A stretch of DNA of 64,000 bases from Pseudomonadota bacterium (GTDB taxonomy: Bacteria > Bdellovibrionota > Bdellovibrionia > Bdellovibrionales > SG-bin7). The position numbers and the translations under genes were made by a program. Numbering within the stretch: position 1 is the first letter of the stretch; every line of letters starts with the position of its first letter. Of this stretch, positions 1-64,000 are shown piece by piece. A model generated the notes under the pieces. It worked only from the letters and a program-made list of their open reading frames with translations. It ran no database searches and was not told where the DNA came from. The stretch covers positions 1 to 64,000 of the forward strand of contig JAWXAY010000033.1 in NCBI GenBank assembly GCA_034439715.1. The letters run 5' to 3'.

Positions 1-105
1 AATCAAGATAAGTCTAAAAATATTCGGAAAAGTGAAGTTATTCCGGACCTCTCGGCAATTAAATCTCACCCGGTATACCCAACAAAGGGTATCAGTTTAT
101 AAGGC

Positions 106-1101
106 TTAAGAACCTGGCCGCAATAACAGCCCGGGCTTTGGCATATTAAAAAACTGTTCTTTAATTTTATTAATGAGGCGCTCTTCAGTTTGGCGCACAG
201 CCTCTCGCGTAATTTTATATTTGTCTCCGACTTCTTGTAGCGTCATAGGGCTATCAGCCAATAGGCGATGTTCTAACAGAAACAATTCTCTTTCGCTGAG
301 TTGAGCGCGAATGGCATCGATATTTTTTTTCAAAAGCTCTAGCTGTTCAAGTAGCACCAGTTGTTCGTCAATGGCTTCTTCATTGGTGGTCTGTTGCAAA
401 TCCAAAAACGAAGTTTTGTTTTCATCGTCGAGTGGCTGGTCAAGACTGACATCTTTAGAGCCCAGGCGCTGCTCCATCATTCTGACATCTTTTTCAGATA
501 CGCCCATGCGATGACTTATAAGTTTTGTGGTCTCTTCTAGACCTTCAGATCGGATGGCTTCTTTTTCCTTGATCAGATTGTAAAATAATTTTTTTTGATC
601 TTGCGTGGTACCAATTTTGACCATTGAGAATTGTTTTAGTAGATACTCACGAATGTAGCCACGAATCCACCAAACAGCATAGGTAATAAGTCGCACACCC
701 TTATAGGGATTAAAATCCTTCACGGCGTGCATTAAGCCAACGTTGCCCTCTTGCACAAGGTCCAAGAGTTTGGCGCCAAACTTAGCATATTCAGCAGCTA
801 TTTTTACAACAAAACGTAAATTCGAAGTTACTAGTATTTGGGCAAGTTCTGGATCTTTGTGCGTGTAATATTTTGTAGCGATCTCAAGTTCTTTTTCTCT
901 CGTTAAAAGTGGGTATTTTTTTATTTCAGCGAGGTAAGAAGCGAGGGGGTCTCTCGGGGCAAGAGCTTTGCCCTCTGCTTTGAGAAGGAGTTCCTCTTCC
1001 TGGTCCATGACTTCGGCTTTAACAGATTTTATTTTTATAATTTTTTCTGTTTTTATTTTTTTTTCTGTGGTTTTAGGTTGTTTCTTCTTAGGGGCCTTCA
1101 C
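106..1101 (-). CDS. rpoH: RNA polymerase sigma-32 (RpoH-type) factor
   Basis: Sigma70 region 2 (SNLRFVVKIA, DLVQEGNVGLM, TYAVWWIR), RpoH box KIGTTQDQKKLFYNL, region 4 HTH (TLQEVG..ITREAVRQ); Lys-rich N-terminal extension. Confidence 0.88.
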   Translation of the reverse strand: MKAPKKKQPKTTEKKIKTEKIIKIKSVKAEVMDQEEELLLKAEGKALAPRDPLASYLAEIKKYPLLTREKELEIATKYYTHKDPELAQILVTSNLRFVVKIAAEYAKFGAKLLDLVQEGNVGLMHAVKDFNPYKGVRLITYAVWWIRGYIREYLLKQFSMVKIGTTQDQKKLFYNLIKEKEAIRSEGLEETTKLISHRMGVSEKDVRMMEQRLGSKDVSLDQPLDDENKTSFLDLQQTTNEEAIDEQLVLLEQLELLKKNIDAIRAQLSERELFLLEHRLLADSPMTLQEVGDKYKITREAVRQTEERLINKIKEQFFNMPKPGLLLRPGS

Positions 1102-1114
1102 ATTGAAACTCCGC

Positions 1115-1420
1115 TTAGCTCAAAATTTTGCTGAGTTTCTTTTCTATAAATTGCTCGACTTTTGATTTTAAGGGAGTGAGTAAAAAGGAAAGATCAATTT
1201 CGAGATTTACTTGGCAACCTTTATCCTTGGATGCCACGCTCATGACGGCTTTAAAGCCGGTGCCATGGGCCGTTCCTTTAAAGTCGGTATCAGCAAAATC
1301 AAATGACACTTTGGGATCAAATTTTTTGATTCCGTCCTCGGAGGTTAGAAAACCCTTAACCTTCGTGTAGATTTCGGAGGCAGCTTTGTCAGAATTAAAG
1401 TTAAAATTAATCTTTGGCAT
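1115..1420 (-). CDS. Small hypothetical protein, possibly polyhydroxyalkanoic-acid-system family
   Basis: ORF track 1115-1444; ATG at 1420 (MPKINF) preferred; motif DLSFLLTPLKSKVEQFIEKKL resembles that family. Confidence 0.5.
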   Translation of the reverse strand: MPKINFNFNSDKAASEIYTKVKGFLTSEDGIKKFDPKVSFDFADTDFKGTAHGTGFKAVMSVASKDKGCQVNLEIDLSFLLTPLKSKVEQFIEKKLSKILS

Positions 1421-1520
1421 AGAAAATAGAATAGGCTTTACCACTTAAACTGTCAAAAACTCAGAAAAAACCAGTATCCCGTTTTGACTACAGGCGGCCA
1501 ATCATGGCAGTATTAAACCC

Positions 1521-2786
1521 ATGAAATTTCAGTCGATTCGCGGTATGAATGATATAGGCGGTGACAACATCCACCTTTGGCGTTTTGTTGAAAAACAAGT
1601 CAGAGGTCTCTACGAAAACTTTGGATTTAACCCCGTCATCACGCCGGAACTTGAATCCACCGCGCTTTTTAAGCGCGGAGTTGGCGATACGTCTGACATT
1701 GTTGAAAAGGAAATGTACACATTTGAGGATCGTAACGGCGATAGCCTGACACTTAGGCCAGAGGGAACAGCCAGTGTCGTGCGCGCAGTTCTACAAAATA
1801 ATTGGTTGCATGATAGCCCGATATTGAAGCTTTATTATTTTATGCCCATGTTTCGCCATGAGCGTCCTCAAAAAGGAAGGTACCGACTGCACTATCAATT
1901 TGGTCTTGAGATTTTTGGTGTACAAGGTGCTGAAGCTGATGTGGAAGTAATTGCACTTCAAGCTGCCGTGTTTGAAAAATTGGAAATCTCAAATCTAGAA
2001 TTATTTATCAATAGTATTGGCTGCAATGTTTGCCGCCCACCTTTTCGTGAAAAACTCACAGTAATCTTAAAGAAAGTTTCTGATAAACTTTGCGGAGATT
2101 GTCAGCGGCGCATTGAAAAAAACCCTTTGAGGGTTTTTGATTGTAAGGTTGAAACGTGTCAACAAATTGCTAAAACTCTTCCGACACAAATTGATAATTT
2201 GTGTGAAGCCTGTGTTACTCACATGAAAGGCGTCAAGCAAGGTTTAGAAAACCTCAATATTAATTATAAGATTAATCCCCAAATTGTCAGAGGAATTGAT
2301 TATTATAATCGAACTTGTTTTGAATTTGTGAGTGCTAATATTGGTGCCCAAGGGACTGTTTGTGGTGGCGGAAGATACGATCACCTTGTAGAAGAACTTG
2401 GAGGCAAATCGACGCCCGGCTTTGGCGTCGGAATGGGTATGGAGCGGATTTTATTACTTCTTGAAAGCAAAAAATCTAGTGTGCAACCTCAGCCTGACCT
2501 CGCCGTGGTTTACGCCGATGAGCAGGGCAAGAATTTTGGGTGCAAACTTACTTTTGAATTGCGGCAACTAGGTCTATTTGTGGATTTTGATCTGGACGGA
2601 AAATCAGTTAAAGCTCAAATGAAGCGCGCCAATAAAAGCGGCGCTCGTTATAGCCTAGTGATTGGCGAGCAAGAGGTAAATCAGTTGAGTGCCAAAATAA
2701 AACGAATGTCTGATTCGCAAGAACAAGGTGTAGACCTTAAAAGTTTAAAGGCAATTAAAGAGGTGTGTCGTGAAGTTCGTGGCTGA
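1521..2786 (+). CDS. hisS: Histidine--tRNA ligase
   Basis: RGMND, LRPEGTA, FRHERPQKGRYR, RGIDYY, GGGRYD motifs; anticodon-binding C-terminal domain. Confidence 0.97.
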   Translation: MKFQSIRGMNDIGGDNIHLWRFVEKQVRGLYENFGFNPVITPELESTALFKRGVGDTSDIVEKEMYTFEDRNGDSLTLRPEGTASVVRAVLQNNWLHDSPILKLYYFMPMFRHERPQKGRYRLHYQFGLEIFGVQGAEADVEVIALQAAVFEKLEISNLELFINSIGCNVCRPPFREKLTVILKKVSDKLCGDCQRRIEKNPLRVFDCKVETCQQIAKTLPTQIDNLCEACVTHMKGVKQGLENLNINYKINPQIVRGIDYYNRTCFEFVSANIGAQGTVCGGGRYDHLVEELGGKSTPGFGVGMGMERILLLLESKKSSVQPQPDLAVVYADEQGKNFGCKLTFELRQLGLFVDFDLDGKSVKAQMKRANKSGARYSLVIGEQEVNQLSAKIKRMSDSQEQGVDLKSLKAIKEVCREVRG

Positions 2787-4551
2787 GCAAAAGAGATCGC
2801 ATTACTGCGGAAATGTGGGTTTGCCTGAAGTAGGAAAAAAAGTAACCGTCATGGGTTGGGTCGATATTCGTCGTGATCATGGCGGCTTGATATTTGTAGA
2901 CCTTCGCGATCGTGAGGGTATTGTTCAGGTTGTCCTAAACCCCTCAGAAAAACAAATGGCTAGCTGCAAAGACATGCGTACGGAGTTTGTCGTGGCCATT
3001 CATGGTGAGGTTCGAAAGCGCCCTGAAGGCATGGCCAACAATAAAATGAAAACCGGTGCGATCGAAATTGTGGGTGAAGTTTGTGAAATTCTATCAAAAG
3101 CTGAGACGCCGCCATTTGGTATCAACGATAAAGACGTCAACGAAAACCTTCGACTTCAGTATCGCTACTTAGATTTAAGAAATTCAAAGTTGCAGAGCAA
3201 TATGCGAATTAAACACGAAGTGATGCAGGAGGTTCGCAAGTTTCTTACAAATGAAGGATTTTTAGAAATTGAAACTCCCATTATGTATAAAAGTACTCCT
3301 GAGGGCGCCCGCGACTATTTGGTGCCGTCGCGAGTGCATCCGGGTAATTTTTATGCCCTTCCACAAAGTCCGCAAACATTGAAACAGCTTTTGATGATCG
3401 CGGGCTATGATAAATATTTTCAGTTAGCGCGTTGCTTTCGTGACGAAGACCTTCGGGCGGATCGTCAGCCAGAGTTTAGTCAAATCGACGCTGAGATGAG
3501 CTTTATCAATCAAGAAGAAATCCTACAGATCAACGAGCGTTTGATTAAACACATCTGGAAGAAAATAAAGGGCGTTGATCTCGGGAATATCCCACGCATC
3601 ACTTTTGATGAGGCGATGAATCGTTATGGGTGCGACAAGCCAGATATTCGCTTTGGTATGGAACTCAAAATTCTAGATTCCATCGTTCAGGGTTCGGGAT
3701 TTAAAGTATTTGACGATACTATTACGGGTGGTAACACAGTCCGTGGTTTTGCGGTTCCCAGGGGTGCTGCGTTCAGTCGGGGACAGCTCGATAAATTAAC
3801 TGACTTAGCTAAAAAATCTGGGGCAAAGGGGCTAGTATGGATAAAGTCCGAGAGTGGCAAATATACCTCTCCCATAAGTAAATTCGTCTCCGAAGACAAA
3901 ATGAAAGAAATTTTCGCTGCGACGGGAGCCAAAGACGGTGAGGCCTGTTTAATCGTAGCTGATGAATTTGAAACAACTTGTAAAGCACTTTCTACTATTC
4001 GTCTATCGCTTGGCGAGGAACTTAAACTTATTGATACCTCTAAAGATGCGTTTCTGTGGGTCACTGATTTCCCCCTTTTAGAATATAATCCCGATGCTAA
4101 ACGTTGGATGGCTCGGCATCATCCATTCACTATGTGTGCGACCGAAGACCTTTCAATTTTACTTGAACAAAGACGCGAGCAATTTGGAAAAATTAAAGCG
4201 CAGGCCTACGATTTGGTTTGTAACGGTTTTGAGTTGTTGGGCGGAAGTCTGCGGATATATAAGCAAGAAGTGCAGCGAGCGATGTTTGAAGCTTTGAGTC
4301 TCAGCGAAGAAGACGTCAAAAATCTTTTTGGCTTTTTTATTAAGGCGCTTAACTACGGGACTCCTCCTCATGGCGGTTTTGCCTGGGGGCTCGATCGCTT
4401 GGTGATGATTCTTTGTGGTACCGACGCGATTCGTGAGGTCATTGCCTTTCCAAAAACGCTCAAAGCATCCTGCTTGATGTCGGAGTCGCCTTCAGAAGTG
4501 TCGCGAGAGCAGCTCTTAGAATTGGGAATTCGAAAGAGTACCAGCCCCTAG
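2770..4551 (+). CDS. aspS: Aspartate--tRNA ligase
   Basis: RDHGGLIFVDLRD, TPEGARDYLVPSR, FRDEDLRADRQPEF, PPHGGFAWGLDR; GTG start overlapping hisS. Confidence 0.97.
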   Translation: MKFVAEQKRSHYCGNVGLPEVGKKVTVMGWVDIRRDHGGLIFVDLRDREGIVQVVLNPSEKQMASCKDMRTEFVVAIHGEVRKRPEGMANNKMKTGAIEIVGEVCEILSKAETPPFGINDKDVNENLRLQYRYLDLRNSKLQSNMRIKHEVMQEVRKFLTNEGFLEIETPIMYKSTPEGARDYLVPSRVHPGNFYALPQSPQTLKQLLMIAGYDKYFQLARCFRDEDLRADRQPEFSQIDAEMSFINQEEILQINERLIKHIWKKIKGVDLGNIPRITFDEAMNRYGCDKPDIRFGMELKILDSIVQGSGFKVFDDTITGGNTVRGFAVPRGAAFSRGQLDKLTDLAKKSGAKGLVWIKSESGKYTSPISKFVSEDKMKEIFAATGAKDGEACLIVADEFETTCKALSTIRLSLGEELKLIDTSKDAFLWVTDFPLLEYNPDAKRWMARHHPFTMCATEDLSILLEQRREQFGKIKAQAYDLVCNGFELLGGSLRIYKQEVQRAMFEALSLSEEDVKNLFGFFIKALNYGTPPHGGFAWGLDRLVMILCGTDAIREVIAFPKTLKASCLMSESPSEVSREQLLELGIRKSTSP

Positions 4552-4579
4552 AAGAAAGTCCAGAATCTCAAAACTCTTC

Positions 4580-4607
4580 TCAAGTTGAAACACTGACCCT
4601 CCGACGA
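4580..4607 (+). promoter_or_regulatory. Sigma28 (FliA)-like promoter
   Basis: TCAAG-N15-TCCGACGA upstream of the 4676 ORF. Confidence 0.5.
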
Positions 4608-4675
4608 GTAACTTGATAGAACATGATGTTCTAGTGAGTAGATTAAAAACACAGAAAAAACACAGGAGGTGTTTT

Positions 4676-5095
4676 GTGGATAAGATCAGCGGTATACTTC
4701 CAGGATCTTCACGAGTGACGTCCGTTGATTTGAACGCAGCTAGCCCTGTAAGACCGGGAACGCCAGCTTTTGGCTCTCCCACGGGCCGCTCAACTGCGAA
4801 TCAAATGCAAAGAAGTTCGGCCACTATGGTAAATCCCAATAGCATTGATGTCCCGCGATGGAAAGCCAAAGAGGACATGCATGCCGAAATTGCCAAACGA
4901 GTAAGTGATGGGTTTTTTAGAAAAAACATTACCGAAGCACCGGCAGAACCAGTCGACGGACCCATCGATATGGAAAAGTATGACGGAGTGATGATGGTGC
5001 CCTTTACCTACGATGCTAACGGTAAAGTAGAATTACCTGAGCCTGAGCTTCAGTCTATACCTGACGCCTACGAGGGAATAGATACAGTAGCCTAA
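4676..5095 (+). CDS. Hypothetical protein
   Basis: ORF 4613-5095; GTG at 4676 follows SD CAGGAGG; starts (M)DKISGILPGSSRVTSVDL. Confidence 0.7.
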   Translation: MDKISGILPGSSRVTSVDLNAASPVRPGTPAFGSPTGRSTANQMQRSSATMVNPNSIDVPRWKAKEDMHAEIAKRVSDGFFRKNITEAPAEPVDGPIDMEKYDGVMMVPFTYDANGKVELPEPELQSIPDAYEGIDTVA

Positions 5096-6198
5096 GTATC
5101 AATTTTTTCGAGGAGAAAGCCAAAATCTTCAAGTGAGGAGATTTTAAATATTCCTTCAACTACTCTTCTTCCTTCAAGTGAGCGTCTTACTTGCACAATA
5201 TTTTGTAGGCTTAGAAAAATCAGTCTACGGATTGCTTGTAGTGACCACTGCGGTGCGCCCATTTGAATCAACATTTCTAATCTAATCAAAGCTTGATTGG
5301 GGTTGTCGGCATGGAGTGTGCCCAGACTTCCGCTGTGGCCCGTGGCGAGCGCCATCAATAAATCTTTAGCTTCTCCGCCCCTAACTTCACCCACAACTAG
5401 TCTGTCTGGTCGGAGACGCAGAGATTCCTTTACCAAGTCTACCTGACCTATCTCATCAAAAAGATTTTTTTGACCCGGACGAGAAACTAGTTTGGCAGAA
5501 ATCAGGTTGGGAACTCGAAGTTCATTGGTGTCCTCGATGATGATTACGCGCTCATTAGGAGGAACCTCTACCATAACGGAATTGAGTAGTGTGGTTTTGC
5601 CGGATCCCGTTGCTCCAATAATGATAAAATTTTTACGGCACCTAATTAAATCAGAAAGAATCACGTGTTGAGTGGACGAAACCATCTCGAGATTTTCTAG
5701 ATCAGTGAGGGACCAAGTGCTGGGATTAAGTTTTCTGAGTTGGACAATGGTTTGCTCAGAAATCGGAGGTACTACGATCTGCACCCGAAAACCCTGCCAC
5801 TGGGCTCTAGCAAATGGCTCCACAGAACTGGGGTTGATTCCACATTCATGATAAAGTTTTTGAGTAAAGAGATGAAAAGTCGCGGGCGTTAGAAAAGTGT
5901 CCTCATATTTTATCAGCGTCCCTAATTTTTCAAACCAAATTGAACTGTGTCCATAAATAATAATTTCTGTGATTTTATCGTCTGTGATAAGTTGATCAAG
6001 TGGTCCATTTGAAAAAAACTCACTTTCGAGGCGACCGCGAAACTCCCTATTCTTATCGAGTGTCAGTTGATGGATAAAATTCTTAATACTGTCATGAATG
6101 CCTTGTTCGGTTATGTTAATGTGCGAAGTCACATCTGTAATAGGAAGCCCATTTATTTTTTCTTGAATTTGTAGAGTGAGATTTGAAAGGTTAGTCAT
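5092..6198 (-). CDS. cpaF: Tad pilus assembly ATPase CpaF/TadA
   Basis: Walker A GATGSGKTT, IIIEDTNEL, LRLRPDRLVVGEVRGGEA, GHSGSLGTLHA; ATG at 6198 overlaps the cpaC stop. Confidence 0.9.
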   Translation of the reverse strand: MTNLSNLTLQIQEKINGLPITDVTSHINITEQGIHDSIKNFIHQLTLDKNREFRGRLESEFFSNGPLDQLITDDKITEIIIYGHSSIWFEKLGTLIKYEDTFLTPATFHLFTQKLYHECGINPSSVEPFARAQWQGFRVQIVVPPISEQTIVQLRKLNPSTWSLTDLENLEMVSSTQHVILSDLIRCRKNFIIIGATGSGKTTLLNSVMVEVPPNERVIIIEDTNELRVPNLISAKLVSRPGQKNLFDEIGQVDLVKESLRLRPDRLVVGEVRGGEAKDLLMALATGHSGSLGTLHADNPNQALIRLEMLIQMGAPQWSLQAIRRLIFLSLQNIVQVRRSLEGRRVVEGIFKISSLEDFGFLLEKIDT

Positions 6199-7513
6199 TT
6201 GAGTTATTCCAGCTCGGTGGCAGTTGGTTCTCCTGATTATCTTCTGGTTTATCTTCTGAAAGTTCATTTTCGGGAAAAACAACTTCTGGCGTAACAAATA
6301 TCACAAGTTCAGTTTGTCTTTCTTTGTAACTATCCGAACCAAATAAACGCCCCACGAGCGGAATGCTGCTAAACCCAGGAAGTCCTTCTCGGCTATTTCC
6401 TGATTCGGAAACGATAAGTCCCGAAAGCGCGATTGTGCGTGTTGAAGTTAGGTCAAAGTGGCTGCTAATACGATTAGTTTGAAGCGCAGGGATACCATCG
6501 AGACTGTTGTCGTGATCGAGAGATGAAACTTCGGTTTCGAGATTAATGCTCATTTTACCGTTATAGTCGGCTAGGGGCCTTAACTTCACTTGCACGCCGT
6601 ATTTCTTCCAGGAGATGTCCTTTGTGCGAATATTGATAATTCGAATCGGAAATTCACCGCCAGATAAAAAAGAAGCCTCTTTGCCGCTTCGGCACAACAA
6701 AGTTGGTGAGGCCAACACTTTGCCCCAGCCGTTCTTTTCTAAAAATTGAAAATCAATATCGGTGATGTTTTTTTTGAGAGCGACTTTCGGCAGCAATTGT
6801 GCTGAGTAAGAGATGGGCCACTTAATTCCGATGTCCATAAGATGTGACTTGCTGATCGAAGCTACAACTATTTTAGTTCTCACCATGGGTGCAGTTTCGA
6901 TCTCACTGTCAGATGTCGAGACAGAAATTCCGTAAGGCCCCATAACGTTGCTCAAGGACACTCGTAAATCCTTAGAACCTTTCGCCACTAGAATTTCTGG
7001 TATTTTTTCGATATTAATGGATGAAATGGGTAAGTGGTGGTTTCGTAGTAGCTTTTTTAAATGGGCCTGAACCTCGTCCTTAATCAACGGGTGAATCGTG
7101 GCGCTGAATCGCAAAAAATCAGCGGGGATTTTTAGCTTTGCAATTAAATCCCAGTCTGAAGTTCGTAATAGTTCTCCCTCAATAAATAGAGCTTTCGAGC
7201 TGGGATTAATTGACAGACCTTCCATGGTCCCGATGATGGCTACAAGATTCTGATAGTGAATATATTTTGCGGGCTCTAGAACGACCACGGGTGTGTCTTC
7301 ACCTCCAATCGTGATAAACGTATCGCCCTCATTTTTTCCACGCATGAGAATTCGGCTGCCCAAATCAGTCACCTCAATGGTTTTTTTCGAGTGAGCGTGT
7401 ATTTTTTTATTTTTGGGAGCTTCTAATGTGGTTGTGGCGCCTTTATTCAAAACGATAGTTTTACCTAAACCAATAAGAGGAAATAAAAGCGCTAAAAAAA
7501 AACATATTTGCAT
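6191..7513 (-). CDS. cpaC: Tad pilus secretin CpaC/RcpA
   Basis: Signal peptide; secretin motifs LASPTLLCRSGKEASFLSGGEFP, IPLVGRLFGS, ELVIFVTP. Confidence 0.87.
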   Translation of the reverse strand: MQICFFLALLFPLIGLGKTIVLNKGATTTLEAPKNKKIHAHSKKTIEVTDLGSRILMRGKNEGDTFITIGGEDTPVVVLEPAKYIHYQNLVAIIGTMEGLSINPSSKALFIEGELLRTSDWDLIAKLKIPADFLRFSATIHPLIKDEVQAHLKKLLRNHHLPISSINIEKIPEILVAKGSKDLRVSLSNVMGPYGISVSTSDSEIETAPMVRTKIVVASISKSHLMDIGIKWPISYSAQLLPKVALKKNITDIDFQFLEKNGWGKVLASPTLLCRSGKEASFLSGGEFPIRIINIRTKDISWKKYGVQVKLRPLADYNGKMSINLETEVSSLDHDNSLDGIPALQTNRISSHFDLTSTRTIALSGLIVSESGNSREGLPGFSSIPLVGRLFGSDSYKERQTELVIFVTPEVVFPENELSEDKPEDNQENQLPPSWNNSND

Positions 7514-7597
7514 ACCTCAATTACCATGCAAAGAGAGTGCTACTGCTGGCATTGCGTTCTATGGGCTGATAAAATAGGTAGTATCCGGCGCTCGGCT

Positions 7598-8695
7598 TTA
7601 GGCTTCCGGAAGTTCGAATGACACCTTTACCTTGTTCTTTGTTGAAGCAAAATTCAAATTTGAATTTTGTTGTTTGAGGTGTGCCTGACAAATGCTTAAA
7701 CCTAGACCAAGTCCAGTGCTGTGCTTCAGGACGTCTTCGTTTAAAGTAAATGATTTTAAAATGTGACTAATCGTTTTTTCATCGATAGGGGAACCAGCGT
7801 TTTCTACCGCGATCTCTACTTTATTTTCTGCATTTAATGAAGCCTTAATAGTGATGGGTTTACCTTTATCTCCAAATTTGATCGAGTTAAGAATTAGACG
7901 GTAAATAATGTTTTTTAGTTTTTCTTTGTCCGCTCTAACTTTCAATTTAGTATTATCAAACTGTAACTCTTGATTGGGACCAAATTGACCTTCGAGTAAG
8001 CTCTTTACAATATCAAACAAATCTTGCACATTTGTTTTTGCCAATTTCATAGGTGCTGTTCCGGTTTCTGCTGAGACCAACTCCAGAACCTCAGTCACCA
8101 AAAGAGTGAGTCGTTGAGTGCTCTGTTCTATGCGGGTTAGATACTTCGTTTGATCAGGATCTAATGCTGTGTCTTTTAAAAGGCTCACATAATTAATGAG
8201 AGAGGTTAGTGGGGTTTTAAGCTCGTGGTTTACGAGAATCATAAAGTGAGATTTTGCAGTATCGAGCGTTTTTAGCTCTTCATTTGCATGCGCTAGAGAT
8301 TCATTTTTTCTTTTAAGCTCTTCGGTCAGTTCGAACCGGTCTACTGCTTGATCAATGGCCATTGTTAGATCTGTAGGATCCCATGGCTTTGTCACATAAC
8401 GATACACTTGGCCCGCGTTGATAGCGCCAATTACAGATTCGATATCGGCGTAACCGGTCAAAAGAATTCTGACGGCATCGGGGTGAGTTTTAAGTGACTC
8501 CTTAAAAAACTCGACGCCCGTCATGTTGGGCATGCGTTGATCGCAAATGATTATGGTGACATCTTCTTTTGCTAAAAATTCTAGACCTTCACTCGCGCTA
8601 TTTGCCTTTAGCACACGGAACTTTCGTCTAAAAACGCGCTCTAAGGCGTCGCATATGTCTGGTTCATCATCGATACATAAAATTGTGTGTGGCAT
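7598..8695 (-). CDS. Hybrid response regulator / histidine kinase
   Basis: Receiver domain (CIDDE, CDQRMP, TKPW), HisKA H-box NHELKTPL, HATPase GLGLGLSI. Confidence 0.9.
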   Translation of the reverse strand: MPHTILCIDDEPDICDALERVFRRKFRVLKANSASEGLEFLAKEDVTIIICDQRMPNMTGVEFFKESLKTHPDAVRILLTGYADIESVIGAINAGQVYRYVTKPWDPTDLTMAIDQAVDRFELTEELKRKNESLAHANEELKTLDTAKSHFMILVNHELKTPLTSLINYVSLLKDTALDPDQTKYLTRIEQSTQRLTLLVTEVLELVSAETGTAPMKLAKTNVQDLFDIVKSLLEGQFGPNQELQFDNTKLKVRADKEKLKNIIYRLILNSIKFGDKGKPITIKASLNAENKVEIAVENAGSPIDEKTISHILKSFTLNEDVLKHSTGLGLGLSICQAHLKQQNSNLNFASTKNKVKVSFELPEA

Positions 8696-8775
8696 TTATA
8701 TCTAACAGTGTAGAATTGGTGGAGATGACTTGCAACGTGAGATTTTGTTCGACAAAAGTCGAGGTGCGAATTCTT

Positions 8776-8803
8776 TTAAGTTTTTTTAATACATTGTCGA
8801 AAA
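8776..8803 (+). promoter_or_regulatory. Sigma28 (FliA)-like promoter
   Basis: TTAAG-N15-GTCGAAAA upstream of the Gly/Met-rich gene. Confidence 0.45.
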
Positions 8804-8840
8804 CAAGACTGACCGTGTGTCTTTTTTTGAGGGATTCGAT

Positions 8841-11585
8841 ATGAAAAAAGGGCTCAGCCTATTTTTAATTTTGGTGTTTACAAGAACATCTGTCTATGCG
8901 CATAACGGAGGTTTTGGAACTGGCCAATACGGCGGATCCCAAGTCTGTCCGTTTCCGTTTGGCGTGCCACCGGGAATCGAAGATGTTTCAGACGATATTA
9001 GCGATGAACAAGAGAAAATGCGCGACATCGATGGAAAAATTAAGGAATTCAACGATGACAAAAGGGCTGCCAAAGAAGATATCAAATATGCCGAGGAGAA
9101 ACTCAAAAGGGCTTTCAAAGGTAGCATTCTGGATGGAATTAGAGACCATTTTGGCCAAGGACTTTCTTGTGGTGACTACAATTATCATGAAAAGGATCAC
9201 TTCGGGATTCCCGATAAAGTTTGTACTGATGCCGGCGAAGGCGTCAGTGCCTCTCGATCTGGCGCAGGTACAGGTACTGGCAGTGAGAGTAGTGATTATG
9301 ATCGTTGCATGGACATAAAGGGCACCACGCGAGAAAGTTGTGAGGCTCTATCAAAAAGATCAGATTCTTCGACAACACCAAACTCTGATGGAAATACTTC
9401 GGAGAAAACTAAAACAAATACGACTCTTCCCACAGATGGTGGTTCTACACCTCCGTCGGCTCCTCCGTCTCCTACGCCTCAAACTGCAATACCTACGACG
9501 CCAACTACAGGCTCACAAGCAACCGGCTCACAGGCAACAATACCCTCACCACTAGTTACGCCCAGTCCACAACCTCCTCAGTCCGAAGTTAGGGAATCAA
9601 CAAGCCCGTCCATTATTCCACAATCTACAGTACGGGAAACACAAGTTGGTCAAGCTAAACCAGAGGAAAAAAAAGGCGAAACGAAAAGTGGAAAACCGGA
9701 TACCGCTCCAGCAAGTGCGATCCCGAAATTAAAAGACGAAATTGCGCAAGATACTAAAGAGAAAACGGCAAAAAAAGAAAAAGCATTAGCTCCTAAAATA
9801 CCGAAAAAGGCAGCTAAAAAAGATGGCTTGGGAAAAACCACAATCAAACTAGGAGGACCATCCACAATCATAACTGATGGATCTGTTAAGATTACTAAGC
9901 CGGGTACCTCCGCTCCAGTAGTGATTGAGAACAAAGATAAGGGCAATAAAAAATCGGAACAGAAATCCAGTGAGGGGCCGAAAGAATGTTATGATATGAA
10001 AGGGGTTAAGATCCGCTGTGGTGTATTTTTCGACAACAGCTGGTTCGATTGGGTTAAAGATAGCGTAAAAAAATTATTTGGAAATGAAAACCAAGAACGA
10101 CAAATTGCTTCTGTCGGAGCCAAATCGGAATACATGGGATTAGATACTGCGACTGTGCAAGCACTTTGTCGGACAAAGCCTATTCCTAGAGGTACAAGCA
10201 TAGCTGAATGGGGAAATGCCTGTTTTGGTGGTTTAGAGAAATCCGACTACGGAAAGCTATGTGAGGTTAACAGTTCTTCGCGGCAGCAAAATTCTGACGC
10301 CAGTAGGGTTACTCCTTCAGATTGCAGAAGCTCGCTGGCAAAATATAAAAAGGCATTAGAGGAATTGAAGAGAGCTGAAGATGCCATTGCCGCTCAAAAA
10401 GAACTTAAGTTGGCTGTGAAAGATAGAATGCGCGATCTTAAACGTGAATATAAACGCGAATATAGAGAAGCCATGACCGAAGCTCAAGACTGTCCGTCTT
10501 GCAGTTTCAAAAAATCGTGGTCTAAAGCTGATACCATGGACAAAATTGGCTACGGCATTAATGCTTTAATGCCGCTAGTGACTCTTGGTGCCGGTTCCTA
10601 CTTAAATTATAAGTTCGGTAGCGATTACATGGATAACGCTTCAAAGTTGGGTTATCTCACGGGTCCGCAACCATCGTTCTTAAGTTATGGCTGGCCCTAT
10701 TTGATGGCGGGACTTTACGGTTCCATTAATGCGGGAATGACAGGTTCATTTGGTTGTTCTGGCGCTATGGGTGGCCAGGGTGGCGGCATGGGTCCCTACG
10801 GAATGATGAGCCCTAACGGCATGGGAAATATGTATGGTGGTGCCGGAGGCGCGTTTGGTATGCCGGGTGGATTCGGCGGTGGTGGTGGATTCGGTGGTGG
10901 AATGTTTATGCCTGGCATGGGTCCCTATGGAATGCCAAGTCCGTTTGGTGCTATTAATCCATTTTTTGGCGGCGGATTTGCTGGAGCCGGTGGATTTGGA
11001 ATGGCTGGCGGAGGCATGATGCCCGGGATGATGGGTGGTATGATGCCGGGAATGATGGGCGGATTTGCTGGAGCCGGTGGATTTGGAATGGCTGGCGGAG
11101 GCATGATGCCCGGGATGATGGGTGGCATGCCAGGTGGTATGATGGGAATGGACATGTCTTTGGGTATTCAAATGCAACAGCAACTCATGCAACAACAGGC
11201 TCAGCAATATCAAATGTATTCGCAATTCATGATGCAGCAACAGCAACGTCAAGCGGCTCGCTACCGCGTAATTACAAACCTTACCCAAGAACTCTCAATG
11301 CTACAAATGCGCATTCAACAGGTCTCTATGGGAATGGATGGCGGCGGATTTGGTGGCGGTGGAGGATTTGGTGGCGGTGGAGGATTTGGCGGTGGCTTCG
11401 GCGGTGTGGGCGGATTTGGCGGAGTTGGCGGATTCGGAGGCGGCGGCGGCTTCGCCGGTGGTGGCTATCCTCCGATGTACCCTGGCGGCACACCTCCCTA
11501 TATGCCTCCGATGCCGAGACCTGGCGTAGGATTTCCTGGCGCTGGCGGTGGAGCGATTAGTATTGGTGGGCCTTCGGGTCGATAG
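8841..11585 (+). CDS. Large secreted low-complexity protein (Cys/coiled-coil N-terminus, P/T/S linker, Gly/Met/Phe- and Gln-rich C-terminus)
   Basis: ORF 8817-11585; ATG 8841 with SD GAGGGA gives signal peptide MKKGLSLFLILVFTRTSVYA; composition read from translation. Confidence 0.8.
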   Translation: MKKGLSLFLILVFTRTSVYAHNGGFGTGQYGGSQVCPFPFGVPPGIEDVSDDISDEQEKMRDIDGKIKEFNDDKRAAKEDIKYAEEKLKRAFKGSILDGIRDHFGQGLSCGDYNYHEKDHFGIPDKVCTDAGEGVSASRSGAGTGTGSESSDYDRCMDIKGTTRESCEALSKRSDSSTTPNSDGNTSEKTKTNTTLPTDGGSTPPSAPPSPTPQTAIPTTPTTGSQATGSQATIPSPLVTPSPQPPQSEVRESTSPSIIPQSTVRETQVGQAKPEEKKGETKSGKPDTAPASAIPKLKDEIAQDTKEKTAKKEKALAPKIPKKAAKKDGLGKTTIKLGGPSTIITDGSVKITKPGTSAPVVIENKDKGNKKSEQKSSEGPKECYDMKGVKIRCGVFFDNSWFDWVKDSVKKLFGNENQERQIASVGAKSEYMGLDTATVQALCRTKPIPRGTSIAEWGNACFGGLEKSDYGKLCEVNSSSRQQNSDASRVTPSDCRSSLAKYKKALEELKRAEDAIAAQKELKLAVKDRMRDLKREYKREYREAMTEAQDCPSCSFKKSWSKADTMDKIGYGINALMPLVTLGAGSYLNYKFGSDYMDNASKLGYLTGPQPSFLSYGWPYLMAGLYGSINAGMTGSFGCSGAMGGQGGGMGPYGMMSPNGMGNMYGGAGGAFGMPGGFGGGGGFGGGMFMPGMGPYGMPSPFGAINPFFGGGFAGAGGFGMAGGGMMPGMMGGMMPGMMGGFAGAGGFGMAGGGMMPGMMGGMPGGMMGMDMSLGIQMQQQLMQQQAQQYQMYSQFMMQQQQRQAARYRVITNLTQELSMLQMRIQQVSMGMDGGGFGGGGGFGGGGGFGGGFGGVGGFGGVGGFGGGGGFAGGGYPPMYPGGTPPYMPPMPRPGVGFPGAGGGAISIGGPSGR
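10971..11125 (+). repeat. Intragenic direct repeat, 68 bp identical, 87-bp period
   Basis: ggcggatttgctggagccggtggatttggaatggctggcggaggcatgatgcccgggatgatgggtgg at 10971-11038 and 11058-11125. Confidence 0.9.
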
Positions 11586-11648
11586 TTTTAAGGCCGACAG
11601 TAGTTTTCATTTGACCTTTGATATCGCGTCAAGAAATAACGATGCGAT

Positions 11649-12962
11649 ATGGAATCCAAATATCGTATTTCAAATTGTTTCGATAGCCACGTACATTGGG
11701 CCGGAACTGGCCAGACACAGCAAAAACTATCACTACGAGAATTAACCTCCCCAGAGGACGTCAGCCAGCTTTCAATAAATTCAAGCTATTTTCGTGATTC
11801 TTGGCTTATTGGTTTTGGTTGGGATCAAAATCTATGGCGAGAAAAAGTTTTTCCCACGCGCCAGCACTTAGATGATTTATTCCGGCACGGCCCCGTAGCC
11901 TTTTTTAGATGTGATGGCCATGCGCTTTGGGTAAACACAAAAGCCCTCGAGATAAGTGGAATTTTAACGAGCCAAGAGCCTGACCCCGAAGGGGGTAAGA
12001 TCGTCAGAGATCAGGCGGGGGTTCCGACGGGAGTTCTCATTGATATGGCTATGGAGAGAATCGAAAAATTAATCCCGAAGCCATCTCGTCGTCAAATTGG
12101 TGAAGCGTTGGTACTGGGGATGCAGATTTTTAATAAAAATGGCGTTACCCACATTCGAGATATGACTTGCGACTTAGATCAATGGCAAGAAAAAGCCAAA
12201 TTGGACCGTGAACTTACCCTCGCCGTTGAGCAATATTTTAGCTCTGAAAATCCAAAAAATTATACTCAGGCGATTAAACTAGCGCTTGAAGCAAAAAAAG
12301 AAAACCTTCAAAACATTCGTGTCAAAGGCGTTAAGATTTTTTTTGATGGCGCGCTGGGCTCAGAGGGAGCGTTAATTAGCGGAAATTATAAATCCTGCCG
12401 GCATAACGGTTTAAAATTGATAGATGAAAAATTGTTAAAGGAAATTATGATTGATGTTTGGAGCGAAGGACTTGACCTCGCGGTTCACGTTATCGGCGAT
12501 GAGGCCTGCGATTTGGTAATGAAAGCGGCTTGTGACGTTTGGGAGTTCGCAGATCGGGGAGTGTTGCACTTAGAGCATGCCGAAATGGTCCGCCCTGAAA
12601 CCATCATTATGATGAAAAACAGAAGAGTTATTTGTCATATGCAACCCTGTCATTACTTATCTGATCGAAGTTTCTTAAGCAAAAAATTGGGCGGCCAGTT
12701 TAAATATTTGTTTCCGTGGGGCCTACTAGAAAAAACAGGCGTAGAATTTCATTTCGGCAGCGATTCCCCTATTGAACCACCGCTTGTGCCACGAAATTTT
12801 TTGGCGCTCAGCGAAGCCAGATCCGATGGCATATGTGGCATCTCTTCAGATCCGAAAAGGCATCACGAACATTCGGATTTACTATGGACACCCAATACTT
12901 GGTCTGAGTTTGAAGGCGACCATGTTAATTCTGTTAACTTTCGGGGTAAAAAAATAATTTAG
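11649..12962 (+). CDS. Amidohydrolase (YtcJ/Amidohydro_3-like)
   Basis: DSHVH metal motif, DGHALWVN, KIFFDGALGS, HVIGDEA, LEHAE, GSDSPIE. Confidence 0.87.
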   Translation: MESKYRISNCFDSHVHWAGTGQTQQKLSLRELTSPEDVSQLSINSSYFRDSWLIGFGWDQNLWREKVFPTRQHLDDLFRHGPVAFFRCDGHALWVNTKALEISGILTSQEPDPEGGKIVRDQAGVPTGVLIDMAMERIEKLIPKPSRRQIGEALVLGMQIFNKNGVTHIRDMTCDLDQWQEKAKLDRELTLAVEQYFSSENPKNYTQAIKLALEAKKENLQNIRVKGVKIFFDGALGSEGALISGNYKSCRHNGLKLIDEKLLKEIMIDVWSEGLDLAVHVIGDEACDLVMKAACDVWEFADRGVLHLEHAEMVRPETIIMMKNRRVICHMQPCHYLSDRSFLSKKLGGQFKYLFPWGLLEKTGVEFHFGSDSPIEPPLVPRNFLALSEARSDGICGISSDPKRHHEHSDLLWTPNTWSEFEGDHVNSVNFRGKKII

Positions 12963-13981
12963 TCCTCCGGGTCAACTATAATCTGCCGCACTTCCGTTGG
13001 GCGATTGTGATCGTAAATGGCGTAACTGATAGCAGCAGCCAACATCGATGCACCAATCCACTTCCAACGCCTTTTTTCTTTCTGCTCCTTTCGAGAAAAA
13101 TTCATTGAGCTCAGTGTATTGGGTGTCAGATTATACATTGGTAAAACACCCCCTTGAACAGGGGTATGATAATTACTCCAATTCTGACCATCGAATTTTC
13201 TAATGCACTGGTTGTTAAAAAAAACTACGTAGCTAGTTTGTGTGCCAGAAAATTTAGACAAGTTGGCCTTCGGTGCTTCGCAGCTCCCGTCAATTATTGG
13301 TTCCTCGGGCACACCAAATGAATTAAGATACCCACTCTGAACTAATCTAGTCTGAGGAAAAATATCATGAGCGATAAAAGTGAGTCGATATTGGTCCTGA
13401 CCAAGAATAACTTCTGATTCGGGACCAATATCAAAACGATTTCCGTTGACTAGTACAGTATCAAATTTTGAGAATCGCTCATAGGGTTTCCAGACAATTT
13501 GCTGGGCCTTTAATTCTTGCTGAGTTTTTTTAAATAGGTTCTGAGTTGCCATTGAGTAACTATTAAACTTTGGCGAATACCAAGGCAGAAAACCGATGGC
13601 TCGTTTTAGCCACAGTTTTTTTTCAAGAGGAGAGTCCGCTATTTCTGATAGAAATAAAAATGAATGAAAAACCACTTCTTGTTGGGCATCCTCCCAACTT
13701 CTTTCTAATGCCATTTCGGTAATGGCCAGAAACTCTTCTTTGGCTACTTTAGTATGGCCCCTTAGCGCGTTAGCTTTGGCTGAAAAAAAAGCTTCGGTCA
13801 TTTTTCTATTGATTTTTTCGGAACTGAGCGAAGCTTCTATAAACGATAGATTAGAAGTTAACTTCTGATTATGACTTAGCCATGCCTGATAGCTCTGCCT
13901 GTCGGCGTCTATCGCCTTAAGTGCGATTAGTTGCGGTTGGGTCGCAAAACTTAACGATAGGAAAAGCATAAAAAAACTCAT
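12959..13981 (-). CDS. Hypothetical exported protein with C-terminal transmembrane helix
   Basis: 340-aa ORF; hydrophobic N-terminus; C-terminal RRWKWIGASMLAAAISYAIY. Confidence 0.65.
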   Translation of the reverse strand: MSFFMLFLSLSFATQPQLIALKAIDADRQSYQAWLSHNQKLTSNLSFIEASLSSEKINRKMTEAFFSAKANALRGHTKVAKEEFLAITEMALERSWEDAQQEVVFHSFLFLSEIADSPLEKKLWLKRAIGFLPWYSPKFNSYSMATQNLFKKTQQELKAQQIVWKPYERFSKFDTVLVNGNRFDIGPESEVILGQDQYRLTFIAHDIFPQTRLVQSGYLNSFGVPEEPIIDGSCEAPKANLSKFSGTQTSYVVFFNNQCIRKFDGQNWSNYHTPVQGGVLPMYNLTPNTLSSMNFSRKEQKEKRRWKWIGASMLAAAISYAIYDHNRPTEVRQIIVDPED

Positions 13982-13983
13982 AG

Positions 13984-14481
13984 TTACTCCGTAGTTATTC
14001 GAGAAAATCTCATTGCACGCTTTTCAAAATTTGCTTTTCTGTTGGCTTCTGTGGGAATGGGGTTTTGAATTGAGGCATAAAATGGCGAGTCATATGAAAA
14101 AAGTTCTGACACTTGCGCTTCGGGGACCAAGACAGCAAATTCCTGAGGATTTTTTGGTGCTCTCAGAATTTTCACCTTGGAGGCAATTTTTTTTGAAGTC
14201 TTTTTGCCATCCTCGTTGGCAAGAAAAAGATCCACAACTCCAAACTGGCCGAGGATGGCATCGAGCTTCTCAGCATTAACAATCTCAATGTTTACGAGGC
14301 TAAATCCCTCGGGAATCAAGGTGTCTAAAGTTGTGATGTCTGCGGGTTCAACTTTGTCAGGACTATCGTTCGGGCACTTATTCCAAACAGCAGTTAAGAC
14401 GAGTGAAAGTAGCACTATTAAAAAGATCGAATGGTTGGCGCTAATAATATTTTTTAGTAATCTCAATTTTTCAGATTTCAC
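13984..14481 (-). CDS. CpaB/RcpC-like Tad assembly protein (short)
   Basis: N-terminal TM then IPEGFSLVNI...VVDLFL...IASKVKIL, like the RcpC/CpaB C-terminal domain; downstream of flp. Confidence 0.55.
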   Translation of the reverse strand: MKSEKLRLLKNIISANHSIFLIVLLSLVLTAVWNKCPNDSPDKVEPADITTLDTLIPEGFSLVNIEIVNAEKLDAILGQFGVVDLFLANEDGKKTSKKIASKVKILRAPKNPQEFAVLVPEAQVSELFSYDSPFYASIQNPIPTEANRKANFEKRAMRFSRITTE

Positions 14482-14590
14482 GGTTTACCTCCATGGTGAT
14501 GTTTGACGTAAATTTTTTGAGATTGATCAATTACTTTATTTGTTATTAAGATCAGCACCATAAAAAAAGTGATAAATAAAATGAATTCAA

Positions 14591-15283
14591 TCACGATTTG
14601 TCCCTGGCCAGAAAGCTTTGCCATTTTTGACCTCTCTTTTCTATTGTGGCGGAACATTGGAGTTTAAAAATGTCCGTTCTCCTAAAAGGTGGCATAAGTC
14701 CAGTTAGAAGTAAGTTTCGAATTGGGATACTCCAGCGTGCCGTTAGTTTCTGTGTCTGTGAAAAAAAAGGAACAATACTGTAATTTGGCGCCAGGCCATT
14801 AGGTGGAGTTGCACGTACCGCCAACCTCGGTGAATTCAAGATCAGTGCTATGTTTTTTGCTGCTGAGTAAACTGTAGAATAATACCTAAACTCTTGCTTG
14901 AGTTTTGCAGTTTCCAAAATGGCTTTTAATTGACCTTCGGCTATGATTTGTTTTTGCTTTAGGTGCAGATTGGCTTGGTTTAATCGAACGATTAAATACC
15001 TAGCCTTAACGGCGGTGTAAACTGGTGGAAAGGGAGCCGCGGCGGCAAGTTCGGCTCTTGTTTCGATTTCTTGCAATCGAAGCGAGGAGGCCAAAGCGTT
15101 TAGGTTTAGAAGATTAGTTAGGGCTTCAGCTAAGATTTCTTGGCTGCGAAGTAAATGCTGCTGACAAGCATTTTTAGTTTTAACGTGATAACTAAAAAGA
15201 TAAACAGCCGTAGCCCCGACCAACATCACAGTCAGTATGAGTGGAAGGAAAACAACAAATAGTGAACCCTCGTTGTTTTTCAT
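14591..15283 (-). CDS. Tad pseudopilin-like protein (TadG/TadE-like)
   Basis: Prepilin-like leader MKNNEG/SLFVVFLPLILTVMLVG; in flp operon. Confidence 0.5.
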   Translation of the reverse strand: MKNNEGSLFVVFLPLILTVMLVGATAVYLFSYHVKTKNACQQHLLRSQEILAEALTNLLNLNALASSLRLQEIETRAELAAAAPFPPVYTAVKARYLIVRLNQANLHLKQKQIIAEGQLKAILETAKLKQEFRYYSTVYSAAKNIALILNSPRLAVRATPPNGLAPNYSIVPFFSQTQKLTARWSIPIRNLLLTGLMPPFRRTDIFKLQCSATIEKRGQKWQSFLARDKS

Positions 15284-15609
15284 AAGGCGTCAGCCTTTAG
15301 TGGCAAGTCAACGACGTAGCTTTCAGCCAAGTGGATTTTGTTTGCCATAGAAAAACTTATTTTGACTAACGCCATTTTTTTACTGCGGGTGAGATTTAGA
15401 CTGGTGATGCTTCCCAAAGGCAAAAGCCGTCTGGCTAATTTAATTGAGTTTGTTCTGCAGGTGCCAACGGATCTTTCAAATGAAAGACATACTCCCGCTT
15501 GCTTTATAATAAATTTAATAGAAACTCGGGCGACACCTAAATAGATTACGGCCAAGAAGCTCGGAATGACTAAGCATAAAACTGTTAACGTGCTTAAAAA
15601 TTCAACCAT
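15280..15609 (-). CDS. TadE-like pseudopilin
   Basis: MVEF plus hydrophobic helix directly after flp; lacks an obvious basic-Gly prepilin leader. Confidence 0.5.
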   Translation of the reverse strand: MVEFLSTLTVLCLVIPSFLAVIYLGVARVSIKFIIKQAGVCLSFERSVGTCRTNSIKLARRLLPLGSITSLNLTRSKKMALVKISFSMANKIHLAESYVVDLPLKADAL

Positions 15610-15620
15610 TAACTAGTGCC

Positions 15621-15872
15621 CTACCTTTTTTCTTTCTTTGAGGTAGAACCCTTAAGAAAATCGGACAGGTCCTTTTTCTGATAGTCGTTCGATTCTATTT
15701 GTTCCATTTCGACCTTTTTATCAGGTCGACCCTGCAATCCATTGGTAATGCTCGCGAGTTGTTTTTCTATGGTGTTGCCCAAGATGCGAACCATTCCGAT
15801 AGTGGCAACCCCCACTAGCGCCACTATAATTAGGTACTCGATAAGTCCTTGGCCTTTATTATTTTTAAGCAT
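15621..15872 (-). CDS. flp: Flp family type IVb pilin
   Basis: MLKNNKG/QGLIEYLIIVALV Flp motif; ATG 15872 with SD AAGGAG. Confidence 0.9.
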   Translation of the reverse strand: MLKNNKGQGLIEYLIIVALVGVATIGMVRILGNTIEKQLASITNGLQGRPDKKVEMEQIESNDYQKKDLSDFLKGSTSKKEKR

Positions 15873-15972
15873 AAGTGCTCCTTTTGGGAGACTCCATTGC
15901 AAGATGGGGCACACAAAGGAAAGGCACTATAGCAACAACAGAAGAATTACTTGGTTCGAAAACCGGACGTTA

Positions 15973-16359
15973 TTACTTTTTCTTGGTTTTTTTAGCGATT
16001 TTTGCAGATTTGATAGGCTTTGAGGGTTTAGCGGCCTTTGCCACCTTTGCTTCTTTTAAGGGTTTAGCTGTTGGAACCTTTACGGCCTTGGCTTGTTTAG
16101 CCACCTTTGCAGCGATGGCTTCTTGTTTCGCTTGGGCCTTGGCCTGGATTTTAGCTTCTATTTTAAGATTTTTTCTTTGCATGAGGAGACTTTCGATAAT
16201 GTCATATGCCTCTTTTTGTAGATCATTCTCGAAAATAAAACGATAAAGTCCCTCAACTTCTTGGGATTGTCTAAATTTTCTGAGCGTTGTTGGAGCCTGT
16301 TCTGACGTCGAAAAACTAATGCTTGCTCCATCACCAGACAAAGTAACTTTTGCTGCCAT
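15973..16359 (-). CDS. Hypothetical protein with histone H1-like Lys/Ala tail
   Basis: SD GGAGG; C-terminal AKVAKQAKAVK...KVAKAAKPSKPIKSAKIAKKTKKK. Confidence 0.7.
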   Translation of the reverse strand: MAAKVTLSGDGASISFSTSEQAPTTLRKFRQSQEVEGLYRFIFENDLQKEAYDIIESLLMQRKNLKIEAKIQAKAQAKQEAIAAKVAKQAKAVKVPTAKPLKEAKVAKAAKPSKPIKSAKIAKKTKKK

Positions 16360-16501
16360 AAAAGCCTCCCCAAAAAAAGATAGAATAAATCAATAGTCAT
16401 TTTCTAGGCTAATTATTGCGTAAAGTCAATGACCCCCAGGTGTTGGAAAAACGAACTGTTTAGACTAATAAAGTTAGGACGTATAAATGAAAGGCTGATT
16501 T

Positions 16502-17374
16502 TTGATAATACTGGATGGTAAAGAAGTTTCTCTTCGTTGTACGGAACTTACTAAGGCTCGCAGTAGTGAATTCCAGAGACAAAATGGGCGAGCGCCGGGC
16601 CTTGCGGTTATTCTGGTGGGAGGAGACTCAGCCAGCCAAGTTTATGTCAAAAATAAAATCAAATCCTGCGAAGCTAGTGGCATACTCTCGTTCCCCCATT
16701 ATTTAAGGGCGGAGACAGAAAGTTCTGAGCTTGAAGACCTTATTGAGTCGCTAAATAATAAGTCTGAAGTGGATGGAATCTTGTTACAACTTCCGTTGCC
16801 GTCTCATCTAGACAAAGAATATTTTATCGAGCTAATTGCTCCCTTAAAAGACGTTGATGGGCTTGGCTACGACAGCTTGGGGCGGCTTTGGGCAGGTAGG
16901 CCTCGAGTCATCCCCTGTACACCTAAAGGCGTGATTAGAATTTTAAAACATTATAATTTGGATCTTGCTGGCAAGCGGGCAGTTGTCATCGGAAGAAGTG
17001 AAATAGTTGGCAAACCAATGGCGCAATTGTTATTGATGGAAAACGCCACTGTTACGATTTGTCATTCTAAAACTAAAGACATCAACGAGTATTCCAGACA
17101 AGCTGATATCGTTGTCGTGGCCGCGGGACGTCCGCGACTTTTCGGCAAAGAAAATTTTAAGAAAGATTCCATTGTAATTGATGTGGGAATTCACCGGATA
17201 CCAGACGGCAATGGCACGAATACCAAACTTTGCGGTGATGTTCGATTTGATGAGCTTGCGGGGCACTGCTTAGCGGCCACGCCCGTTCCTGGGGGAGTGG
17301 GACCAATGACAATAGCGATGTTGCTAGAAAATACCTTAGATCTAGCGACTACAAACAAAGTAGCGAAAAACTAA
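16502..17374 (+). CDS. folD: Methylenetetrahydrofolate dehydrogenase/cyclohydrolase
   Basis: YVKNK, GILLQLPLP, KDVDG, PCTP, GRSEIVGKP, TPVPGGVGPMT. Confidence 0.97.
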   Translation: MIILDGKEVSLRCTELTKARSSEFQRQNGRAPGLAVILVGGDSASQVYVKNKIKSCEASGILSFPHYLRAETESSELEDLIESLNNKSEVDGILLQLPLPSHLDKEYFIELIAPLKDVDGLGYDSLGRLWAGRPRVIPCTPKGVIRILKHYNLDLAGKRAVVIGRSEIVGKPMAQLLLMENATVTICHSKTKDINEYSRQADIVVVAAGRPRLFGKENFKKDSIVIDVGIHRIPDGNGTNTKLCGDVRFDELAGHCLAATPVPGGVGPMTIAMLLENTLDLATTNKVAKN

Positions 17375-19269
17375 AAACCAAATTTTTTCGGATCTTCATT
17401 TATCATCATTGCCGAAATAAGCTTGGGAACATATTCGCGAGTCTCGCAAGACATCATGTGGAACTCATGTAAAAACCAATAATCGGGAGACTGTTCGCCC
17501 CACTTTTCTGCTAAATCCCACCAGTCGTCGCCCTTGCTTGTTTTGAGATTCCCAAATTTATTGTTGATTCGTTCGTGGGCTAAGTCGGGTTTTTTGACTA
17601 AAGGTTTATTTTTGAAGTTTTGCTTAAAGAACGCATCATACTTATCGACACTTACAATATTTCGAATATAGGAATAAATCCCACCCGCGCCATTGTTGTA
17701 GGCGGCAAAAGCAAGCTTGTAGTCGGCTTTAATAAAATATTTTAATAGAAAATCAAAGTAATTTATTGCCGCTGTCGAGGCTTTCATAAAATCCCCTCGC
17801 TCATCGCGGGTGTCGGCCTCCCCGTTAACCAGTGCAAAAGTTTTTAGTCCACGTTCACGGCCAGTTGCTCGCATGAATTGCCAGGGTCCCACGGCACCAG
17901 AACTGCTGACTTCAATTATCGGAGTAGGCTTAAAAAAACGTGGCGACTCGACGAGTGTCGTAAAAAAGAAGTTTGCCGGAACGTCCAAAGTTTCAAACTG
18001 ATTTTTTATTTTTTCGAAGTATACTTTCGAAGCTTTAAAAAATCGAACAAGAGACGGCTTATAGTTTATCTCGGCTGAATCTCTCCTAAAGCAGTGCGGA
18101 ATCGAAATTTTATTTCCTTGCCAACGCTGTATCCATTTTTGTGTTATTTGGTGGCCATAAGTTTCTTCAGGAGTAAAAGTCAGCGCCGAAGAATTTTTTA
18201 TGGGAAACTCCAATGGAGGAAAGTCGCGACTGAATTGCTCATTAATAAGAGAAGTCCTAGGTTTCTGTAAATTGATACTGATAAAAGCATTATTGTTAAT
18301 GGCGGGTGCCATTCGGGGATTGACCGATAGATCGGGCTGCAGCAAAGGCTTTTTCGCTGGTTCTATATTTTTACCGTTAAAATCCACAAAAAGGTCAAAA
18401 TAATTTTCGGTGTCGGGAATTTCAAATCTAATGGCGACTTGTCCGTTTTGGGTATTTCCAATGAGTTTTAAACTTTGAAAAGGCAAGAAGTGAGTGCCAC
18501 AAGTGATATTTACTTGAGGCAGCGGCTGCCCCGTAAGGTCTGTGTTCTGCAGCTCTCCTTCAAGACAAATTTTTTGATTCGAGTTGATCGCGAGCTCTAT
18601 TTTAAAGATTGACCTTCCCATAGAAATTTCAGAAGCAAATGCACTTACTGCTGTAGAAGCTGTAAACTTCTCTATAAAAATCGGAAGCAACGGATGAGTC
18701 AGCAAAAACTTGTCAAGCAATTCTAATGTACTGGCTTGATTTAAAAAGAGTAAGCGTGCTTTAGCCGTGACGTTTCTCATGGTAAACGAGGTCGAAGCGC
18801 CGTCGGCTTTTAACACTCCCACATATGTTTGGCATTCAGTCGTAGAACAGAAGACTTTTAGAGTGGATTGACTGTTTAATGCTTTGAGATCAACAACGAC
18901 TTTATTTGAAGTCGGTGCCTCACCTGAAAAAATGAATTCATCATTAGGGTTTTCAAGACTTACCCTGATAGTCATATTTTCGGGGACCGCATCGGTGTCA
19001 GGTCCAATATCAACACTAACAACTCTCGAAGTGAGTATTTTATCTGATACTGATTTAGGGTTCGAAGCTGCTTTTGCGGCAGAAAGTGCCTTGTCAGAAC
19101 CGTTCGAGGCCCGGGTATAAACGCGAGAGTTTTTAGGAGAGGTACCACCTGTTAGTTCCGTCGAGTCGAAAACTTCGGGATTAAAATCGCCAAATTCCGA
19201 TTTTCCACATGAGCTTAAAATCAGCGCGGCCAAACTAGTAAAAATTAAATTTTTAAATAAATTCACCAC
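17371..19269 (-). CDS. Lipoprotein lytic transglycosylase (MltD-like SLT domain at C-terminus)
   Basis: Lipobox LILSSC; SLT motifs TLVES, AVGPWQFM, AAYNNG, ETREYVPK; no LysM seen. Confidence 0.82.
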   Translation of the reverse strand: MVNLFKNLIFTSLAALILSSCGKSEFGDFNPEVFDSTELTGGTSPKNSRVYTRASNGSDKALSAAKAASNPKSVSDKILTSRVVSVDIGPDTDAVPENMTIRVSLENPNDEFIFSGEAPTSNKVVVDLKALNSQSTLKVFCSTTECQTYVGVLKADGASTSFTMRNVTAKARLLFLNQASTLELLDKFLLTHPLLPIFIEKFTASTAVSAFASEISMGRSIFKIELAINSNQKICLEGELQNTDLTGQPLPQVNITCGTHFLPFQSLKLIGNTQNGQVAIRFEIPDTENYFDLFVDFNGKNIEPAKKPLLQPDLSVNPRMAPAINNNAFISINLQKPRTSLINEQFSRDFPPLEFPIKNSSALTFTPEETYGHQITQKWIQRWQGNKISIPHCFRRDSAEINYKPSLVRFFKASKVYFEKIKNQFETLDVPANFFFTTLVESPRFFKPTPIIEVSSSGAVGPWQFMRATGRERGLKTFALVNGEADTRDERGDFMKASTAAINYFDFLLKYFIKADYKLAFAAYNNGAGGIYSYIRNIVSVDKYDAFFKQNFKNKPLVKKPDLAHERINNKFGNLKTSKGDDWWDLAEKWGEQSPDYWFLHEFHMMSCETREYVPKLISAMMINEDPKKFGF

Positions 19270-19297
19270 GAATTACCCCAAGGTTAATGGGATTAAG

Positions 19298-19340
19298 AGC
19301 AATCCCGAAGCCAGTAAAAACAGAGCGTAAGTCACTGAAA
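19298..19340 (-). promoter_or_regulatory. Sigma54 promoter with adjacent IHF-like site
   Basis: Minus strand CTGGCTTCGGGATTGCT (19314-19298; GG-N10-GC); TTTCAG-TGAC-TTA at 19340-19328. Confidence 0.6.
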
Positions 19341-19498
19341 TATCAAAAAAATTGACGATTCTCTTGTAAATCCTTCAATAATCAGGACGACAATTGTTTT
19401 TAAGCGAATTTCACCGGTTTATATTCGGGGCAACAGCTTGACTGAAATCATGAGTCCTGTGACAGTAAAAGCCTGAAATTTTTACAAAAAGGCCTGCC

Positions 19499-20587
19499 GT
19501 GCTCAAGACTACTGCTTTAAAAGAAGAACACCAAAAAATGGGCGCCAAGATGGTAGAGTTTGCCGGCTGGCTCATGCCCATCCAATATGAAGGGGTTGGC
19601 CCCGAACATAAGAACACTCGTGAAAATATCGGGGTATTTGACGTTTCTCATATGGGCGAGATTTTAGTATCCGGTCCCCGAGCGCTCGAAACTTTGCAAT
19701 GGACAACTACCAATGATGTCTCGAAGCTCCTAAAAGGTCAGGCGCAGTATTCACTTTTTCCAAACGCCAAAGGGGGCATTGTTGATGACCTCATTGTTTA
19801 CTGCTTAGAGCCCGCTAATAGTTATCTCTTATGTGTTAATGCCTCTAATACCAACAAAGATTTCAAATTTCTTCTTGATAACAATCGCGGCGCAAAGCTT
19901 GAAAATCAGAGTGATCAGTGGGCTCAAGTCGCCTTACAGGGACCCAAAGCTTTACAACTTGCGAATGAGCTACTTGGTGAGGATTTTGCTATACTCCCGA
20001 GTTTCAATTTTAAAGAAGTAAAATTTAAGGGCAACACATGTTTTGTCGCGCGTACGGGGTATACTGGCGAAGATGGTGTTGAGATTTTCATTCCTTGGAA
20101 ATTATCAATAGATTTTTGGCAAAAAACATTTGAGATGGGGACGAAACTGGGTGCGAAGCCTGTGGGCTTGGCTGCGCGCGACACTTTGCGAGTAGAAATG
20201 AAGTATCCTCTATACGGTCAAGAAATCGACGACGACACTAATCCCTATGAGGCTGGCTTGGGCTGGGTAGTAAAACCACAGGCTAAAGATTTTTTGGGCA
20301 AAGATAAAATGCTGTTAGGTAAAGAGGCAGGATTAAAACGAAAATTGATCGGTTTTAAACTTTTAGAGCGGGGAGTTCCACGCGGGGGTTACGCCTTGTT
20401 TTCATTTGACAATCGCGAAATCGGCAAGGTAACAAGTGGGACTATGTCGCCGTCTTTGGGTGAGGGAATTGGCGTTGGTTATGTTGATATTAATTACGCC
20501 AAAGAGGGCACAGAGATTTTATTGGATATTCGGGGCAAAAAATTTAAAGCGAGAGTTGTTAAAACCCCATTTGTGACGAAGAACTAA
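19499..20587 (+). CDS. gcvT: Glycine cleavage system T protein
   Basis: FAGWLMPIQY, FDVSHMGE, ARTGYTGEDG, GLAARDTLR. Confidence 0.97.
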   Translation: MLKTTALKEEHQKMGAKMVEFAGWLMPIQYEGVGPEHKNTRENIGVFDVSHMGEILVSGPRALETLQWTTTNDVSKLLKGQAQYSLFPNAKGGIVDDLIVYCLEPANSYLLCVNASNTNKDFKFLLDNNRGAKLENQSDQWAQVALQGPKALQLANELLGEDFAILPSFNFKEVKFKGNTCFVARTGYTGEDGVEIFIPWKLSIDFWQKTFEMGTKLGAKPVGLAARDTLRVEMKYPLYGQEIDDDTNPYEAGLGWVVKPQAKDFLGKDKMLLGKEAGLKRKLIGFKLLERGVPRGGYALFSFDNREIGKVTSGTMSPSLGEGIGVGYVDINYAKEGTEILLDIRGKKFKARVVKTPFVTKN

Positions 20588-20599
20588 GGAGTCAAAGAG

Positions 20600-20986
20600 A
20601 TGGCATTTCAAGTTCCTGAGGAATTTTATTATACAAAAGATCATGAGTGGGCTCAAGTGGATGAGAATATTGTGACGGTGGGAGTTACTGATTATGCCCA
20701 GGATGCTTTGGGTGAAATAGTTTACGTTGAACTTCCTGAAGAAGGACAAAAAGTAAGTCAAAATGAAAAATTTGGTGTTGTAGAGAGTGTTAAAAGTGTC
20801 AGTGAGCTTTACTCGCCAGTCTCTGGAACGGTTATTGAGATCAACAATGCTCTCAACGACAATCCAGGAGTGATGAATGATGATCCTATGAATGAAGGTT
20901 GGCTAATTCGAATTGAAATGGACACCGAAAAAGAGTTGGCTGTCCTGATGAAAGCACCGGATTATCGTAAGCTGACAGAGAAATAA
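20600..20986 (+). CDS. gcvH: Glycine cleavage system H protein
   Basis: YTKDHEW, GVTDYAQ, lipoyl motif VESVKSVSELYSP. Confidence 0.97.
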   Translation: MAFQVPEEFYYTKDHEWAQVDENIVTVGVTDYAQDALGEIVYVELPEEGQKVSQNEKFGVVESVKSVSELYSPVSGTVIEINNALNDNPGVMNDDPMNEGWLIRIEMDTEKELAVLMKAPDYRKLTEK

Positions 20987-20994
20987 AACCTAAT

Positions 20995-21079
20995 GCCCGG
21001 GTGGTGGAATTGGCAGACACGCTAGACTTAGGATCTAGTGCCGCAAGGTGTGCAGGTTCAAGTCCTGTCCCGGGTACCA
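20995..21079 (+). tRNA. tRNA-Leu (anticodon TAG)
   Basis: GCCCGGG/CCCGGGT acceptor stem, D-loop GGAATTGGCAGAC, anticodon arm CTAGA-CTTAGGA-TCTAG, long variable arm, GGTTCAAGTCC, encoded CCA. Confidence 0.96.
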
Positions 21080-21226
21080 CTTATCAAAGTTGGTCGAAAA
21101 AGCACCTCTAAAAAAATTTAAAACGATGGTTTTAGTATTAGAAGGCCTTCAAAAGTAACCAACCCATTAGGCAGGCAATCTATTAATCGACGCTTAATCG
21201 GGTATTGGGTGAGCGCTATTGATTTG

Positions 21227-21658
21227 TCAGCTTGCCAAATCTTTAATTTTTAAGATCGGATCTAAATCTTCATCGATTGCTCTAAGAAGCTCTGCGAGTT
21301 TATCGAGAGATGGCAAAACTTTCCCCTGTTCATACCGTCCATAGGCATTGGGTGACTTCGAATGTAGACGTTTAGCCACTTCCATTAGAGTAAGCCCGCT
21401 TATGGCCCGCTGTCGACGCAGTAAAAGCCCTATTAATAATCGCTGTTCATTGGCTGAAACACTAAAACTGAGATCACCCAAAGGCTCAATCACCACAGCG
21501 AACCCTTTCTCATCCACGACTGTCTCAATGGCGTCCTTTGCCATAAGATAGGCGTCTTTTTTACTTTTACCTTGAGTAAAAATTCCAATGGCAGGTATTT
21601 CAATGGCCCAAATTTTTTCTTTCGAACTCGGTTTTTTCAAAAATCCCTCTAATTTCAT
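21227..21658 (-). CDS. hicB: HicB antitoxin with C-terminal XRE HTH
   Basis: WAIEIPAIGIFTQGKSKKDAYLMAKDAI HicB core; LTLMEVAKRL...YGRYEQG HTH; overlaps hicA stop. Confidence 0.85.
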   Translation of the reverse strand: MKLEGFLKKPSSKEKIWAIEIPAIGIFTQGKSKKDAYLMAKDAIETVVDEKGFAVVIEPLGDLSFSVSANEQRLLIGLLLRRQRAISGLTLMEVAKRLHSKSPNAYGRYEQGKVLPSLDKLAELLRAIDEDLDPILKIKDLAS

Positions 21659-21846
21659 TTTGAACCTCTTATTTTATTGTACTGTTCCACTTCTTTAAGA
21701 ATTCCCTTTGCCGTGTATTCATTAATTTCTCTGTGTCTTGGCACAGCAACGGCATTAATACCGTCAGTCCATTTATCGTGTTTAGACCCTGTGATTTGCC
21801 ACCAGCCCAGCTGCTTTAGTTTTCGTTCCAGATCTCGACGCTTCAC
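21655..21846 (-). CDS. hicA: HicA toxin
   Basis: 63 aa, MKRRDLERKLKQLGW, GSKH, VPRHREI...AKGIL. Confidence 0.9.
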   Translation of the reverse strand: MKRRDLERKLKQLGWWQITGSKHDKWTDGINAVAVPRHREINEYTAKGILKEVEQYNKIRGSK

Positions 21847-21852
21847 AAATCC

Positions 21853-21876
21853 ATTTTACACATAAATGTGTAAAAT
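21853..21876. promoter_or_regulatory. Probable HicB operator palindrome
   Basis: Perfect inverted repeat ATTTTACACAT-AA-ATGTGTAAAAT just upstream of hicA. Confidence 0.7.
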
Positions 21877-22016
21877 AAGCAAGTGATATTTAGCGCAGGA
21901 ATCATCTAGAGGAAGGAAGCTATAATAATCTCAAAATAAGATTTTTACTTTTAAAGCAAACCCAGTCGATTTCCCGAATTCAATAGGTAAGTGCAACTCC
22001 AGCCGATAAAGAGAGT

Positions 22017-22805
22017 ATGGCGTTAAAAAATCAGGGTTTTTCACTTGTAAGCGTAATGGTGGCCGCTGGCTTGGGTCTAATAGTAATGACGGCAGTTACT
22101 CAACAATTTGTTAACCAGATTCGCATGACTCATTACCTCGAAGCTAAAATGGAGGCGAATCAATTTAAACATGAGCTTACATTGATGCTAGAAAAAAAAT
22201 AAATTGCGACGTTAGTTTTGGTGGTTTGAATTTGAGTTTCGTAAGTGGCGCCGGAGGAGACAATGCTAATATTACCTCTTTAATTAATACCCCCCCCAAC
22301 AAATCCACTTAATGTTTTAAAAATAAGTTATGGAAACAACAATAGGCTTATCAATGTAACTGAAGTTAATCTTTTTAGACCGACTCTCAAGTTAAACGGA
22401 GCACCTAATGATGGCTTAGTACCTCCAGGCGAATACGAAATGAAACTAAAGATGACCGTCCAAGAAAGAGGCGGAACGAATAGGAGTTTTCCAGTTGACG
22501 GACCGACAGTGGTATTGAGCGTTACAGGAACAATCGTTGATGTGGATGCTTGCGTTCTCGCGACTGCGGTCGCTGAGATGTGTACCGCACTAGGCGGTAC
22601 AATGAGCGGCGCTAATTGTACCTTGCCAACAGTTCCGCCGTTTGTGCCAATGTACCAATGCATATTTGGTGGAGGCTCCTGTTCGACATGTAGAGGTCAG
22701 GTCAGTACTACCCCAATATCTTGCATATATGGTAGAGACAGCAGTGGCCAGGGCACAGGGAGTTTTTGCTCAGGGCCCACCATTTCTTGCCCCAGAATAA
22801 ACTAA
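22017..22805 (+). pseudogene. Type IV pilin-like gene interrupted by two compensating homopolymer frameshifts
   Basis: Class III leader KNQG/FSLVSVMV; ORFs 22017-22202 and 22440-22805 share a frame; A8 (22192-22199) to A9 plus C8 (22290-22297) to C7 gives one 262-aa ORF. Confidence 0.75.
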
Positions 22806-22829
22806 AGTTTTACGTAGAGCTCGACGTTT

Positions 22830-23562
22830 GCATAGGAACTAGCTATCTGTCTAAAATAAAACGCTCATGTCGGTTAAATTTGCTTTGGTATGGCGACGAA
22901 GTCAGGAATGTCAGATACTCCGCCGGCATAGTTCCGCTGCTCATTGAAGGAAAAAACACTGGTTTGTTCATTAGTTTAGAATTCTTCAGATTAGCATTTC
23001 AAGATAGTAGGTAAATTATGTTTTTATAGGCTTTATTAGGTGAAAACTGACTGCCTAGGACTCGGATCTCCCCATTTTTGATAACACCTGCCCCCCGAGC
23101 CAAAATTTTGGCCAAAAGCCCCGAAAAATCCTGCTAATTTATTTAGTGAAACTCAAAGCCCATCTGCGGAGGGGCGCGGGCAGGGTGGAGTGCCGGCGGC
23201 GAGGTCTCAAGGCCCAAGTGCGTGAGTATCTTCTCGATGATTTTTTTTTCGAGAATGGCCGCAATAATCTTGGCGTCACCCCCGCAGTTGCCGCAAGTGG
23301 TGACATCGATCTGAAAGACCCGCTTCATGAGCCTACCCCAAGAGATCTGTCTGGCCGAGGCGGGTGGTTTGGGTTCAGTTTTATCTAAAACGTCATTGGG
23401 AGTTTTATTTTTGACCACAATTTTGGGTCGAGCCTTCGAGTTCGGAGCAAATACTCCGTGGTAACGGATGATGTGCATGCGGGGCGGTGGCACAAGGCTA
23501 GCTAGTTTTTCGATAAAATCCTGTCGCCCCGACCATGTACAAACTCCGGGTTTTATTAACAA
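22830..23562 (-). mobile_element. IS91/ISCR-family transposase 3' remnant with candidate oriIS
   Basis: ORF 23143-23562: LASLVPPPRMHIIRYHGVFAPN, WGRLMKRVFQIDVTTCGNCGG..KILTHLGL; no N-terminal part; minus-strand TTCCTATGC at 22838-22830. Confidence 0.7.
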
Positions 23563-23594
23563 CAGGCCGTTGGAAACAGTTTCAGTAACTAAAT

Positions 23595-23624
23595 AAAAAA
23601 GGCCGAAGATTATTCGGCCTTTTT
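23595..23624. terminator. Bidirectional intrinsic terminator
   Basis: AAAAAAGGCCGAA-GATTA-TTCGGCCTTTTT, 21 bp after the stop of 23646-24284. Confidence 0.85.
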
Positions 23625-23645
23625 GAAAGATAATTTAAAACTATA

Positions 23646-24284
23646 TTAACGGGGAGTGAGTACGATGGTTGGCCCAATAAAAATATTTTTTGCCCGAATA
23701 TTAGTTTCGCTATCACCCGTTAGACAAAGCTTAATAGTGTGAATTCCAGCAGACAGTGTTTTAGCAAATTGCACCTGCCTTCCGTAGGGTCCCACATAAA
23801 CATAGTCCCAAGCTACTCGAGCATTATCCATTCTGACTTCAACCATTGCCGCATTGCCAACTCGACCTGGTAAATCGATTATATTGCGTTCTTTCAAGGT
23901 AGTATAGCTATATTCCTCATTCGACGGATTCCAGTAGGTTAAGACTTGTGCATAATCTCCTAGACCAAACAGACCTGCCCGAACCCATAGTTTTCCGTCG
24001 TACGTGCCACCTTTAATGAACATACTGGTAGAGATGCAGCTATCGCCCAATTTATCTCCCGTCACTATTACGTATCCCTTATATGCTACTTGTTTATTAT
24101 AGTTATTATAGCGACCACCACCAAGCGTAGCTGTATTGATGACGACTACTGGAGGTTTGACTATTGGAGTATTGACTACTGGACGACTGACTACTGAGTC
24201 TTTAGGTGGTATTCCCATGGCATTTGAAGTGAGTGAATAAGCTACTATAGAAAGATAAATTATACTTTTGATCCCTTTAAACAT
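23646..24284 (-). CDS. Secreted hypothetical protein (Pro/Val linker plus beta-rich domain)
   Basis: Signal peptide ending LTSNA; SD GGAGG; own promoter and terminator. Confidence 0.75.
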   Translation of the reverse strand: MFKGIKSIIYLSIVAYSLTSNAMGIPPKDSVVSRPVVNTPIVKPPVVVINTATLGGGRYNNYNKQVAYKGYVIVTGDKLGDSCISTSMFIKGGTYDGKLWVRAGLFGLGDYAQVLTYWNPSNEEYSYTTLKERNIIDLPGRVGNAAMVEVRMDNARVAWDYVYVGPYGRQVQFAKTLSAGIHTIKLCLTGDSETNIRAKNIFIGPTIVLTPR

Positions 24285-24383
24285 TTTCCCGCCCCTCCGG
24301 TTAATCAGGCTTCATTATTTATGCCTGCATGTGATTAAATACGAGAATATAAACAAACTGGATTCCCGCTATGCAATTATGTC

Positions 24384-24447
24384 GCAATCGGGGTGCCAAT
24401 AAAATAGTTGTCTCAAATCAATAATATAGTTTTAAATCAGATGCTTG
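24384..24447 (-). promoter_or_regulatory. Sigma54 promoter plus IHF site
   Basis: Minus strand TTGGCACCCCGATTGC (24399-24384) matches TGGCAC-N5-TTGC exactly; AATCAG-ATGC-TTG at 24435-24447 matches WATCAR-N4-TTR. Confidence 0.75.
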
Positions 24448-24942
24448 TATCGTTGATTCAAACTGAGAATTGACTAGTTTTTTTTACATCAGAGTGATCA
24501 CTTTGACGGGAGAATATGTTTTATACACTGGTAGCAATGGTAGGCGGGAAGCCATATTGATCGAACAAGGGGTCGCGTCTCTATTCTGGTGGAAATTTTT
24601 TTGTTAAAAATTCCTTAGCAGATATGAACTGCAGAATTACGTCCGATATGGCAAAGGAGTTTAATTCTATTGTAGAATATTACCTGAAGAATGAGTATCT
24701 GCAATGTACCGAATAAACAGTGAAAAGTACATTCGAGCCGAAAAAGTGGAATCTATGGATTATCCAAAAAATAGCCAGAGCTTAAAAAGTCTTCTTGCAA
24801 ATTCACAATTCAAAGAAATGCTAAAGCTCGCCGCCGTGGTTTTTCATTATGTTTTTAGAAATACTTAGTCCTAGGCCGGAATTCATGGCGGAGAAGTAGC
24901 ACGACAAGTAGCATTTTTGCAACGTGATTACAATTTAACTTA

Positions 24943-26427
24943 CTAATTGAAATAATATCTTGTCGATGGTCCCGCACCTTTGCAAATCAAGCGCCCTTCA
25001 TTGACGAGCCTTTGTAATTTTCTGTTCACTGTGCGGTGGGGAATATCCAAAAGTTTCGCAGCCACCGCCGCCGAAAATCCCTCACCCATAGGAAGTCGCT
25101 TTTTGAGTTGCTCGACAACGTCTAAAGACAGATCGCTTTGAGATTGAAGGGACACTTCAATGCCATACGGCTTAGTAATATACAATCGGTAGCCGCTAGG
25201 CTGGTGACGAACTTCGACCGGAATTTTTAATTTATTAAACCATTGTGAGAGGCGCGCCAGGGCAAAATATACTCTGTTGTTCGAAGACTGTGGATGAAAG
25301 TGTTCCTCCGGAAAAAGAAAATTGAAGAGAGTTTCAGTTCTAAATGGGACGTAAAAATCAGAAGCTAAGGTATGAAATAGCCTATGAAGGAGATGCCCCG
25401 TTTTTAACTTCTCGCCGGAGCGGAATTCGAGCCCGATATTAGCGTTGATTTTTTCTTTGGGAGAAATTTTGGCTTCCATGGGATTCCAAAGATAAGTTTC
25501 GGGTAAAACAATCTTATCGTTATATATTGCCTTAAGCCGCGTACGAAAGGCATCGAAGGGAGTGCCGAAATAAACCTTCATAAACAATTCATCATTTCTT
25601 GTAAATAGAGCTTCATAAAAATCGCACTCACGTACGGTCTTCCAATGATCGAGTTCGACCGCATTTAATTTCACCTGCCGCAGTTTCAAGAGTGAGTTTT
25701 TGCCACCGGTCAAACCCATATTAGCAATAGTCAGCCATTTTTCGACCACCAGCTGATTTTTGAGCGAAGCATTCTTTAGAAGGATGGCGGCGCTCTCGAG
25801 AAACTTGGCGCCCATTTGAAAATCGGACTGTTTAACCAGCGCTTGCCCTCTTAATTCTAAGCCTCTGCCCAATAAGAACTTGAAATTATTTTTTTTTGCA
25901 TAGGCTTCAATATCATTTAAATTGCGAAAGGACTGTGTATATTTTTGCTCAGCTAAATAGGCTTCTACTAAATATACTTTGCCCATAAATCTTTCATAGA
26001 CAGAAATCTGTGGGTTCTCAGAAAAACTCTGCAATAGTGGAATAGCCTTTGCGTATTCAAAGCGGTTGAAGAGCGTCAGAGCGTGGTAAAGCTCTACCAT
26101 GGGGGCTGCTTTGACACTCACTTCTTTAAAAATGTTGAGAGCATCATTGTAGGCTCCAATTTGATTGAGGGCTGAGCCGTACTCGGCGAGTTCAATATTG
26201 GTTGGACTGCGACCGAGGGTGTCCTCGGGGTACACCACCGGATCAAGTAGCGCTATGGCCTTTTTTGGCAAACCGCACCGATTCAAGATTTTCACAGTGA
26301 ATCCCAGTAGGGAATCAGGAACATGCTTCGCTTTTAAATCGCGAAGGGTCTCTTTTACGCTCTTTGCATGACCCGATTTGATACTCGAATCGAGAGTTTC
26401 TAAAAGTGAGACGTTTATTCTTGCCAT
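24943..26427 (-). CDS. TPR-like repeat protein with C-terminal winged-HTH (putative regulator)
   Basis: Helical TPR-like segments (AEYGSALNQIGAYNDALNIF; LYHALTLFNRFEYAKAIPLL); C-terminal AAKLLDIPHRTVNRKLQRLVNEGRLICKGAGPSTRY. Confidence 0.7.
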   Translation of the reverse strand: MARINVSLLETLDSSIKSGHAKSVKETLRDLKAKHVPDSLLGFTVKILNRCGLPKKAIALLDPVVYPEDTLGRSPTNIELAEYGSALNQIGAYNDALNIFKEVSVKAAPMVELYHALTLFNRFEYAKAIPLLQSFSENPQISVYERFMGKVYLVEAYLAEQKYTQSFRNLNDIEAYAKKNNFKFLLGRGLELRGQALVKQSDFQMGAKFLESAAILLKNASLKNQLVVEKWLTIANMGLTGGKNSLLKLRQVKLNAVELDHWKTVRECDFYEALFTRNDELFMKVYFGTPFDAFRTRLKAIYNDKIVLPETYLWNPMEAKISPKEKINANIGLEFRSGEKLKTGHLLHRLFHTLASDFYVPFRTETLFNFLFPEEHFHPQSSNNRVYFALARLSQWFNKLKIPVEVRHQPSGYRLYITKPYGIEVSLQSQSDLSLDVVEQLKKRLPMGEGFSAAVAAKLLDIPHRTVNRKLQRLVNEGRLICKGAGPSTRYYFN

Positions 26428-26558
26428 AGGTAAACTCTTATCGGCAATCGCGCCAAAACATAAGTTTAATTATTTGGCGCAATTTAGTATTCTGTTATCA
26501 GAAGAGACCAAGCATCTGCTTCTAGTGTATCTGGCTAGTAGCCTTTTACATGCCCTCC

Positions 26559-26594
26559 GGCCCTACTTCTCACACAAGTAGGGCCTCTTTTTTT
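26559..26594 (+). terminator. Intrinsic terminator-like hairpin (T-tract on + strand)
   Basis: GGCCCTACTT-CTCACAC-AAGTAGGGCC-TC-TTTTTTT. Confidence 0.7.
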
Positions 26595-28610
26595 CTACTT
26601 AAAGTAATTCTCTGCGAGATCCAATTCGGCGCTGGTCCCTAGAACGTATACGATATCGCCTGTCTCAAATACGAAGTCAGGATGGGGATGAGTCGTGCCA
26701 AGCACGGCCCTAAACACCGAAACCACACTGGCCCCCGTAATTTGCCTTAGGTTTAGCTCTAATAACGTTTTTCCGACCGCTTTATGTTCAGAACCCAAAG
26801 AGATAGGCCGCATATTACTGATCACTTGCCAACCCGGCAGATGAATATTAGCGCTCAGAGATTCCAAAGAATACTTGGCGTTTTCTTGAATCGATTTTCG
26901 AGTTTTCGTGTTGAGTTCATAAATTTTTGCAGGATCGGCCCCGTACTCCGTTAACACTCGAGTCAGAATCTCGAGTGTGGTTTCGACTTCCCCCATCACG
27001 ACGTCGGTTTTGCTCGAAAGTCTTAAATCGCTCAATTCTCGTAAGTACTGAGCTCTCAAAATAATTCGAATATCAGGGCGCAGGCGATGAACCGCTGCTA
27101 AAGCAGACTCCATGATTTTAGATCCGGCTACAGTCAGAACCACAAGTCGAGCGGTCTCTATATTGGCTTTCCTTAAAATCTCAGCGCTGGCGGCGTCGCC
27201 AAAAAAAATGGGTTCCTCTTTGCGAAATCGATTTACGGTGTCGGCGTTCATTTCAATAATCTGGTAGGGGAGATTAAGAACTTTAAGAGAGCGGGCCAGA
27301 TTTTGTCCGGCAATACCGAAACCAATTATAATCGTATGCCCTGACATTCTCTCTTTGGGAGTATTGAAGCCTCCTCCTGCTGCCGCAAACCTCGAAATAC
27401 TACTTCTGAGAGTTTCGGCAAACTTTGTAATTTGTTTGGGCAAGAATTGCTGATATTGGGTTGCCAGTCCCACTCGTGGCGCTAGTCGCAAAAAGAAGGG
27501 AGTTGCAGCGAGGGACATTACAGACATTGTCAAAAAATATTGGCGTTCATTAGCACTTATGAGATTTAGCTTTAGTCCTTCTTCGACGAGAATAAATGAA
27601 AACTCACCTACCTGACACAATATAAGTCCGGTAATTAGCGCGAGAGAGCTGGGATTGCCTAAGAACCAAAGAGCAGAATAAATAACTAAAACCTTCACTA
27701 AAATCATCCCTAACGAAAGACTTACAACCGAACCAAACTTTTGCACAATAAAACTTAAGTCCAAAAGCATACCGATAGAAACAAAAAATAGTCCCAAGAA
27801 GTTATCCCTCAGGGGAATAAAGTCGGATGTTGCCTGTTTTCCATAGGGAGATTCTGAGATCATCATGCCGGCAATAAAAGCGCCGAGAGTTAGTGAGAGG
27901 CCTAAGTAATTTATCAAATAGGCAGTGCCCGCACAAATAAACAATATGCAAAAAAAGAAAATCTCACGGCTGCCAGTTCGTGCCACTCGATTAAGTAAAC
28001 CGGGAACTAAGTATTTTGAAAAAACCCCAACAAGCAAAATAGTGCCGACGAGTCGTGTGGCAATGCTATATAGCTGACTGAGTAGGTTTGATTCTGTCAC
28101 TGCAGTTTGGGCTAAAAAGGGCAAAATGAGAACCATTGGAATCACTGCTAAATCTTGAAAGAGCAAAATGGAAATACTAACTTGGCCGTAGTTAGTTTCG
28201 GTCTCACGATTGTCCTGCAATATTTTAAAAACCGTGGCTGTTGAACTGAGGGCCACCAAAAATCCTATAAATAATGACTTTGGCCAAGTCATTTCTAAAA
28301 AAAGATGCAAGAGTCCCGAAATTATAACCACCGTACCCACTACTTGAGCAGTGCCATAAGCTAATAGCGCCCGACGACTTTCGGTAAGGCGTTTAAAAGA
28401 AAACTCGAGGCCAAGAGTAAACATCAAAAGAAAGGCCGCAATTTCGGTGACGTATTTTACATCTAATGAGGAATGGACTAGTTTCAAGCCGTGAGGGCCA
28501 GCAATAATTCCGGCCATAAGAAAGCCCACTATGGGAGGCAGTCTGACCGAGTAAAACAAGGTGGCAACGACGGTGGCCACACCCAATACAATAATAAAAT
28601 CAAGAAACAA
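26595..28610 (-). CDS. CPA2 cation:proton antiporter with TrkA-N and TrkA-C domains (KefC-like)
   Basis: Multiple TMs, LMFTLGLEFS, ILLFQDL, LGAFIAGMMISES, QVGEFSFIL; IIGFGIAG and FFGDA. Confidence 0.9.
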   Translation of the reverse strand: MFLDFIIVLGVATVVATLFYSVRLPPIVGFLMAGIIAGPHGLKLVHSSLDVKYVTEIAAFLLMFTLGLEFSFKRLTESRRALLAYGTAQVVGTVVIISGLLHLFLEMTWPKSLFIGFLVALSSTATVFKILQDNRETETNYGQVSISILLFQDLAVIPMVLILPFLAQTAVTESNLLSQLYSIATRLVGTILLVGVFSKYLVPGLLNRVARTGSREIFFFCILFICAGTAYLINYLGLSLTLGAFIAGMMISESPYGKQATSDFIPLRDNFLGLFFVSIGMLLDLSFIVQKFGSVVSLSLGMILVKVLVIYSALWFLGNPSSLALITGLILCQVGEFSFILVEEGLKLNLISANERQYFLTMSVMSLAATPFFLRLAPRVGLATQYQQFLPKQITKFAETLRSSISRFAAAGGGFNTPKERMSGHTIIIGFGIAGQNLARSLKVLNLPYQIIEMNADTVNRFRKEEPIFFGDAASAEILRKANIETARLVVLTVAGSKIMESALAAVHRLRPDIRIILRAQYLRELSDLRLSSKTDVVMGEVETTLEILTRVLTEYGADPAKIYELNTKTRKSIQENAKYSLESLSANIHLPGWQVISNMRPISLGSEHKAVGKTLLELNLRQITGASVVSVFRAVLGTTHPHPDFVFETGDIVYVLGTSAELDLAENYFK

Positions 28611-28621
28611 ATGGCCCCCTG

Positions 28622-29371
28622 TTAAATCGCTCTCGCAATGATGATAGTGTGAGTGCCCAAAAGATTTTCTTTCGACATTAAAAATTTAAAGAGGTCCTTA
28701 TTAGCGGCGCGATTCTGGGGAGATTTTTCGCGGATAAAACAGGCGCGGTAAATCGAAAACCAAACGAAGGGATAAAAGAGATAATACCAAATCATCGAGC
28801 TTGTTTTATAGCGATGGGTGAGAATTTTCTCAATTCGAAGGTTTGACTTTGCACACGCAAAATAAAGTTGATTAAAAGCGATAGGATTGATGTGCTCAAA
28901 GTACATGTTGGGACTTGTCACTGGGATAGGGCTTGAAGCCATGGTGTGAAAACCACTCCAAAAAAAATTCCAACGACTGCCGAGACTTAAAGTGTTGGGG
29001 GTCGTCAATACCAATTGACCATCTTTTTTAAGCACTCGCCTGGCCTCGCGCAAAAATGCAAAATGATTATCGATGTGTTCGATGCCTTCAACACACACTA
29101 CATAAGAAAATTTCTCATCACTAAAGTCAAAGCGTTCAGTCATGTTGATCTTTTTATAATCGACTCCTGTGAGGCAATGGAGCGACTCATCAATTTCTCC
29201 AGCCACACCCTGAAAGCCAAGGGCTTGCAAATCGCGAATGAGATAACCGGGGCCAGAAGGCAGATCTAGTACTTGGCCCTGGTTTTGAGTTTTAAGATAA
29301 TCAATAACAATTTTATGTAGATAGGGATTGTGTCTAATAGGTTCGGAAAAGTTTTTTTCAATAAACGACAT
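28622..29371 (-). CDS. Class I SAM-dependent methyltransferase
   Basis: VLDLPSGPG, VEGIEHI, RVLKKDGQLVLTTPN. Confidence 0.85.
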   Translation of the reverse strand: MSFIEKNFSEPIRHNPYLHKIVIDYLKTQNQGQVLDLPSGPGYLIRDLQALGFQGVAGEIDESLHCLTGVDYKKINMTERFDFSDEKFSYVVCVEGIEHIDNHFAFLREARRVLKKDGQLVLTTPNTLSLGSRWNFFWSGFHTMASSPIPVTSPNMYFEHINPIAFNQLYFACAKSNLRIEKILTHRYKTSSMIWYYLFYPFVWFSIYRACFIREKSPQNRAANKDLFKFLMSKENLLGTHTIIIARAI

Positions 29372-29666
29372 TAATTTAAAATACTTTTAAACCGCCATTT
29401 TGTCTAGCACCAATCATGTAGTTCCGGTACCGACTGTATTGATTCCGCCGACCTCTAACGTAACACCCGAGGCAAGCCGCAATATTCCCGTTGTGAGGTT
29501 GTATTAGTTACCGACATTTAGCTAGTTAGACTTTAGTCAGGAGCGTATCAATGTGAGAAAAAACCAAAGATTGGTCTAGCTTTCGCAATATGAGATGTCG
29601 ACGCATCTCGCACTCAGACAAGCGTAAGTATTACTGACTCAATTTCAGAAACTGACCCGACTCTAC

Positions 29667-29694
29667 TAAAGTAGGTGTCCTGTAATTCCGATAA
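29667..29694 (+). promoter_or_regulatory. Sigma28 (FliA)-like promoter
   Basis: TAAAG-N15-TCCGATAA directly upstream of the giant gene. Confidence 0.65.
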
Positions 29695-29703
29695 GTTGGG
29701 TAT

Positions 29704-32700
29704 ATGGGACGTCTCTGGACCGGGCTTTCAACTAGCCATTCATTCTACTACTTGTTTCACTTTTCCTTGTTGCAGCCAATGCAGTTCGCGGCCTTCTTTT
29801 CTGTGGTTTTTCTGGCCAGCACTTTTCAAAACCAGGCACAAGCAGCTTGCGGCGGTACCGTGCGTACATGGGACTCAGGAGCAGGCAGCGCCAACTGGAG
29901 TGCCGCTGCCAATTGGTCGGCGGATGATATCCCCAATACCACCACTGAAGACGTGGTTATTGTTTCGGGAGCGCAAATCCCTAATTTTGATACCGCTTAT
30001 TCAGTGGGTTGTCTCGAGATTCAATCAGGAACATTAACGGCTAACAGAAACAACAGAGTTCTTACTATCAATGGCGACTATTTTAGAAACCTCACCGCCA
30101 ATTCATTTACTGTGGGTTCAGCTAGTTTTACTTTAAAAATGGGTGTACCTGGCTCACCAGTACAAACTCTTGAGAATTACGACCTTCTAGAAATTTTAGA
30201 AATTGGCAATAACAACACCGTTACAAGTACGAAACCTTTTAGGATGAATACTCAGCTGCAATTCACAGCCGGTTGGACGGGTACCTTAAAACTCAATGGC
30301 GATTTAGATTATAGAGGGGGTGCTGTTACCATTCCCGCCGGAGGTACAGTCATCATAGGTTCCGGTGTGACTTGGGCATCTACTGCTAATATTACTGTAG
30401 CGGGCACTTTAAAAATTATGCCAGGTGCCACTCTTAAATTTAATACCGGCCGCACGCTTACTGTTAATAATAATGCCTCGCTAATTATAGCAGGCGCTTC
30501 AGGAAATTCGGGTAAAATTTCAGGACAAGATTTTAACGACAGTTGGACCTTTAACATGAACGGCATCCTTAACGCCGACTACTTTCTGTTATCGCGCATG
30601 GCAGTTTCTGGATTGAATATTGGGGCCACTGGCATTGTGCAAAAACTCGATAACGGAGAATTTCATTACCCACAATTAAATGGCGATGCCATAAGAGTCG
30701 CTAACGGCGCTACGTTGCCTGCGACTATGAATCAACTTGGCTTTTCAAATGATGCTAATTTGGCTGGGACAAAAAACTTTAACAGCGCCTATACCGGCAC
30801 TGCTATTACTGTTAATAATTGGACAGGAAATGGTAATACCGCAAATGAACGAGCCGATACCGGAAATAAAATTCTTTGGGGTGCGCAAGGGGGCACTAAA
30901 TTATCTCTTGTGGATTTTTCAAACCCACCAGCAACTATCAATCAAGCGACCACAGTTACCGGCGGCACTTTTTCTTTTGCTCTCAATCAGGCATCGACTC
31001 TCACTAATATTACTAGCATTAAAATTTCAATGTTGGGTACGGCTACAACTTCGGATATCGATTATATAACGGTATACGCAGATGCTGCAGGCAGTATGGA
31101 TTGCGTACTCACTGTTGGTACTGACACTGTTATAGCGAATCAGGTTTCACTCAGCAGTTCACCCCTGAGCTATACAGTTGCTATTGCCTCGGGAGTTGTC
31201 ACAACTTCTAGTGACACTGCTAAACACTGTATTCATGTGCAAGTTAGAACTACCGGCACCGCCCAAGATAATAAGACTATTCGTCTTGGCGTTCAGGGTA
31301 CAAACGACGTGGTTAACAGTCAGGGCTATACCTTTTCAGATTCCGCAGCACCGCCTGTTTTGGCTTCTCCAGATATTGTTATAGTCGGTGATGTAATTAG
31401 AAAGTGGCAAGGAGACATAAGTACGGCTTGGAGCAATGCTGGAAATTGGTCAGGTGGAGTGGTTCCGACCGGGACTCGTGACTGCCAAGTGGGAGTCGGT
31501 ACTAACGTAGCCGTTCTCGATGCTACCGGAACTTGTCAGGTCGCTAATTTTTTAACGGGGGGAACGCTCAACTTTAATGCCACAGGGCGAATCTTGAATC
31601 TTACTGGTGGAATAAATATTGACCCTGGTTTTATATTTCAAACTCCCACAAATGTTGGCACTCTCAATTTTAGTGGTGCTGTCGCTGAAGGCGTTTCGAT
31701 TGCGACCCCAGTACCGGCCCATGTGACAATTAATAATACGGGAGCGGCAGGCAATGATTATGTAGAAATCAACGGCGATACTACTATCGGCGATGCCTCT
31801 GGCAATGGGGGGAATGTCACAGTCACTAATGGCACGCTTCGTGTAAATGCTCCTTATACCTTGACGATCAAGGGCAATCTCACTTGCGCGGCACTTGCAG
31901 GAAACGGAATAGAAATCGCGGCCGGCGCTACTTTAAAGATGGGAAACAATAGAACCATAACTATCAATAACGGCTGTACGTTTACGCTTGTGGGAAACAT
32001 CAATCAAAATGTTGTGGTTACATCTGACAACATTGCAAACTCTTACAATGTTATCGTCGCAGCGGGTGGTATTATAAGTGCGAATTATTACAAATTTGAA
32101 AACCTAGGTACGCTGGGATTAAATATTGCCGGTACGATCAATGCCACCAACCATTTACAAAATGGTACATTTAGATATCCCAGAGGCAACAATGGAAAAA
32201 TGTTAGACCTTGACGTGGCTGTTCCTACAAATTCAATGGACAATATGACATTTACGTCGGGCGGGTCGTCAGCCACGGGCACCACTAATATTGATACGGC
32301 CACCAATGGTGCTGGCGGCACACTCACATTAAATAACTATACTGGTGATTTAGCGGGACCGTTTTTTGATAATGATCCCACCTATTTACTAGCTTGGTTG
32401 AACGCCACAAATACCATAGAAATCACACAAGAAGCGACTTCACCCGTCACGCTTAATGCGGGTTCTACTTATAATATGGGGCGCTTTGGTTTCAAACAAG
32501 CTATGGCAGGAGCGTCTTTTGTAAACACGGATATTACAAGCCTTCGCTTGACGTTAACTGGTACGGCTTCCAGTAATGATATTTCAGACGTCAAAATTTA
32601 CTACGACGCTACTTGTGCTGGTGCCGGCGGTGTACTTGTTGATAGCGGAGCATTTTCGGGTAACCCGGCTTCTCGTGTATTTACTTTTACGGCGGGCGAA

Positions 32701-35700
32701 GCCACGGTCAATGCTGATACTTCAACCCCACCAAAAAAATGTCTTTATGTTGAATATGTTATTGCTTCGGGAGCCACTGATGGCAACACCGCAGGGGTGG
32801 AGTTAGTTTTAACCACTGATTTTGCGAGCTCGGCGGGTTATGCGGTGGACTCAAATACTCTACCACCTCTTTTTCTGGGATCACCTGGTACAATTTCTGG
32901 AAGTTCCTCTGTAAATTGGGTGGGCGGTACAAGCACCAATTGGAATTTAGCTGCCAATTGGAGTCCTGCTACCGTTCCTACCAGCGGCATCAGCTGTCGG
33001 ATTGATAGCAGCGTTAGGAATCCTACCATTGACGTAACAAGCGGTAATGCCACTTGCAAAACTGTCATCATCGGAAACGGCACGCTGAATATTTCTACGG
33101 GGTACAAACTTTCTGTCTATGGTGGTTATACCAATACTGGTACGTTAAACTTGGCGGGAACTGCCACTCTTGAATTTGCGGACGGGGGGGTTTTATCAAA
33201 TCAAACAATTACAAGTAGTACGACCATTGGCAGTATTAGTTTTGCTAAAACTGCTGGTGGAAACGTCAACATCGGCTCAAGTGCTCTAACAGTTACATCG
33301 CTAGTAAATATGCAGGCTGGGCAAAACTTTGATTTTTTAATACCGAGTGGAAAAAATCTGACGTTTAGCGGAGGAGCCACTGTTAGTGCAGGAACCTTTA
33401 CCATTGCCGCTGGTGGTACGCTGACCATGGGCAATGCCACGGCTTTTACGGTTGGTGCCAATGGAACTTTAATTATGATTGGTAGTTCCGGTGCCAACTT
33501 AGCCACTATGACGGGTGGAAGTAATAAATTTAACGCTGTTATCAATGGAACAATCAAGGCGCAGTACTATAAGTTTGATCATCTATCATCAGCAGGAGTT
33601 AGTGTTGAAAGCGGTTCAACCATTGACGTCACTTACCATTTGCAAGATGGTAGTTTTACATATCCTGTCGACGCTTCGACCACGATGCTCTTTTTAAAAC
33701 GCCAAGTTCCAACTGATACAATGGACAACACCAAGTTTGATAAAGGCGGCTCCGCGGCAGCGACGCCAAAGAATATCAACACGACAGGTGCTGCGGCGGG
33801 TACTCTCACCATGAGTGGTTACTTAGGCGATATTGCTGGCGATGCCTTTGAAGTTGAAGGGTCTTATACAATTAGTTGGGGCGCAGGTGTAAATACCATA
33901 AATCTCACTCAAAGTGCTGCCACCGCACTTGGTTCAGTTACTGCTCCTTCGACAGCAAATTTGATGGGGCGTTTCGGCTTTAAACAAACTCTCGCGGGCG
34001 CGTCTTATAGCGATGCTGCACTTACAACTTTAAAACTAACCCTTAAAGGAACGGCCATAGCAGCAGATGTCAGTGAAGTTCGCATTTATTACGAGACAGA
34101 TTGTAACAGCGCTGGTGGTACACTTATCGGTTCGGGTATATTTAGTGGATCGCCGGGTACCGCAACATTTAATCTTAACCCTACTGATGCGATTATTCCC
34201 TTCAATGCTACAACACCACCTACCGTTTGCATTTATGTCCAATACGATATTCCATCTGGTGCCACAAACGGAAACACCGTAGGGGTCGAGGTTGCCATCA
34301 ATAGTCATGTCACCAATGACCAGGCCTACGCCATTGCTGACGCTACACCAGTACCAGTCAATTTAGGCACGGCGATTGCCATAAGTGGTGCGATAAATAC
34401 GACATGGAACGGATCGGTAAGTACCGCTTGGGGTACTGCCGGAAACTGGTCTGCGGGAGTGCCTACATCGACAGTTAATTGTACAATTCCTACTGGTTTG
34501 ACTGTCTGGCCAAACGTAGCAGCAGGAACAATCATTTGTAAGAGTGTAACTTTACAGGGCTCAATGACAATGTCAGCTGGAACTTGGGATGTGCACGGGG
34601 ATTTTATTAATACGGGCACTTTTACAAACTCAGGTGGTGCTTTAAACTTTCAAGGTACTGCTAATCAAAACTTTAGTAGCGGTAGCACTATATTTAATGT
34701 GACCTTTGGAAAAACGGCCGGAACCGTTGCCATTACTGGTGCAAGTGTACCTATTACATCGATCGATTTTACGGGAGGCTCGGCTTACACATTTAAAGTG
34801 AATTCTGGCAGAACGGTGACCTTTACAAATAACGTAACTGTTTTGACTGGTAAGACATTTGATATTTCAGCGGGCACGGTAAGAATGTCTAACGGAAGAA
34901 CTTTTACTATTAATAGTGGTGCGACGTTAAATATGATTGGAACTTCTGCAGTTTTAAATTCTGTCATGACTTCAACTGGTGGAGCCAACGCATTTAATGT
35001 GGTCATTGCGGGAACCATTGCAGCGAGATATTTTACTTTTGACCACTTGGGCGTCGCAGGTGTGGCTATAAATGGAACCGCTACTATAAACGCGACCAAT
35101 CAGTTGCAAGATTGTAATTTTACATATCCCGTAAACAACAATACCAAGTTTTTAACCCTAGCTATTCCCATTCCAGTTGCAACTTTGGACAATTGTAAAT
35201 TTGATTTGGCGGGATCGGTAGCAACAGGAACAAAAACGATTGATGCCTCTGCAGTGACTGGTGGCGCCCCCAACCCAGACTTGACACTTAATAATTGGTC
35301 AGGCGACGCCGGAGGCACCAGCAGCAGTATCAATAGTGGTACCTATACGATCGCTTGGGCGCCGGGACTCAACACCATAAATATCACTCGTGAAGCTGCC
35401 AGCCCCACCACAGTGAACGCCGGCACTACATATAACATGGGCCGCTTTGGCTTCCAGCAAGTTTTAGCCGGTACCTATGCAGATACAGATATAACAACAC
35501 TCAGGCTTTCAACCACTGGAACGGCTGTGGCCTCAGATATAAGTCAGGTCCGAGTCTATTACGATAGTGATTGTAACAACTCAGCCGGAACTCTTATTGG
35601 CACAGGAGCCTTTGCCGGTTCCCCATTAACTAAGACATTCACTTTCTTGGCGGGAGACGCGAGAATTCACTTTAGTGCAACATCCCCACCACTCCGTTGT

Positions 35701-38700
35701 ATTTATGTTGAGATGGATGTTGCTCCGGGTGCCGTTAATGCTCGGACCATAAGTGCAAAAATTGATGTCTCGGCTGATTTGGTAAATAGCCTCGGTTATG
35801 CTGTGGCGACGGCATTTCCTGTGGCACTTGCCACGACTCCCTCTACAATTGTGGGCGCTTCAAATACCACATGGACTGGAACTACAAGTACAGCTTGGAA
35901 TTTGGCGAGTAACTGGACAAGCGGAATTCCCGATTCCACAAAAACTTGCACTCTCGTCAACGTAGCGAACGATCCTATTATCAGTACAGCGACTCAAGCA
36001 TGCAGAAACGTAAGTATAGGTAACGGGATCTTAACAATTAACACCGGTTCAACTCTTCAAGTTTATGGAAACTACGACAATACTTCGGGTTCAGTTACAA
36101 TGAGCGGCACTGGTACTGTTCGCATGATGGACGGCGGAACCGGCAGCGCTCAGACTGTGGCGAGTACCGCCCAACCTATGAATAAATTAACATTTGATAA
36201 AACAACTGGCGGCTCAGTTCGTGTTAATTCTACTATGACAATTACTAATTTGACGATTCCTGCTGGGTCTAATTTCACTTTCCAAATTCCTGCGAGTACG
36301 ACACTGACGTTAACAAATGGTCTCGCAATTCCTGCAGGGACCGTCGACGTGCAAAATGGCGGAACTATATTGATGGCTAGCGGCACTACACTTAGTGTGA
36401 CTGGCGGGACATTTAAAACTTCGGGTGTTAATGATACCTTTGTGCAAAGCTCAGCTAACAAAGGCAAAGTAAGTCGTGTTTCTGGTTCGTGGTCGTTTAA
36501 CGCAACTTCTGGCACCGTCAATCTCACTGGGTTTTGGTTAGATTATTTAGATGCGAACGGTATGCAGATAAATGGCTCCACCACACTTTCAAATTTGAGT
36601 GGCGGTCAGTTTACAAATCTTGCTACGAACGGTAGGGGTATGCAAGTAAACACGAGCGGTGCCGTACCGGCAACCGCCGCAAATGTGGGATTTGAGTGGG
36701 GCGCATTCAATGCGGCAAATTCAGGTCAAAGTTGTTTAGCGGGCACTTATTATACCGTGTACGCAACGGCTTGTGGTGGAAATACAATTACGTTTACAGA
36801 ATGGTGGGGTAATTGGTGGCCAGGACAACAATCATTAGTTGACTGTTCCCCCGACGATCATATTTGGGATTCGGCAGAAGGGGCTTCATGCACCATTAGC
36901 ATGGCGTCGTCAGCTTCACCAGTTTCGCTATTGTCACTGGTTGCTAAACCGTACAATCATGCGGTGTCAATTGAATGGGTAACAGCTTCTGAACTTGATC
37001 ACCAGGGATTTAATGTTTACCGCAGTCTCGACATGTCTAGCGGATTTATTCAAATCAATTCTGAGTTGGTGAGAAACATTATTTCGTCAACGTCGTATAA
37101 AGGAAAATACCGCTTTGTGGATCACGAGGTTGAAAACGGTACTCTCTATTACTATATCATCGAAGATGTGGCTTTTAATGGTGCTAAAGAGAAGCATGGA
37201 CCCGTCAGTGCAAGACCCTTAATAATATTAACGGCTCCGCCGGCTGATCCCAGTGACACTAACTCTGGAACAACAGATCCTAATCCGAACGCAGGTAACG
37301 ATCCCTCGACCGGGCCTATCGCGACACCGGGAATGGTTGACCTCGGGAATGGCGTTCACATTTTAGCGCAAACTAAAAACTCTTTACGTATAGAAATCAT
37401 TCCGCCGCCAGAGACTTGGGCTAATTCTACTTGGAATGCGACTTATAAAACTCTTAAGGTCCCGGGATATTCGAACACGCTAACACCAGGATACCCAGAA
37501 CTTGTGGATAGGACTATTTTAGTTGAGGTCAGTGATCAACATAGTAGTGCTTTGGTTATCAATTCGAGTTTGGTTGAGACCGTTCCTGTTGCCAAAAAAG
37601 TTCAACCAGCACCGAATTGGGTGGCCAATGGTGGTGGCATTCTGCAAGCTTCGTATGCCGAGAATGCGGTCGCTTATAGTGCCGCTGGGTATCAGCCGGC
37701 GACTTATTATTCTTTGGATAGCGCGCTTAAAACTATCGGTGGCAAAACCTACTTAGCTCTAAATGTGTCACCATTTAAATACGATGCTGTTAATCAGCTT
37801 GTAAAAAATTCGAGCAAAATCGTACTTGATATTGCGCTTGATGGTGAACCTATATGGAATGGTCAGCCGCCTACCAGCGATCCGGCACTGTCGCCGTCAG
37901 CTGCAGATGGCGTGTTGCGAATTGGCTTTCGTAGCTCTGGACTTTATGAATTAACTTACAATGATTTTGTCACAGCTAATGTAGATGGTCCATTCGCGGG
38001 ACACGACTCCACTCAATTTCGCATGTATGTACGGGGAGAAGAAATACCCATTAGTATAATATCGACCAACAGTACTTTTTCGAGTGGTGATAAAATAAGA
38101 TATCACGTTGATCATTTGAGAAATTCCGAAGACGATGAAAATGAAGTCGTACTCAGCTCTTATAATGTTCAGAATAGTGCAAGTGCCCCCTTGCGAATGG
38201 ATCACCGGAACGCTGAACCGACAAGTTTTGGTGCTTCACCTGAAGTGGGGTCTTATTATAAAGTAGCAGTGGAGCAGGATGTTGACTTCTATCTGGACTA
38301 TCCATTAGGTCCTGATCAAGATCATTTTTTCTGGAAGCGCATTAAAGCTAACAGAAATGGTAATCGCAATCCCTATCCTACAGCGGCCAAAATGGACATA
38401 CCCATTGATCTTACTCGTTTAGATCAAAATTCGACTAGAAAAGTTTACCTGAGAGTTTATTTAAGAGCTCGAGCTAATATGACTACAAATGCGAGTCACC
38501 ACTTGGGCCTGTATTTAAATAACATCACCTATATGGTCGATGAAAAAGTATTTACCGAAGACAAGCCGACAGTATTAACTTTTGAGTTGAATCCTAACTT
38601 CTTTTTTGACGGCATAAACACGATCAAACTTTTAGCTCTTGGAGACATGGTTCCCGAAAACAATTGGGACATTATAGACATTGATCGCGTTGAAGTCGAA

Positions 38701-40344
38701 TTTGAAGGGTCCCGTTTAGCCATTGCAGACGTTGCCGAATTTACCAACCGGTATAGAGACCAAGCCATTTCCGTGTTTGGCTTTTCGAGCACAAATGTTG
38801 TGGCCTATGATGTTTCCCAGCAGAATAAACGGGTATCGATTCTAGATAATATTGCTTGGTCAGTGAGTGGCGGACTTAATGATGCCACCTTTGCCACAGT
38901 CAGTAATATTGAGGGCGACATGGGCACTCACTACGTTTTAATAAAAGACGGACAATATAAAAAGCCCACATCACTTTTACTACAAGAAGGCATTTATTTG
39001 CCTCTCAAATCTTCAGCGCAAGGAGCGGACTTAATTATTGTCGGTCCAAAATCTTTGCTAAGTTACACCGAAAAACTAGTCAGTGTTCGTGAAGGTGATG
39101 GTCTTCGTGTTGTTAGTGCGCCGCTGGAGCAAATCTATGCCGAATTTTCAGACGGTTTGAACACCAGTCGCGGTGTTAGAGATTTTATTCTCTACGCCTA
39201 CAATAATTGGACATTTCCCAAACCTAAATACTTACTAATTATTGGTGATGCAACATATGATCCCTTGGATAAACTTGGTTATGGCCGCGCTGACAAAGAT
39301 AGCATGACGCCATTGGCATTGGTCAGCGGAATCCATATTGACTTTGGCAGTGATAATTACTTTGTGGCGAATCCCGATGGTACAGACATTCCAATAATGT
39401 CTGTTGGACGAATTCCAACCTCTCAGCCAGATTTCTTAGAAGGCTATATCAATAAAATACTAGCCTACGAAGTCGGAAGCTCAGCGCCATCCACTGGGTA
39501 TAACTCGCACAATGCCGTTTTTATTAATGATAAGCCTTCATTTGGAGACAATTTCTCAAAAGGCGTTGATGAATTGTCCGCGGCGCTCTATTCATCAAGA
39601 CCAGATTACACCTCAACAAAACTAAATCGTGAGTTATACACAGACGTCAATTTCAAACAAAAAATTATTGACGAATTTAATTCAGGTCCGTTTTTAATGA
39701 CTTACCTTGGACACGGAGCTGAAGAACGCTGGATGTCCGATAGTTCTGGAAATCCTGTTTTTGGCAATACTGAGGCAAAGGCATTAACAAACGCGCGCCT
39801 ACCAATTGTTCTCGCCCTGAACTGTTTGAATTCCTATTTTTACGATCCAGATCCAGACCCTTCTTGGTCAGGACTGGGCGAAGAACTTATATTAAATGCC
39901 AATGGCGGTGCTATTGCATTTTGGGGATCTACAGCCATGACAACGCCTGGAACGCAAAAAAAGTTAGCTACGTCATTTATTAATGAATTCAGCGCTGAAA
40001 CCACTTTGGCAGTTCACGATGTTCGCTTAGGCGACATCTTGAGCCGCGCCAAACAAGTGCTCGGTTCCGACGAAAACTCTAAGGATACTATCCGCAGCTG
40101 GGCCCTTTTAGGCGATCCTTCTATGAAGTTACCGAGTGATGTTTTTAAAGCTCAAAGCGTTGATCAATCCTCAACAAGAAAGAGTAAAGGCTTTTTATCT
40201 TGCGGTAGTATCGACATTGGCTCAAGTGGCGGTAGTGGTCCAAATTGGCCCGCGCTTTTTGAAATGCTATTGCTGGTAGGATTTATTATGTTGTTGAGGA
40301 TTCGCTTGGTTCTAGTGCCCGCCAAACAACGAATCAAACGATAA
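29704..40344 (+). CDS. Giant repetitive surface protein with C-terminal C25 (gingipain/PorU-like) cysteine peptidase and membrane anchor
   Basis: Signal ending AQA (alternative start ATG 29779); five ~500-aa repeats; FN3-like PVSL..EWVTASELDHQGFNVYRS; C25 motifs KYLLIIGDATYDP, VGRIP, TYLGHG, LNCLN, LLGDP; CGSI-linker-TM-basic tail. Confidence 0.88.
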   Translation: MGRLWTGLSTSHSFYYLFHFSLLQPMQFAAFFSVVFLASTFQNQAQAACGGTVRTWDSGAGSANWSAAANWSADDIPNTTTEDVVIVSGAQIPNFDTAYSVGCLEIQSGTLTANRNNRVLTINGDYFRNLTANSFTVGSASFTLKMGVPGSPVQTLENYDLLEILEIGNNNTVTSTKPFRMNTQLQFTAGWTGTLKLNGDLDYRGGAVTIPAGGTVIIGSGVTWASTANITVAGTLKIMPGATLKFNTGRTLTVNNNASLIIAGASGNSGKISGQDFNDSWTFNMNGILNADYFLLSRMAVSGLNIGATGIVQKLDNGEFHYPQLNGDAIRVANGATLPATMNQLGFSNDANLAGTKNFNSAYTGTAITVNNWTGNGNTANERADTGNKILWGAQGGTKLSLVDFSNPPATINQATTVTGGTFSFALNQASTLTNITSIKISMLGTATTSDIDYITVYADAAGSMDCVLTVGTDTVIANQVSLSSSPLSYTVAIASGVVTTSSDTAKHCIHVQVRTTGTAQDNKTIRLGVQGTNDVVNSQGYTFSDSAAPPVLASPDIVIVGDVIRKWQGDISTAWSNAGNWSGGVVPTGTRDCQVGVGTNVAVLDATGTCQVANFLTGGTLNFNATGRILNLTGGINIDPGFIFQTPTNVGTLNFSGAVAEGVSIATPVPAHVTINNTGAAGNDYVEINGDTTIGDASGNGGNVTVTNGTLRVNAPYTLTIKGNLTCAALAGNGIEIAAGATLKMGNNRTITINNGCTFTLVGNINQNVVVTSDNIANSYNVIVAAGGIISANYYKFENLGTLGLNIAGTINATNHLQNGTFRYPRGNNGKMLDLDVAVPTNSMDNMTFTSGGSSATGTTNIDTATNGAGGTLTLNNYTGDLAGPFFDNDPTYLLAWLNATNTIEITQEATSPVTLNAGSTYNMGRFGFKQAMAGASFVNTDITSLRLTLTGTASSNDISDVKIYYDATCAGAGGVLVDSGAFSGNPASRVFTFTAGEATVNADTSTPPKKCLYVEYVIASGATDGNTAGVELVLTTDFASSAGYAVDSNTLPPLFLGSPGTISGSSSVNWVGGTSTNWNLAANWSPATVPTSGISCRIDSSVRNPTIDVTSGNATCKTVIIGNGTLNISTGYKLSVYGGYTNTGTLNLAGTATLEFADGGVLSNQTITSSTTIGSISFAKTAGGNVNIGSSALTVTSLVNMQAGQNFDFLIPSGKNLTFSGGATVSAGTFTIAAGGTLTMGNATAFTVGANGTLIMIGSSGANLATMTGGSNKFNAVINGTIKAQYYKFDHLSSAGVSVESGSTIDVTYHLQDGSFTYPVDASTTMLFLKRQVPTDTMDNTKFDKGGSAAATPKNINTTGAAAGTLTMSGYLGDIAGDAFEVEGSYTISWGAGVNTINLTQSAATALGSVTAPSTANLMGRFGFKQTLAGASYSDAALTTLKLTLKGTAIAADVSEVRIYYETDCNSAGGTLIGSGIFSGSPGTATFNLNPTDAIIPFNATTPPTVCIYVQYDIPSGATNGNTVGVEVAINSHVTNDQAYAIADATPVPVNLGTAIAISGAINTTWNGSVSTAWGTAGNWSAGVPTSTVNCTIPTGLTVWPNVAAGTIICKSVTLQGSMTMSAGTWDVHGDFINTGTFTNSGGALNFQGTANQNFSSGSTIFNVTFGKTAGTVAITGASVPITSIDFTGGSAYTFKVNSGRTVTFTNNVTVLTGKTFDISAGTVRMSNGRTFTINSGATLNMIGTSAVLNSVMTSTGGANAFNVVIAGTIAARYFTFDHLGVAGVAINGTATINATNQLQDCNFTYPVNNNTKFLTLAIPIPVATLDNCKFDLAGSVATGTKTIDASAVTGGAPNPDLTLNNWSGDAGGTSSSINSGTYTIAWAPGLNTINITREAASPTTVNAGTTYNMGRFGFQQVLAGTYADTDITTLRLSTTGTAVASDISQVRVYYDSDCNNSAGTLIGTGAFAGSPLTKTFTFLAGDARIHFSATSPPLRCIYVEMDVAPGAVNARTISAKIDVSADLVNSLGYAVATAFPVALATTPSTIVGASNTTWTGTTSTAWNLASNWTSGIPDSTKTCTLVNVANDPIISTATQACRNVSIGNGILTINTGSTLQVYGNYDNTSGSVTMSGTGTVRMMDGGTGSAQTVASTAQPMNKLTFDKTTGGSVRVNSTMTITNLTIPAGSNFTFQIPASTTLTLTNGLAIPAGTVDVQNGGTILMASGTTLSVTGGTFKTSGVNDTFVQSSANKGKVSRVSGSWSFNATSGTVNLTGFWLDYLDANGMQINGSTTLSNLSGGQFTNLATNGRGMQVNTSGAVPATAANVGFEWGAFNAANSGQSCLAGTYYTVYATACGGNTITFTEWWGNWWPGQQSLVDCSPDDHIWDSAEGASCTISMASSASPVSLLSLVAKPYNHAVSIEWVTASELDHQGFNVYRSLDMSSGFIQINSELVRNIISSTSYKGKYRFVDHEVENGTLYYYIIEDVAFNGAKEKHGPVSARPLIILTAPPADPSDTNSGTTDPNPNAGNDPSTGPIATPGMVDLGNGVHILAQTKNSLRIEIIPPPETWANSTWNATYKTLKVPGYSNTLTPGYPELVDRTILVEVSDQHSSALVINSSLVETVPVAKKVQPAPNWVANGGGILQASYAENAVAYSAAGYQPATYYSLDSALKTIGGKTYLALNVSPFKYDAVNQLVKNSSKIVLDIALDGEPIWNGQPPTSDPALSPSAADGVLRIGFRSSGLYELTYNDFVTANVDGPFAGHDSTQFRMYVRGEEIPISIISTNSTFSSGDKIRYHVDHLRNSEDDENEVVLSSYNVQNSASAPLRMDHRNAEPTSFGASPEVGSYYKVAVEQDVDFYLDYPLGPDQDHFFWKRIKANRNGNRNPYPTAAKMDIPIDLTRLDQNSTRKVYLRVYLRARANMTTNASHHLGLYLNNITYMVDEKVFTEDKPTVLTFELNPNFFFDGINTIKLLALGDMVPENNWDIIDIDRVEVEFEGSRLAIADVAEFTNRYRDQAISVFGFSSTNVVAYDVSQQNKRVSILDNIAWSVSGGLNDATFATVSNIEGDMGTHYVLIKDGQYKKPTSLLLQEGIYLPLKSSAQGADLIIVGPKSLLSYTEKLVSVREGDGLRVVSAPLEQIYAEFSDGLNTSRGVRDFILYAYNNWTFPKPKYLLIIGDATYDPLDKLGYGRADKDSMTPLALVSGIHIDFGSDNYFVANPDGTDIPIMSVGRIPTSQPDFLEGYINKILAYEVGSSAPSTGYNSHNAVFINDKPSFGDNFSKGVDELSAALYSSRPDYTSTKLNRELYTDVNFKQKIIDEFNSGPFLMTYLGHGAEERWMSDSSGNPVFGNTEAKALTNARLPIVLALNCLNSYFYDPDPDPSWSGLGEELILNANGGAIAFWGSTAMTTPGTQKKLATSFINEFSAETTLAVHDVRLGDILSRAKQVLGSDENSKDTIRSWALLGDPSMKLPSDVFKAQSVDQSSTRKSKGFLSCGSIDIGSSGGSGPNWPALFEMLLLVGFIMLLRIRLVLVPAKQRIKR
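29869..36830 (+). repeat. Five protein-level repeats (spacing 512, 504, 496, 489 aa), the last incomplete
   Basis: W-x-G-x2-ST-x-W-x4-NW-type motif at nt 29869, 31405, 32917, 34405, 35872; recurring MGRFGF(K/Q)Q, GTA-x-ASDIS, PP-x2-C-x-YV blocks. Confidence 0.85.
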
Positions 40345-40650
40345 AACCACACCTGCACTAGCACCCACCCCTATACCATTAGCTAACATATCGTTGGATG
40401 AAAAATCGCTATCGGTAAGTTCCTTAATTGTCCCCACCGTAAGGGCCACAAGGCTACCGTATATTATAGATTTCCACTTTGAATATTTGGCTCGGCGAAA
40501 GGCATCGGTCGCGCTATAGGAAAGTCCAAAGCTTGCCAGCATATGGAGTTGTTTATCGGTGTTATTCCACGAGAATTTATCGTCGTTAGGGAGCGCCGCT
40601 AGAGAGGTGTTTGACACCATTAATATTAGCGCTAGAAGAATTTTTTTCAT
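40312..40650 (-). CDS. YfiM-like small exported/membrane protein
   Basis: Signal peptide, DKQLHMLAS, GTIKELTD..FSSNDMLANGIG. Confidence 0.65.
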   Translation of the reverse strand: MKKILLALILMVSNTSLAALPNDDKFSWNNTDKQLHMLASFGLSYSATDAFRRAKYSKWKSIIYGSLVALTVGTIKELTDSDFSSNDMLANGIGVGASAGVVLSFDSLFGGH

Positions 40651-40725
40651 ACTTAAAAGTTTTCCAAATTCTAGAGATTAATGCAATTGAAATCTTAAGC
40701 GTTCTATGCGACCTTGCTCAACACC

Positions 40726-41343
40726 ATGCCACTTGAAAAGCTTTTTCCGACTTACGTATACAACGAAAAATTGAAATCAAATGACTTAAATTTGCGAGGC
40801 GAGATTTTATCGGAGGCCTATAAGTTTAGGGATGACGACATAGAAGGCCATAAATGGTGCAAAAAAAACTATGTCGGTGGTTACACCTCATATGGTTCGC
40901 TCTGTAAACTTCATAAAATGTCGCCCACCTTTAACGAACTAAAAAAACAAATTGATAAACATGTCAAAAAATATATCCAAGTTACTGAAATGGATCTTGA
41001 AGGCCACAAAATAGAAATGAACAGCTGCTGGGTTAGTATTATGCCTGCGCAGAGCCATCATAGCTTTCATATTCATCCACAGTCTTTTATTAGTGGCACC
41101 TACTATGTTTCAACTCCAAAAAATTCTTCGGTGATTAAGTTTGAAGATCCTAGGCTTGCATTTTTTATGGGTTCACCATCCCGAAAATCAAAATGTCGGC
41201 GTGAAAATCAGCACTTCGTGGCTGTTGACCCTCGGGAGGGCAACGTGGTGCTTTTTGAAAGTTGGTTGAGGCACGAAGTACCCGCGAATACTAGCGAAAC
41301 AGAACGGGTTAGCGTTAGTTTTAACTACAGTTGGAATTTCTAA
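40726..41343 (+). CDS. 2OG-Fe(II) oxygenase-like protein (TIGR02466 type)
   Basis: LFPT, HSFHIHPQSFISGTYYV, FEDPR, LFESWLRHEV, RVSVSFN. Confidence 0.8.
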   Translation: MPLEKLFPTYVYNEKLKSNDLNLRGEILSEAYKFRDDDIEGHKWCKKNYVGGYTSYGSLCKLHKMSPTFNELKKQIDKHVKKYIQVTEMDLEGHKIEMNSCWVSIMPAQSHHSFHIHPQSFISGTYYVSTPKNSSVIKFEDPRLAFFMGSPSRKSKCRRENQHFVAVDPREGNVVLFESWLRHEVPANTSETERVSVSFNYSWNF

Positions 41344-42327
41344 TTAAACCAACACTCCATTTACTAAATCTTCTTCGTGCAGTCGCATAAGGTCTTTGGC
41401 GATGGGGCCAGGCCTTCCGTCTCCTAAAGCCTTACCATTTATTTGAACGACCGGTAAAACTCCAATAGTTGTACCAAACATCATGGCCTCTTTACATTTC
41501 TCAGCTTGCTCGAGGGTGATGTCGCCTTCCTTGATGGCCTTGAGCTTGCCGGCATTTAGTAATTTCCAGGCGAGTTCCATCAGTCGCACCAGAGTGGTGC
41601 CCTTCAAAGTATATTTAAATGACGGAATTAAAAGTTCAGAGTCAATTGTGACAAAGCCAATATTTTCAGTGGCGCCTTCGCCTAAAAATCCTCTTGGTGA
41701 AATATTAATCGAGAAGTCCCAGCCTTTATCTTCGGCCTCTTTCTTCATAAGAACATTACTCAGATAGTTACAACTTTTAACAGTCGCCTGAAAGGAATCT
41801 TTCATAGGAATTTGACTTGCGCCGACTATCACTCCGTTCAGATATTTTGCGGGTTCCACGGGTTTGAGTCGTGTCACCACAATGTAGAGTTGCGGGGCTA
41901 CGCTTTCGTAGGGCGATGGGCCAAATCCACCGGGCCCACGTGAAACAAATACACGTAATCCATAATTACATTCTTTAGCGCGCTCTTTTGTACTTTCTTT
42001 GGCTACTCTTACCGTTTCAATTATTGTCCCTTGTAGTTCCAGACGAGAAAGTGGAAGCTTAAGCGCTACCTTTTCAGCGCTAGACTCAAGCCGATCCAGA
42101 TGCTCTTTCAGAAGATAAATACGCCCTGCACTAACCTTTAAGGCCTCAAATATTCCATCCCCCCGGTGTACGAGATGATCATCGACTGGTACGCACATTA
42201 ACATTGGGTCGGATGTAATTCCTCCAAGCCAAGAAGAATACATAGCAAAATAATTTTCATGAAAAATTTGCCTTTGTTGATCGAGTTTTTTTAAAAAGAA
42301 ATCTCGTGTAATTATCTCTATGCTCAT
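41344..42327 (-). CDS. Class IV PLP aminotransferase (D-amino acid/BCAT/ADC lyase-like)
   Basis: DHLVHRGDGIFE, HLDRL, VKSCNYL, EGATEN, LKGTT. Confidence 0.88.
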   Translation of the reverse strand: MSIEIITRDFFLKKLDQQRQIFHENYFAMYSSWLGGITSDPMLMCVPVDDHLVHRGDGIFEALKVSAGRIYLLKEHLDRLESSAEKVALKLPLSRLELQGTIIETVRVAKESTKERAKECNYGLRVFVSRGPGGFGPSPYESVAPQLYIVVTRLKPVEPAKYLNGVIVGASQIPMKDSFQATVKSCNYLSNVLMKKEAEDKGWDFSINISPRGFLGEGATENIGFVTIDSELLIPSFKYTLKGTTLVRLMELAWKLLNAGKLKAIKEGDITLEQAEKCKEAMMFGTTIGVLPVVQINGKALGDGRPGPIAKDLMRLHEEDLVNGVLV

Positions 42328-42418
42328 TTTTTCCTCATAATGCGATGCTATTTATGTGACCTTTAGTAGAATGATAATTAAAAAGCTTTCTGTACACAAC
42401 AAACAAATGGGAGTGAGT

Positions 42419-42823
42419 ATGCGACAAATATTAGGGGTAATTGCTTCGGTATTGTTGGCCACTAGTGGAGCTTCAGCAAGTCACAACAAACATGTAGGAG
42501 AGCCGATGGTTCTTGTTGCCAAAAACCTTATTGCTGAAGGTCAAGTAGTCATTGATGTGCGCCAAGAAGCCTGTGACGGCTATGTGAAAGGGGCTCACAT
42601 CATCTCTATCGATGATTTCTCTGCTGCCACTGATGTCACAATGGCTAAAATTTTAAAATTGGTAAACGACGATAAAACCAAGTCTGTCGCAGTTTACTGT
42701 AAATCGGGAGTGCGTTCTAAAAAAGTTATGGGCATTTTAAAAGCTCAGGGATTTTCCAACTTGCATAACTTGGGTGGCGTGGGCGAATACTACGATCCTT
42801 CGACCATGCAGAAATGCGATTAA
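42419..42823 (+). CDS. Exported rhodanese-like protein
   Basis: Signal peptide from ATG 42419; IDVR, YCKSGVRS, NLGG. Confidence 0.82.
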   Translation: MRQILGVIASVLLATSGASASHNKHVGEPMVLVAKNLIAEGQVVIDVRQEACDGYVKGAHIISIDDFSAATDVTMAKILKLVNDDKTKSVAVYCKSGVRSKKVMGILKAQGFSNLHNLGGVGEYYDPSTMQKCD

Positions 42824-44080
42824 TTAGGCTGCTTTTTTTATATTTGAGTTTAAATATGAGTTGCTAGAGGTCATGGTGGAGTTCAAATGGTTTTTAGCAA
42901 CATAGGCCCGATAATTGTCTTGAACTTCATTTTTAATATGAAGCGATTCTATGTTCTTCTTTTTTAAATTCTTTAATTGTGAATCGCTGACCTTGCAGCC
43001 ACCTCTAAGATATTTTAAAAACTTTTGGTTGGAATGCAGATAGAGGTAGGCATCGAATTCGATTCTGGTTTCAGATGTGAGATTGTCGATTTTAATTTCA
43101 GACATGGTGGGATCAGGAGACGGGATAACCCGAATCATTGATTTTTCCATTTCAAAAAAAGCCATCATGACTTCTTTGCCCTTATGATTCCCGCGAGTGA
43201 CATATTTAGCCTTATGACTGGTCCACGCCTTAAAATCTACCTCATCGACTTCTAGGTGAAGAGTTTTTGTTGAGAGACCATTGAATTGCACGTAAGAGCC
43301 CATGTCTCCCATTTTAGTTCTTAGGTTTTCTACCAACGCCGCGTCGACTTCTTCGCGCCCGGCCATGACCATGACAAGGAGGCCCGAGACCGAGTCACTG
43401 GTAATTGGAATGACTGTCAATTTTTGGGTGTTGGTAATTGGCACGTGTTTTTCAATGGCGGCTTCACAAGCATTCTGAAAGGTTTTGCCAAGGTCTTGAA
43501 AAAGTACCTGTTCATTTTCCGTGTAGTTTCGGTTTTCGCTAAGCGAAATTTGACTCTGCTCCAGTAGCTTGGCATTTACATTTTTTTCGGCATTCTGGTC
43601 AATTTCAAATTTATGCGAAGTCACAACCATCGAAGTCTGATCGGGGCCTGTCAACTTTGCATTTACGCTGATGTTTTGTTTGACGTCCGTGTGTTCAGAC
43701 TGAAGTTTAGAAAAAATCGTATGCCCGCTGATCGGAGGCATAATGCTCTCGCCCTGATGACTCCTTAGTCTGCGGATGGTTGTGTTGTCGGTGGTTTCTC
43801 CAAAGGCGACTACTGGCAGTTTTAATTTATTTTGTAAAGAGGCAGGATAATTAACGACCTCATTATTTTCTCCGGTAAAGCTTACAAAAATGAAACGCGG
43901 GGGAAAAGCGCTGCAATATATTAGTAAATCACCAAAAGAGGAAAAAACTTTGACTGTCCAGCCTCGTCTTTCAAGAAACCAAACTGTAGAAGATAGTGTG
44001 CGTGGATCTTCGGCGAAGAAAACCACATGAAATGATCCGATAGAATTTAGCATCTCAAATCCAGGCTTTTGTTCTGACAC
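42824..44080 (-). CDS. Hypothetical protein with degenerate receiver-like N-terminus
   Basis: 418-aa ORF; N-terminal beta/alpha pattern (FLERRGWTVKVF...PRFIFVS); C-terminal IEFDAYLYLHSNQKFLKYL segment. Confidence 0.6.
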   Translation of the reverse strand: MSEQKPGFEMLNSIGSFHVVFFAEDPRTLSSTVWFLERRGWTVKVFSSFGDLLIYCSAFPPRFIFVSFTGENNEVVNYPASLQNKLKLPVVAFGETTDNTTIRRLRSHQGESIMPPISGHTIFSKLQSEHTDVKQNISVNAKLTGPDQTSMVVTSHKFEIDQNAEKNVNAKLLEQSQISLSENRNYTENEQVLFQDLGKTFQNACEAAIEKHVPITNTQKLTVIPITSDSVSGLLVMVMAGREEVDAALVENLRTKMGDMGSYVQFNGLSTKTLHLEVDEVDFKAWTSHKAKYVTRGNHKGKEVMMAFFEMEKSMIRVIPSPDPTMSEIKIDNLTSETRIEFDAYLYLHSNQKFLKYLRGGCKVSDSQLKNLKKKNIESLHIKNEVQDNYRAYVAKNHLNSTMTSSNSYLNSNIKKAA

Positions 44081-44100
44081 CTGGCGTACCTCTTAGTCAC

Positions 44101-44127
44101 TTTTCGGCTTATTCTGTATAAAGTTTA
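44101..44127 (-). promoter_or_regulatory. Sigma28 (FliA) promoter
   Basis: Minus strand TAAA-N15-GCCGAAAA, 20 bp before the 44080 start. Confidence 0.65.
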
Positions 44128-44186
44128 GGACTTTAGTCTTGCGGCTAGGCGCTACAGTTTATTTAAAAAGCACTGCGCTTGCATTC

Positions 44187-44906
44187 TCATTTTGAAGCGC
44201 GAACGGCAAATGTAGATTCCCTTTTTGAGCCAAAACCGGGTTTTTCAATTAGAGAAAAACCACTTTGAGATAGGGCTTTTTTCAACGAGCCATTTGAGGC
44301 ATATGTTGCAAAAGAGCATGGTGTCCCCGCCATAGACTTTAAAAAGTTAACCAGCCATTCCTGTTGCCACAGCTCAGGGTTAGCCGACTTGCTATAGGGG
44401 TCAAATTGGATGACATGGTATTCTCCCAAATCGTTATAGGATAGATCTAGCAAAGGGTCGGCAAAAAAAATCCAGTTATTTTGTTGATAGAGCTTAAGGG
44501 CAAAGTTCTTAAGAACTGAGCTCTGAACATTTAAGTGGGTCTCAATATGGGACAAGATTTCGTCGTAGGTTTTTGCAAACTCATTTGGTTTCGGGTCATT
44601 AACTAACCAACTTAAAAAAGAACTTTTTAGCTGGGTTGACTTTTCAAAAGACAAGAGTGCCACGCTCTCATTGCGACGAGCGGATTTTAATATCATTGCC
44701 AAGGAAATTAACTCGATATAACCAAGCCCGAGGCCCATAACACACATTTTTAGCGGGTAGTTACGCTCAATGGCCAACTCCATATTTTTGCCATAAATAT
44801 AGAGGGTCTCCGAAAAAGCTCCTTCGCGTGCATGCATCGTTTGCCCCGAAATCGGGTCATTAAGAGAAGTGCTGCCATCATTGGTCCTGACTAACGGATT
44901 AGACAT
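44187..44906 (-). CDS. Stand-alone MnmC-type tRNA U34 methyltransferase domain (MnmD/MnmC2-like)
   Basis: TNDGSTSL..TMHAREGAFSETLYIY, MGLGLGY, FDPYSKSANPELW, ATYASNGSLKKAL..GF..KPGFGSKRE. Confidence 0.8.
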   Translation of the reverse strand: MSNPLVRTNDGSTSLNDPISGQTMHAREGAFSETLYIYGKNMELAIERNYPLKMCVMGLGLGYIELISLAMILKSARRNESVALLSFEKSTQLKSSFLSWLVNDPKPNEFAKTYDEILSHIETHLNVQSSVLKNFALKLYQQNNWIFFADPLLDLSYNDLGEYHVIQFDPYSKSANPELWQQEWLVNFLKSMAGTPCSFATYASNGSLKKALSQSGFSLIEKPGFGSKRESTFAVRASK

Positions 44907-44959
44907 GTTTAATGGTATTACTCCATTGACTCTCCTATGAAAACCTTTATTTAAAAGAG

Positions 44960-45928
44960 ATGATTCCCTATTTTTCTATTGGACAGTATTACCGCGCTAA
45001 GTTTGGCGAAAAAATGTATAAATTGCCTGTGAGCATTGTGGATACCTGCCCCAATCGCGAAGGTCTAAAGGGAATGAAACAGTGTATTTTTTGTGATGAG
45101 TGGGGTTCGTTTGCTTATCAAGATACCATGACCAGATCATTGGCATTTCAAATAGAAAATCATCGCGAAAAGTTAAGCAAAAAACATGGAAACAGTAAAT
45201 TCTTGGTCTACTTTCAGGCCTACACATCAACTTTTGCCAAGATTAGTTATCTGAGAGAGTGTTTTGACGAAGTCCTTAAGTATGATTTTGTTAAAGGTAT
45301 AATTATTGGAACCCGCCCGGACTGTATCTCAAAGTCACTTATCGAAATGTGGCACGAGTATTCTCTAAAAACCTATTTGGCTGTGGAGTTTGGCGTCCAG
45401 AGTTTTTTTGATGAAAGACTTAAGTGGCTTGAGCGCGGGCATCCGGCTCTAAGTATTTATAGGGCCATTGAAAACATCCGAAAAGTTTCAGATTTTGATC
45501 TAGGTGTGCATTTGATGTTTGGTTTACCAGGCGAGAGTTTAGCCGAAATTATTGAGAGCGCAAAAATTATAAATCGTCTTCCCATTAACAGTGTCAAACT
45601 TCATAACCTACACGTATTAAAGAGCACACCATTGGAACAGTTATATTTAAAGGGTGAGTTTAAGCCCATTGAGCTTGAGGAATACACTTTAAAGGTCGCC
45701 GAGTTTTTGAGATATTTATCCCCGAGCGTGGCTGTTCATCGCCTAAGTGCTGTGGCTAGTCGCTGGGATGAATTGCTGGCGCCCGAGTGGACCAAGTATC
45801 ATTTAAAAACTTATCAGCATATTGTTGAGTTCATGAATCGAGAAGGCTTTCAGCAAGGACAGAAATATCATCTGAACTCACGCGAATCTCATTTGAAACC
45901 TTTTGTGCTTCCGGTGCAATCTTTATAA
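44960..45928 (+). CDS. TIGR01212 family radical SAM protein (YhcC/YtqA-like)
   Basis: TCPNREG..KQCIFC, YFQAYTST, IGTRPDCI, RGH, HLMFGLPGE, VKLHNLHVLK. Confidence 0.9.
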   Translation: MIPYFSIGQYYRAKFGEKMYKLPVSIVDTCPNREGLKGMKQCIFCDEWGSFAYQDTMTRSLAFQIENHREKLSKKHGNSKFLVYFQAYTSTFAKISYLRECFDEVLKYDFVKGIIIGTRPDCISKSLIEMWHEYSLKTYLAVEFGVQSFFDERLKWLERGHPALSIYRAIENIRKVSDFDLGVHLMFGLPGESLAEIIESAKIINRLPINSVKLHNLHVLKSTPLEQLYLKGEFKPIELEEYTLKVAEFLRYLSPSVAVHRLSAVASRWDELLAPEWTKYHLKTYQHIVEFMNREGFQQGQKYHLNSRESHLKPFVLPVQSL

Positions 45929-46889
45929 GTTCTCCGCGCCGGTACTCTGGCGGGGTGCCATCTCTTTTTAGCCAAGATAAAAATTCGCGATCAGGACTTC
46001 GGCAAACCATTTGTCTAAATTTACCCTTCTCGTTTTTTTGATCTCCAGTGAGTCTTGCAAACTGTGATATTGTATTTGGTGGAGGACTGCGGCTGGCCGC
46101 TAAAAAACTGTAGGTCAGAGTTTTATTTTTTATGGGCAAATGTTTTTCAAGGTCGCCAAACCATTTAGGTTGTTGCCAGAATACTCGGTGGTGACACCAA
46201 TCGCTTTTCGTCGGCAAAAGGGGACAATCTTTCAAATGTGTGCAGGGCGCCCACAGATGAAACTTATTAAGGCGTAAGGTTTCACGCGTCGACAGTAAAT
46301 TTCTACCGTTTATTCGATCTGAGGGCTCAACGATAAGTACATTATTAAATTTTTCCCAACCGTCTGGCAAGTGGCCAAGCTCTAGGAGTGCATAAGAAAG
46401 TATGAGTAACTTTTTTTCGGGATGTGAAACCTCACTTAATTTTAAATCACTATGCCACGTCAGCTCAGCTGCCGGTAGTTCTGTTGCTTCTTTGGGGTAA
46501 AGCGATTGGAAGAGTGCGGGCGCATGTTTATAGCGCTCAATGCAAATACCCGAGCTTAAATCAATTAAGCTGTCGTTCAGAGCGCACGGAAAGGTCCCAG
46601 GCCCACTTCCAAAATCTACAAAGGATTTAATGTCCTTAAAAAAACCCACTCGGTTTGCTTCGTAGATTGCTGAACAAGCGCGAATATAATTAAGCGGAAA
46701 AAAATAGGCAATATAAGCTGCAAGGGCAGCCGGTTGCTCCCACGGAGTGATTCCCACTCTGTGAATATAGTGGTCTGATAGAGCTAAAATCGCATTTGCC
46801 AACTGCTTTGGCTTGGCAAAAGTGAAACCCTGTTTATTTAATAGGACCTCAAGACGATTATAGTAGTGTTCGGGAAATGAAAATTCCAT
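45831..46889 (-). CDS. Rsm22-like methyltransferase
   Basis: AYIAYFFPLN, DFGSGPG, IVEP, WAPCTHLKDCPL..DWCH; 98-bp convergent overlap with radical SAM gene. Confidence 0.75.
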   Translation of the reverse strand: MEFSFPEHYYNRLEVLLNKQGFTFAKPKQLANAILALSDHYIHRVGITPWEQPAALAAYIAYFFPLNYIRACSAIYEANRVGFFKDIKSFVDFGSGPGTFPCALNDSLIDLSSGICIERYKHAPALFQSLYPKEATELPAAELTWHSDLKLSEVSHPEKKLLILSYALLELGHLPDGWEKFNNVLIVEPSDRINGRNLLSTRETLRLNKFHLWAPCTHLKDCPLLPTKSDWCHHRVFWQQPKWFGDLEKHLPIKNKTLTYSFLAASRSPPPNTISQFARLTGDQKNEKGKFRQMVCRSPDREFLSWLKRDGTPPEYRRGELIKIAPEAQKVSNEIRVSSDDISVLAESLLDS

Positions 46890-46970
46890 GACTTATTATA
46901 GGCCTACCATATAGAATGCCACCATATAGAATTTTGGTAAGATTGCAATAGCAGAAGCAGAGGAGAAATT

Positions 46971-47816
46971 ATGTGGGGAATCATTGGCGGCACTGGCTTT
47001 GAAAAAATCGAGGGTTTTGAGATTATAGAGGATTTAAGTCCGGAGACTCCTTTTGGACCGGCGTCCTCTTATTTTAAACGCGTGCGTATTGGCGGAACTG
47101 AGTGCCTTTATCTCTCTCGTCACGGAACCCATCATGAACAATTGCCCTCAGAAGTAAATTATCAGGCCAATATTTTTGCCTTAAAAAGATGGGGAGCCTC
47201 GCGAGTTCTAGCTTTTTCGGCAGTCGGAAGCCTTGAGGCAGCCTGTAAGCCAGGTGATATGGCGATAATTTCTCAGTATATTGACCGCACCAAAGGTGTA
47301 CGTAAACACACTTATTGTGGCGAGGGGATTGTGGGCCATGTATCGCTCGCGTACCCTACTTGCTCCGCTTGGATGAAAGCCATTCAAGATTTAAAGAGCG
47401 AGTTTGATTTCCCTATCCATTTTGACAAAACATATTTGTGTATCGAAGGGCCTTACTTTTCTACTTTTGCCGAAAGTGTAAGTTACCAAAAAATGGGGGC
47501 GCATATTATTGGCATGACTCAGGTGCCTGAGATGAGTCTCGCACGCGAGGCGGGGCTTTGTTATTTGTCTTGCTGTTTTGTAACTGATTTTGACTGTTGG
47601 GATACTTCGATTGAACATGTTACTCAGCAAGAAATTATGCGCATCTTAAAACAGAATGCCAGTCGTGGTTTTTCTATTCTTGAAAGATTAGCTAGAACTA
47701 CTGACGAGGATATTGATGACTGTAAATGTTCCGCCCAGGGATTAAAAAATGGCTTGATGTCGCCTTTGTCGTCGCTCACTGATTCCCAGAAAAAATGGAT
47801 GTCTGTAATTTACTAA
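46971..47816 (+). CDS. mtnP: S-methyl-5'-thioadenosine phosphorylase
   Basis: GIIGGTG, TPFG, SRHG, VNYQANI, SAVGSL, EGPYFSTFAES, IGMT, VTDFDCW. Confidence 0.9.
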   Translation: MWGIIGGTGFEKIEGFEIIEDLSPETPFGPASSYFKRVRIGGTECLYLSRHGTHHEQLPSEVNYQANIFALKRWGASRVLAFSAVGSLEAACKPGDMAIISQYIDRTKGVRKHTYCGEGIVGHVSLAYPTCSAWMKAIQDLKSEFDFPIHFDKTYLCIEGPYFSTFAESVSYQKMGAHIIGMTQVPEMSLAREAGLCYLSCCFVTDFDCWDTSIEHVTQQEIMRILKQNASRGFSILERLARTTDEDIDDCKCSAQGLKNGLMSPLSSLTDSQKKWMSVIY

Positions 47817-48080
47817 ATTTTTTGAGACTAGTCGGGGCCTTTTTTTCAGGTACTTTTCGTGGGCTTTGAACTGTGGTGCAATGTCCGCGCTCTTTCGACT
47901 AAAACCTAGACGCCACACTCCTCACTCTTCTCGTAAACGCATTACGACTCAACTAATCGTCGTAGCATTTTGGCGTATCTTCGTCCTTCGGGCATCGCAG
48001 TTTTTACGCCAAATATTTAATACATTTAGATTTTGCTATCGTAGATATTTGACTGGCCTGTTCAAGTTCTAAATGCAACG

Positions 48081-48620
48081 ATGAAATCAAAACAATTGTC
48101 ATTTTTCAAAAAACTAACACTTGAGCATGGTGGGACTTTGGGAAAGGGTAAACGCAAGGGTGCGAGACCGATCTCGACGAAACACCCCATTCACCTTGTT
48201 TATCGGGCTTCTAAAGCTAGAGCGAAGCTCTCTCTTCTAAATTTCTCTCGACGAATAGACAAAATTCTTTCTCAACAGGCTCAAAAGTTTGGCGTTTCGA
48301 TTTACGAAAAGGCTAACTCTGGTAACCACCTTCACCTCTTAATTAGAGGTAAAAAGCGAGTGGGAATTCAAAAATTTTATATTTCTACGACAGCGCTTAT
48401 AGCACGCCTCGTGACAGGTACAAAAAAAGGTAATAAGTTTGGGAAATTCTGGGATCACTTAATATTTTCTAGGGTGCTCACCTCCTGGAGTCGTGAATTT
48501 TTGGATTTGAAGGATTACCTTGTACAAAACACACTAGAGACTTTAGGCCTTGTGCCCTTTAGGGCACGGCTGCGGCACGGAGCGCGGCATACGAACTTGG
48601 CGAGATCAAATTCAAGTTAA
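48081..48620 (+). mobile_element. Y1 (HUH) transposase, IS200/RAYT-like
   Basis: PIHLVYR, HUH motif NHLHLL, KFWD, FSR, candidate catalytic Tyr in DYLVQN; hairpins upstream. Confidence 0.65.
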
Positions 48621-48655
48621 TTAAGTTTTGGCCCATAGAACCATAAAATTGATGA

Positions 48656-48688
48656 TGAAAAGAAACCCTGAAAAGAAACCCTGAAAAG
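48656..48688 (+). repeat. 13-bp tandem repeat (2.5 copies)
   Basis: TGAAAAGAAACCC-TGAAAAGAAACCC-TGAAAAG. Confidence 0.8.
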
Positions 48689-48912
48689 TTCAATATGCAT
48701 TTTTTTCCACTTATCCCAAAGTGAGATTTTTTTGGACAGAGCAACTCCGACGAGTCAACACTGCCCAACTAACAGTCGCATGTAAGAATTTGGCTGGCGT
48801 GGTCTCCTAAAGTGCTTTAAACTGGGAATACAAATTGCAGCTTAGTAATGTGGAAATACGAATTAAAATGTGAAACCACGAATTGTAGTCTCAGAATGAT
48901 TCGGATGTAAAA

Positions 48913-49302
48913 ATGAATAAATCGTTAAGAACAGGCACGCTTGCAATTACTTTTTTGGTTTTGTTGGCATTTGGCTTTCAAAACTGTGCCGAAAAACCAT
49001 TGGAAATAAACCTTCAAAACCAGGGTAGTAATGTCCCTCTTAAATTGCTTTCTGATTGTGACGTTATCCCTGGAAATACTTCCCAGCTTCCGTTTTCAAG
49101 CTGCGGTGTTTATGATGGTTCGAATCAGGTAGTTTGTTCCTGTAGCCATACTAGCCAACGCTTAATAGAAAATTTCTTTACTTCGAGCGGAGATAGAGAA
49201 CATTGGCTCTCAGTTTACCCAAACAATACTATTTCTTATAATGGGCCGACTCAATACACAAACACCGGGCTATTCAAATTCATGGTTAAATACACCTATT
49301 GA
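48913..49302 (+). CDS. Small lipoprotein with FQNC lipobox
   Basis: [12 protein letters not shown]; Cys-containing mature part; possible sigma54 element TGGGAATACAAATTGCA at 48823-48839. Confidence 0.7.
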
Positions 49303-52148
49303 TAACTTTCCATTGGTTCACATGAGCAATTAAAATTTTTATCGCCGTAAGCATTGTCGACGCGTGAAACTGGTGGCCAGTATTTGTGCTCGCGTAGCCA
49401 GGGTTTCGGAAAAGCAGCCACCTCGCGAGAGTAGGGGCGATCCCATGTCGAGCGCAACAATACACCACTCGTGTGGGGCGCATTCCTCAGGGGATTGTTA
49501 TTGCGAGGCATTTGACCTGTCTCCACTAACTTAATTTCTTCATAAATACTAATCAGTGCATCACAAAAACGATCAAGCTCTGGCAGCGACTCACTCTCCG
49601 TAGGTTCAATCATAAAAGTGCCGGGTACGGGAAACGACATAGTCGGGGCATGAAAGCCATAATCCATGAGACGCTTTGCCACGTCATCGACTGAAACATC
49701 AGTCGCGTTTTTAATGGGACGCAAATCAATAATACATTCGTGCGCAACTAAACCATTCTTACCTTTGTATAACACCGGAAAATAGCGATCGAGTCGATTC
49801 GCCATGTAGTTGGCATTAAGAATGGCGATTTCAGTGGCCTCGCGCAGACCTTCGGAGCCCATCATTTGAATAAATGCCCATGATATTGGTAGAATTCCGG
49901 CACTGCCCCATGGCGCTGCTGACACTGCGGATGTTCCTGTCTTCGGGCCACACTCGGGCACCACAACGTGCGAAGGCAAAAAAGGCGTTAAATGTTTAGC
50001 CACACCGATTGGCCCCATGCCGGGTCCGCCTCCACCATGAGGAATGCAAAAAGTTTTATGGAGATTTAAGTGGGCGACGTCCGCACCAAATTCAGCCGGC
50101 CGACATAAACCCACAAGCGCGTTCATGTTAGCGCCATCCATATACACTTGCCCGCCGTGATCATGTACGATTTTGCAAATGTCCTTTATGCTTTCTTCAA
50201 ACACACCATGAGTAGAAGGATAAGTAATCATAAGTGCCGAAAGATTTTTTTGATTTTCTTTGGCTTTATTTTTTAAATCTGCCACATCTACATTTCCGCT
50301 CGCATCACAAGCTACCACCACGACTTTAAATCCAGCCAGTACCGCGCTGGCTGGATTAGTTCCATGAGCCGAACTAGGTATTAAACAAATGTTTCTATTT
50401 TTTTCTCCACGCGATAAGTGGTAAGCATTAATAATCAACAAGCCCGCATATTCGCCCTGCGAGCCGGCATTAGGTTGGAGCGACATAGCCGAGAATCCAG
50501 TAATGTCGGCGAGCCACTTTTCAAGTTCTAAAAAAAGCTGCCGGTAGCCCACGGTTTGTTCCTGAGGAGTAAAGGGATGTAGATTACAGAACTCAGGCCA
50601 AGTGACAGGGTACATCTCGCTCGTCGCGTTTAACTTCATGGTACATGAACCCAACGGAATCATTGATGTTGTGAGTGAAAGGTCTTTGGCTTCAAGCCGG
50701 TGTATGTAGCGCAGCATTTCCGTTTCTGAGTGGTATTTATTAAAAACATTTTGTTTTAAAAAGTCAGTTTTTCGGAGCAGATTTGGCCCCAAAGCAAGAG
50801 CACTCTCCACGAGAGATTTCTCGCTCACAGAATATTTTTTACCAAGCGAAAGTGCACTCAAGAGCAAGTTTAAATCACCCAAAGAAATAGATTCGTCAAA
50901 AGAAATCCCAAAACTATTTGGACTGACTTTTCGTAAGTTTATTTTTTGCGCCTCACACGCTTTTAAGATTTCAGATGTTTTTTCAGTTTCTACCGTTAGT
51001 GTATCGAAAAAAACGTCACCCTTAATTTTATAGCCAAGTTTTAGTAGTTCCGCGCGCACAAAAACTGTCATTCGGTGTACCCGTAATGCAATATTTTTTA
51101 AGCCTTGGGGGCCGTGGTAGACCGCATACATGCTGGCCATCACGGCGAGCAGAACTTGCGAGGTACAAATATTACTTGAAGCTTTTTCGCGACGGATGTG
51201 TTGTTCACGAGTTTGCAGGGCAAGTCTTAACGCCAGATGGCCTTCTGTATCTTTTGAAACCCCAATAAACCGACCGGGGACCAGGCGTTTAAACTCATCC
51301 CGAGTCGCTATAAATGCGGCGTGCGGGCCACCAAAACCCATGGGTACGCCGAACCTTTGCGAACTGCCAATGGCGACATCGGCGCCCATTTCAGCAGGGG
51401 ATTTGACCAATGTAATGGCTAAGAGGTCACAGTTCATAATTATCATAGCACCTTGAGCCTTGGCTTTTTTCACACTATTTTCTAAATCTCTTATTTCACC
51501 ATCCAAACTTGTCTGTTGTAAAAAGGCAGCAAAAAGAGGCTCGTTAAAGGCATAAGATTTTGGGTCATCTATAATGAGTTCTAAACCAAGAGGTGTTGCC
51601 CTCGTTTTTAAAACCTCAATGGTTTGTGGAAACGACCTGAGATCAACAAACATTTTTTTTGAAGAATGGCTTTTTGCACTTTTCGCATTAAAACATAAAA
51701 ACATAGCCTCTGCCGCGGCCGTGGCTTCATCTAACAGACTCGCGTTTGCAAGATCAAATCCGGTCAGTTCCATGATCATAGTTTGAAAATTCAAAAGTGC
51801 TTCCATGCGGCCTTGAGAAATCTCAGCTTGATAGGGCGTGTAAGCAGTATACCATCCCGGATTTTCGAGAATATTTCGTTGAATGACAGGGGGCGTGTGG
51901 GTGCCGTAATATCCCATTCCAATATAGGATTTAAAAACCTGATTCTTGCCAGCGATTTCTCGAGCTCGAATAAGAGAGTCGGATTCAGAAAGTCCTTGTC
52001 CTATTTGATACGGCTGCTGGGTTCTAATATTTGCCGGGACAGTTTTGTTGATCAGCTCATCGAGGCTAGTTAGACCCAAACTATCCAGCATTTTTTTTTG
52101 TTGTGCAGCATCGGGTCCGATATGGCGGCGTGCAAATGTAAAAGACAT
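49296..52148 (-). CDS. gcvP: Glycine dehydrogenase (single-chain P protein)
   Basis: [56 protein letters not shown] 52148 with SD AAGGGG. Confidence 0.97.
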
Positions 52149-52189
52149 AAAACCCCTTAACAGAATTAGCATAAAGCTTAGGGAGATGT

Positions 52190-52663
52190 CTATTGCCGGG
52201 CTTTTTGTTCTTTTACGATTTCAGTAAGGGCGGCGGAAGTCGGGCTCGAGTATTCCATGCCTTCCACAAACTTATGGTTTTCACGAGTATCAGCATCAAG
52301 CTTACCAATAATGACATTGGCCTTGCGCAATCTCTCAGCAAGACTAGTCAACATTGACCTCGCCCAATCAGGCAGTTCATCCAAAATAGTGTTATAGGCG
52401 GCTTCGTCGACCATTACGGCGCGCACTTCAGTTAACGCTTGGGCTGTTGCAGAGCGAGGCTGTTGGTCTAAAAGTGCAAACTCGCCAAGAGAGTGACCTT
52501 CTTCAACTACCGCGATTGAGAGCTTGTTTCCTTTAGGACCTTTTTTATGGATCTCTACTCGGCCTTCTTGAATTACGTAAAACTGAAAACTTTTTTCGCC
52601 CTCGTTAAAAAGAATATCGCCAGCGTTAAAGCGTACGCCTTCCAATTGTTGTTTTTCAAACAT
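52190..52663 (-). CDS. Cyclic nucleotide-binding domain protein
   Basis: [21 protein letters not shown]; no clear HTH. Confidence 0.85.
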
Positions 52664-53058
52664 TACTTAGTTGTCTTTTTGGCCTTTTTTTTTAGTTTGG
52701 CCCTGATTGTTTTTGAAAATTTCTGCTTATGCGTTGTGGCTTTCTTTTTTACAGTTTCGAAGTGCCCCTTAGCCTCTGATTTTGATTTTTGAAAGAAGCC
52801 AATAACACTGGCGATTTCCTTATCAAACTGCCCTTGCAATTTATTGATTGTTTTTAGGACTTCATTATATCGACTCTCAAGCTGCTTAACTCGACCTCTA
52901 TTCTTAGGGCTCAGCTTGGATTGAAAGTCCACTTTACGAACTTCACTAGCCAGTCTAACAACTTCAGATTTTATTTTGTCCACGCTGTTAAGTTTAAGAA
53001 TTTCGTCTTTAAGCTTTTTAATTTTGTTTTTGTCTAATTTAAAATCGCCGATCATCAC
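52663..53058 (-). CDS. Basic coiled-coil hypothetical protein
   Basis: 131-aa Lys-rich ORF coupled to the cNMP gene, SD AGGGG. Confidence 0.65.
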   Translation of the reverse strand: MMIGDFKLDKNKIKKLKDEILKLNSVDKIKSEVVRLASEVRKVDFQSKLSPKNRGRVKQLESRYNEVLKTINKLQGQFDKEIASVIGFFQKSKSEAKGHFETVKKKATTHKQKFSKTIRAKLKKKAKKTTK

Positions 53059-53389
53059 ATGAGCCCCCTTGTTTTAGGCCCAAGTATATTCATTTATTTG
53101 GCACTAAGCTAGCGCCAAATTGCGCACCATCGGTGCCATCTAACGGCGTTTTTTTGTAATAAGACCACCGATTGTGTCGTCTCTGTTTACAGTTTCTCAA
53201 GTAAATTCCTCGATTATACGCGCTTTGGTAAAAATCGCTAACTTCGAATTTACCAAACTGTGACCTAGCCATCAGTCTAAAACCCATCTAAAATTTAAGC
53301 ACTTACAGCTTTCTATTTTCAAATTCAAGCCTCTACATTCAAAAGAAAAGGCCCTTTTTGTCACTTTGCCTTCACAAATGTCAAAAAAA

Positions 53390-53406
53390 TTGGCAGGGGG
53401 TTTGCT
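53390..53406 (+). promoter_or_regulatory. Sigma54 promoter
   Basis: TTGGCAGGGGGTTTGCT (GG-N10-GC); IHF-like ATTTAA-GCAC-TTA at 53293-53305. Confidence 0.65.
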
Positions 53407-53502
53407 TATTTGAGCCTCGAACACGCTTTATAAAATTGGGCCTTGGCTTGGTGCTATGGTTCGAGAATTTAATTTAACAACATTTTTCATAAGGAGTAAA
53501 AT

Positions 53503-54558
53503 ATGAAAAAAATTATATCGTCGATTGCTGTCGTTGCAGTCGCCTTTAGTATGTCGGCACAAGCTGAACAGAAACAAGAAATGGAAACTATTAATATTGA
53601 GGGTTTAGATAGCAAGAATACGACTCTTACTAGCCTTGGTCAAACTGGAGTTAACCTTCTTGTCAACACTGGAAACTTAGTTATTGCTTTAAACAATAAT
53701 ATAAACGCACTTCCAGATGGTTTAGACAAAAAAGCTGATGATCTTCAGAAATGTATTGCTGAAAACTTTGAGAAGTTCGAAAAATATGATGGCGATAAAC
53801 CGGTTACAGTTGCAATGTGTACTGTTGGTTCAGTCGTAGATGCAGTCGGTATTGTTATCGAAAAAACAACAGGCGCTGCTTTTCGTATAACTGCAGTTCC
53901 CGGAAAACTTTTGGCAGATGCTGGCAGTTCACTGCTTGCCGATGTGGCGGTAGTTGTTGATTCAATGAACGATAAAGATATGACTAAAATCCCTGGTATG
54001 TGGGCATATCAACTTGGTTACGTTATCGCTGCAGGTTCTGTTGGCGTTGTTGGCGAAATCACTGGCGAGATGATTCAATTTATTTCTGATAAAGGTCAGA
54101 AAACAGTTGAATTAGTAATCAATGGTGTTCGCACTGGAATCAAAGTTGCGCATAAAGGTGCCGTTATACTTGTGCACTACTCTATTAAAGCCGGTAAAGA
54201 AGTTGGCGAGCGCGTAGTTCTAGTTGTTGGCGACGCTTTAGTATCAGCTATTGACACTTACTCTACTCTTCAGTGTGGTCTTGCTACTGGTGCAAAAGCT
54301 GGCACTAACATCGTTCTTGATCTTTTCCGATCACAAGATACGATCGATCAAAGAGAACGCGAAGAGCGTGGTAATGCTTGTGACTACAATCGCAATCTTG
54401 CTGCAGATGCAGGTCACATCGTATTAAAAATATTAACTATTTCTATCCGAGCGTTCACAAACGAATCGTATGAAGAGTTTATGGCTAAAGGTGGAAAAAA
54501 CAATTTCTGCCCCAACGGCTATAAAAGTGATCGCAAAGGTTTTCAAGTTTGCAAATAA
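53503..54558 (+). CDS. Secreted amphipathic-helical protein, paralog A
   Basis: Signal peptide ending AQA; SD AAGGAG; motifs shared with 58560-59462. Confidence 0.82.
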   Translation: MKKIISSIAVVAVAFSMSAQAEQKQEMETINIEGLDSKNTTLTSLGQTGVNLLVNTGNLVIALNNNINALPDGLDKKADDLQKCIAENFEKFEKYDGDKPVTVAMCTVGSVVDAVGIVIEKTTGAAFRITAVPGKLLADAGSSLLADVAVVVDSMNDKDMTKIPGMWAYQLGYVIAAGSVGVVGEITGEMIQFISDKGQKTVELVINGVRTGIKVAHKGAVILVHYSIKAGKEVGERVVLVVGDALVSAIDTYSTLQCGLATGAKAGTNIVLDLFRSQDTIDQREREERGNACDYNRNLAADAGHIVLKILTISIRAFTNESYEEFMAKGGKNNFCPNGYKSDRKGFQVCK

Positions 54559-54592
54559 ATTATTAATATAATTTATTTGTTAGTAATTAAAC

Positions 54593-54626
54593 GCAGCCTC
54601 TTCGTTAGTGGAGAGGCTGTTTTTTT
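54593..54626 (+). terminator. Intrinsic terminator between paralogs A and B
   Basis: GCAGCCTCTTC-GTTAGT-GGAGAGGCTGT-TTTTTT. Confidence 0.8.
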
Positions 54627-54652
54627 ATGAAGAGAAAAGTCAGGAGTAAATT

Positions 54653-55486
54653 ATGAAAACAAAAACCTTCCTAACCCTCTTGGTGTTCTCTGTGTTTTGT
54701 GTCAATGCATTTTGTGAAGAATCTGAAGTCTGTCCTAATCCTCAAGTTGAAAAATATAAATCTGTACAAAAAGAGTTTGATAACGTGGCCATGGATGATG
54801 CCATGCGAACTGGCGCCCGAGTCGTTGTCATGATCCCGGGTATAATAAAGAAGAATTTTGATCTTGAAAACTTTAACGGCGATGTCTGGCAAGAAATCAA
54901 AGGTGGCTACGAATGTATGAAAGACACCCTGACTGGCGGCGCTGAATGGTACAACACGGTTCAGAAAGCTACTTTTTGCCCCGTGTCCACATTAACTGGT
55001 GTAGTTGTTGATACCAGTGAAACAATAGTAAAAAGCGTGGCGCAAGTGCCACACGTCATAGGTGACCTAGCTGACTTAGGTGATAATCTCGCCCAAGCAG
55101 GTCTTGAAAAAACTTTAGAGCTTTCAAGAAACCCCGATTTCATTTTAGCCTTTGCAGGTATTCTTGGGACAATACCCATGGGTGTGATTGACCTCGCCTT
55201 TAAGGCAACGAGTTTAGTTACCCATTTTGTTGGAAACCTTGTGGATACCATTATTAATTATAATTTGGCAGGAGCTGCAATGTCGGCGGTGAGAATTGGC
55301 CAAGGGTTTTATTTATTGAATCCTGAGACGATAGTTGATAGCAGCAAAGAACTTGGCTGCCGGGTGGGGACAATTCCAGAGGTGATTTATTATTCATTGG
55401 GTGATAAAATTGAACCTAGACCGATAAAATCTTCGATTAAACCTTATTGTGATGTACGCCGCGGCGATTGTACTGAGTACGATTAG
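54653..55486 (+). CDS. Secreted amphipathic-helical protein, paralog B
   Basis: Signal peptide; SD CAGGAG; C-terminal KPYCDVRRGDC shared with 58560-59462. Confidence 0.8.
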   Translation: MKTKTFLTLLVFSVFCVNAFCEESEVCPNPQVEKYKSVQKEFDNVAMDDAMRTGARVVVMIPGIIKKNFDLENFNGDVWQEIKGGYECMKDTLTGGAEWYNTVQKATFCPVSTLTGVVVDTSETIVKSVAQVPHVIGDLADLGDNLAQAGLEKTLELSRNPDFILAFAGILGTIPMGVIDLAFKATSLVTHFVGNLVDTIINYNLAGAAMSAVRIGQGFYLLNPETIVDSSKELGCRVGTIPEVIYYSLGDKIEPRPIKSSIKPYCDVRRGDCTEYD

Positions 55487-55553
55487 CCTTAGCCAAAGGT
55501 CCAATTCGGCGTCACCATTTGTTAATTTTCTCGAGTCCGACTAAAATGGGAGC

Positions 55554-56831
55554 ATGGCCAAAACCCCGCTACCCAAAAAACTAAATATTTGTTTTGTTGC
55601 TAAAAAGTTTCCGATACTTTCTCGGGTGGCGGATCATGGTTTTTTATGGCCAATTGCTAAAGGCCTTACTCAGCTGGGACACAAAGTTACTATACTTTCT
55701 AGCCAAAATCCCCAAGGCAAAAAAGAATTTATCGAAGGCAACATTCGCGCGCTCTATTTAAAAGAAGCCACATTTTCAAGTTCGGCCTCTTTTAGTGATC
55801 TCGTTCACGCCAAATTTGTTGAGCTGCATAGCAAAGAGCCTTTTCATATTCTACATTCACTTGATACGTCAGCCGCGAGTTTAGAAAAGTTAAAAAAACA
55901 GCTTAAGTTTGCCCTGGCCTTTGATGTGGAGGCCACTCAAATTGCTCAGGTGCTCGCAATTATCGGTATGGCCCAAGAAAACTTCGCTAGCATTATTAAT
56001 ACAGGCACTGCCGTATCCTATAAGTTTTTGAGAACTTATTTAGGATCTGACAGAGTCCTGCTTAATTCTGCCGACGGTATGTTCGTCACGACTCCTCAGC
56101 AGCGGATTGTTCTAGAGCGCTACTATTTGTATCCCGACACTCGCATTTATACCGTTCCTTATGGTGTAGAAATGAAAAACTTAGAGTTGAAGGCCAAATC
56201 AGAAGGGCTCATGAAAGAGGTGGGTTTGCCAGAGGGAACTCAAGTGGTGTTAACTATTACTGACATGACTGAACTCGAGGAGATCAGACATTTGCTCGTG
56301 GCTTTTCAAAAGGTAACAATTAAAAAGCCGAGTACTCGTTTAATTATTATTGGCAATGGTCCGCTAAAAAAAGAAATAGAATATGAGATGCTAACCTTGG
56401 CACTAGGATCCCGAGTGATCTTTGCAGGTGCTGTTTCGGCAGATGTGATTTCAGACTATATTAGCCTGTGTGATGTTTATGTAAATTTAAGCGCCCGTAC
56501 CAGCGGGTTCGAACCTACGATGCTCGAAGCAATGGCGCAAAAAAAGGTAATTGTAGGTTCTGAAGTCAGCCCCATTGCCAATATCGTAGAAGACGGACGT
56601 GATGGGTTTTTAATTAGACCTGCCGACACTCTAGCACTTTGCACACTCTTAATAGATATTTTCGAGTTCCCACTTTTATCGCGTGAAATTGGCGAAAGTG
56701 CCCGCAAAAAAGTCGTAAACTTGTTTGATACCGAGAAAATGGTTAATGAGACTACAGGGGCCTATTTTTCAATTTTGGAGCGAACAGGCTGGTATTCTAA
56801 ATCTCAGACTAAGGACCTGCCCTTATTTTAA
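55554..56831 (+). CDS. GT4 family glycosyltransferase
   Basis: LTQLGHKVTIL, LIIIGNGP, GFEPTMLEAMA, IVEDGRDGFL. Confidence 0.88.
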   Translation: MAKTPLPKKLNICFVAKKFPILSRVADHGFLWPIAKGLTQLGHKVTILSSQNPQGKKEFIEGNIRALYLKEATFSSSASFSDLVHAKFVELHSKEPFHILHSLDTSAASLEKLKKQLKFALAFDVEATQIAQVLAIIGMAQENFASIINTGTAVSYKFLRTYLGSDRVLLNSADGMFVTTPQQRIVLERYYLYPDTRIYTVPYGVEMKNLELKAKSEGLMKEVGLPEGTQVVLTITDMTELEEIRHLLVAFQKVTIKKPSTRLIIIGNGPLKKEIEYEMLTLALGSRVIFAGAVSADVISDYISLCDVYVNLSARTSGFEPTMLEAMAQKKVIVGSEVSPIANIVEDGRDGFLIRPADTLALCTLLIDIFEFPLLSREIGESARKKVVNLFDTEKMVNETTGAYFSILERTGWYSKSQTKDLPLF

Positions 56832-56970
56832 CTTCTGAGATATAAAATATCCCATGACGCTAAACAGAATGGAAAATAATTAAAATAATTCCTTCCATGG
56901 CCTAAGGCCTCTAAGTATACTTATTAGTAGTTTCAATAGTTTATGCAATATTCAGCAGGGATTTAAGACC

Positions 56971-57258
56971 ATGACTAAAGCAGACTTAATAAACCTAATT
57001 TCTGAAAAAGCCAGTATCACGCGAGTAAAAGCCGAAACTGTGGTGAACACTGTTTTTGATACAATTACTGAAGCTTTGGTGAAGGACGACCGCATCGAAA
57101 TTCGTGGATTTGGCTCATTTGTCAATCGTGCTTACAATGCTCGCCAAGGACGAAATCCACGTACTGGTGAAGTTATTGATGTCGCACAAAAGCGACGACC
57201 ATTTTTTAAAGTTGGCAAAGAGTTACGTGAAGAGATTAACAAAGGCCCCAAAAAATAA
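56971..57258 (+). CDS. IHF-beta/HU family DNA-binding protein
   Basis: MTKADLI, RIEIRGFGSF, GRNPRTGE, PFFKVGKELRE. Confidence 0.93.
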   Translation: MTKADLINLISEKASITRVKAETVVNTVFDTITEALVKDDRIEIRGFGSFVNRAYNARQGRNPRTGEVIDVAQKRRPFFKVGKELREEINKGPKK

Positions 57259-57273
57259 TAAGTAGAACAAATA

Positions 57274-58470
57274 TTAGTCGCGAAAAACTGGGATCTCACG
57301 AATATCTTTAATTCCAAAAAAAGCCATAAATAGTCGATCCACTCCTAATGCAATACCACCACTGGGAGGCATTCCTAGTCTTAAAGCTTCGATAAGACCG
57401 TCATCTACTGGAGGAACAAAACTTCCAAGGTCGCGTTTCTCTTTTTGCCAAGTTAAAAACCTTTTAGAGTTTTCTATTGGGTCATTGAGTTCGTCATAGG
57501 CGTTGGCAATTTCGAATCCTCTAAAATAGACTTCAAATCGATCGGCCCAACCCTTTTCATTTAGGCGAGCTAAGGCAGATTGTGACGGCGGAAAGTCTTT
57601 TAGAATGAGCGGAGTCACGAGCCCTAAGCGAGGCTCCACATGTTCAATGAATAATCTGTGGAATAAATCATTCCAGGAGTCGCTGGGATCAAAATGTGTT
57701 CGTCTGTCTATCGCAAGCTTTTTGAGTTCCTCGCGTGAAGTCTGTGGAGTTAAATCGAAATTAAGGTATTCGCGAAATACCTCGGCCATGGATTTAAGTG
57801 TGATAGATCCATCAAAGCGGATTGCACCTTCGATGTTATCATTCACATACTTAAAAAGATCATAGACGTCTTTTTGTATGGCGTCGATTCCAGCAAAACT
57901 TCGGTACCACTCAAGCATTGTGAATTCAGCTGCGTGCTGAGGTGTATTTTCTTCTTGCCGAAAGCAAGACCTAATTTCAAAAGCATTCTCAATGCCCAAA
58001 ACTAACGCCCGCTTTAAATGAAACTCAGGGCTTGTAGGCAGACAGTAACCATTGCTGGTAAAGGGCCTTAAAAAAGTCTCTGAACCAGAAGAAGGCACCA
58101 GTGTCGGCGTTTGAATTTCTAAAAAGCCGCTTGTCTCAAAAAATTTTCTTAAGGATTTTAGAAACCCATTCCATTTGAGCAAATGGTTTTTCTCTTTATT
58201 TATTTGTTCGAGCGATTTTTGGCCAATATTTGGCGCCAGAAGTTGAATGTGATGTTCTTTCATTAATACAATATCGCCGAGTACGAGAATATCCGATGCC
58301 TTGAATCCATGAGTTATAAATTCGCCTTGCTGGGTAAACTCACCTAAAATCCCATCGGCTATGGGGTCTGACCAGCGACTTTTAATAAGCTCATTTTTAA
58401 TGTCATCTTTAAGGGCTTTTGGGTAAGGCCGCCACAATGATTTTAGATAAATTTCTCGGGTCATATTCAT
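57274..58470 (-). CDS. epmA: EF-P lysine aminoacylase EpmA (GenX/PoxA)
   Basis: LPTSPEFHLKR, CFRQEE..HAAEFTMLEWYR, DRFEVY..EIANAYDEL, GMPPSGGIALGVDRL. Confidence 0.88.
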   Translation of the reverse strand: MNMTREIYLKSLWRPYPKALKDDIKNELIKSRWSDPIADGILGEFTQQGEFITHGFKASDILVLGDIVLMKEHHIQLLAPNIGQKSLEQINKEKNHLLKWNGFLKSLRKFFETSGFLEIQTPTLVPSSGSETFLRPFTSNGYCLPTSPEFHLKRALVLGIENAFEIRSCFRQEENTPQHAAEFTMLEWYRSFAGIDAIQKDVYDLFKYVNDNIEGAIRFDGSITLKSMAEVFREYLNFDLTPQTSREELKKLAIDRRTHFDPSDSWNDLFHRLFIEHVEPRLGLVTPLILKDFPPSQSALARLNEKGWADRFEVYFRGFEIANAYDELNDPIENSKRFLTWQKEKRDLGSFVPPVDDGLIEALRLGMPPSGGIALGVDRLFMAFFGIKDIREIPVFRD

Positions 58471-58496
58471 CGGGTCATTTTCAACTTATGGGCCTC

Positions 58497-58530
58497 AAAA
58501 AAAACAGCCCCTTTATTTTCATAAAGGGGC
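58497..58530 (-). terminator. Intrinsic terminator of paralog C
   Basis: Minus strand GCCCCTTTAT-GAAA-ATAAAGGGGC-TG-T8. Confidence 0.85.
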
Positions 58531-58559
58531 CTTGAATAAATACTAAATAACAAATAATT

Positions 58560-59462
58560 TTATTTACCAGAATGATCTAAATCACAGCGGCCGTATCGAA
58601 CATCGCAGTACGGTTTAACCGGAGTACCACCAGCCATCATGTCTTCAAAGGTCTCATTCATGATCACTCTAATTGGAAGTGACATAACACGAGCAAAAAC
58701 CATTAAGAGTCCGTTTCCTGCAGCGCTAAGATCGCCATGTACTACATCATGAAGAACCAAAACTACTGCCTTTGCAGCGCCATAAGCATCTTTACCAAGT
58801 ACACTAACTCGGCCTATAACTGCGTCAGCTACGATAACAACTGCATCAGAAGCATACTTGATACCAGTTCTTACACCGTCAACTACAAGCTCTACAGCTT
58901 TGCCAGCAACAGTTGAAACAGTATCTAATACCCAAGCTCCAGCTTGAGCAGCGCGACCAATTACTTGAGAAGCAACGCAAACACCAAGTTGAACTATAAA
59001 GAAACCAGGAATGTGGCTGTAAGCTTCCATCGCATCCCACGAGCGTTTGCTAGTATCTAACATGATGTTAGCAATATCTTTTGCAAACTTAGAGGGAACG
59101 GCAATTACTTCTTGAACGCCACTAACACCAGTTAAGATGATAGCAGTAACCATTTCAGTACCGATTAGAATGGGGCAAAGAACAGGAGCAGTAACACCTT
59201 CTCCGTCAACTTCGTCCATGCGATCGCTTAAACACTTAACAAGTTCAGTAGCATGTTCCGCAAGAGCGGGCATTGCTTTTAACGCAGCTTCGCTGAAAGA
59301 AACCACTAAGTTTCCAACATTAATAACGACGTTTACACCAGCGTGAACAATTTCACCGGCTTTTTCTGTAGGAAGATTGTTGCCATCTCTATGGCCTGCA
59401 TTAGCGGTCATCGATACAGCAACAGCTAATCCTGCCAATGAAGAAATAATAGATTTTCTCAT
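58560..59462 (-). CDS. Secreted amphipathic-helical protein, paralog C
   Basis: Signal peptide ending ANA; SD AAGGAG; motifs shared with both A and B. Confidence 0.82.
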   Translation of the reverse strand: MRKSIISSLAGLAVAVSMTANAGHRDGNNLPTEKAGEIVHAGVNVVINVGNLVVSFSEAALKAMPALAEHATELVKCLSDRMDEVDGEGVTAPVLCPILIGTEMVTAIILTGVSGVQEVIAVPSKFAKDIANIMLDTSKRSWDAMEAYSHIPGFFIVQLGVCVASQVIGRAAQAGAWVLDTVSTVAGKAVELVVDGVRTGIKYASDAVVIVADAVIGRVSVLGKDAYGAAKAVVLVLHDVVHGDLSAAGNGLLMVFARVMSLPIRVIMNETFEDMMAGGTPVKPYCDVRYGRCDLDHSGK

Positions 59463-59625
59463 AGGGTCTCCTTAAGGTTAGTAAAAATTTAAAGCCGAAT
59501 GCTTTAAAACTCGTCATTCATAGTACTGCAGCGCCTCAATAGCAAGTTTTTTGGCAGGTATAAGCTAATTTTATGAGGTCTAATCCCATAAATTCGCATT
59601 GTTTACAGAAATATGAAAAAAATTC

Positions 59626-60033
59626 TTAAATCAAATGGCTCAAGAGATGGGGCAATACCTTGCGGTTAGCGCCTGGTATCTCTAAGGAACTGAGTTCCTC
59701 TAACTCCACCCATTTTATCTCGCTGTGATGGATATTTTTTGGTTCGCCTTTCCAATACTTCACAACATAAAACAGCAAAAGAATTCCTGTTTCGCCATAA
59801 GAATGAGTGCCCGCATAAAGGATGTTTCCAATTTCGGCTTCGATTCCTAATTCTTCACGAAGTTCTCTGGCTAATGCGGCTTCGGGGCCTTCTCCTGTTT
59901 CAATTTTTCCCCCTGGGAATTCCCACTGGCCGGCGAGGTTTTTACCCTCAGGACGAAGACCTACGAGTACCTTTGACCCCTTCATTATTAATCCAGTAAC
60001 GACAGGAATCCACAGCGGGCGTTTTGGTTTCAT
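59626..60033 (-). CDS. mutT: MutT/NudG-type Nudix hydrolase
   Basis: Nudix box WEFPGGKIETGEGPEAALARELREELG. Confidence 0.85.
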   Translation of the reverse strand: MKPKRPLWIPVVTGLIMKGSKVLVGLRPEGKNLAGQWEFPGGKIETGEGPEAALARELREELGIEAEIGNILYAGTHSYGETGILLLFYVVKYWKGEPKNIHHSEIKWVELEELSSLEIPGANRKVLPHLLSHLI

Positions 60034-60072
60034 CCAAAAATTGTAATCAATACCCTAAGCAATGTCATGATT

Positions 60073-61068
60073 TTAGGGTGAGCTAGCCTTTGACATATCA
60101 GAAAAAAAACCAGGCCCATTATAAATAAGTGCTGAATAAACTTGCACTAGATTGGCACCGAGAGCTAAGCGTTCTTCAATGTCTTCATGTGAACTGATGC
60201 CACCGACGCTAATAAGGAGTTTTCCTGTTCGCTTAGAACCTAAGAAGTTGAGCGCTAGCTTAAGGCTATTGAGTGAAAGTTTGGCCAATGGCTTTCCTGA
60301 AACTCCGCCTTCTGTAGGAAATGGACAATCACTGTAACGCGAAAGGGTTGTATTGGACAAAATCCAACCATCAATTTCAAACTCAAGAGAAATATTAAGT
60401 GCCGCTTCGAGTTCTATTTGATTTAAGTCAGGGCTTAATTTCAAAAGAATTGGCCGCGAGAACCCGGCATTTTTTTGGCGATAAGCCTGTAGTGTTTTGT
60501 CTAGCAGTTGCTTAAGCGCGTCTTCTGATTGGAGGTCTCTCAGGCCTATCGTGTTAGGGCTACTAATATTAATCACAAAAACATCGGCCAAAGAGTTGAG
60601 GTGATTCATGACAGCCAAATAGTCATTATGAGCTTCATGATTTGGAGTAGACCTATTTTTGCCGACATTAATAAGTACGGGAGTAGGCCAAGGCTTTTTG
60701 ATATTCGCTAAGGTCTTAAAAGTATGCTCCATGCCTAAAGAAGGAAAACCTAAGCGATTCCAAACCGCCAAATTTTTTATATCTCGAGCTAAAATTTTAC
60801 CAGGATTTGGATTTTGTGGGAGTGGCGTCACTGTTCCTACCTCTAGAAAGCCCGCGCCGCAGGACCACCAGCCCTGAATACTGTCGCCACTTTTGTCTAC
60901 GCCTCCTGCAATTCCCAAAGGATTTGGAAAGACGAGATCCTTCCATATGAGCGATCGCCACTTTTTGACTTTGGGACTTTTAAGTTTTCCGTAAATTTTT
61001 AAATAAATGTGTCCCAATGGGTGGGCCCATGAAACCGGTAAGTAGAGCCAGGGTTTTAACAGCGCCAT
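60073..61068 (-). CDS. pyrD: Quinone-dependent dihydroorotate dehydrogenase
   Basis: NPLGIAGGVDK, NRLGFPS, INISSPNT, LKLSPD, GGVSGKPL. Confidence 0.93.
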   Translation of the reverse strand: MALLKPWLYLPVSWAHPLGHIYLKIYGKLKSPKVKKWRSLIWKDLVFPNPLGIAGGVDKSGDSIQGWWSCGAGFLEVGTVTPLPQNPNPGKILARDIKNLAVWNRLGFPSLGMEHTFKTLANIKKPWPTPVLINVGKNRSTPNHEAHNDYLAVMNHLNSLADVFVINISSPNTIGLRDLQSEDALKQLLDKTLQAYRQKNAGFSRPILLKLSPDLNQIELEAALNISLEFEIDGWILSNTTLSRYSDCPFPTEGGVSGKPLAKLSLNSLKLALNFLGSKRTGKLLISVGGISSHEDIEERLALGANLVQVYSALIYNGPGFFSDMSKASSP

Positions 61069-62327
61069 TAGCGGGGGTATAAACCTCGCAAGAGCATTGC
61101 TGTCTCAAGGCGCTTCAACGAAACACACCAAGCCGCCGTTCTGAGATCTAAATTATTTTCTTGCGCGTAAACCCAAACTTTATCAAAGGCTTTGGTGAGA
61201 GCGGTACGTAGCTTTCGATCGACTTCGTCCTCATCCCAAAAGTAGGCCGCAATGTCTTGGACCCATTCAAAATAGCTGACGATTACGCCACCACCGTTAG
61301 CTAAAATATCTGGAACAATAGTGACGCCCTTTTGATGAAGATATTCGCTAGCTTCAGAATTAGTCGGTCCGTTGGCTCCTTCGACGATAATCTTGGCGCG
61401 AATACGCTTCATATTTTCTGAAGTAATTGAATTTTCAAGGGCACAGGGAAGAAGCATGTCGACATCAAGTTCTAATAGTTCATTATTTTTTATTTTTTGG
61501 CAATTGGGGTAGTTTGCAAGAAGTTTATTTTGAGAAACATGATTTACAAGATCGGGAACATCAAGGCCATCAGCCTTGTAAATTGCGCCGTTGGCATCGC
61601 TAACAGCAATCACTTTGGCACCCATAAAGTTAGCGGTAAGGGCGGCAAATCGACCGACGTTACCAAAGCCTTGAATGGCCATTGTTGTATGCTGAAAATT
61701 GAGACCTTTCTTTTTGGCAATCTCGTGGGCTAAATAAACCACGCCCTTGCCCGTGGCGCTCTCGCGACCCACAGAACCGCCAATCTCAACCGGCTTACCA
61801 GTAACAATCCCTGGCTGGGCGTAGCCGCACTCTTGTGAATAAGTATCCATCATCCAAGCCATGATTCGAGGGCTTGTTCCGACATCGGGAGCTGGAATAT
61901 CTTTAGTGGGACCAATAAAGGGACCAATTTCGGTTGTGTATCTGCGAGTGAGATTTTGCAATTCTGTTTTAGAGAGTTTAGTGGGATCAACGCAGACCCC
62001 ACCTTTGGCTCCGCCGAGCGGCAGCTGAAGAAGAGAATTTTTAAAGGTCATGAGGGCAGCGAGGGCTGCGACTTCTCCGATGCAAACGTCTTGATGATAA
62101 CGAATTCCGCCTTTAAAGGGGCCAAGTGTCATATTATGCTGAATGCGAAAACCTTGAAAAACTTTAACCGAGTAATCATCCATTCGAACCGGAACGCTGA
62201 CACAAATAGCGCGCCGGGGAGTCTTAAGGCGTAGGAGGATGTTAGGATCGACTTTAGCCAGTGTGCCGGCCGTATTTAGGTTTCTCAAAACGTTGTCGTA
62301 CATCGGACCGGAAAACAACTCTTCCAC
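61068..62327 (-). CDS. gdhA: Glu/Leu/Phe/Val dehydrogenase (glutamate dehydrogenase)
   Basis: KGGIRYH, GGAKGG, DIPAPDVGT, QGFGNVG, EGANGP, GGVIVSYFEWVQ. Confidence 0.9.
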   Translation of the reverse strand: MEELFSGPMYDNVLRNLNTAGTLAKVDPNILLRLKTPRRAICVSVPVRMDDYSVKVFQGFRIQHNMTLGPFKGGIRYHQDVCIGEVAALAALMTFKNSLLQLPLGGAKGGVCVDPTKLSKTELQNLTRRYTTEIGPFIGPTKDIPAPDVGTSPRIMAWMMDTYSQECGYAQPGIVTGKPVEIGGSVGRESATGKGVVYLAHEIAKKKGLNFQHTTMAIQGFGNVGRFAALTANFMGAKVIAVSDANGAIYKADGLDVPDLVNHVSQNKLLANYPNCQKIKNNELLELDVDMLLPCALENSITSENMKRIRAKIIVEGANGPTNSEASEYLHQKGVTIVPDILANGGGVIVSYFEWVQDIAAYFWDEDEVDRKLRTALTKAFDKVWVYAQENNLDLRTAAWCVSLKRLETAMLLRGLYPR

Positions 62328-62352
62328 GGCTCCCCCTTCAAATATAGTCTAA

Positions 62353-63249
62353 GTGCCAAATAAATTTAATCATCCTTTTTTTTTAAGTTTGCAAGTTCAA
62401 ACAGGAGAATTAGACTACTACCTTATGGGGTTTTTTTTAGTCTTTGATAAAAGTAAGGCGCTCATTAAGTATCACGGTCCCAGCGAAGCACTAAGTTCAC
62501 TGGTAGACTCTATCCAACAATGCTTTGCCCAACGCGTTACTGATATCACCGTTGAATTGCCAACAAAAGAAGCTGAGATTGGCGAACTTTTTGAAGTGCT
62601 TAGCAAACTTCATGGTGTATTACAAAAAAGATCAGAAAGATTAAAATTAAAGCAGGACGTGGGTGGGGCGAAAACCCAACTAGTTGTGGATTTATTGGCG
62701 TTAGGGTGCGAAATAACTACCGACGAAGAAGTTCTTAAAGAGATTGAGGTGCAAAAACTTAGGCAAAAGCAAAGTTCAACAAAAGATCGCGCGCTCAAAA
62801 TGCTCGAAGAAATCAAGTCAAATCAAAAAAAATTTAATGAGTTCGATATCGATTTTACTAAACTCTACAAGGCGGCCGAGTTTCAAGCCTGGCCGGAGAT
62901 TGAAGGCTATCTTGAAAAGGTCAGTGCGGCTCTTGAAACTGAACTTCGGCTTAAGGAGAAGCTTGAGCGCGAAAAAAAACTTTATGTCAGTCGAATCCAC
63001 CACTTAAAAAAAGTGACAGAAGTAGATGCCGCAAGCGCCAAGGAGCTCGCAAAAATGCATCAGATAGAAATTGAGCTGGATTCTCTAAAGGCAGAACTTT
63101 CGGAGTTAACGAATCGACTGTTAGGCGCCCAAGATCAGGCAAAAAAAAGCGAGTTGTCCGCAAGGCATGAAGTTACTAGATGCCAGAAGGAATACGGTCC
63201 GGTCATTAACCGACTCAACTTAGAATTAGAAAGGCAAAAAAAGAAATGA
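62353..63249 (+). CDS. Coiled-coil hypothetical protein
   Basis: 298-aa ORF (start may be ATG 62425); E/K/L heptads; stop overlaps next ATG. Confidence 0.65.
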   Translation: MPNKFNHPFFLSLQVQTGELDYYLMGFFLVFDKSKALIKYHGPSEALSSLVDSIQQCFAQRVTDITVELPTKEAEIGELFEVLSKLHGVLQKRSERLKLKQDVGGAKTQLVVDLLALGCEITTDEEVLKEIEVQKLRQKQSSTKDRALKMLEEIKSNQKKFNEFDIDFTKLYKAAEFQAWPEIEGYLEKVSAALETELRLKEKLEREKKLYVSRIHHLKKVTEVDAASAKELAKMHQIEIELDSLKAELSELTNRLLGAQDQAKKSELSARHEVTRCQKEYGPVINRLNLELERQKKK

Positions 63250-64000
63250 TTGAAGTGGCCGCGGGAAATGTTTTGAAAAACCTCGAAAATATTACCGGCA
63301 AAAAAATCCTGATTGTCGGTGACGTGGGAGTTGATGAGTATGTTATCGGAGATGTGAATCGAATTAGTCCCGAAGCTCCGGTGCCCGTGGTTGCGGTGAC
63401 TGAGCAATACTCACGTCTGGGTTTATCCGCCAATGTGGCACAGAATATTGCTAGCTTAAAGAGTGAGTCGGTTTTACTTTCGATCACCGGTGACGATGAG
63501 ACGGCAGAAAAGTTAAGGGGGCTCTTAAAAAAAGAAAAAGTAAATAGCGATTTTTTGATTAAGGACTCGAGTCGTCAGACAACCCGAAAACTAAGAGTTC
63601 TGGGTGTACTTGCTGGACATCATCATATTGTGAGAGTCGATTTTGAACAAAGGCGATTTCTCTCACCCGAGGTCGAAAAAAAATACTTAAAACGAGCCCA
63701 AGAGGTTATTCCCGAAGTTGATGTGGTCATAATTCAGGATTATGCCAAAGGAGTCATTAGCGAAAGTATTTCGCAAAAGATCATTGAGCTTTCAAAAAAA
63801 AATAAGAAAAAAGTATTGGTTGATCCTCATCGATTAACACCCCTTCATTTCTACAGCGGCGCGAATGTTTTTAAACCCAATTTTGCTGAGGCGCTGGCCT
63901 TGTCAAAAATAGATCAAGATGACCTGCATTTTAATAAAAATATTATTAGAGACGTAGTAAAGGCCTTAGAAACAGAGGGTCAATTTGAAACTGTAATATT
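63246..64000 (+). CDS. rfaE1: Heptose-7-phosphate kinase RfaE1/HldE domain I (partial, runs off window)
   Basis: Manual translation MIEVAAGNVLKNLENITGKKILIVGDVGVDEYVIGDVNRISPEAPVPVV...QDYAKG...VDP...KPN. Confidence 0.9.
   Translation, partial: MIEVAAGNVLKNLENITGKKILIVGDVGVDEYVIGDVNRISPEAPVPVVAVTEQYSRLGLSANVAQNIASLKSESVLLSITGDDETAEKLRGLLKKEKVNSDFLIKDSSRQTTRKLRVLGVLAGHHHIVRVDFEQRRFLSPEVEKKYLKRAQEVIPEVDVVIIQDYAKGVISESISQKIIELSKKNKKKVLVDPHRLTPLHFYSGANVFKPNFAEALALSKIDQDDLHFNKNIIRDVVKALETEGQFETVI

Follow-up and report, generated by a model that had tools for sequence, protein, structure and literature searches.

The 64,000-nt stretch of DNA analysed here (the window) contains a gene for a 3546-aa protein in which a long stalk precedes a PorU-like C25 enzyme, and we tentatively read this protein, at a little under an even chance, as a self-processing 'autosortase' that would cut at Ser2405/Pro2406 and shed or transfer its own stalk. 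The open reading frame runs from 29704 to 40344 (+) with no internal stop and is real, as an earlier sequence-only reading had held, and the motifs quoted in that reading lie at aa 2584, 2745, 3142 and 3175. The genome is 3.26 Mb in size and 95.7% complete, close homologues of the protein come from sources named Oligoflexia and Bdellovibrionales, which suggests a place in Bdellovibrionota, and the sequencing runs that contain this DNA are labelled microbial mat metagenome. The gene is covered by contigs from four runs, without any listed substitution or indel; one run contig (possibly its source) spans it entire, and the architecture is common to relatives. We therefore rejected an assembly artefact as its origin. 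The run search listed no RNA datasets containing the gene. Synteny with the window neighbours was sought and none was conserved, the neighbours of the gene in relatives mapping to other contigs. Among features of the window assigned by eye, glycine cleavage genes (T, H and P proteins) flank the giant gene on both sides at 19499-20986 and 49296-52172, and the translations suggest a transposase-like remnant at 23143-23562 (-) and a REP-associated transposase-like ORF at 48081-48620 (+).

The chain opens with a long predicted signal peptide (aa 1-47; 29704-29844, +) that, judged by eye from the sequence, would be cut at AQA/ACGG, and relatives share both the start and the mature A-C-G start. A later start at Met26, as called in homologue P0002, was disfavoured because the Met1 region is kept in the family. 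Five modules of ~500 aa had been proposed for the stalk; four are present as full modules (aa 52-562, 564-1066, 1069-1562 and 1564-2051; 29857-35856, +; 23-43% identical), each predicted to consist of a right-handed beta-helix of ~330 aa and a beta-sandwich with a conserved Cys pair, whereas the fifth (35860-36903, +) is only ~350 aa long and comprises the beta-helix part without the beta-sandwich. An AlphaFold2 (AF2) model of module 4 (pLDDT 89.6) places the right-handed helix before the sandwich. Structure matches to this helix range over Z 12-18 overall, with tailspikes, glycosidases and adhesins (EtpA, PfbA) at Z 16-18 and no clear winner, the sandwich gives weak Foldseek matches to sialidase N-domains, and a module-profile sequence search of solved structures returned only weak partial matches. 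The helices of the middle (62 sequences) and last (47) modules have no conserved Asp or Glu, and the distal module (47 sequences) keeps E30, D73, D104, E315 and D317 at a level of at least 85%. In homologues the last helix is preceded by two or four full modules, some of these proteins having a different N-terminal part, and adhesion by the stalk is plausible given the predicted fold.

The stalk ends at a candidate junction, Ser2405/Pro2406-Val, followed by a sorting-tag-like FN3-fold domain that we call the PV domain (aa 2406-2504; 36916-37215, +). We modelled aa 2398-3484 with AF2 (60 rows; pLDDT 89.6, pTM 0.83), and fold matches to this model give the domain order as FN3-like domain, Pro-rich linker, gingipain prodomain, PorU-like domains and catalytic domain. 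The FN3-like domain noted by the sequence-only reading was recovered, the first 100 model residues having an FN3-like fold (Z 10.1 to 3MPC), and its propeptide-like segment corresponds to a gingipain-type prodomain (aa 2548-2713; 37345-37842, +) that is sub-threshold in Pfam (Propeptide_C25, E 0.004) yet matches in its predicted fold the prodomains of Kgp (Z 16.0, rmsd 2.9, 158 aligned) and RgpB. By comparison of the predicted model with PorU 6ZA2, PorU-like N-terminal beta domains follow (aa 2726-3107; 37879-39024, +), and over these and the catalytic domain the match to PorU reaches a Foldseek E of 2.5e-26 (Z 17.5, rmsd 5.7, 589 aligned), with model residues 329-1084 aligning to residues 31-791 of 6ZA2. 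The catalytic domain (39034-40131, +) matches PF01364 over aa 3111-3476 (E 5.8e-64; 217 bits against a gathering cut-off of 23), its predicted fold lies nearest RgpB (Z 41.2), and the NCBIfam PorU model NF033707 gives 167 bits, far under its cut-off of 420. Its dyad, described earlier as intact, aligns with the GHG His and the next Cys of PorU (6ZA2) and RgpB (His3337, 39712-39714; Cys3374, 39823-39825) and is invariant in the close homologues that cover the site (His 79/79 and Cys 78/78; 81 examined, the rest being fragments). With the Pfam match above cut-off, the dyad in register and a PorU-like fold, the enzyme is of PorU/gingipain type, as first proposed. GPI transamidase also matches the model (Z 12.2), and this fold match, taken with the function of that enzyme, hints that the two may be parallel.

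We found no Pfam or NCBIfam family above cut-off for the PV domain. The ESM Atlas holds PV-like clusters without a name from Acidobacteriota, Chloroflexota and Pseudomonadota; among clusters that do have one, the closest (0.86), which we treat as no more than a lead, has a T9SS CTD. FN3-like domains of this sort precede CTDs in T9SS-bearing phyla, and among our proteins a PV-type domain ahead of a CTD was shown once, in P0241. Of 55 proteins with a C-terminal PV copy, 35 are without C25, and 28 of these 35 end within 60 aa past the domain. The cargo of the non-C25 proteins, one of which comes from a named Anaerolineae, is unrelated (S8, M14, M28, vWA, LTD, GEVED), and their PV domain is mostly preceded by P-T/(A,S)-V, a site read by eye, the sequence logo being mis-registered for several rows. 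The domain also ends some C25 proteins (P0140, P0197 and P0201), a placement that we liken to that of the CTD at the end of PorU. Judging by these arrangements, the PV domain behaves like a sorting tag in other phyla. Searches of Acidobacteriota favour cassettes because the queries contain the PV domain; the way in which the search was made does not account for its terminal position in the non-C25 proteins. That FN3 domains often serve as spacers counts against reading the PV domain as a tag, and a predicted complex between it and the PorU-like body (score 0.00, mark 0.32) was used neither for nor against this reading.

Within Acidobacteriota the PV domain opens a constant tag-prodomain-PorU cassette of ~1000 aa on swapped passengers, and Vicinamibacteria-type genomes hold from several to about 16 fused copies. 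Across five such genomes, C25 lies 1-6 kb downstream in 47 of 53 strong PV matches, and most of the six others are located at the end of a contig or come from long-read assemblies with frameshifts. Once frameshifted and cut loci had been removed from 75, 26 whole genes were left; in within-genome pairs of these, the cassette aligned in 31/31 and the passenger aligned over half its length in only 5/31. The junction in these proteins is T/A-V, with T at P1 in 29/32, A at P1' in 30/32 and V at P2' in 32/32. The family of the giant protein forms a third arrangement that is fused, mostly single-copy and equipped with a TM tail. Its junction in the giant protein is S/PV, and in the 55 of 81 close homologues that show the pattern, P1 is Ser (50) or Thr (5), P1' is Pro (33), Ala (19) or another residue (3) and P2' is Val (54) or Ile (1). 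In all six full-length homologues compared, the PV domain is as conserved as the catalytic domain or more so. Tandem giant cassette genes, with frames up to about 6200 aa, occur at G063:C1:599900-667800 and G119:C9:105000-119000.

According to the portion of PMC4560394 available to us, PorU cuts X/(G,S,A)(V,L,I), for example AEPT/AT and VEGT/SI, and the cargo goes to an amine. The Ala form of the junction fits these sites and the Pro form, as in the giant protein, misfits at P1'; Pro at P1' is absent among the PorU sites in that portion, which counts against self-cleavage, and the accessible part of PMC11285876 holds nothing further on specificity. These PV-domain and junction comparisons nonetheless supply a candidate site and a sorting-tag-like domain for the idea, raised by the sequence-only reading, that the enzyme could release or cross-link its own stalk. 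A single chain contains the parts of a PorU reaction (cargo, tag and enzyme), arranged with the stalk facing outward and the enzyme next to the membrane, and self-cleavage at the junction, with the stalk then released or transferred, is the most economical reading of this order, one that we hold with slightly less than even confidence.

PV-terminated proteins without C25 show that a trans arrangement exists elsewhere, and the giant enzyme might likewise serve other proteins as a housekeeping sortase, in the manner of PorU or the Chloroflexota form. Its genome has one PV domain and one C25, both within the giant protein, and a search of this 95.7% complete genome for trans cargo found no second strong PV-domain protein, the best other scoring about 14 bits. 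Strong PV matches in a sample of the phylum likewise fall only in giant or contig-cut frames, and we regard a trans role as very improbable. A plasmid search with the PV domain returned no match.

The C-terminus has no T9SS CTD in Pfam or NCBIfam and bears a TM tail in its place, in line with the missing T9SS signal noted at the outset, and searches of the 95.7% complete genome for T9SS CTD cargo, SprA, GldN and PorV gave zero matches, with a control that responded for PorV only and correspondingly weak blanks for the others. The tail (40189-40344, +) is a Cys-containing tripartite signal made up of G-F-L-S-C3500-G, a Gly/Ser spacer, a TM helix and an Arg/Lys tail, a layout that would tether the protein with its catalytic domain near the membrane, as had been supposed. 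Among 78 homologues with the catalytic end, the Cys is present in 72/72 with a TM segment above threshold; the other six comprise three just below threshold, with the Cys present, and three without the tail. NCBIfam CTERM models gave no match at E up to 10 to the giant tail and those of three homologues, the single CPBP protease of the genome scores 17-24 bits against myxosortase cut-offs of 75-130, GspD is present, and the tail profile has no other good match among the proteins of the genome. MYXO-CTERM-type signals have a Cys/TM/basic layout in the portion of 10.1101/2023.06.07.544157 at hand, which mentions neither Bdellovibrio nor C25. The giant chain may reach the surface via type II secretion or act in the periplasm. 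The tail already gives an anchor, which leaves little evident need for a second anchoring step and counts against transfer by an autosortase.

Several other proteins with related features were seen. The giant-gene genome encodes a CFI-box-CTERM protein above cut-off (C39:5057-6394, L136), and C25 cassette proteins P0101, P0132, P0146 and P0166 of other lineages have CFI-type tails. A contig-cut Gly-rich protein that ends in A-C-G, a TM segment and basic residues (C90:6054-6968, L137) is a possible second Cys-tail protein that misses the tail profile, and a secretin-like match under the GspD cut-off in the window (6191-7513, -) possibly belongs to a Tad/Flp pilus locus.

Upstream of the gene, a FliA/sigma28-type promoter match, TAAAG-N16-CCGATA (29667-29693, +), ends 10 nt before the ATG. 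This motif, the sigma28-like promoter of the sequence-only reading, differs by one mismatch from the Bdellovibrio bacteriovorus attack-phase FliA consensus TTAAG-N16-CCGATA, as given in the accessible text of PMC3627812. The genome encodes FliA, and the match is kept in both same-family relatives examined (0 and 1 mismatch). At one mismatch or fewer the motif precedes only 4/22 giant genes with an intact 5' end, and we rejected it as a universal feature of these genes; the corresponding figure for other ORFs is 0/210. For the family of this giant gene only, the motif makes expression in a motile, FliA-controlled phase likely. Separately, of the 50 strict FliA-type motifs counted across the whole genome, 13 stop 4-16 nt short of an ATG that starts an open frame of at least 100 codons, against 3% for random positions, and this spacing suggests leaderless or very short-leader FliA transcripts.

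A motile-phase promoter would also suit a gingipain-like degradative surface protease that is carried on an adhesive stalk and directed against prey or mat matrix, with the PV domain as a plain FN3 spacer. The combination of prodomain and C25 as in gingipains, the RgpB-like catalytic fold, a beta-helix resembling adhesins and tailspikes, and the Pro at P1' all favour such a protease. It is harder to reconcile with the PorU-like N-terminal domains, which gingipains are without, with an enzyme that adjoins the membrane and is separated from the tip by 2400 residues, and with passenger swaps that break exactly at the junction. The giant occurs in only 24 of 251 phylum genomes and is thus not a core predation factor, and degradation would leave the peptide cluster described below unexplained; we consider this explanation rather unlikely.

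The genome of the giant gene carries, on a separate contig (C75:21023-28163, L158), an operon for an HprK kinase, PqqD/RRE, a radical SAM/SPASM enzyme, a 62-aa precursor, an S24/S26 peptidase, a nucleotidyltransferase and an ABC-2 pair; genes for a methyltransferase and a GT4 glycosyltransferase come next. Its place on a contig other than that of the giant gene counts against the link between the two. The cluster proper, at C75:22959-28163, contains the LPP-type set of SpI-like peptidase, discrete RRE, HprK kinase, NTP transferase, exporter (ABC-2) and YxxP precursor. Across 24 loci, a nucleotidyltransferase (15), a radical SAM/SPASM enzyme (14) and an HprK-like kinase (14) occur near the giant gene. 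A precursor lies within 4 kb of it in 14/24 unselected loci, or 17/27 once three loci chosen by their kinase are added. Of these 17 nearby precursors, 7 are downstream on the same strand, where five almost abut. Of the 251 genomes in the phylum sample, strong matches to PV occur in 24 and to the kinase in 26, with 23 having both, so that the kinase is found in 23/24 PV-positive genomes and 3/227 others, at thresholds placed post hoc at E-value gaps in the tables and among kin that are not independent; without the 14 genomes behind the kinase profile the table reads 9, 1, 3 and 224 (both, PV alone, kinase alone, neither). This association counts for the autosortase reading. C25 of any type is present in 81/251 genomes, 57 of them without PV and only 2 of those 57 with the kinase, so the link of the peptide cluster is to the PV-type giant. 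The 57 genomes have only small C25 proteins of about 500-750 aa, with as many as 7 matches in a single genome of one family. Within 10 kb of 75 Acidobacteriota cassette loci there was only one radical SAM and one nucleotidyltransferase match, which counts against the link, and one Acidobacteriota genome has two similar peptide clusters with precursors away from its cassettes.

Precursors from 28 loci share a YxxP leader and X-C-N-G...GGRK...C, with a terminal Ser in 27. In the available text of PMC13381572, the LPP peptidase cuts 16 residues past the Tyr of YxxP, and 25 of the 28 precursors have this spacing to the predicted cut. The predicted core then starts with L, S, V, T, I or G followed by Cys, an N-terminus that misfits the (G,S)(V,L,I) acceptor preference of PorU and counts against the peptide as acceptor. 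A core starting A-(L,V), which would mimic the cut site, was dropped because the LPP spacing sets the cut one residue later. As far as the accessible part of PMC6993621 goes, HprK phosphorylates the terminal Ser and hexose addition to pseudomycoidin requires the NTP transferase; the radical SAM enzyme and two Cys suggest, from sequence, a cross-linked product.

The co-occurrence could instead mean that the enzyme acts on the exported phosphopeptide (in maturation, carrier release, degradation or sensing), with the stalk only positioning it and the giant chain remaining whole. The tightness of the association and its specificity to the PV-type giant are in keeping with this, as are the nearby precursors in unselected loci and the S24/S26 peptidase domain fused ahead of a signal-like segment in C25 cassette proteins P0035, P0235 and P0237. 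The cluster, however, has its own LppS-like leader peptidase with the Ser, His and Asp motifs (compare the available text of PMC13381572), and peptide processing would leave unexplained the conserved junction and PV domain as well as the up to about 16 cassettes with different passengers per Acidobacteriota genome. We judge it unlikely.

If the protein is an autosortase, its sequence suggests that it would be exported by Sec and then tethered by the C-terminal helix; by analogy with MYXO-CTERM, the Cys would be modified, an Rce1-like protease would cut and type II secretion would carry the chain to the surface. The fold of the prodomain points to latency. The C-terminal behaviour of the PV domain elsewhere and the passenger-swap breakpoint would fit recognition of this domain and a cut just before it, after which the stalk would, as with PorU, be transpeptidated to an amine acceptor. 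At the weakest step, this acceptor would be the phosphopeptide of the co-occurring cluster, with a predicted X-Cys-Asn-Gly start and a phospho-Ser end; such an acceptor would explain why giant and cluster co-occur, and we think it doubtful. In its fullest form the proposal is a T9SS-independent, one-protein sortase with a RiPP anchor, in which the protein's own 2400-residue stalk would be ligated to the N-terminus of a radical-SAM-cross-linked, Ser-phosphorylated peptide, and the peptide, exported by ABC-2 and further modified, would join the stalk to the envelope or one stalk to another. We hold this form to be improbable; if true, it would give bacteria a counterpart of GPI transamidation in which the linker is a ribosomal peptide.

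To our knowledge, PorU-type sorting has been described only within the T9SS of Bacteroidota, and the literature searched (freely accessible main texts, excluding the PorU structure paper) yielded no description of a fused C25 cassette, of the PV domain or of a C25-RiPP link. The passenger-tag-enzyme cassette would place PorU parts in cis in Bdellovibrionota-like and Acidobacteriota genomes, with no T9SS found, in a covalent display reminiscent of autotransporters, and Ser2405/Pro2406 offers one exact, testable bond. The giant protein is a candidate motile-phase surface structure of uncultured predators, its host being likely predatory. A self-ligating cassette that takes passengers of 200 to 4700 residues would also serve as a protein-engineering tool. 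The tie to the cluster offers a first candidate role for the LPP-like phosphopeptide class, whose function its describers call unknown in the available text of PMC13381572.

The cluster resembles the LPP pathway LppA/B/K/S/D/N of Bacillota (PMC13381572, available text) and phosphorylated lasso peptides (PMC6993621, available text) in its YxxP leader with 16-residue spacing, RRE, HprK kinase, SpI-like peptidase, NTP transferase, exporter and terminal Ser. In addition, it has a radical SAM/SPASM enzyme and two invariant Cys, an ABC-2 exporter where LPP has an MsbA-type one, and a tie to a giant C25 protein; the main text of PMC13381572 has no match for 'C25' or 'radical SAM'. The tail shares with MYXO/JDVT/Synerg-CTERM signals an invariant Cys in a Gly-rich motif, then a TM helix and a basic cluster, in a genome with a CPBP protease and GspD. 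Unlike those signals, it matches no NCBIfam model, Glu often opens its helix, and its genome has one clear carrier and a CPBP protein under the cut-offs.

With the gingipains RgpB and Kgp (1CVR, 4IEF, 4RBM, 5MUN) the giant protein shares the prodomain fold and the catalytic fold; it differs in that ~380 aa of PorU-like domains separate the two, its repeated stalk is N-terminal and beta-helical, and, in place of the Ig-like domain and CTD that follow the gingipain catalytic domain, it has a 74-aa tail with a TM segment. It resembles PorU (PG0026 of Porphyromonas gingivalis; 6ZA2, NF033707) in having N-terminal beta domains, a C25 domain and the His/Cys dyad, and in a junction similar to the X/(GSA)(VLI) sites in the accessible portion of PMC4560394. 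Unlike PorU, it has a gingipain prodomain, a TM tail and Pro at P1', it is without a CTD in a genome where T9SS genes were not found, its acceptor cannot be presumed to be A-LPS, and it holds a candidate substrate and tag in the same chain. The giant protein is thus a member of neither PorU nor the gingipains, and it most likely works like PorU, in cis.

Follow-up and report, generated by a model that had tools for sequence, protein, structure and literature searches.

A fast-evolving family of putatively exported amphipathic-helix proteins in an uncultured Bdellovibrionales bacterium, possibly a coat for lipid surfaces

Three genes, here named A, B and C, were compared in a window of 64,000 nucleotides (the whole stretch of DNA that was analysed) from an uncultured member of the Bdellovibrionales related to Bdellovibrio. 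As judged from alignments and profiles, the three products are paralogues and belong to a single fast-evolving protein family. The reading preferred here, with a probability of roughly 40%, is that this family forms an abundant exported coat on lipid surfaces, similar to apolipoproteins, with B as a minor partner. Newly seen in this work were the codon bias of A and C, the periodicity of about 98 degrees, the terminators after A and C, and the occupation of the A and B slots by other subfamilies, in mixed pairs, or their vacancy in related genomes.

All three open reading frames described in an earlier sequence-only reading were present with the starts it had given, each with an AGGAG ribosome site, and the N-termini resembled Sec signal peptides when read by eye, as had been claimed (Table 1). 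The trio is not contiguous, as three other genes lie between B and C. It is also not one operon, because C is located 3 kb away on the opposite strand and A is followed by a terminator. The hairpin between A and B had a counterpart 3' of the slot-1 gene in genomes G002 and G003, and the hairpin following C had one in all four genomes of the host's taxonomic family. No credible terminator was found between slot 2 and the GT4 gene. Contigs from runs X4, X6 and X7 spanned 30 of the 30 bins of the window with no differing letters listed, and those from run X8 covered 25 of the 30; these runs share year and habitat and possibly stem from one campaign. No RNA record holding the window was among those listed.

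Table 1. Positions of the family genes and adjoining features within the window
Feature	Position	Strand	Remarks
Gene A (slot 1)	53503-54558	+	351 aa; codon-bias rank 6 of 3,070
Terminator-like hairpin and T run, A/B interval	54593..54620	+	-18.4 kcal/mol
Gene B (slot 2)	54653-55486	+	277 aa; distant member; ordinary codon bias
B tail motif KPYCDVRRGDC	55439..55471	+	B/C alignment and genome ORF scan
GT4 glycosyltransferase gene	55554..56831	+	Directly 3' of slot 2; family scan
Gene presumed to be HU/IHF-like	56971..57258	+	Not a family member; ORF list
Class II tRNA-synthetase-like gene, presumably EpmA-like	57274..58470	-	Synteny anchor; not a family member
Intrinsic-terminator-like hairpin	58506..58531	-	3' of C
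Gene C	59462-58560	-	300 aa; codon-bias rank 3 of 3,070; conserved member
C tail motif KPYCDVRYGRC	58584..58616	-	B/C alignment and genome ORF scan

A and C were clear paralogues with 30% identity (pairwise E 3e-23), and the motifs previously quoted for this pair were present in their alignment. The pairwise comparison of A and B was not significant (best E 1.1), and B and C aligned only in a 12-residue tail (E 1e-4). The membership of B therefore rests on profiles made without B, which detected it with an E value of 1e-4 and an HH probability of 91%. Thus, of the three-member family proposed earlier, the A/C pair was confirmed by direct alignment and B was joined through profiles, while full-length pairwise similarity of B to A or C was not obtained. 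The pattern [YF]C[DE]xRxGxC occurred in two of 8,812 genome ORFs, B and C, in agreement with the reported common tail KPYCDVR.G.C. Five of the nine codons shared in this tail differed synonymously, and recent gene conversion was rejected on this ground. The KPYCDVR tail was absent from P0012, the closest relative of B, and from most orthologues of C. A looser pattern, [DE]x?Rx?G, picked after inspection of the data, was present in 14 of 28 family tails; as a genome-wide C-terminal sorting signal it was rejected, with 32 of 921 signal-peptide-like proteins carrying it versus 111 of 3,070 overall.

Each protein contained a cysteine pair (Cys84/Cys106 in A, Cys88/Cys109 in B and Cys77/Cys96 in C) with the spacings C-x21-C, C-x20-C and C-x18-C and a VP after the pair, as the sequence-only reading had described; the VP came 23-25 residues further on in each. 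Across 25 members, Met1 and the two cysteines were the only invariant positions. With the cysteines alone conserved no catalytic site is apparent, and the earlier statement that no enzyme motif could be recognised is supported.

In keeping with the proposal of a new system, no match to a characterised family was obtained in the Pfam, NCBIfam, PHROG and PDB-sequence scans or by Foldseek with the C model. Pfam gave no match for A, B or C; for 23 members it gave no apolipoprotein, perilipin or synuclein match, and none relevant to ClyA, Hbl, Nhe, Ahl or Mak at E<=0.05. NCBIfam yielded nothing usable for 14 members, as its hits were confined to single members and had a best E of 0.0047. PHROGs gave no match for six members, and the PDB sequences nothing usable, with E values no better than 0.067 for designed helical repeats. 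Known S-layer, fibre and phage structural families were likewise unmatched in these four scans. Three structure predictions gave no confident compact fold from shallow alignments. The AlphaFold2 model of C reached a pLDDT of 51.7 and a pTM of 0.32 (19 sequences) and that of B 39.8 and 0.27 (9 sequences). The low-confidence model of C contained strands in its N-terminal half, and Foldseek retrieved nothing with it at E<=0.001. In the Atlas structural comparison the best TM was 0.48; C and P0032, a member of subfamily D, led to the same cluster of 165-aa hypothetical proteins (commonest taxon Absconditibacteriota) with 0.76, which is below the level that counts. No description of the family appeared among the papers listed on hendecads and on Bdellovibrio secreted helices, pores, apolipoproteins and prey lipids, a literature set with few subscription papers.

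The long Val/Gly/Ala amphipathic stretches noted earlier were borne out by a comparison with the 956 genome proteins of 250-400 aa, among which B, C and A ranked 2, 6 and 9 in helical hydrophobic moment and 136, 1 and 32 in V+G+A content. On the Eisenberg scale 20 of 25 members had their hydrophobicity peak at 97-99 degrees, and on the Kyte-Doolittle scale 19; the corresponding counts were 12 and 9 for the 100 proteins with the strongest periodicity out of 1,514 from the genome. The family counts are overstated, because the 25 members are related by descent. The median peak was at 98.0 degrees. C had the strongest helical periodicity in comparison with the 1,514 proteins, and the peak of B, at 99.5-100 degrees, was outside the 97-99 range. 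The periodicity was unbroken over 100 or more residues. Self-similarity had maxima at lags 7, 11, 4, 8, 14, 18 and 22, with lag 7 slightly above lag 11 and lag 22 above lag 21, and no discrete 11-mer repeats were found by this analysis.

The hydrophobic faces were rich in Val, Ala, Thr and Gly. The ratio (V+A+T)/(L+F+W+Y+M) was 2.02 for C, 1.69 for A and 1.33 for B; across the genome its median was 0.87 and its 95th percentile 1.54. Mean hydropathy was near zero for mature A and B and 0.46 for C. Subfamilies A, B, C, A3 and B2 each had an apolar segment of 17-26 residues in a comparable position (residues 163-184 in A, 163-179 in B and 147-169 in C). The longest uncharged run among 27 members was 41 residues (33 in A, 17 in B and 23 in C), and the uncharged runs of the D and E subfamilies were mostly short and weakly apolar.

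With A, B and C excluded from the reference, C and A ranked third and sixth in codon bias among the 3,070 genes, and B ranked 1,058. In the local comparisons, the slot-1 gene and C took the first two places in G002 (19 genes) and G003 (24 genes), and C took the first place in G001 (10 genes). A and C are therefore predicted from codon bias to be among the most abundant proteins of the cell, and B is predicted to be expressed at a much lower level than either. The bias of A and C, which is at the level of GroEL, would be more in line with a structural protein made in bulk than with a toxin.

Family members of 256-389 aa were detected in 15 of 384 Bdellovibrionales genomes, all from uncultured organisms among the carriers found. 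They span six of the 13 taxonomic families of the order, with the outer families reached via chained weak links. C, and a GT4 gene at the slot-adjacent site, were present in all four genomes of the host's taxonomic family. In these relatives the A and B slots were occupied by other, non-orthologous subfamilies in mixed pairs or were vacant; in G001 both slots were vacant, GT4 was retained, and C was the sole member at the locus. In the genomes outside this taxonomic family the profile searches gave a single member each, and its neighbours differed, without the GT4 link. The single members and the C-only locus of G001 fit a protein that functions on its own. The exchange of subfamilies in the slots suggests strong diversifying pressure, either on the cell surface or where the cell meets its prey. 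Several matches were discarded: P0030 and P0031 as compositional, the G470 and G629 proteins because they had no cysteines, and 10 profile matches (E 4e-4 to 8e-3; two loci read) that covered the signal-peptide end alone. Matches in G387, G295 and G006 were left out of the membership.

The periodicity of 98 degrees favours the apolipoprotein-like or lipid-scavenging option among those raised before. The 3-11 helix is described as having been characterised in apolipoproteins, alpha-synuclein and perilipins and as folding upon lipid contact (PMC5889406). In the proposed lipid coat, A, B and C would be exported via Sec, and the long 11/3 amphipathic helices predicted for them would fold down on a lipid surface to give a coat or belt of helices packed next to one another. 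A disulfide between the invariant cysteines would staple the first helical hairpin, and the central 17-26-residue apolar segment may dip into one leaflet. A and C would be the major, largely independent subunits; B, a minor subunit, would arise together with GT4 by read-through of the A terminator. Candidate targets are the outer membrane or vesicles of the organism itself, or prey membrane that has been set free. It is decidedly unlikely, but conceivable, that prey membrane is stripped into lipoprotein-like particles for uptake by these bulk, disulfide-stapled proteins, with swappable paralogue slots that tune them to different prey lipids.

The family resembles apolipoprotein A-I, perilipin 4 and alpha-synuclein (PMC5889406) in its long amphipathic helices, its periodicity of about 98 degrees and the absence of a catalytic motif, and Plin4 also in having faces poor in bulky residues. 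Unlike these proteins, it is bacterial, carries a putative signal peptide and an invariant cysteine pair, has a central apolar segment, lacks discrete 11- or 33-mer repeats and shows no sequence or Pfam match to them. At best, it may work like the exchangeable apolipoproteins, of which it is not a member. Phasins and other bacterial lipid-body coat proteins are abundant amphipathic-helix coats of hydrophobic surfaces; phasins are cytoplasmic, without signal peptides or disulfides. The A/B/C family may likewise be an abundant bacterial helical coat for hydrophobic surfaces, but it is predicted to be exported, has a cysteine pair and gave no Pfam match. The lipid coat is weakened by the fact that small-residue enrichment is general among extracellular proteins, in which cheap small residues are usual (PMC2932507). 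It is also weakened because a broad apolar face and a central apolar segment would fit a pore wall equally well. Further points against it are the off-range peak of B, the score of lag 7 slightly above lag 11 in the absence of discrete 11-mer repeats, and the strands in the N-terminal half of the C model, although confidence in that model is low.

A rather unlikely alternative is a protein-only surface polymer, such as an S-layer-like sheet, sheath or fibre of right-handed 11/3 coiled coils or helical hairpins, with A and C as major and B as minor components. Hendecad periodicity is also a mark of right-handed coiled coils, and tetrabrachion is an example of such an S-layer or coiled-coil surface protein. 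Predicted export, predicted great abundance, fast divergence, the glycosyltransferase neighbour and the 11-residue periodicity would be shared with this class, and small-residue faces suit tight helix packing. The extreme codon bias of A and C agrees with a polymer, as does the terminator, which would give a high A to low B ratio. GT4, adjoining the slots throughout the host's taxonomic family, may glycosylate the polymer, and the exchange of non-orthologous subfamilies within the same slots would be surface diversification. However, the proteins are short, have no recognisable anchor domain and gave no match to established families of S-layer, fibre or phage structural proteins, and the link to GT4 is not kept outside that taxonomic family, while GT4 persists in G001 despite both slots being vacant. 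Another reading is a soluble carrier or chaperone, abundant in the periplasm or secreted, whose helices form a bundle with self-buried apolar faces or with one hydrophobic ligand inside and would never coat a membrane. This would explain the putative signal peptide, the presumed disulfide pair, the absence of catalytic residues and the near-zero hydropathy of mature A and B. It is very doubtful, since periodicity unbroken over at least 100 residues and the hydropathy of C are unusual for a compact bundle, and no such fold was predicted with confidence from the shallow alignments.

The Bdellovibrionales are a predatory order, which agrees with an alpha-helical pore-former or membrane-lytic protein, mostly homo-oligomeric, acting against prey or competitors; we consider this somewhat improbable. 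Three nearby helical paralogues of about 300 aa recall AhlABC, NheABC, Hbl, SmhABC and MakABE, and the range of protein sizes, the layout of helix, apolar tip and long helix, and the tail motif common to B and C at the protein level are in its favour. The two long predicted helices are separated by a short apolar segment (17-23 residues in A, B and C; 17-26 in the family), which is close to the 16-23-residue tip reported for AhlC and NheC, the C components of this class (PMC6602965), but the hydrophobic span of 54-63 residues reported there for AhlB and NheB occurs in no component, and the longest uncharged run falls short of it. The ClyA, Hbl and Nhe families were unmatched by Pfam, PDB sequences or Foldseek, the latter with the low-confidence C model. 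The hendecad-like periodicity, the weakly apolar D and E subfamilies and the level of codon bias also speak against a toxin of this kind. The fixed hetero-oligomeric A+B+C pore suggested by the sequence-only reading is highly improbable: terminators and a change of strand separate the genes, predicted expression is very unequal, with B low, and partners are reassorted or missing in relatives, down to single genes outside the host's taxonomic family.

If the lipid coat is correct, apolipoproteins and perilipins would have an exported equivalent in bacteria, without detectable kinship to them and made in bulk by a predator that is obliged to handle prey membrane. It would offer a direct handle on how lipid is moved or protected by such predators, and lipid discs could gain a new helical scaffold. 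However the proteins work, two genes near the top of the codon-bias ranking of this genome encode an unannotated family.

The open reading frames proposed by the sequence-only reading for A, B and C, three predicted-exported amphipathic-helix genes, were present, each with an N-terminus resembling a signal peptide as judged by eye. Cysteine pairs followed by VP occurred in all three as claimed, and the amphipathic stretches were recovered by helical hydrophobic moment, for which B, C and A ranked 2, 6 and 9 among 956 proteins. The proposed pairwise kinship held in part: A and C aligned over 226 residues with 30% identity (E 3e-23), A and B gave no significant pairwise alignment, and the match between B and C was confined to the C-terminal tail (E 1e-4). 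The common tail motif itself was confirmed. Its pattern occurred in two of 8,812 genome ORFs, namely B and C, and 5 of 9 shared codons differ, so the likeness is kept at the protein level. Paralogue tails within one genome were alike (YCDVR.G in B and C; YADARMG and YEDARG in G002, another genome of the host's family), and the ending ERAG.SF was found in the C-type proteins P0005-P0007 and also in the B3-type P0027. Contigs from three other sequencing runs covered 30 of 30 bins of the window with no difference listed and a fourth covered 25 of 30, all these runs being 2018 microbial-mat metagenomes that may belong to one campaign.

Positions of A, B, C and other features of the window
Feature	Position	Strand	Remarks
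A	53503-54558	+	ORF with ribosome site
B	54653-55486	+	ORF with ribosome site
C	59462-58560	-	ORF with ribosome site
131-aa gene	52663-53058	-	Lys-rich product, no Pfam match; in 89 of 151 genomes of the order
Transposase gene	48081-48620	+	Stand-alone IS200-like Y1 domain (Pfam PF01797, E 6e-7)
3,546-aa protein gene	29704-40344	+	C25 peptidase at end; no tie to the A/B/C family seen

On profile evidence B is a distant member of the A/C family. In a search of about 8,800 sequences, a profile made without B-type sequences retrieved B with an E value of 1.3e-4 and P0012, a relative of B, with one of 5e-7. B was also retrieved when B2 and B3 were combined in a profile (E 1.5e-5), and HH-align gave 90.9% (E 1.1e-6), although B against A/C alone reached only 3.6% (E 0.012). 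With single-sequence searches, C orthologues turned up in all three further genomes from the host's family and in none of the 57 searched from other families. When 1.84 billion representatives were searched with a profile, 18 matched: 16 members and two that were compositional. In a tree the members formed the subfamilies C, A, A2, A3, B, B2 and B3. Iterating the search across the order (384 genomes) brought in subfamily D (G633, G635, G631, G402), subfamily E (G543, G456, G606) and more distant proteins in G041, G004, G616 and G008, all with the cysteine pair and a signal-peptide-like start. The family range was at least 15 of 384 genomes and 6 of 13 families, a lower bound because only 5-6 candidates were scored per genome; the widest profile matched in 0 of 44 genomes of one genus, probably Bdellovibrio. 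These outer memberships are chained by uneven links: D matched the whole family at 94% (signal peptides included), the B/A3 side at 93% over 203 columns and A/C at 33%, D+E matched A/C at 4.6%, and the D+E profile did not directly retrieve A, B or C. Two signal-peptide proteins of about 290 aa without cysteine (L064:1483-2352 in G470, L066:1030-2073 in G629) had synuclein-like Val/Ala/Ser/Thr/Lys helices and matched the profile of the family with E values around 1e-6 to 1e-7; they are either an analogue or a remote member. At the loci of D-type and G616 members (L082, L081, L111) a ParA-like gene adjoined in G631, G635 and G616, and a response regulator adjoined D-type members in G631, G633 and G635, a neighbourhood that is a second conserved site in family f5.

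Searches of Pfam, NCBIfam, PHROGs and PDB sequences yielded no usable match. The AlphaFold models were poor (pLDDT 51.7 for C; 39.8 for B, all helix), and Foldseek had no match for that of C. The absence of a recognised enzyme motif was borne out: beyond Met1 and the two cysteines no residue was invariant across the 25 members aligned, and this speaks against an enzyme.

The gene order was A, terminator, B, the glycosyltransferase gene GT4 and a gene we take to be HU-like (+), then a presumably EpmA-like gene and C on the opposite strand. Terminator-like hairpins (-10.9 to -22.8 kcal/mol) stood behind the gene in slot 1, the position of A, in each of three genomes and behind C in each of four, and no credible terminator followed slot 2, the position of B, in 3 of 3. 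B could be a minor partner made by read-through of A's terminator. The slots held A/B in the window, A3/B2 in G002 and A2/B3 in G003 and were empty in G001; contigs of matching length point to the combinations A/B2/C and A3/B3 in two further assemblies. At 22 of 26 loci in other families the EpmA-like gene directly adjoined the 131-aa gene, which here lies upstream of A, and no member of the family stood at that place; the block is therefore lineage-specific. There these two genes are divergent; at window positions 52663-59462 they share a strand and are separated by the A-B-GT4-HU block, with C on the far side, so that A and C lie at the two ends of a probable inversion. The 131-aa gene usually adjoins a glycine-cleavage P-like gene, and by eye its product resembles a phasin or a nucleoid protein. 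In G003 (L021:2107-5225) the stretch from slot 2 to GT4 has a 360-aa gene with what we assume to be a C-terminal HNH-like motif, and on either side of it is encoded one of two proteins that resemble each other and look secreted (272 and about 280 aa).

Abundance of A and C is predicted from codon bias. Among 3,070 genes C, A and B ranked 3, 6 and 1,058 against eight presumed housekeeping genes, A, B and C being excluded from the reference, and 3, 7 and 1,120 in an iterative version. When a simpler index was used, the first two places went to C and the gene in slot 1, both among the 19 local genes of G002 and among the 24 of G003. Slot 2 was fifth in both genomes, and in G001 C led the 10 local genes. 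At loci of other families than the host's, the member ranked first among 2-5 local genes in 8 of 10 cases (exceptions G631 and G004).

The hydrophobicity periodicity had a median of 98.0 degrees across 25 members (A 97.5, B 99.5), the signal of C being stronger than any other in the genome. Of the 25 members 20 peaked at 97-99 degrees, and of the 100 proteins with the strongest periodicity among 1,514 from the genome 12 did so; a second scale gave 19 of 25 and 9 of 100. These counts are overstated by the relatedness of the members. Such periodicity is that of the 11/3 helix, described for apolipoproteins, synuclein and perilipins (PMC5889406). Discrete repeats were not found, self-similarity at lag 7 being slightly above lag 11. 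Val, Ala, Gly, Thr and Ile made up most of the apolar faces; cheap residues are favoured by extracellular proteins in any case (PMC2932507).

With the homology, periodicity, composition, codon bias and gene layout of the family established, the reading we favour, at a probability of about 0.4, is that A, B and C are exported, disulfide-stapled coat or belt proteins of a lipid surface. After export the cysteine pair would form the staple, and the long helices would fold on the lipid and pack together, with A and C as the bulk products and B a minor partner. A lipid-free surface polymer, which we consider rather unlikely, would account for abundance and slot variation equally well. An alpha-pore, which would explain the apolar tip, is judged just as improbable. 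Most subfamilies of the host's family have a mid-chain apolar segment of 17-26 residues, similar to AhlC/NheC, and no member has a stretch near the 54-63 residues of AhlB/NheB (PMC6602965). Homology to the ClyA tripartite toxins, a single operon and a long hydrophobic span were each tested and absent, and the family lies outside these toxins. Mixed slot pairs, the site left empty in one genome and the occurrence of single copies elsewhere speak against partners that are cognate and obligate; the fixed A+B+C hetero-oligomeric pore proposed earlier thus lost its footing, and a strict three-part pore is now highly improbable. A soluble carrier is the least likely of the rivals, with little chance of being correct.

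Of the apolipoprotein-like option the resemblance in helix type survived; for want of homology the proteins lie outside the apolipoprotein, perilipin and synuclein families. An apolipoprotein system acting on prey lipid is doubtful. No description of A/B/C was found among the papers listed on Bdellovibrio and hendecads, and they are rated a new, unannotated family.
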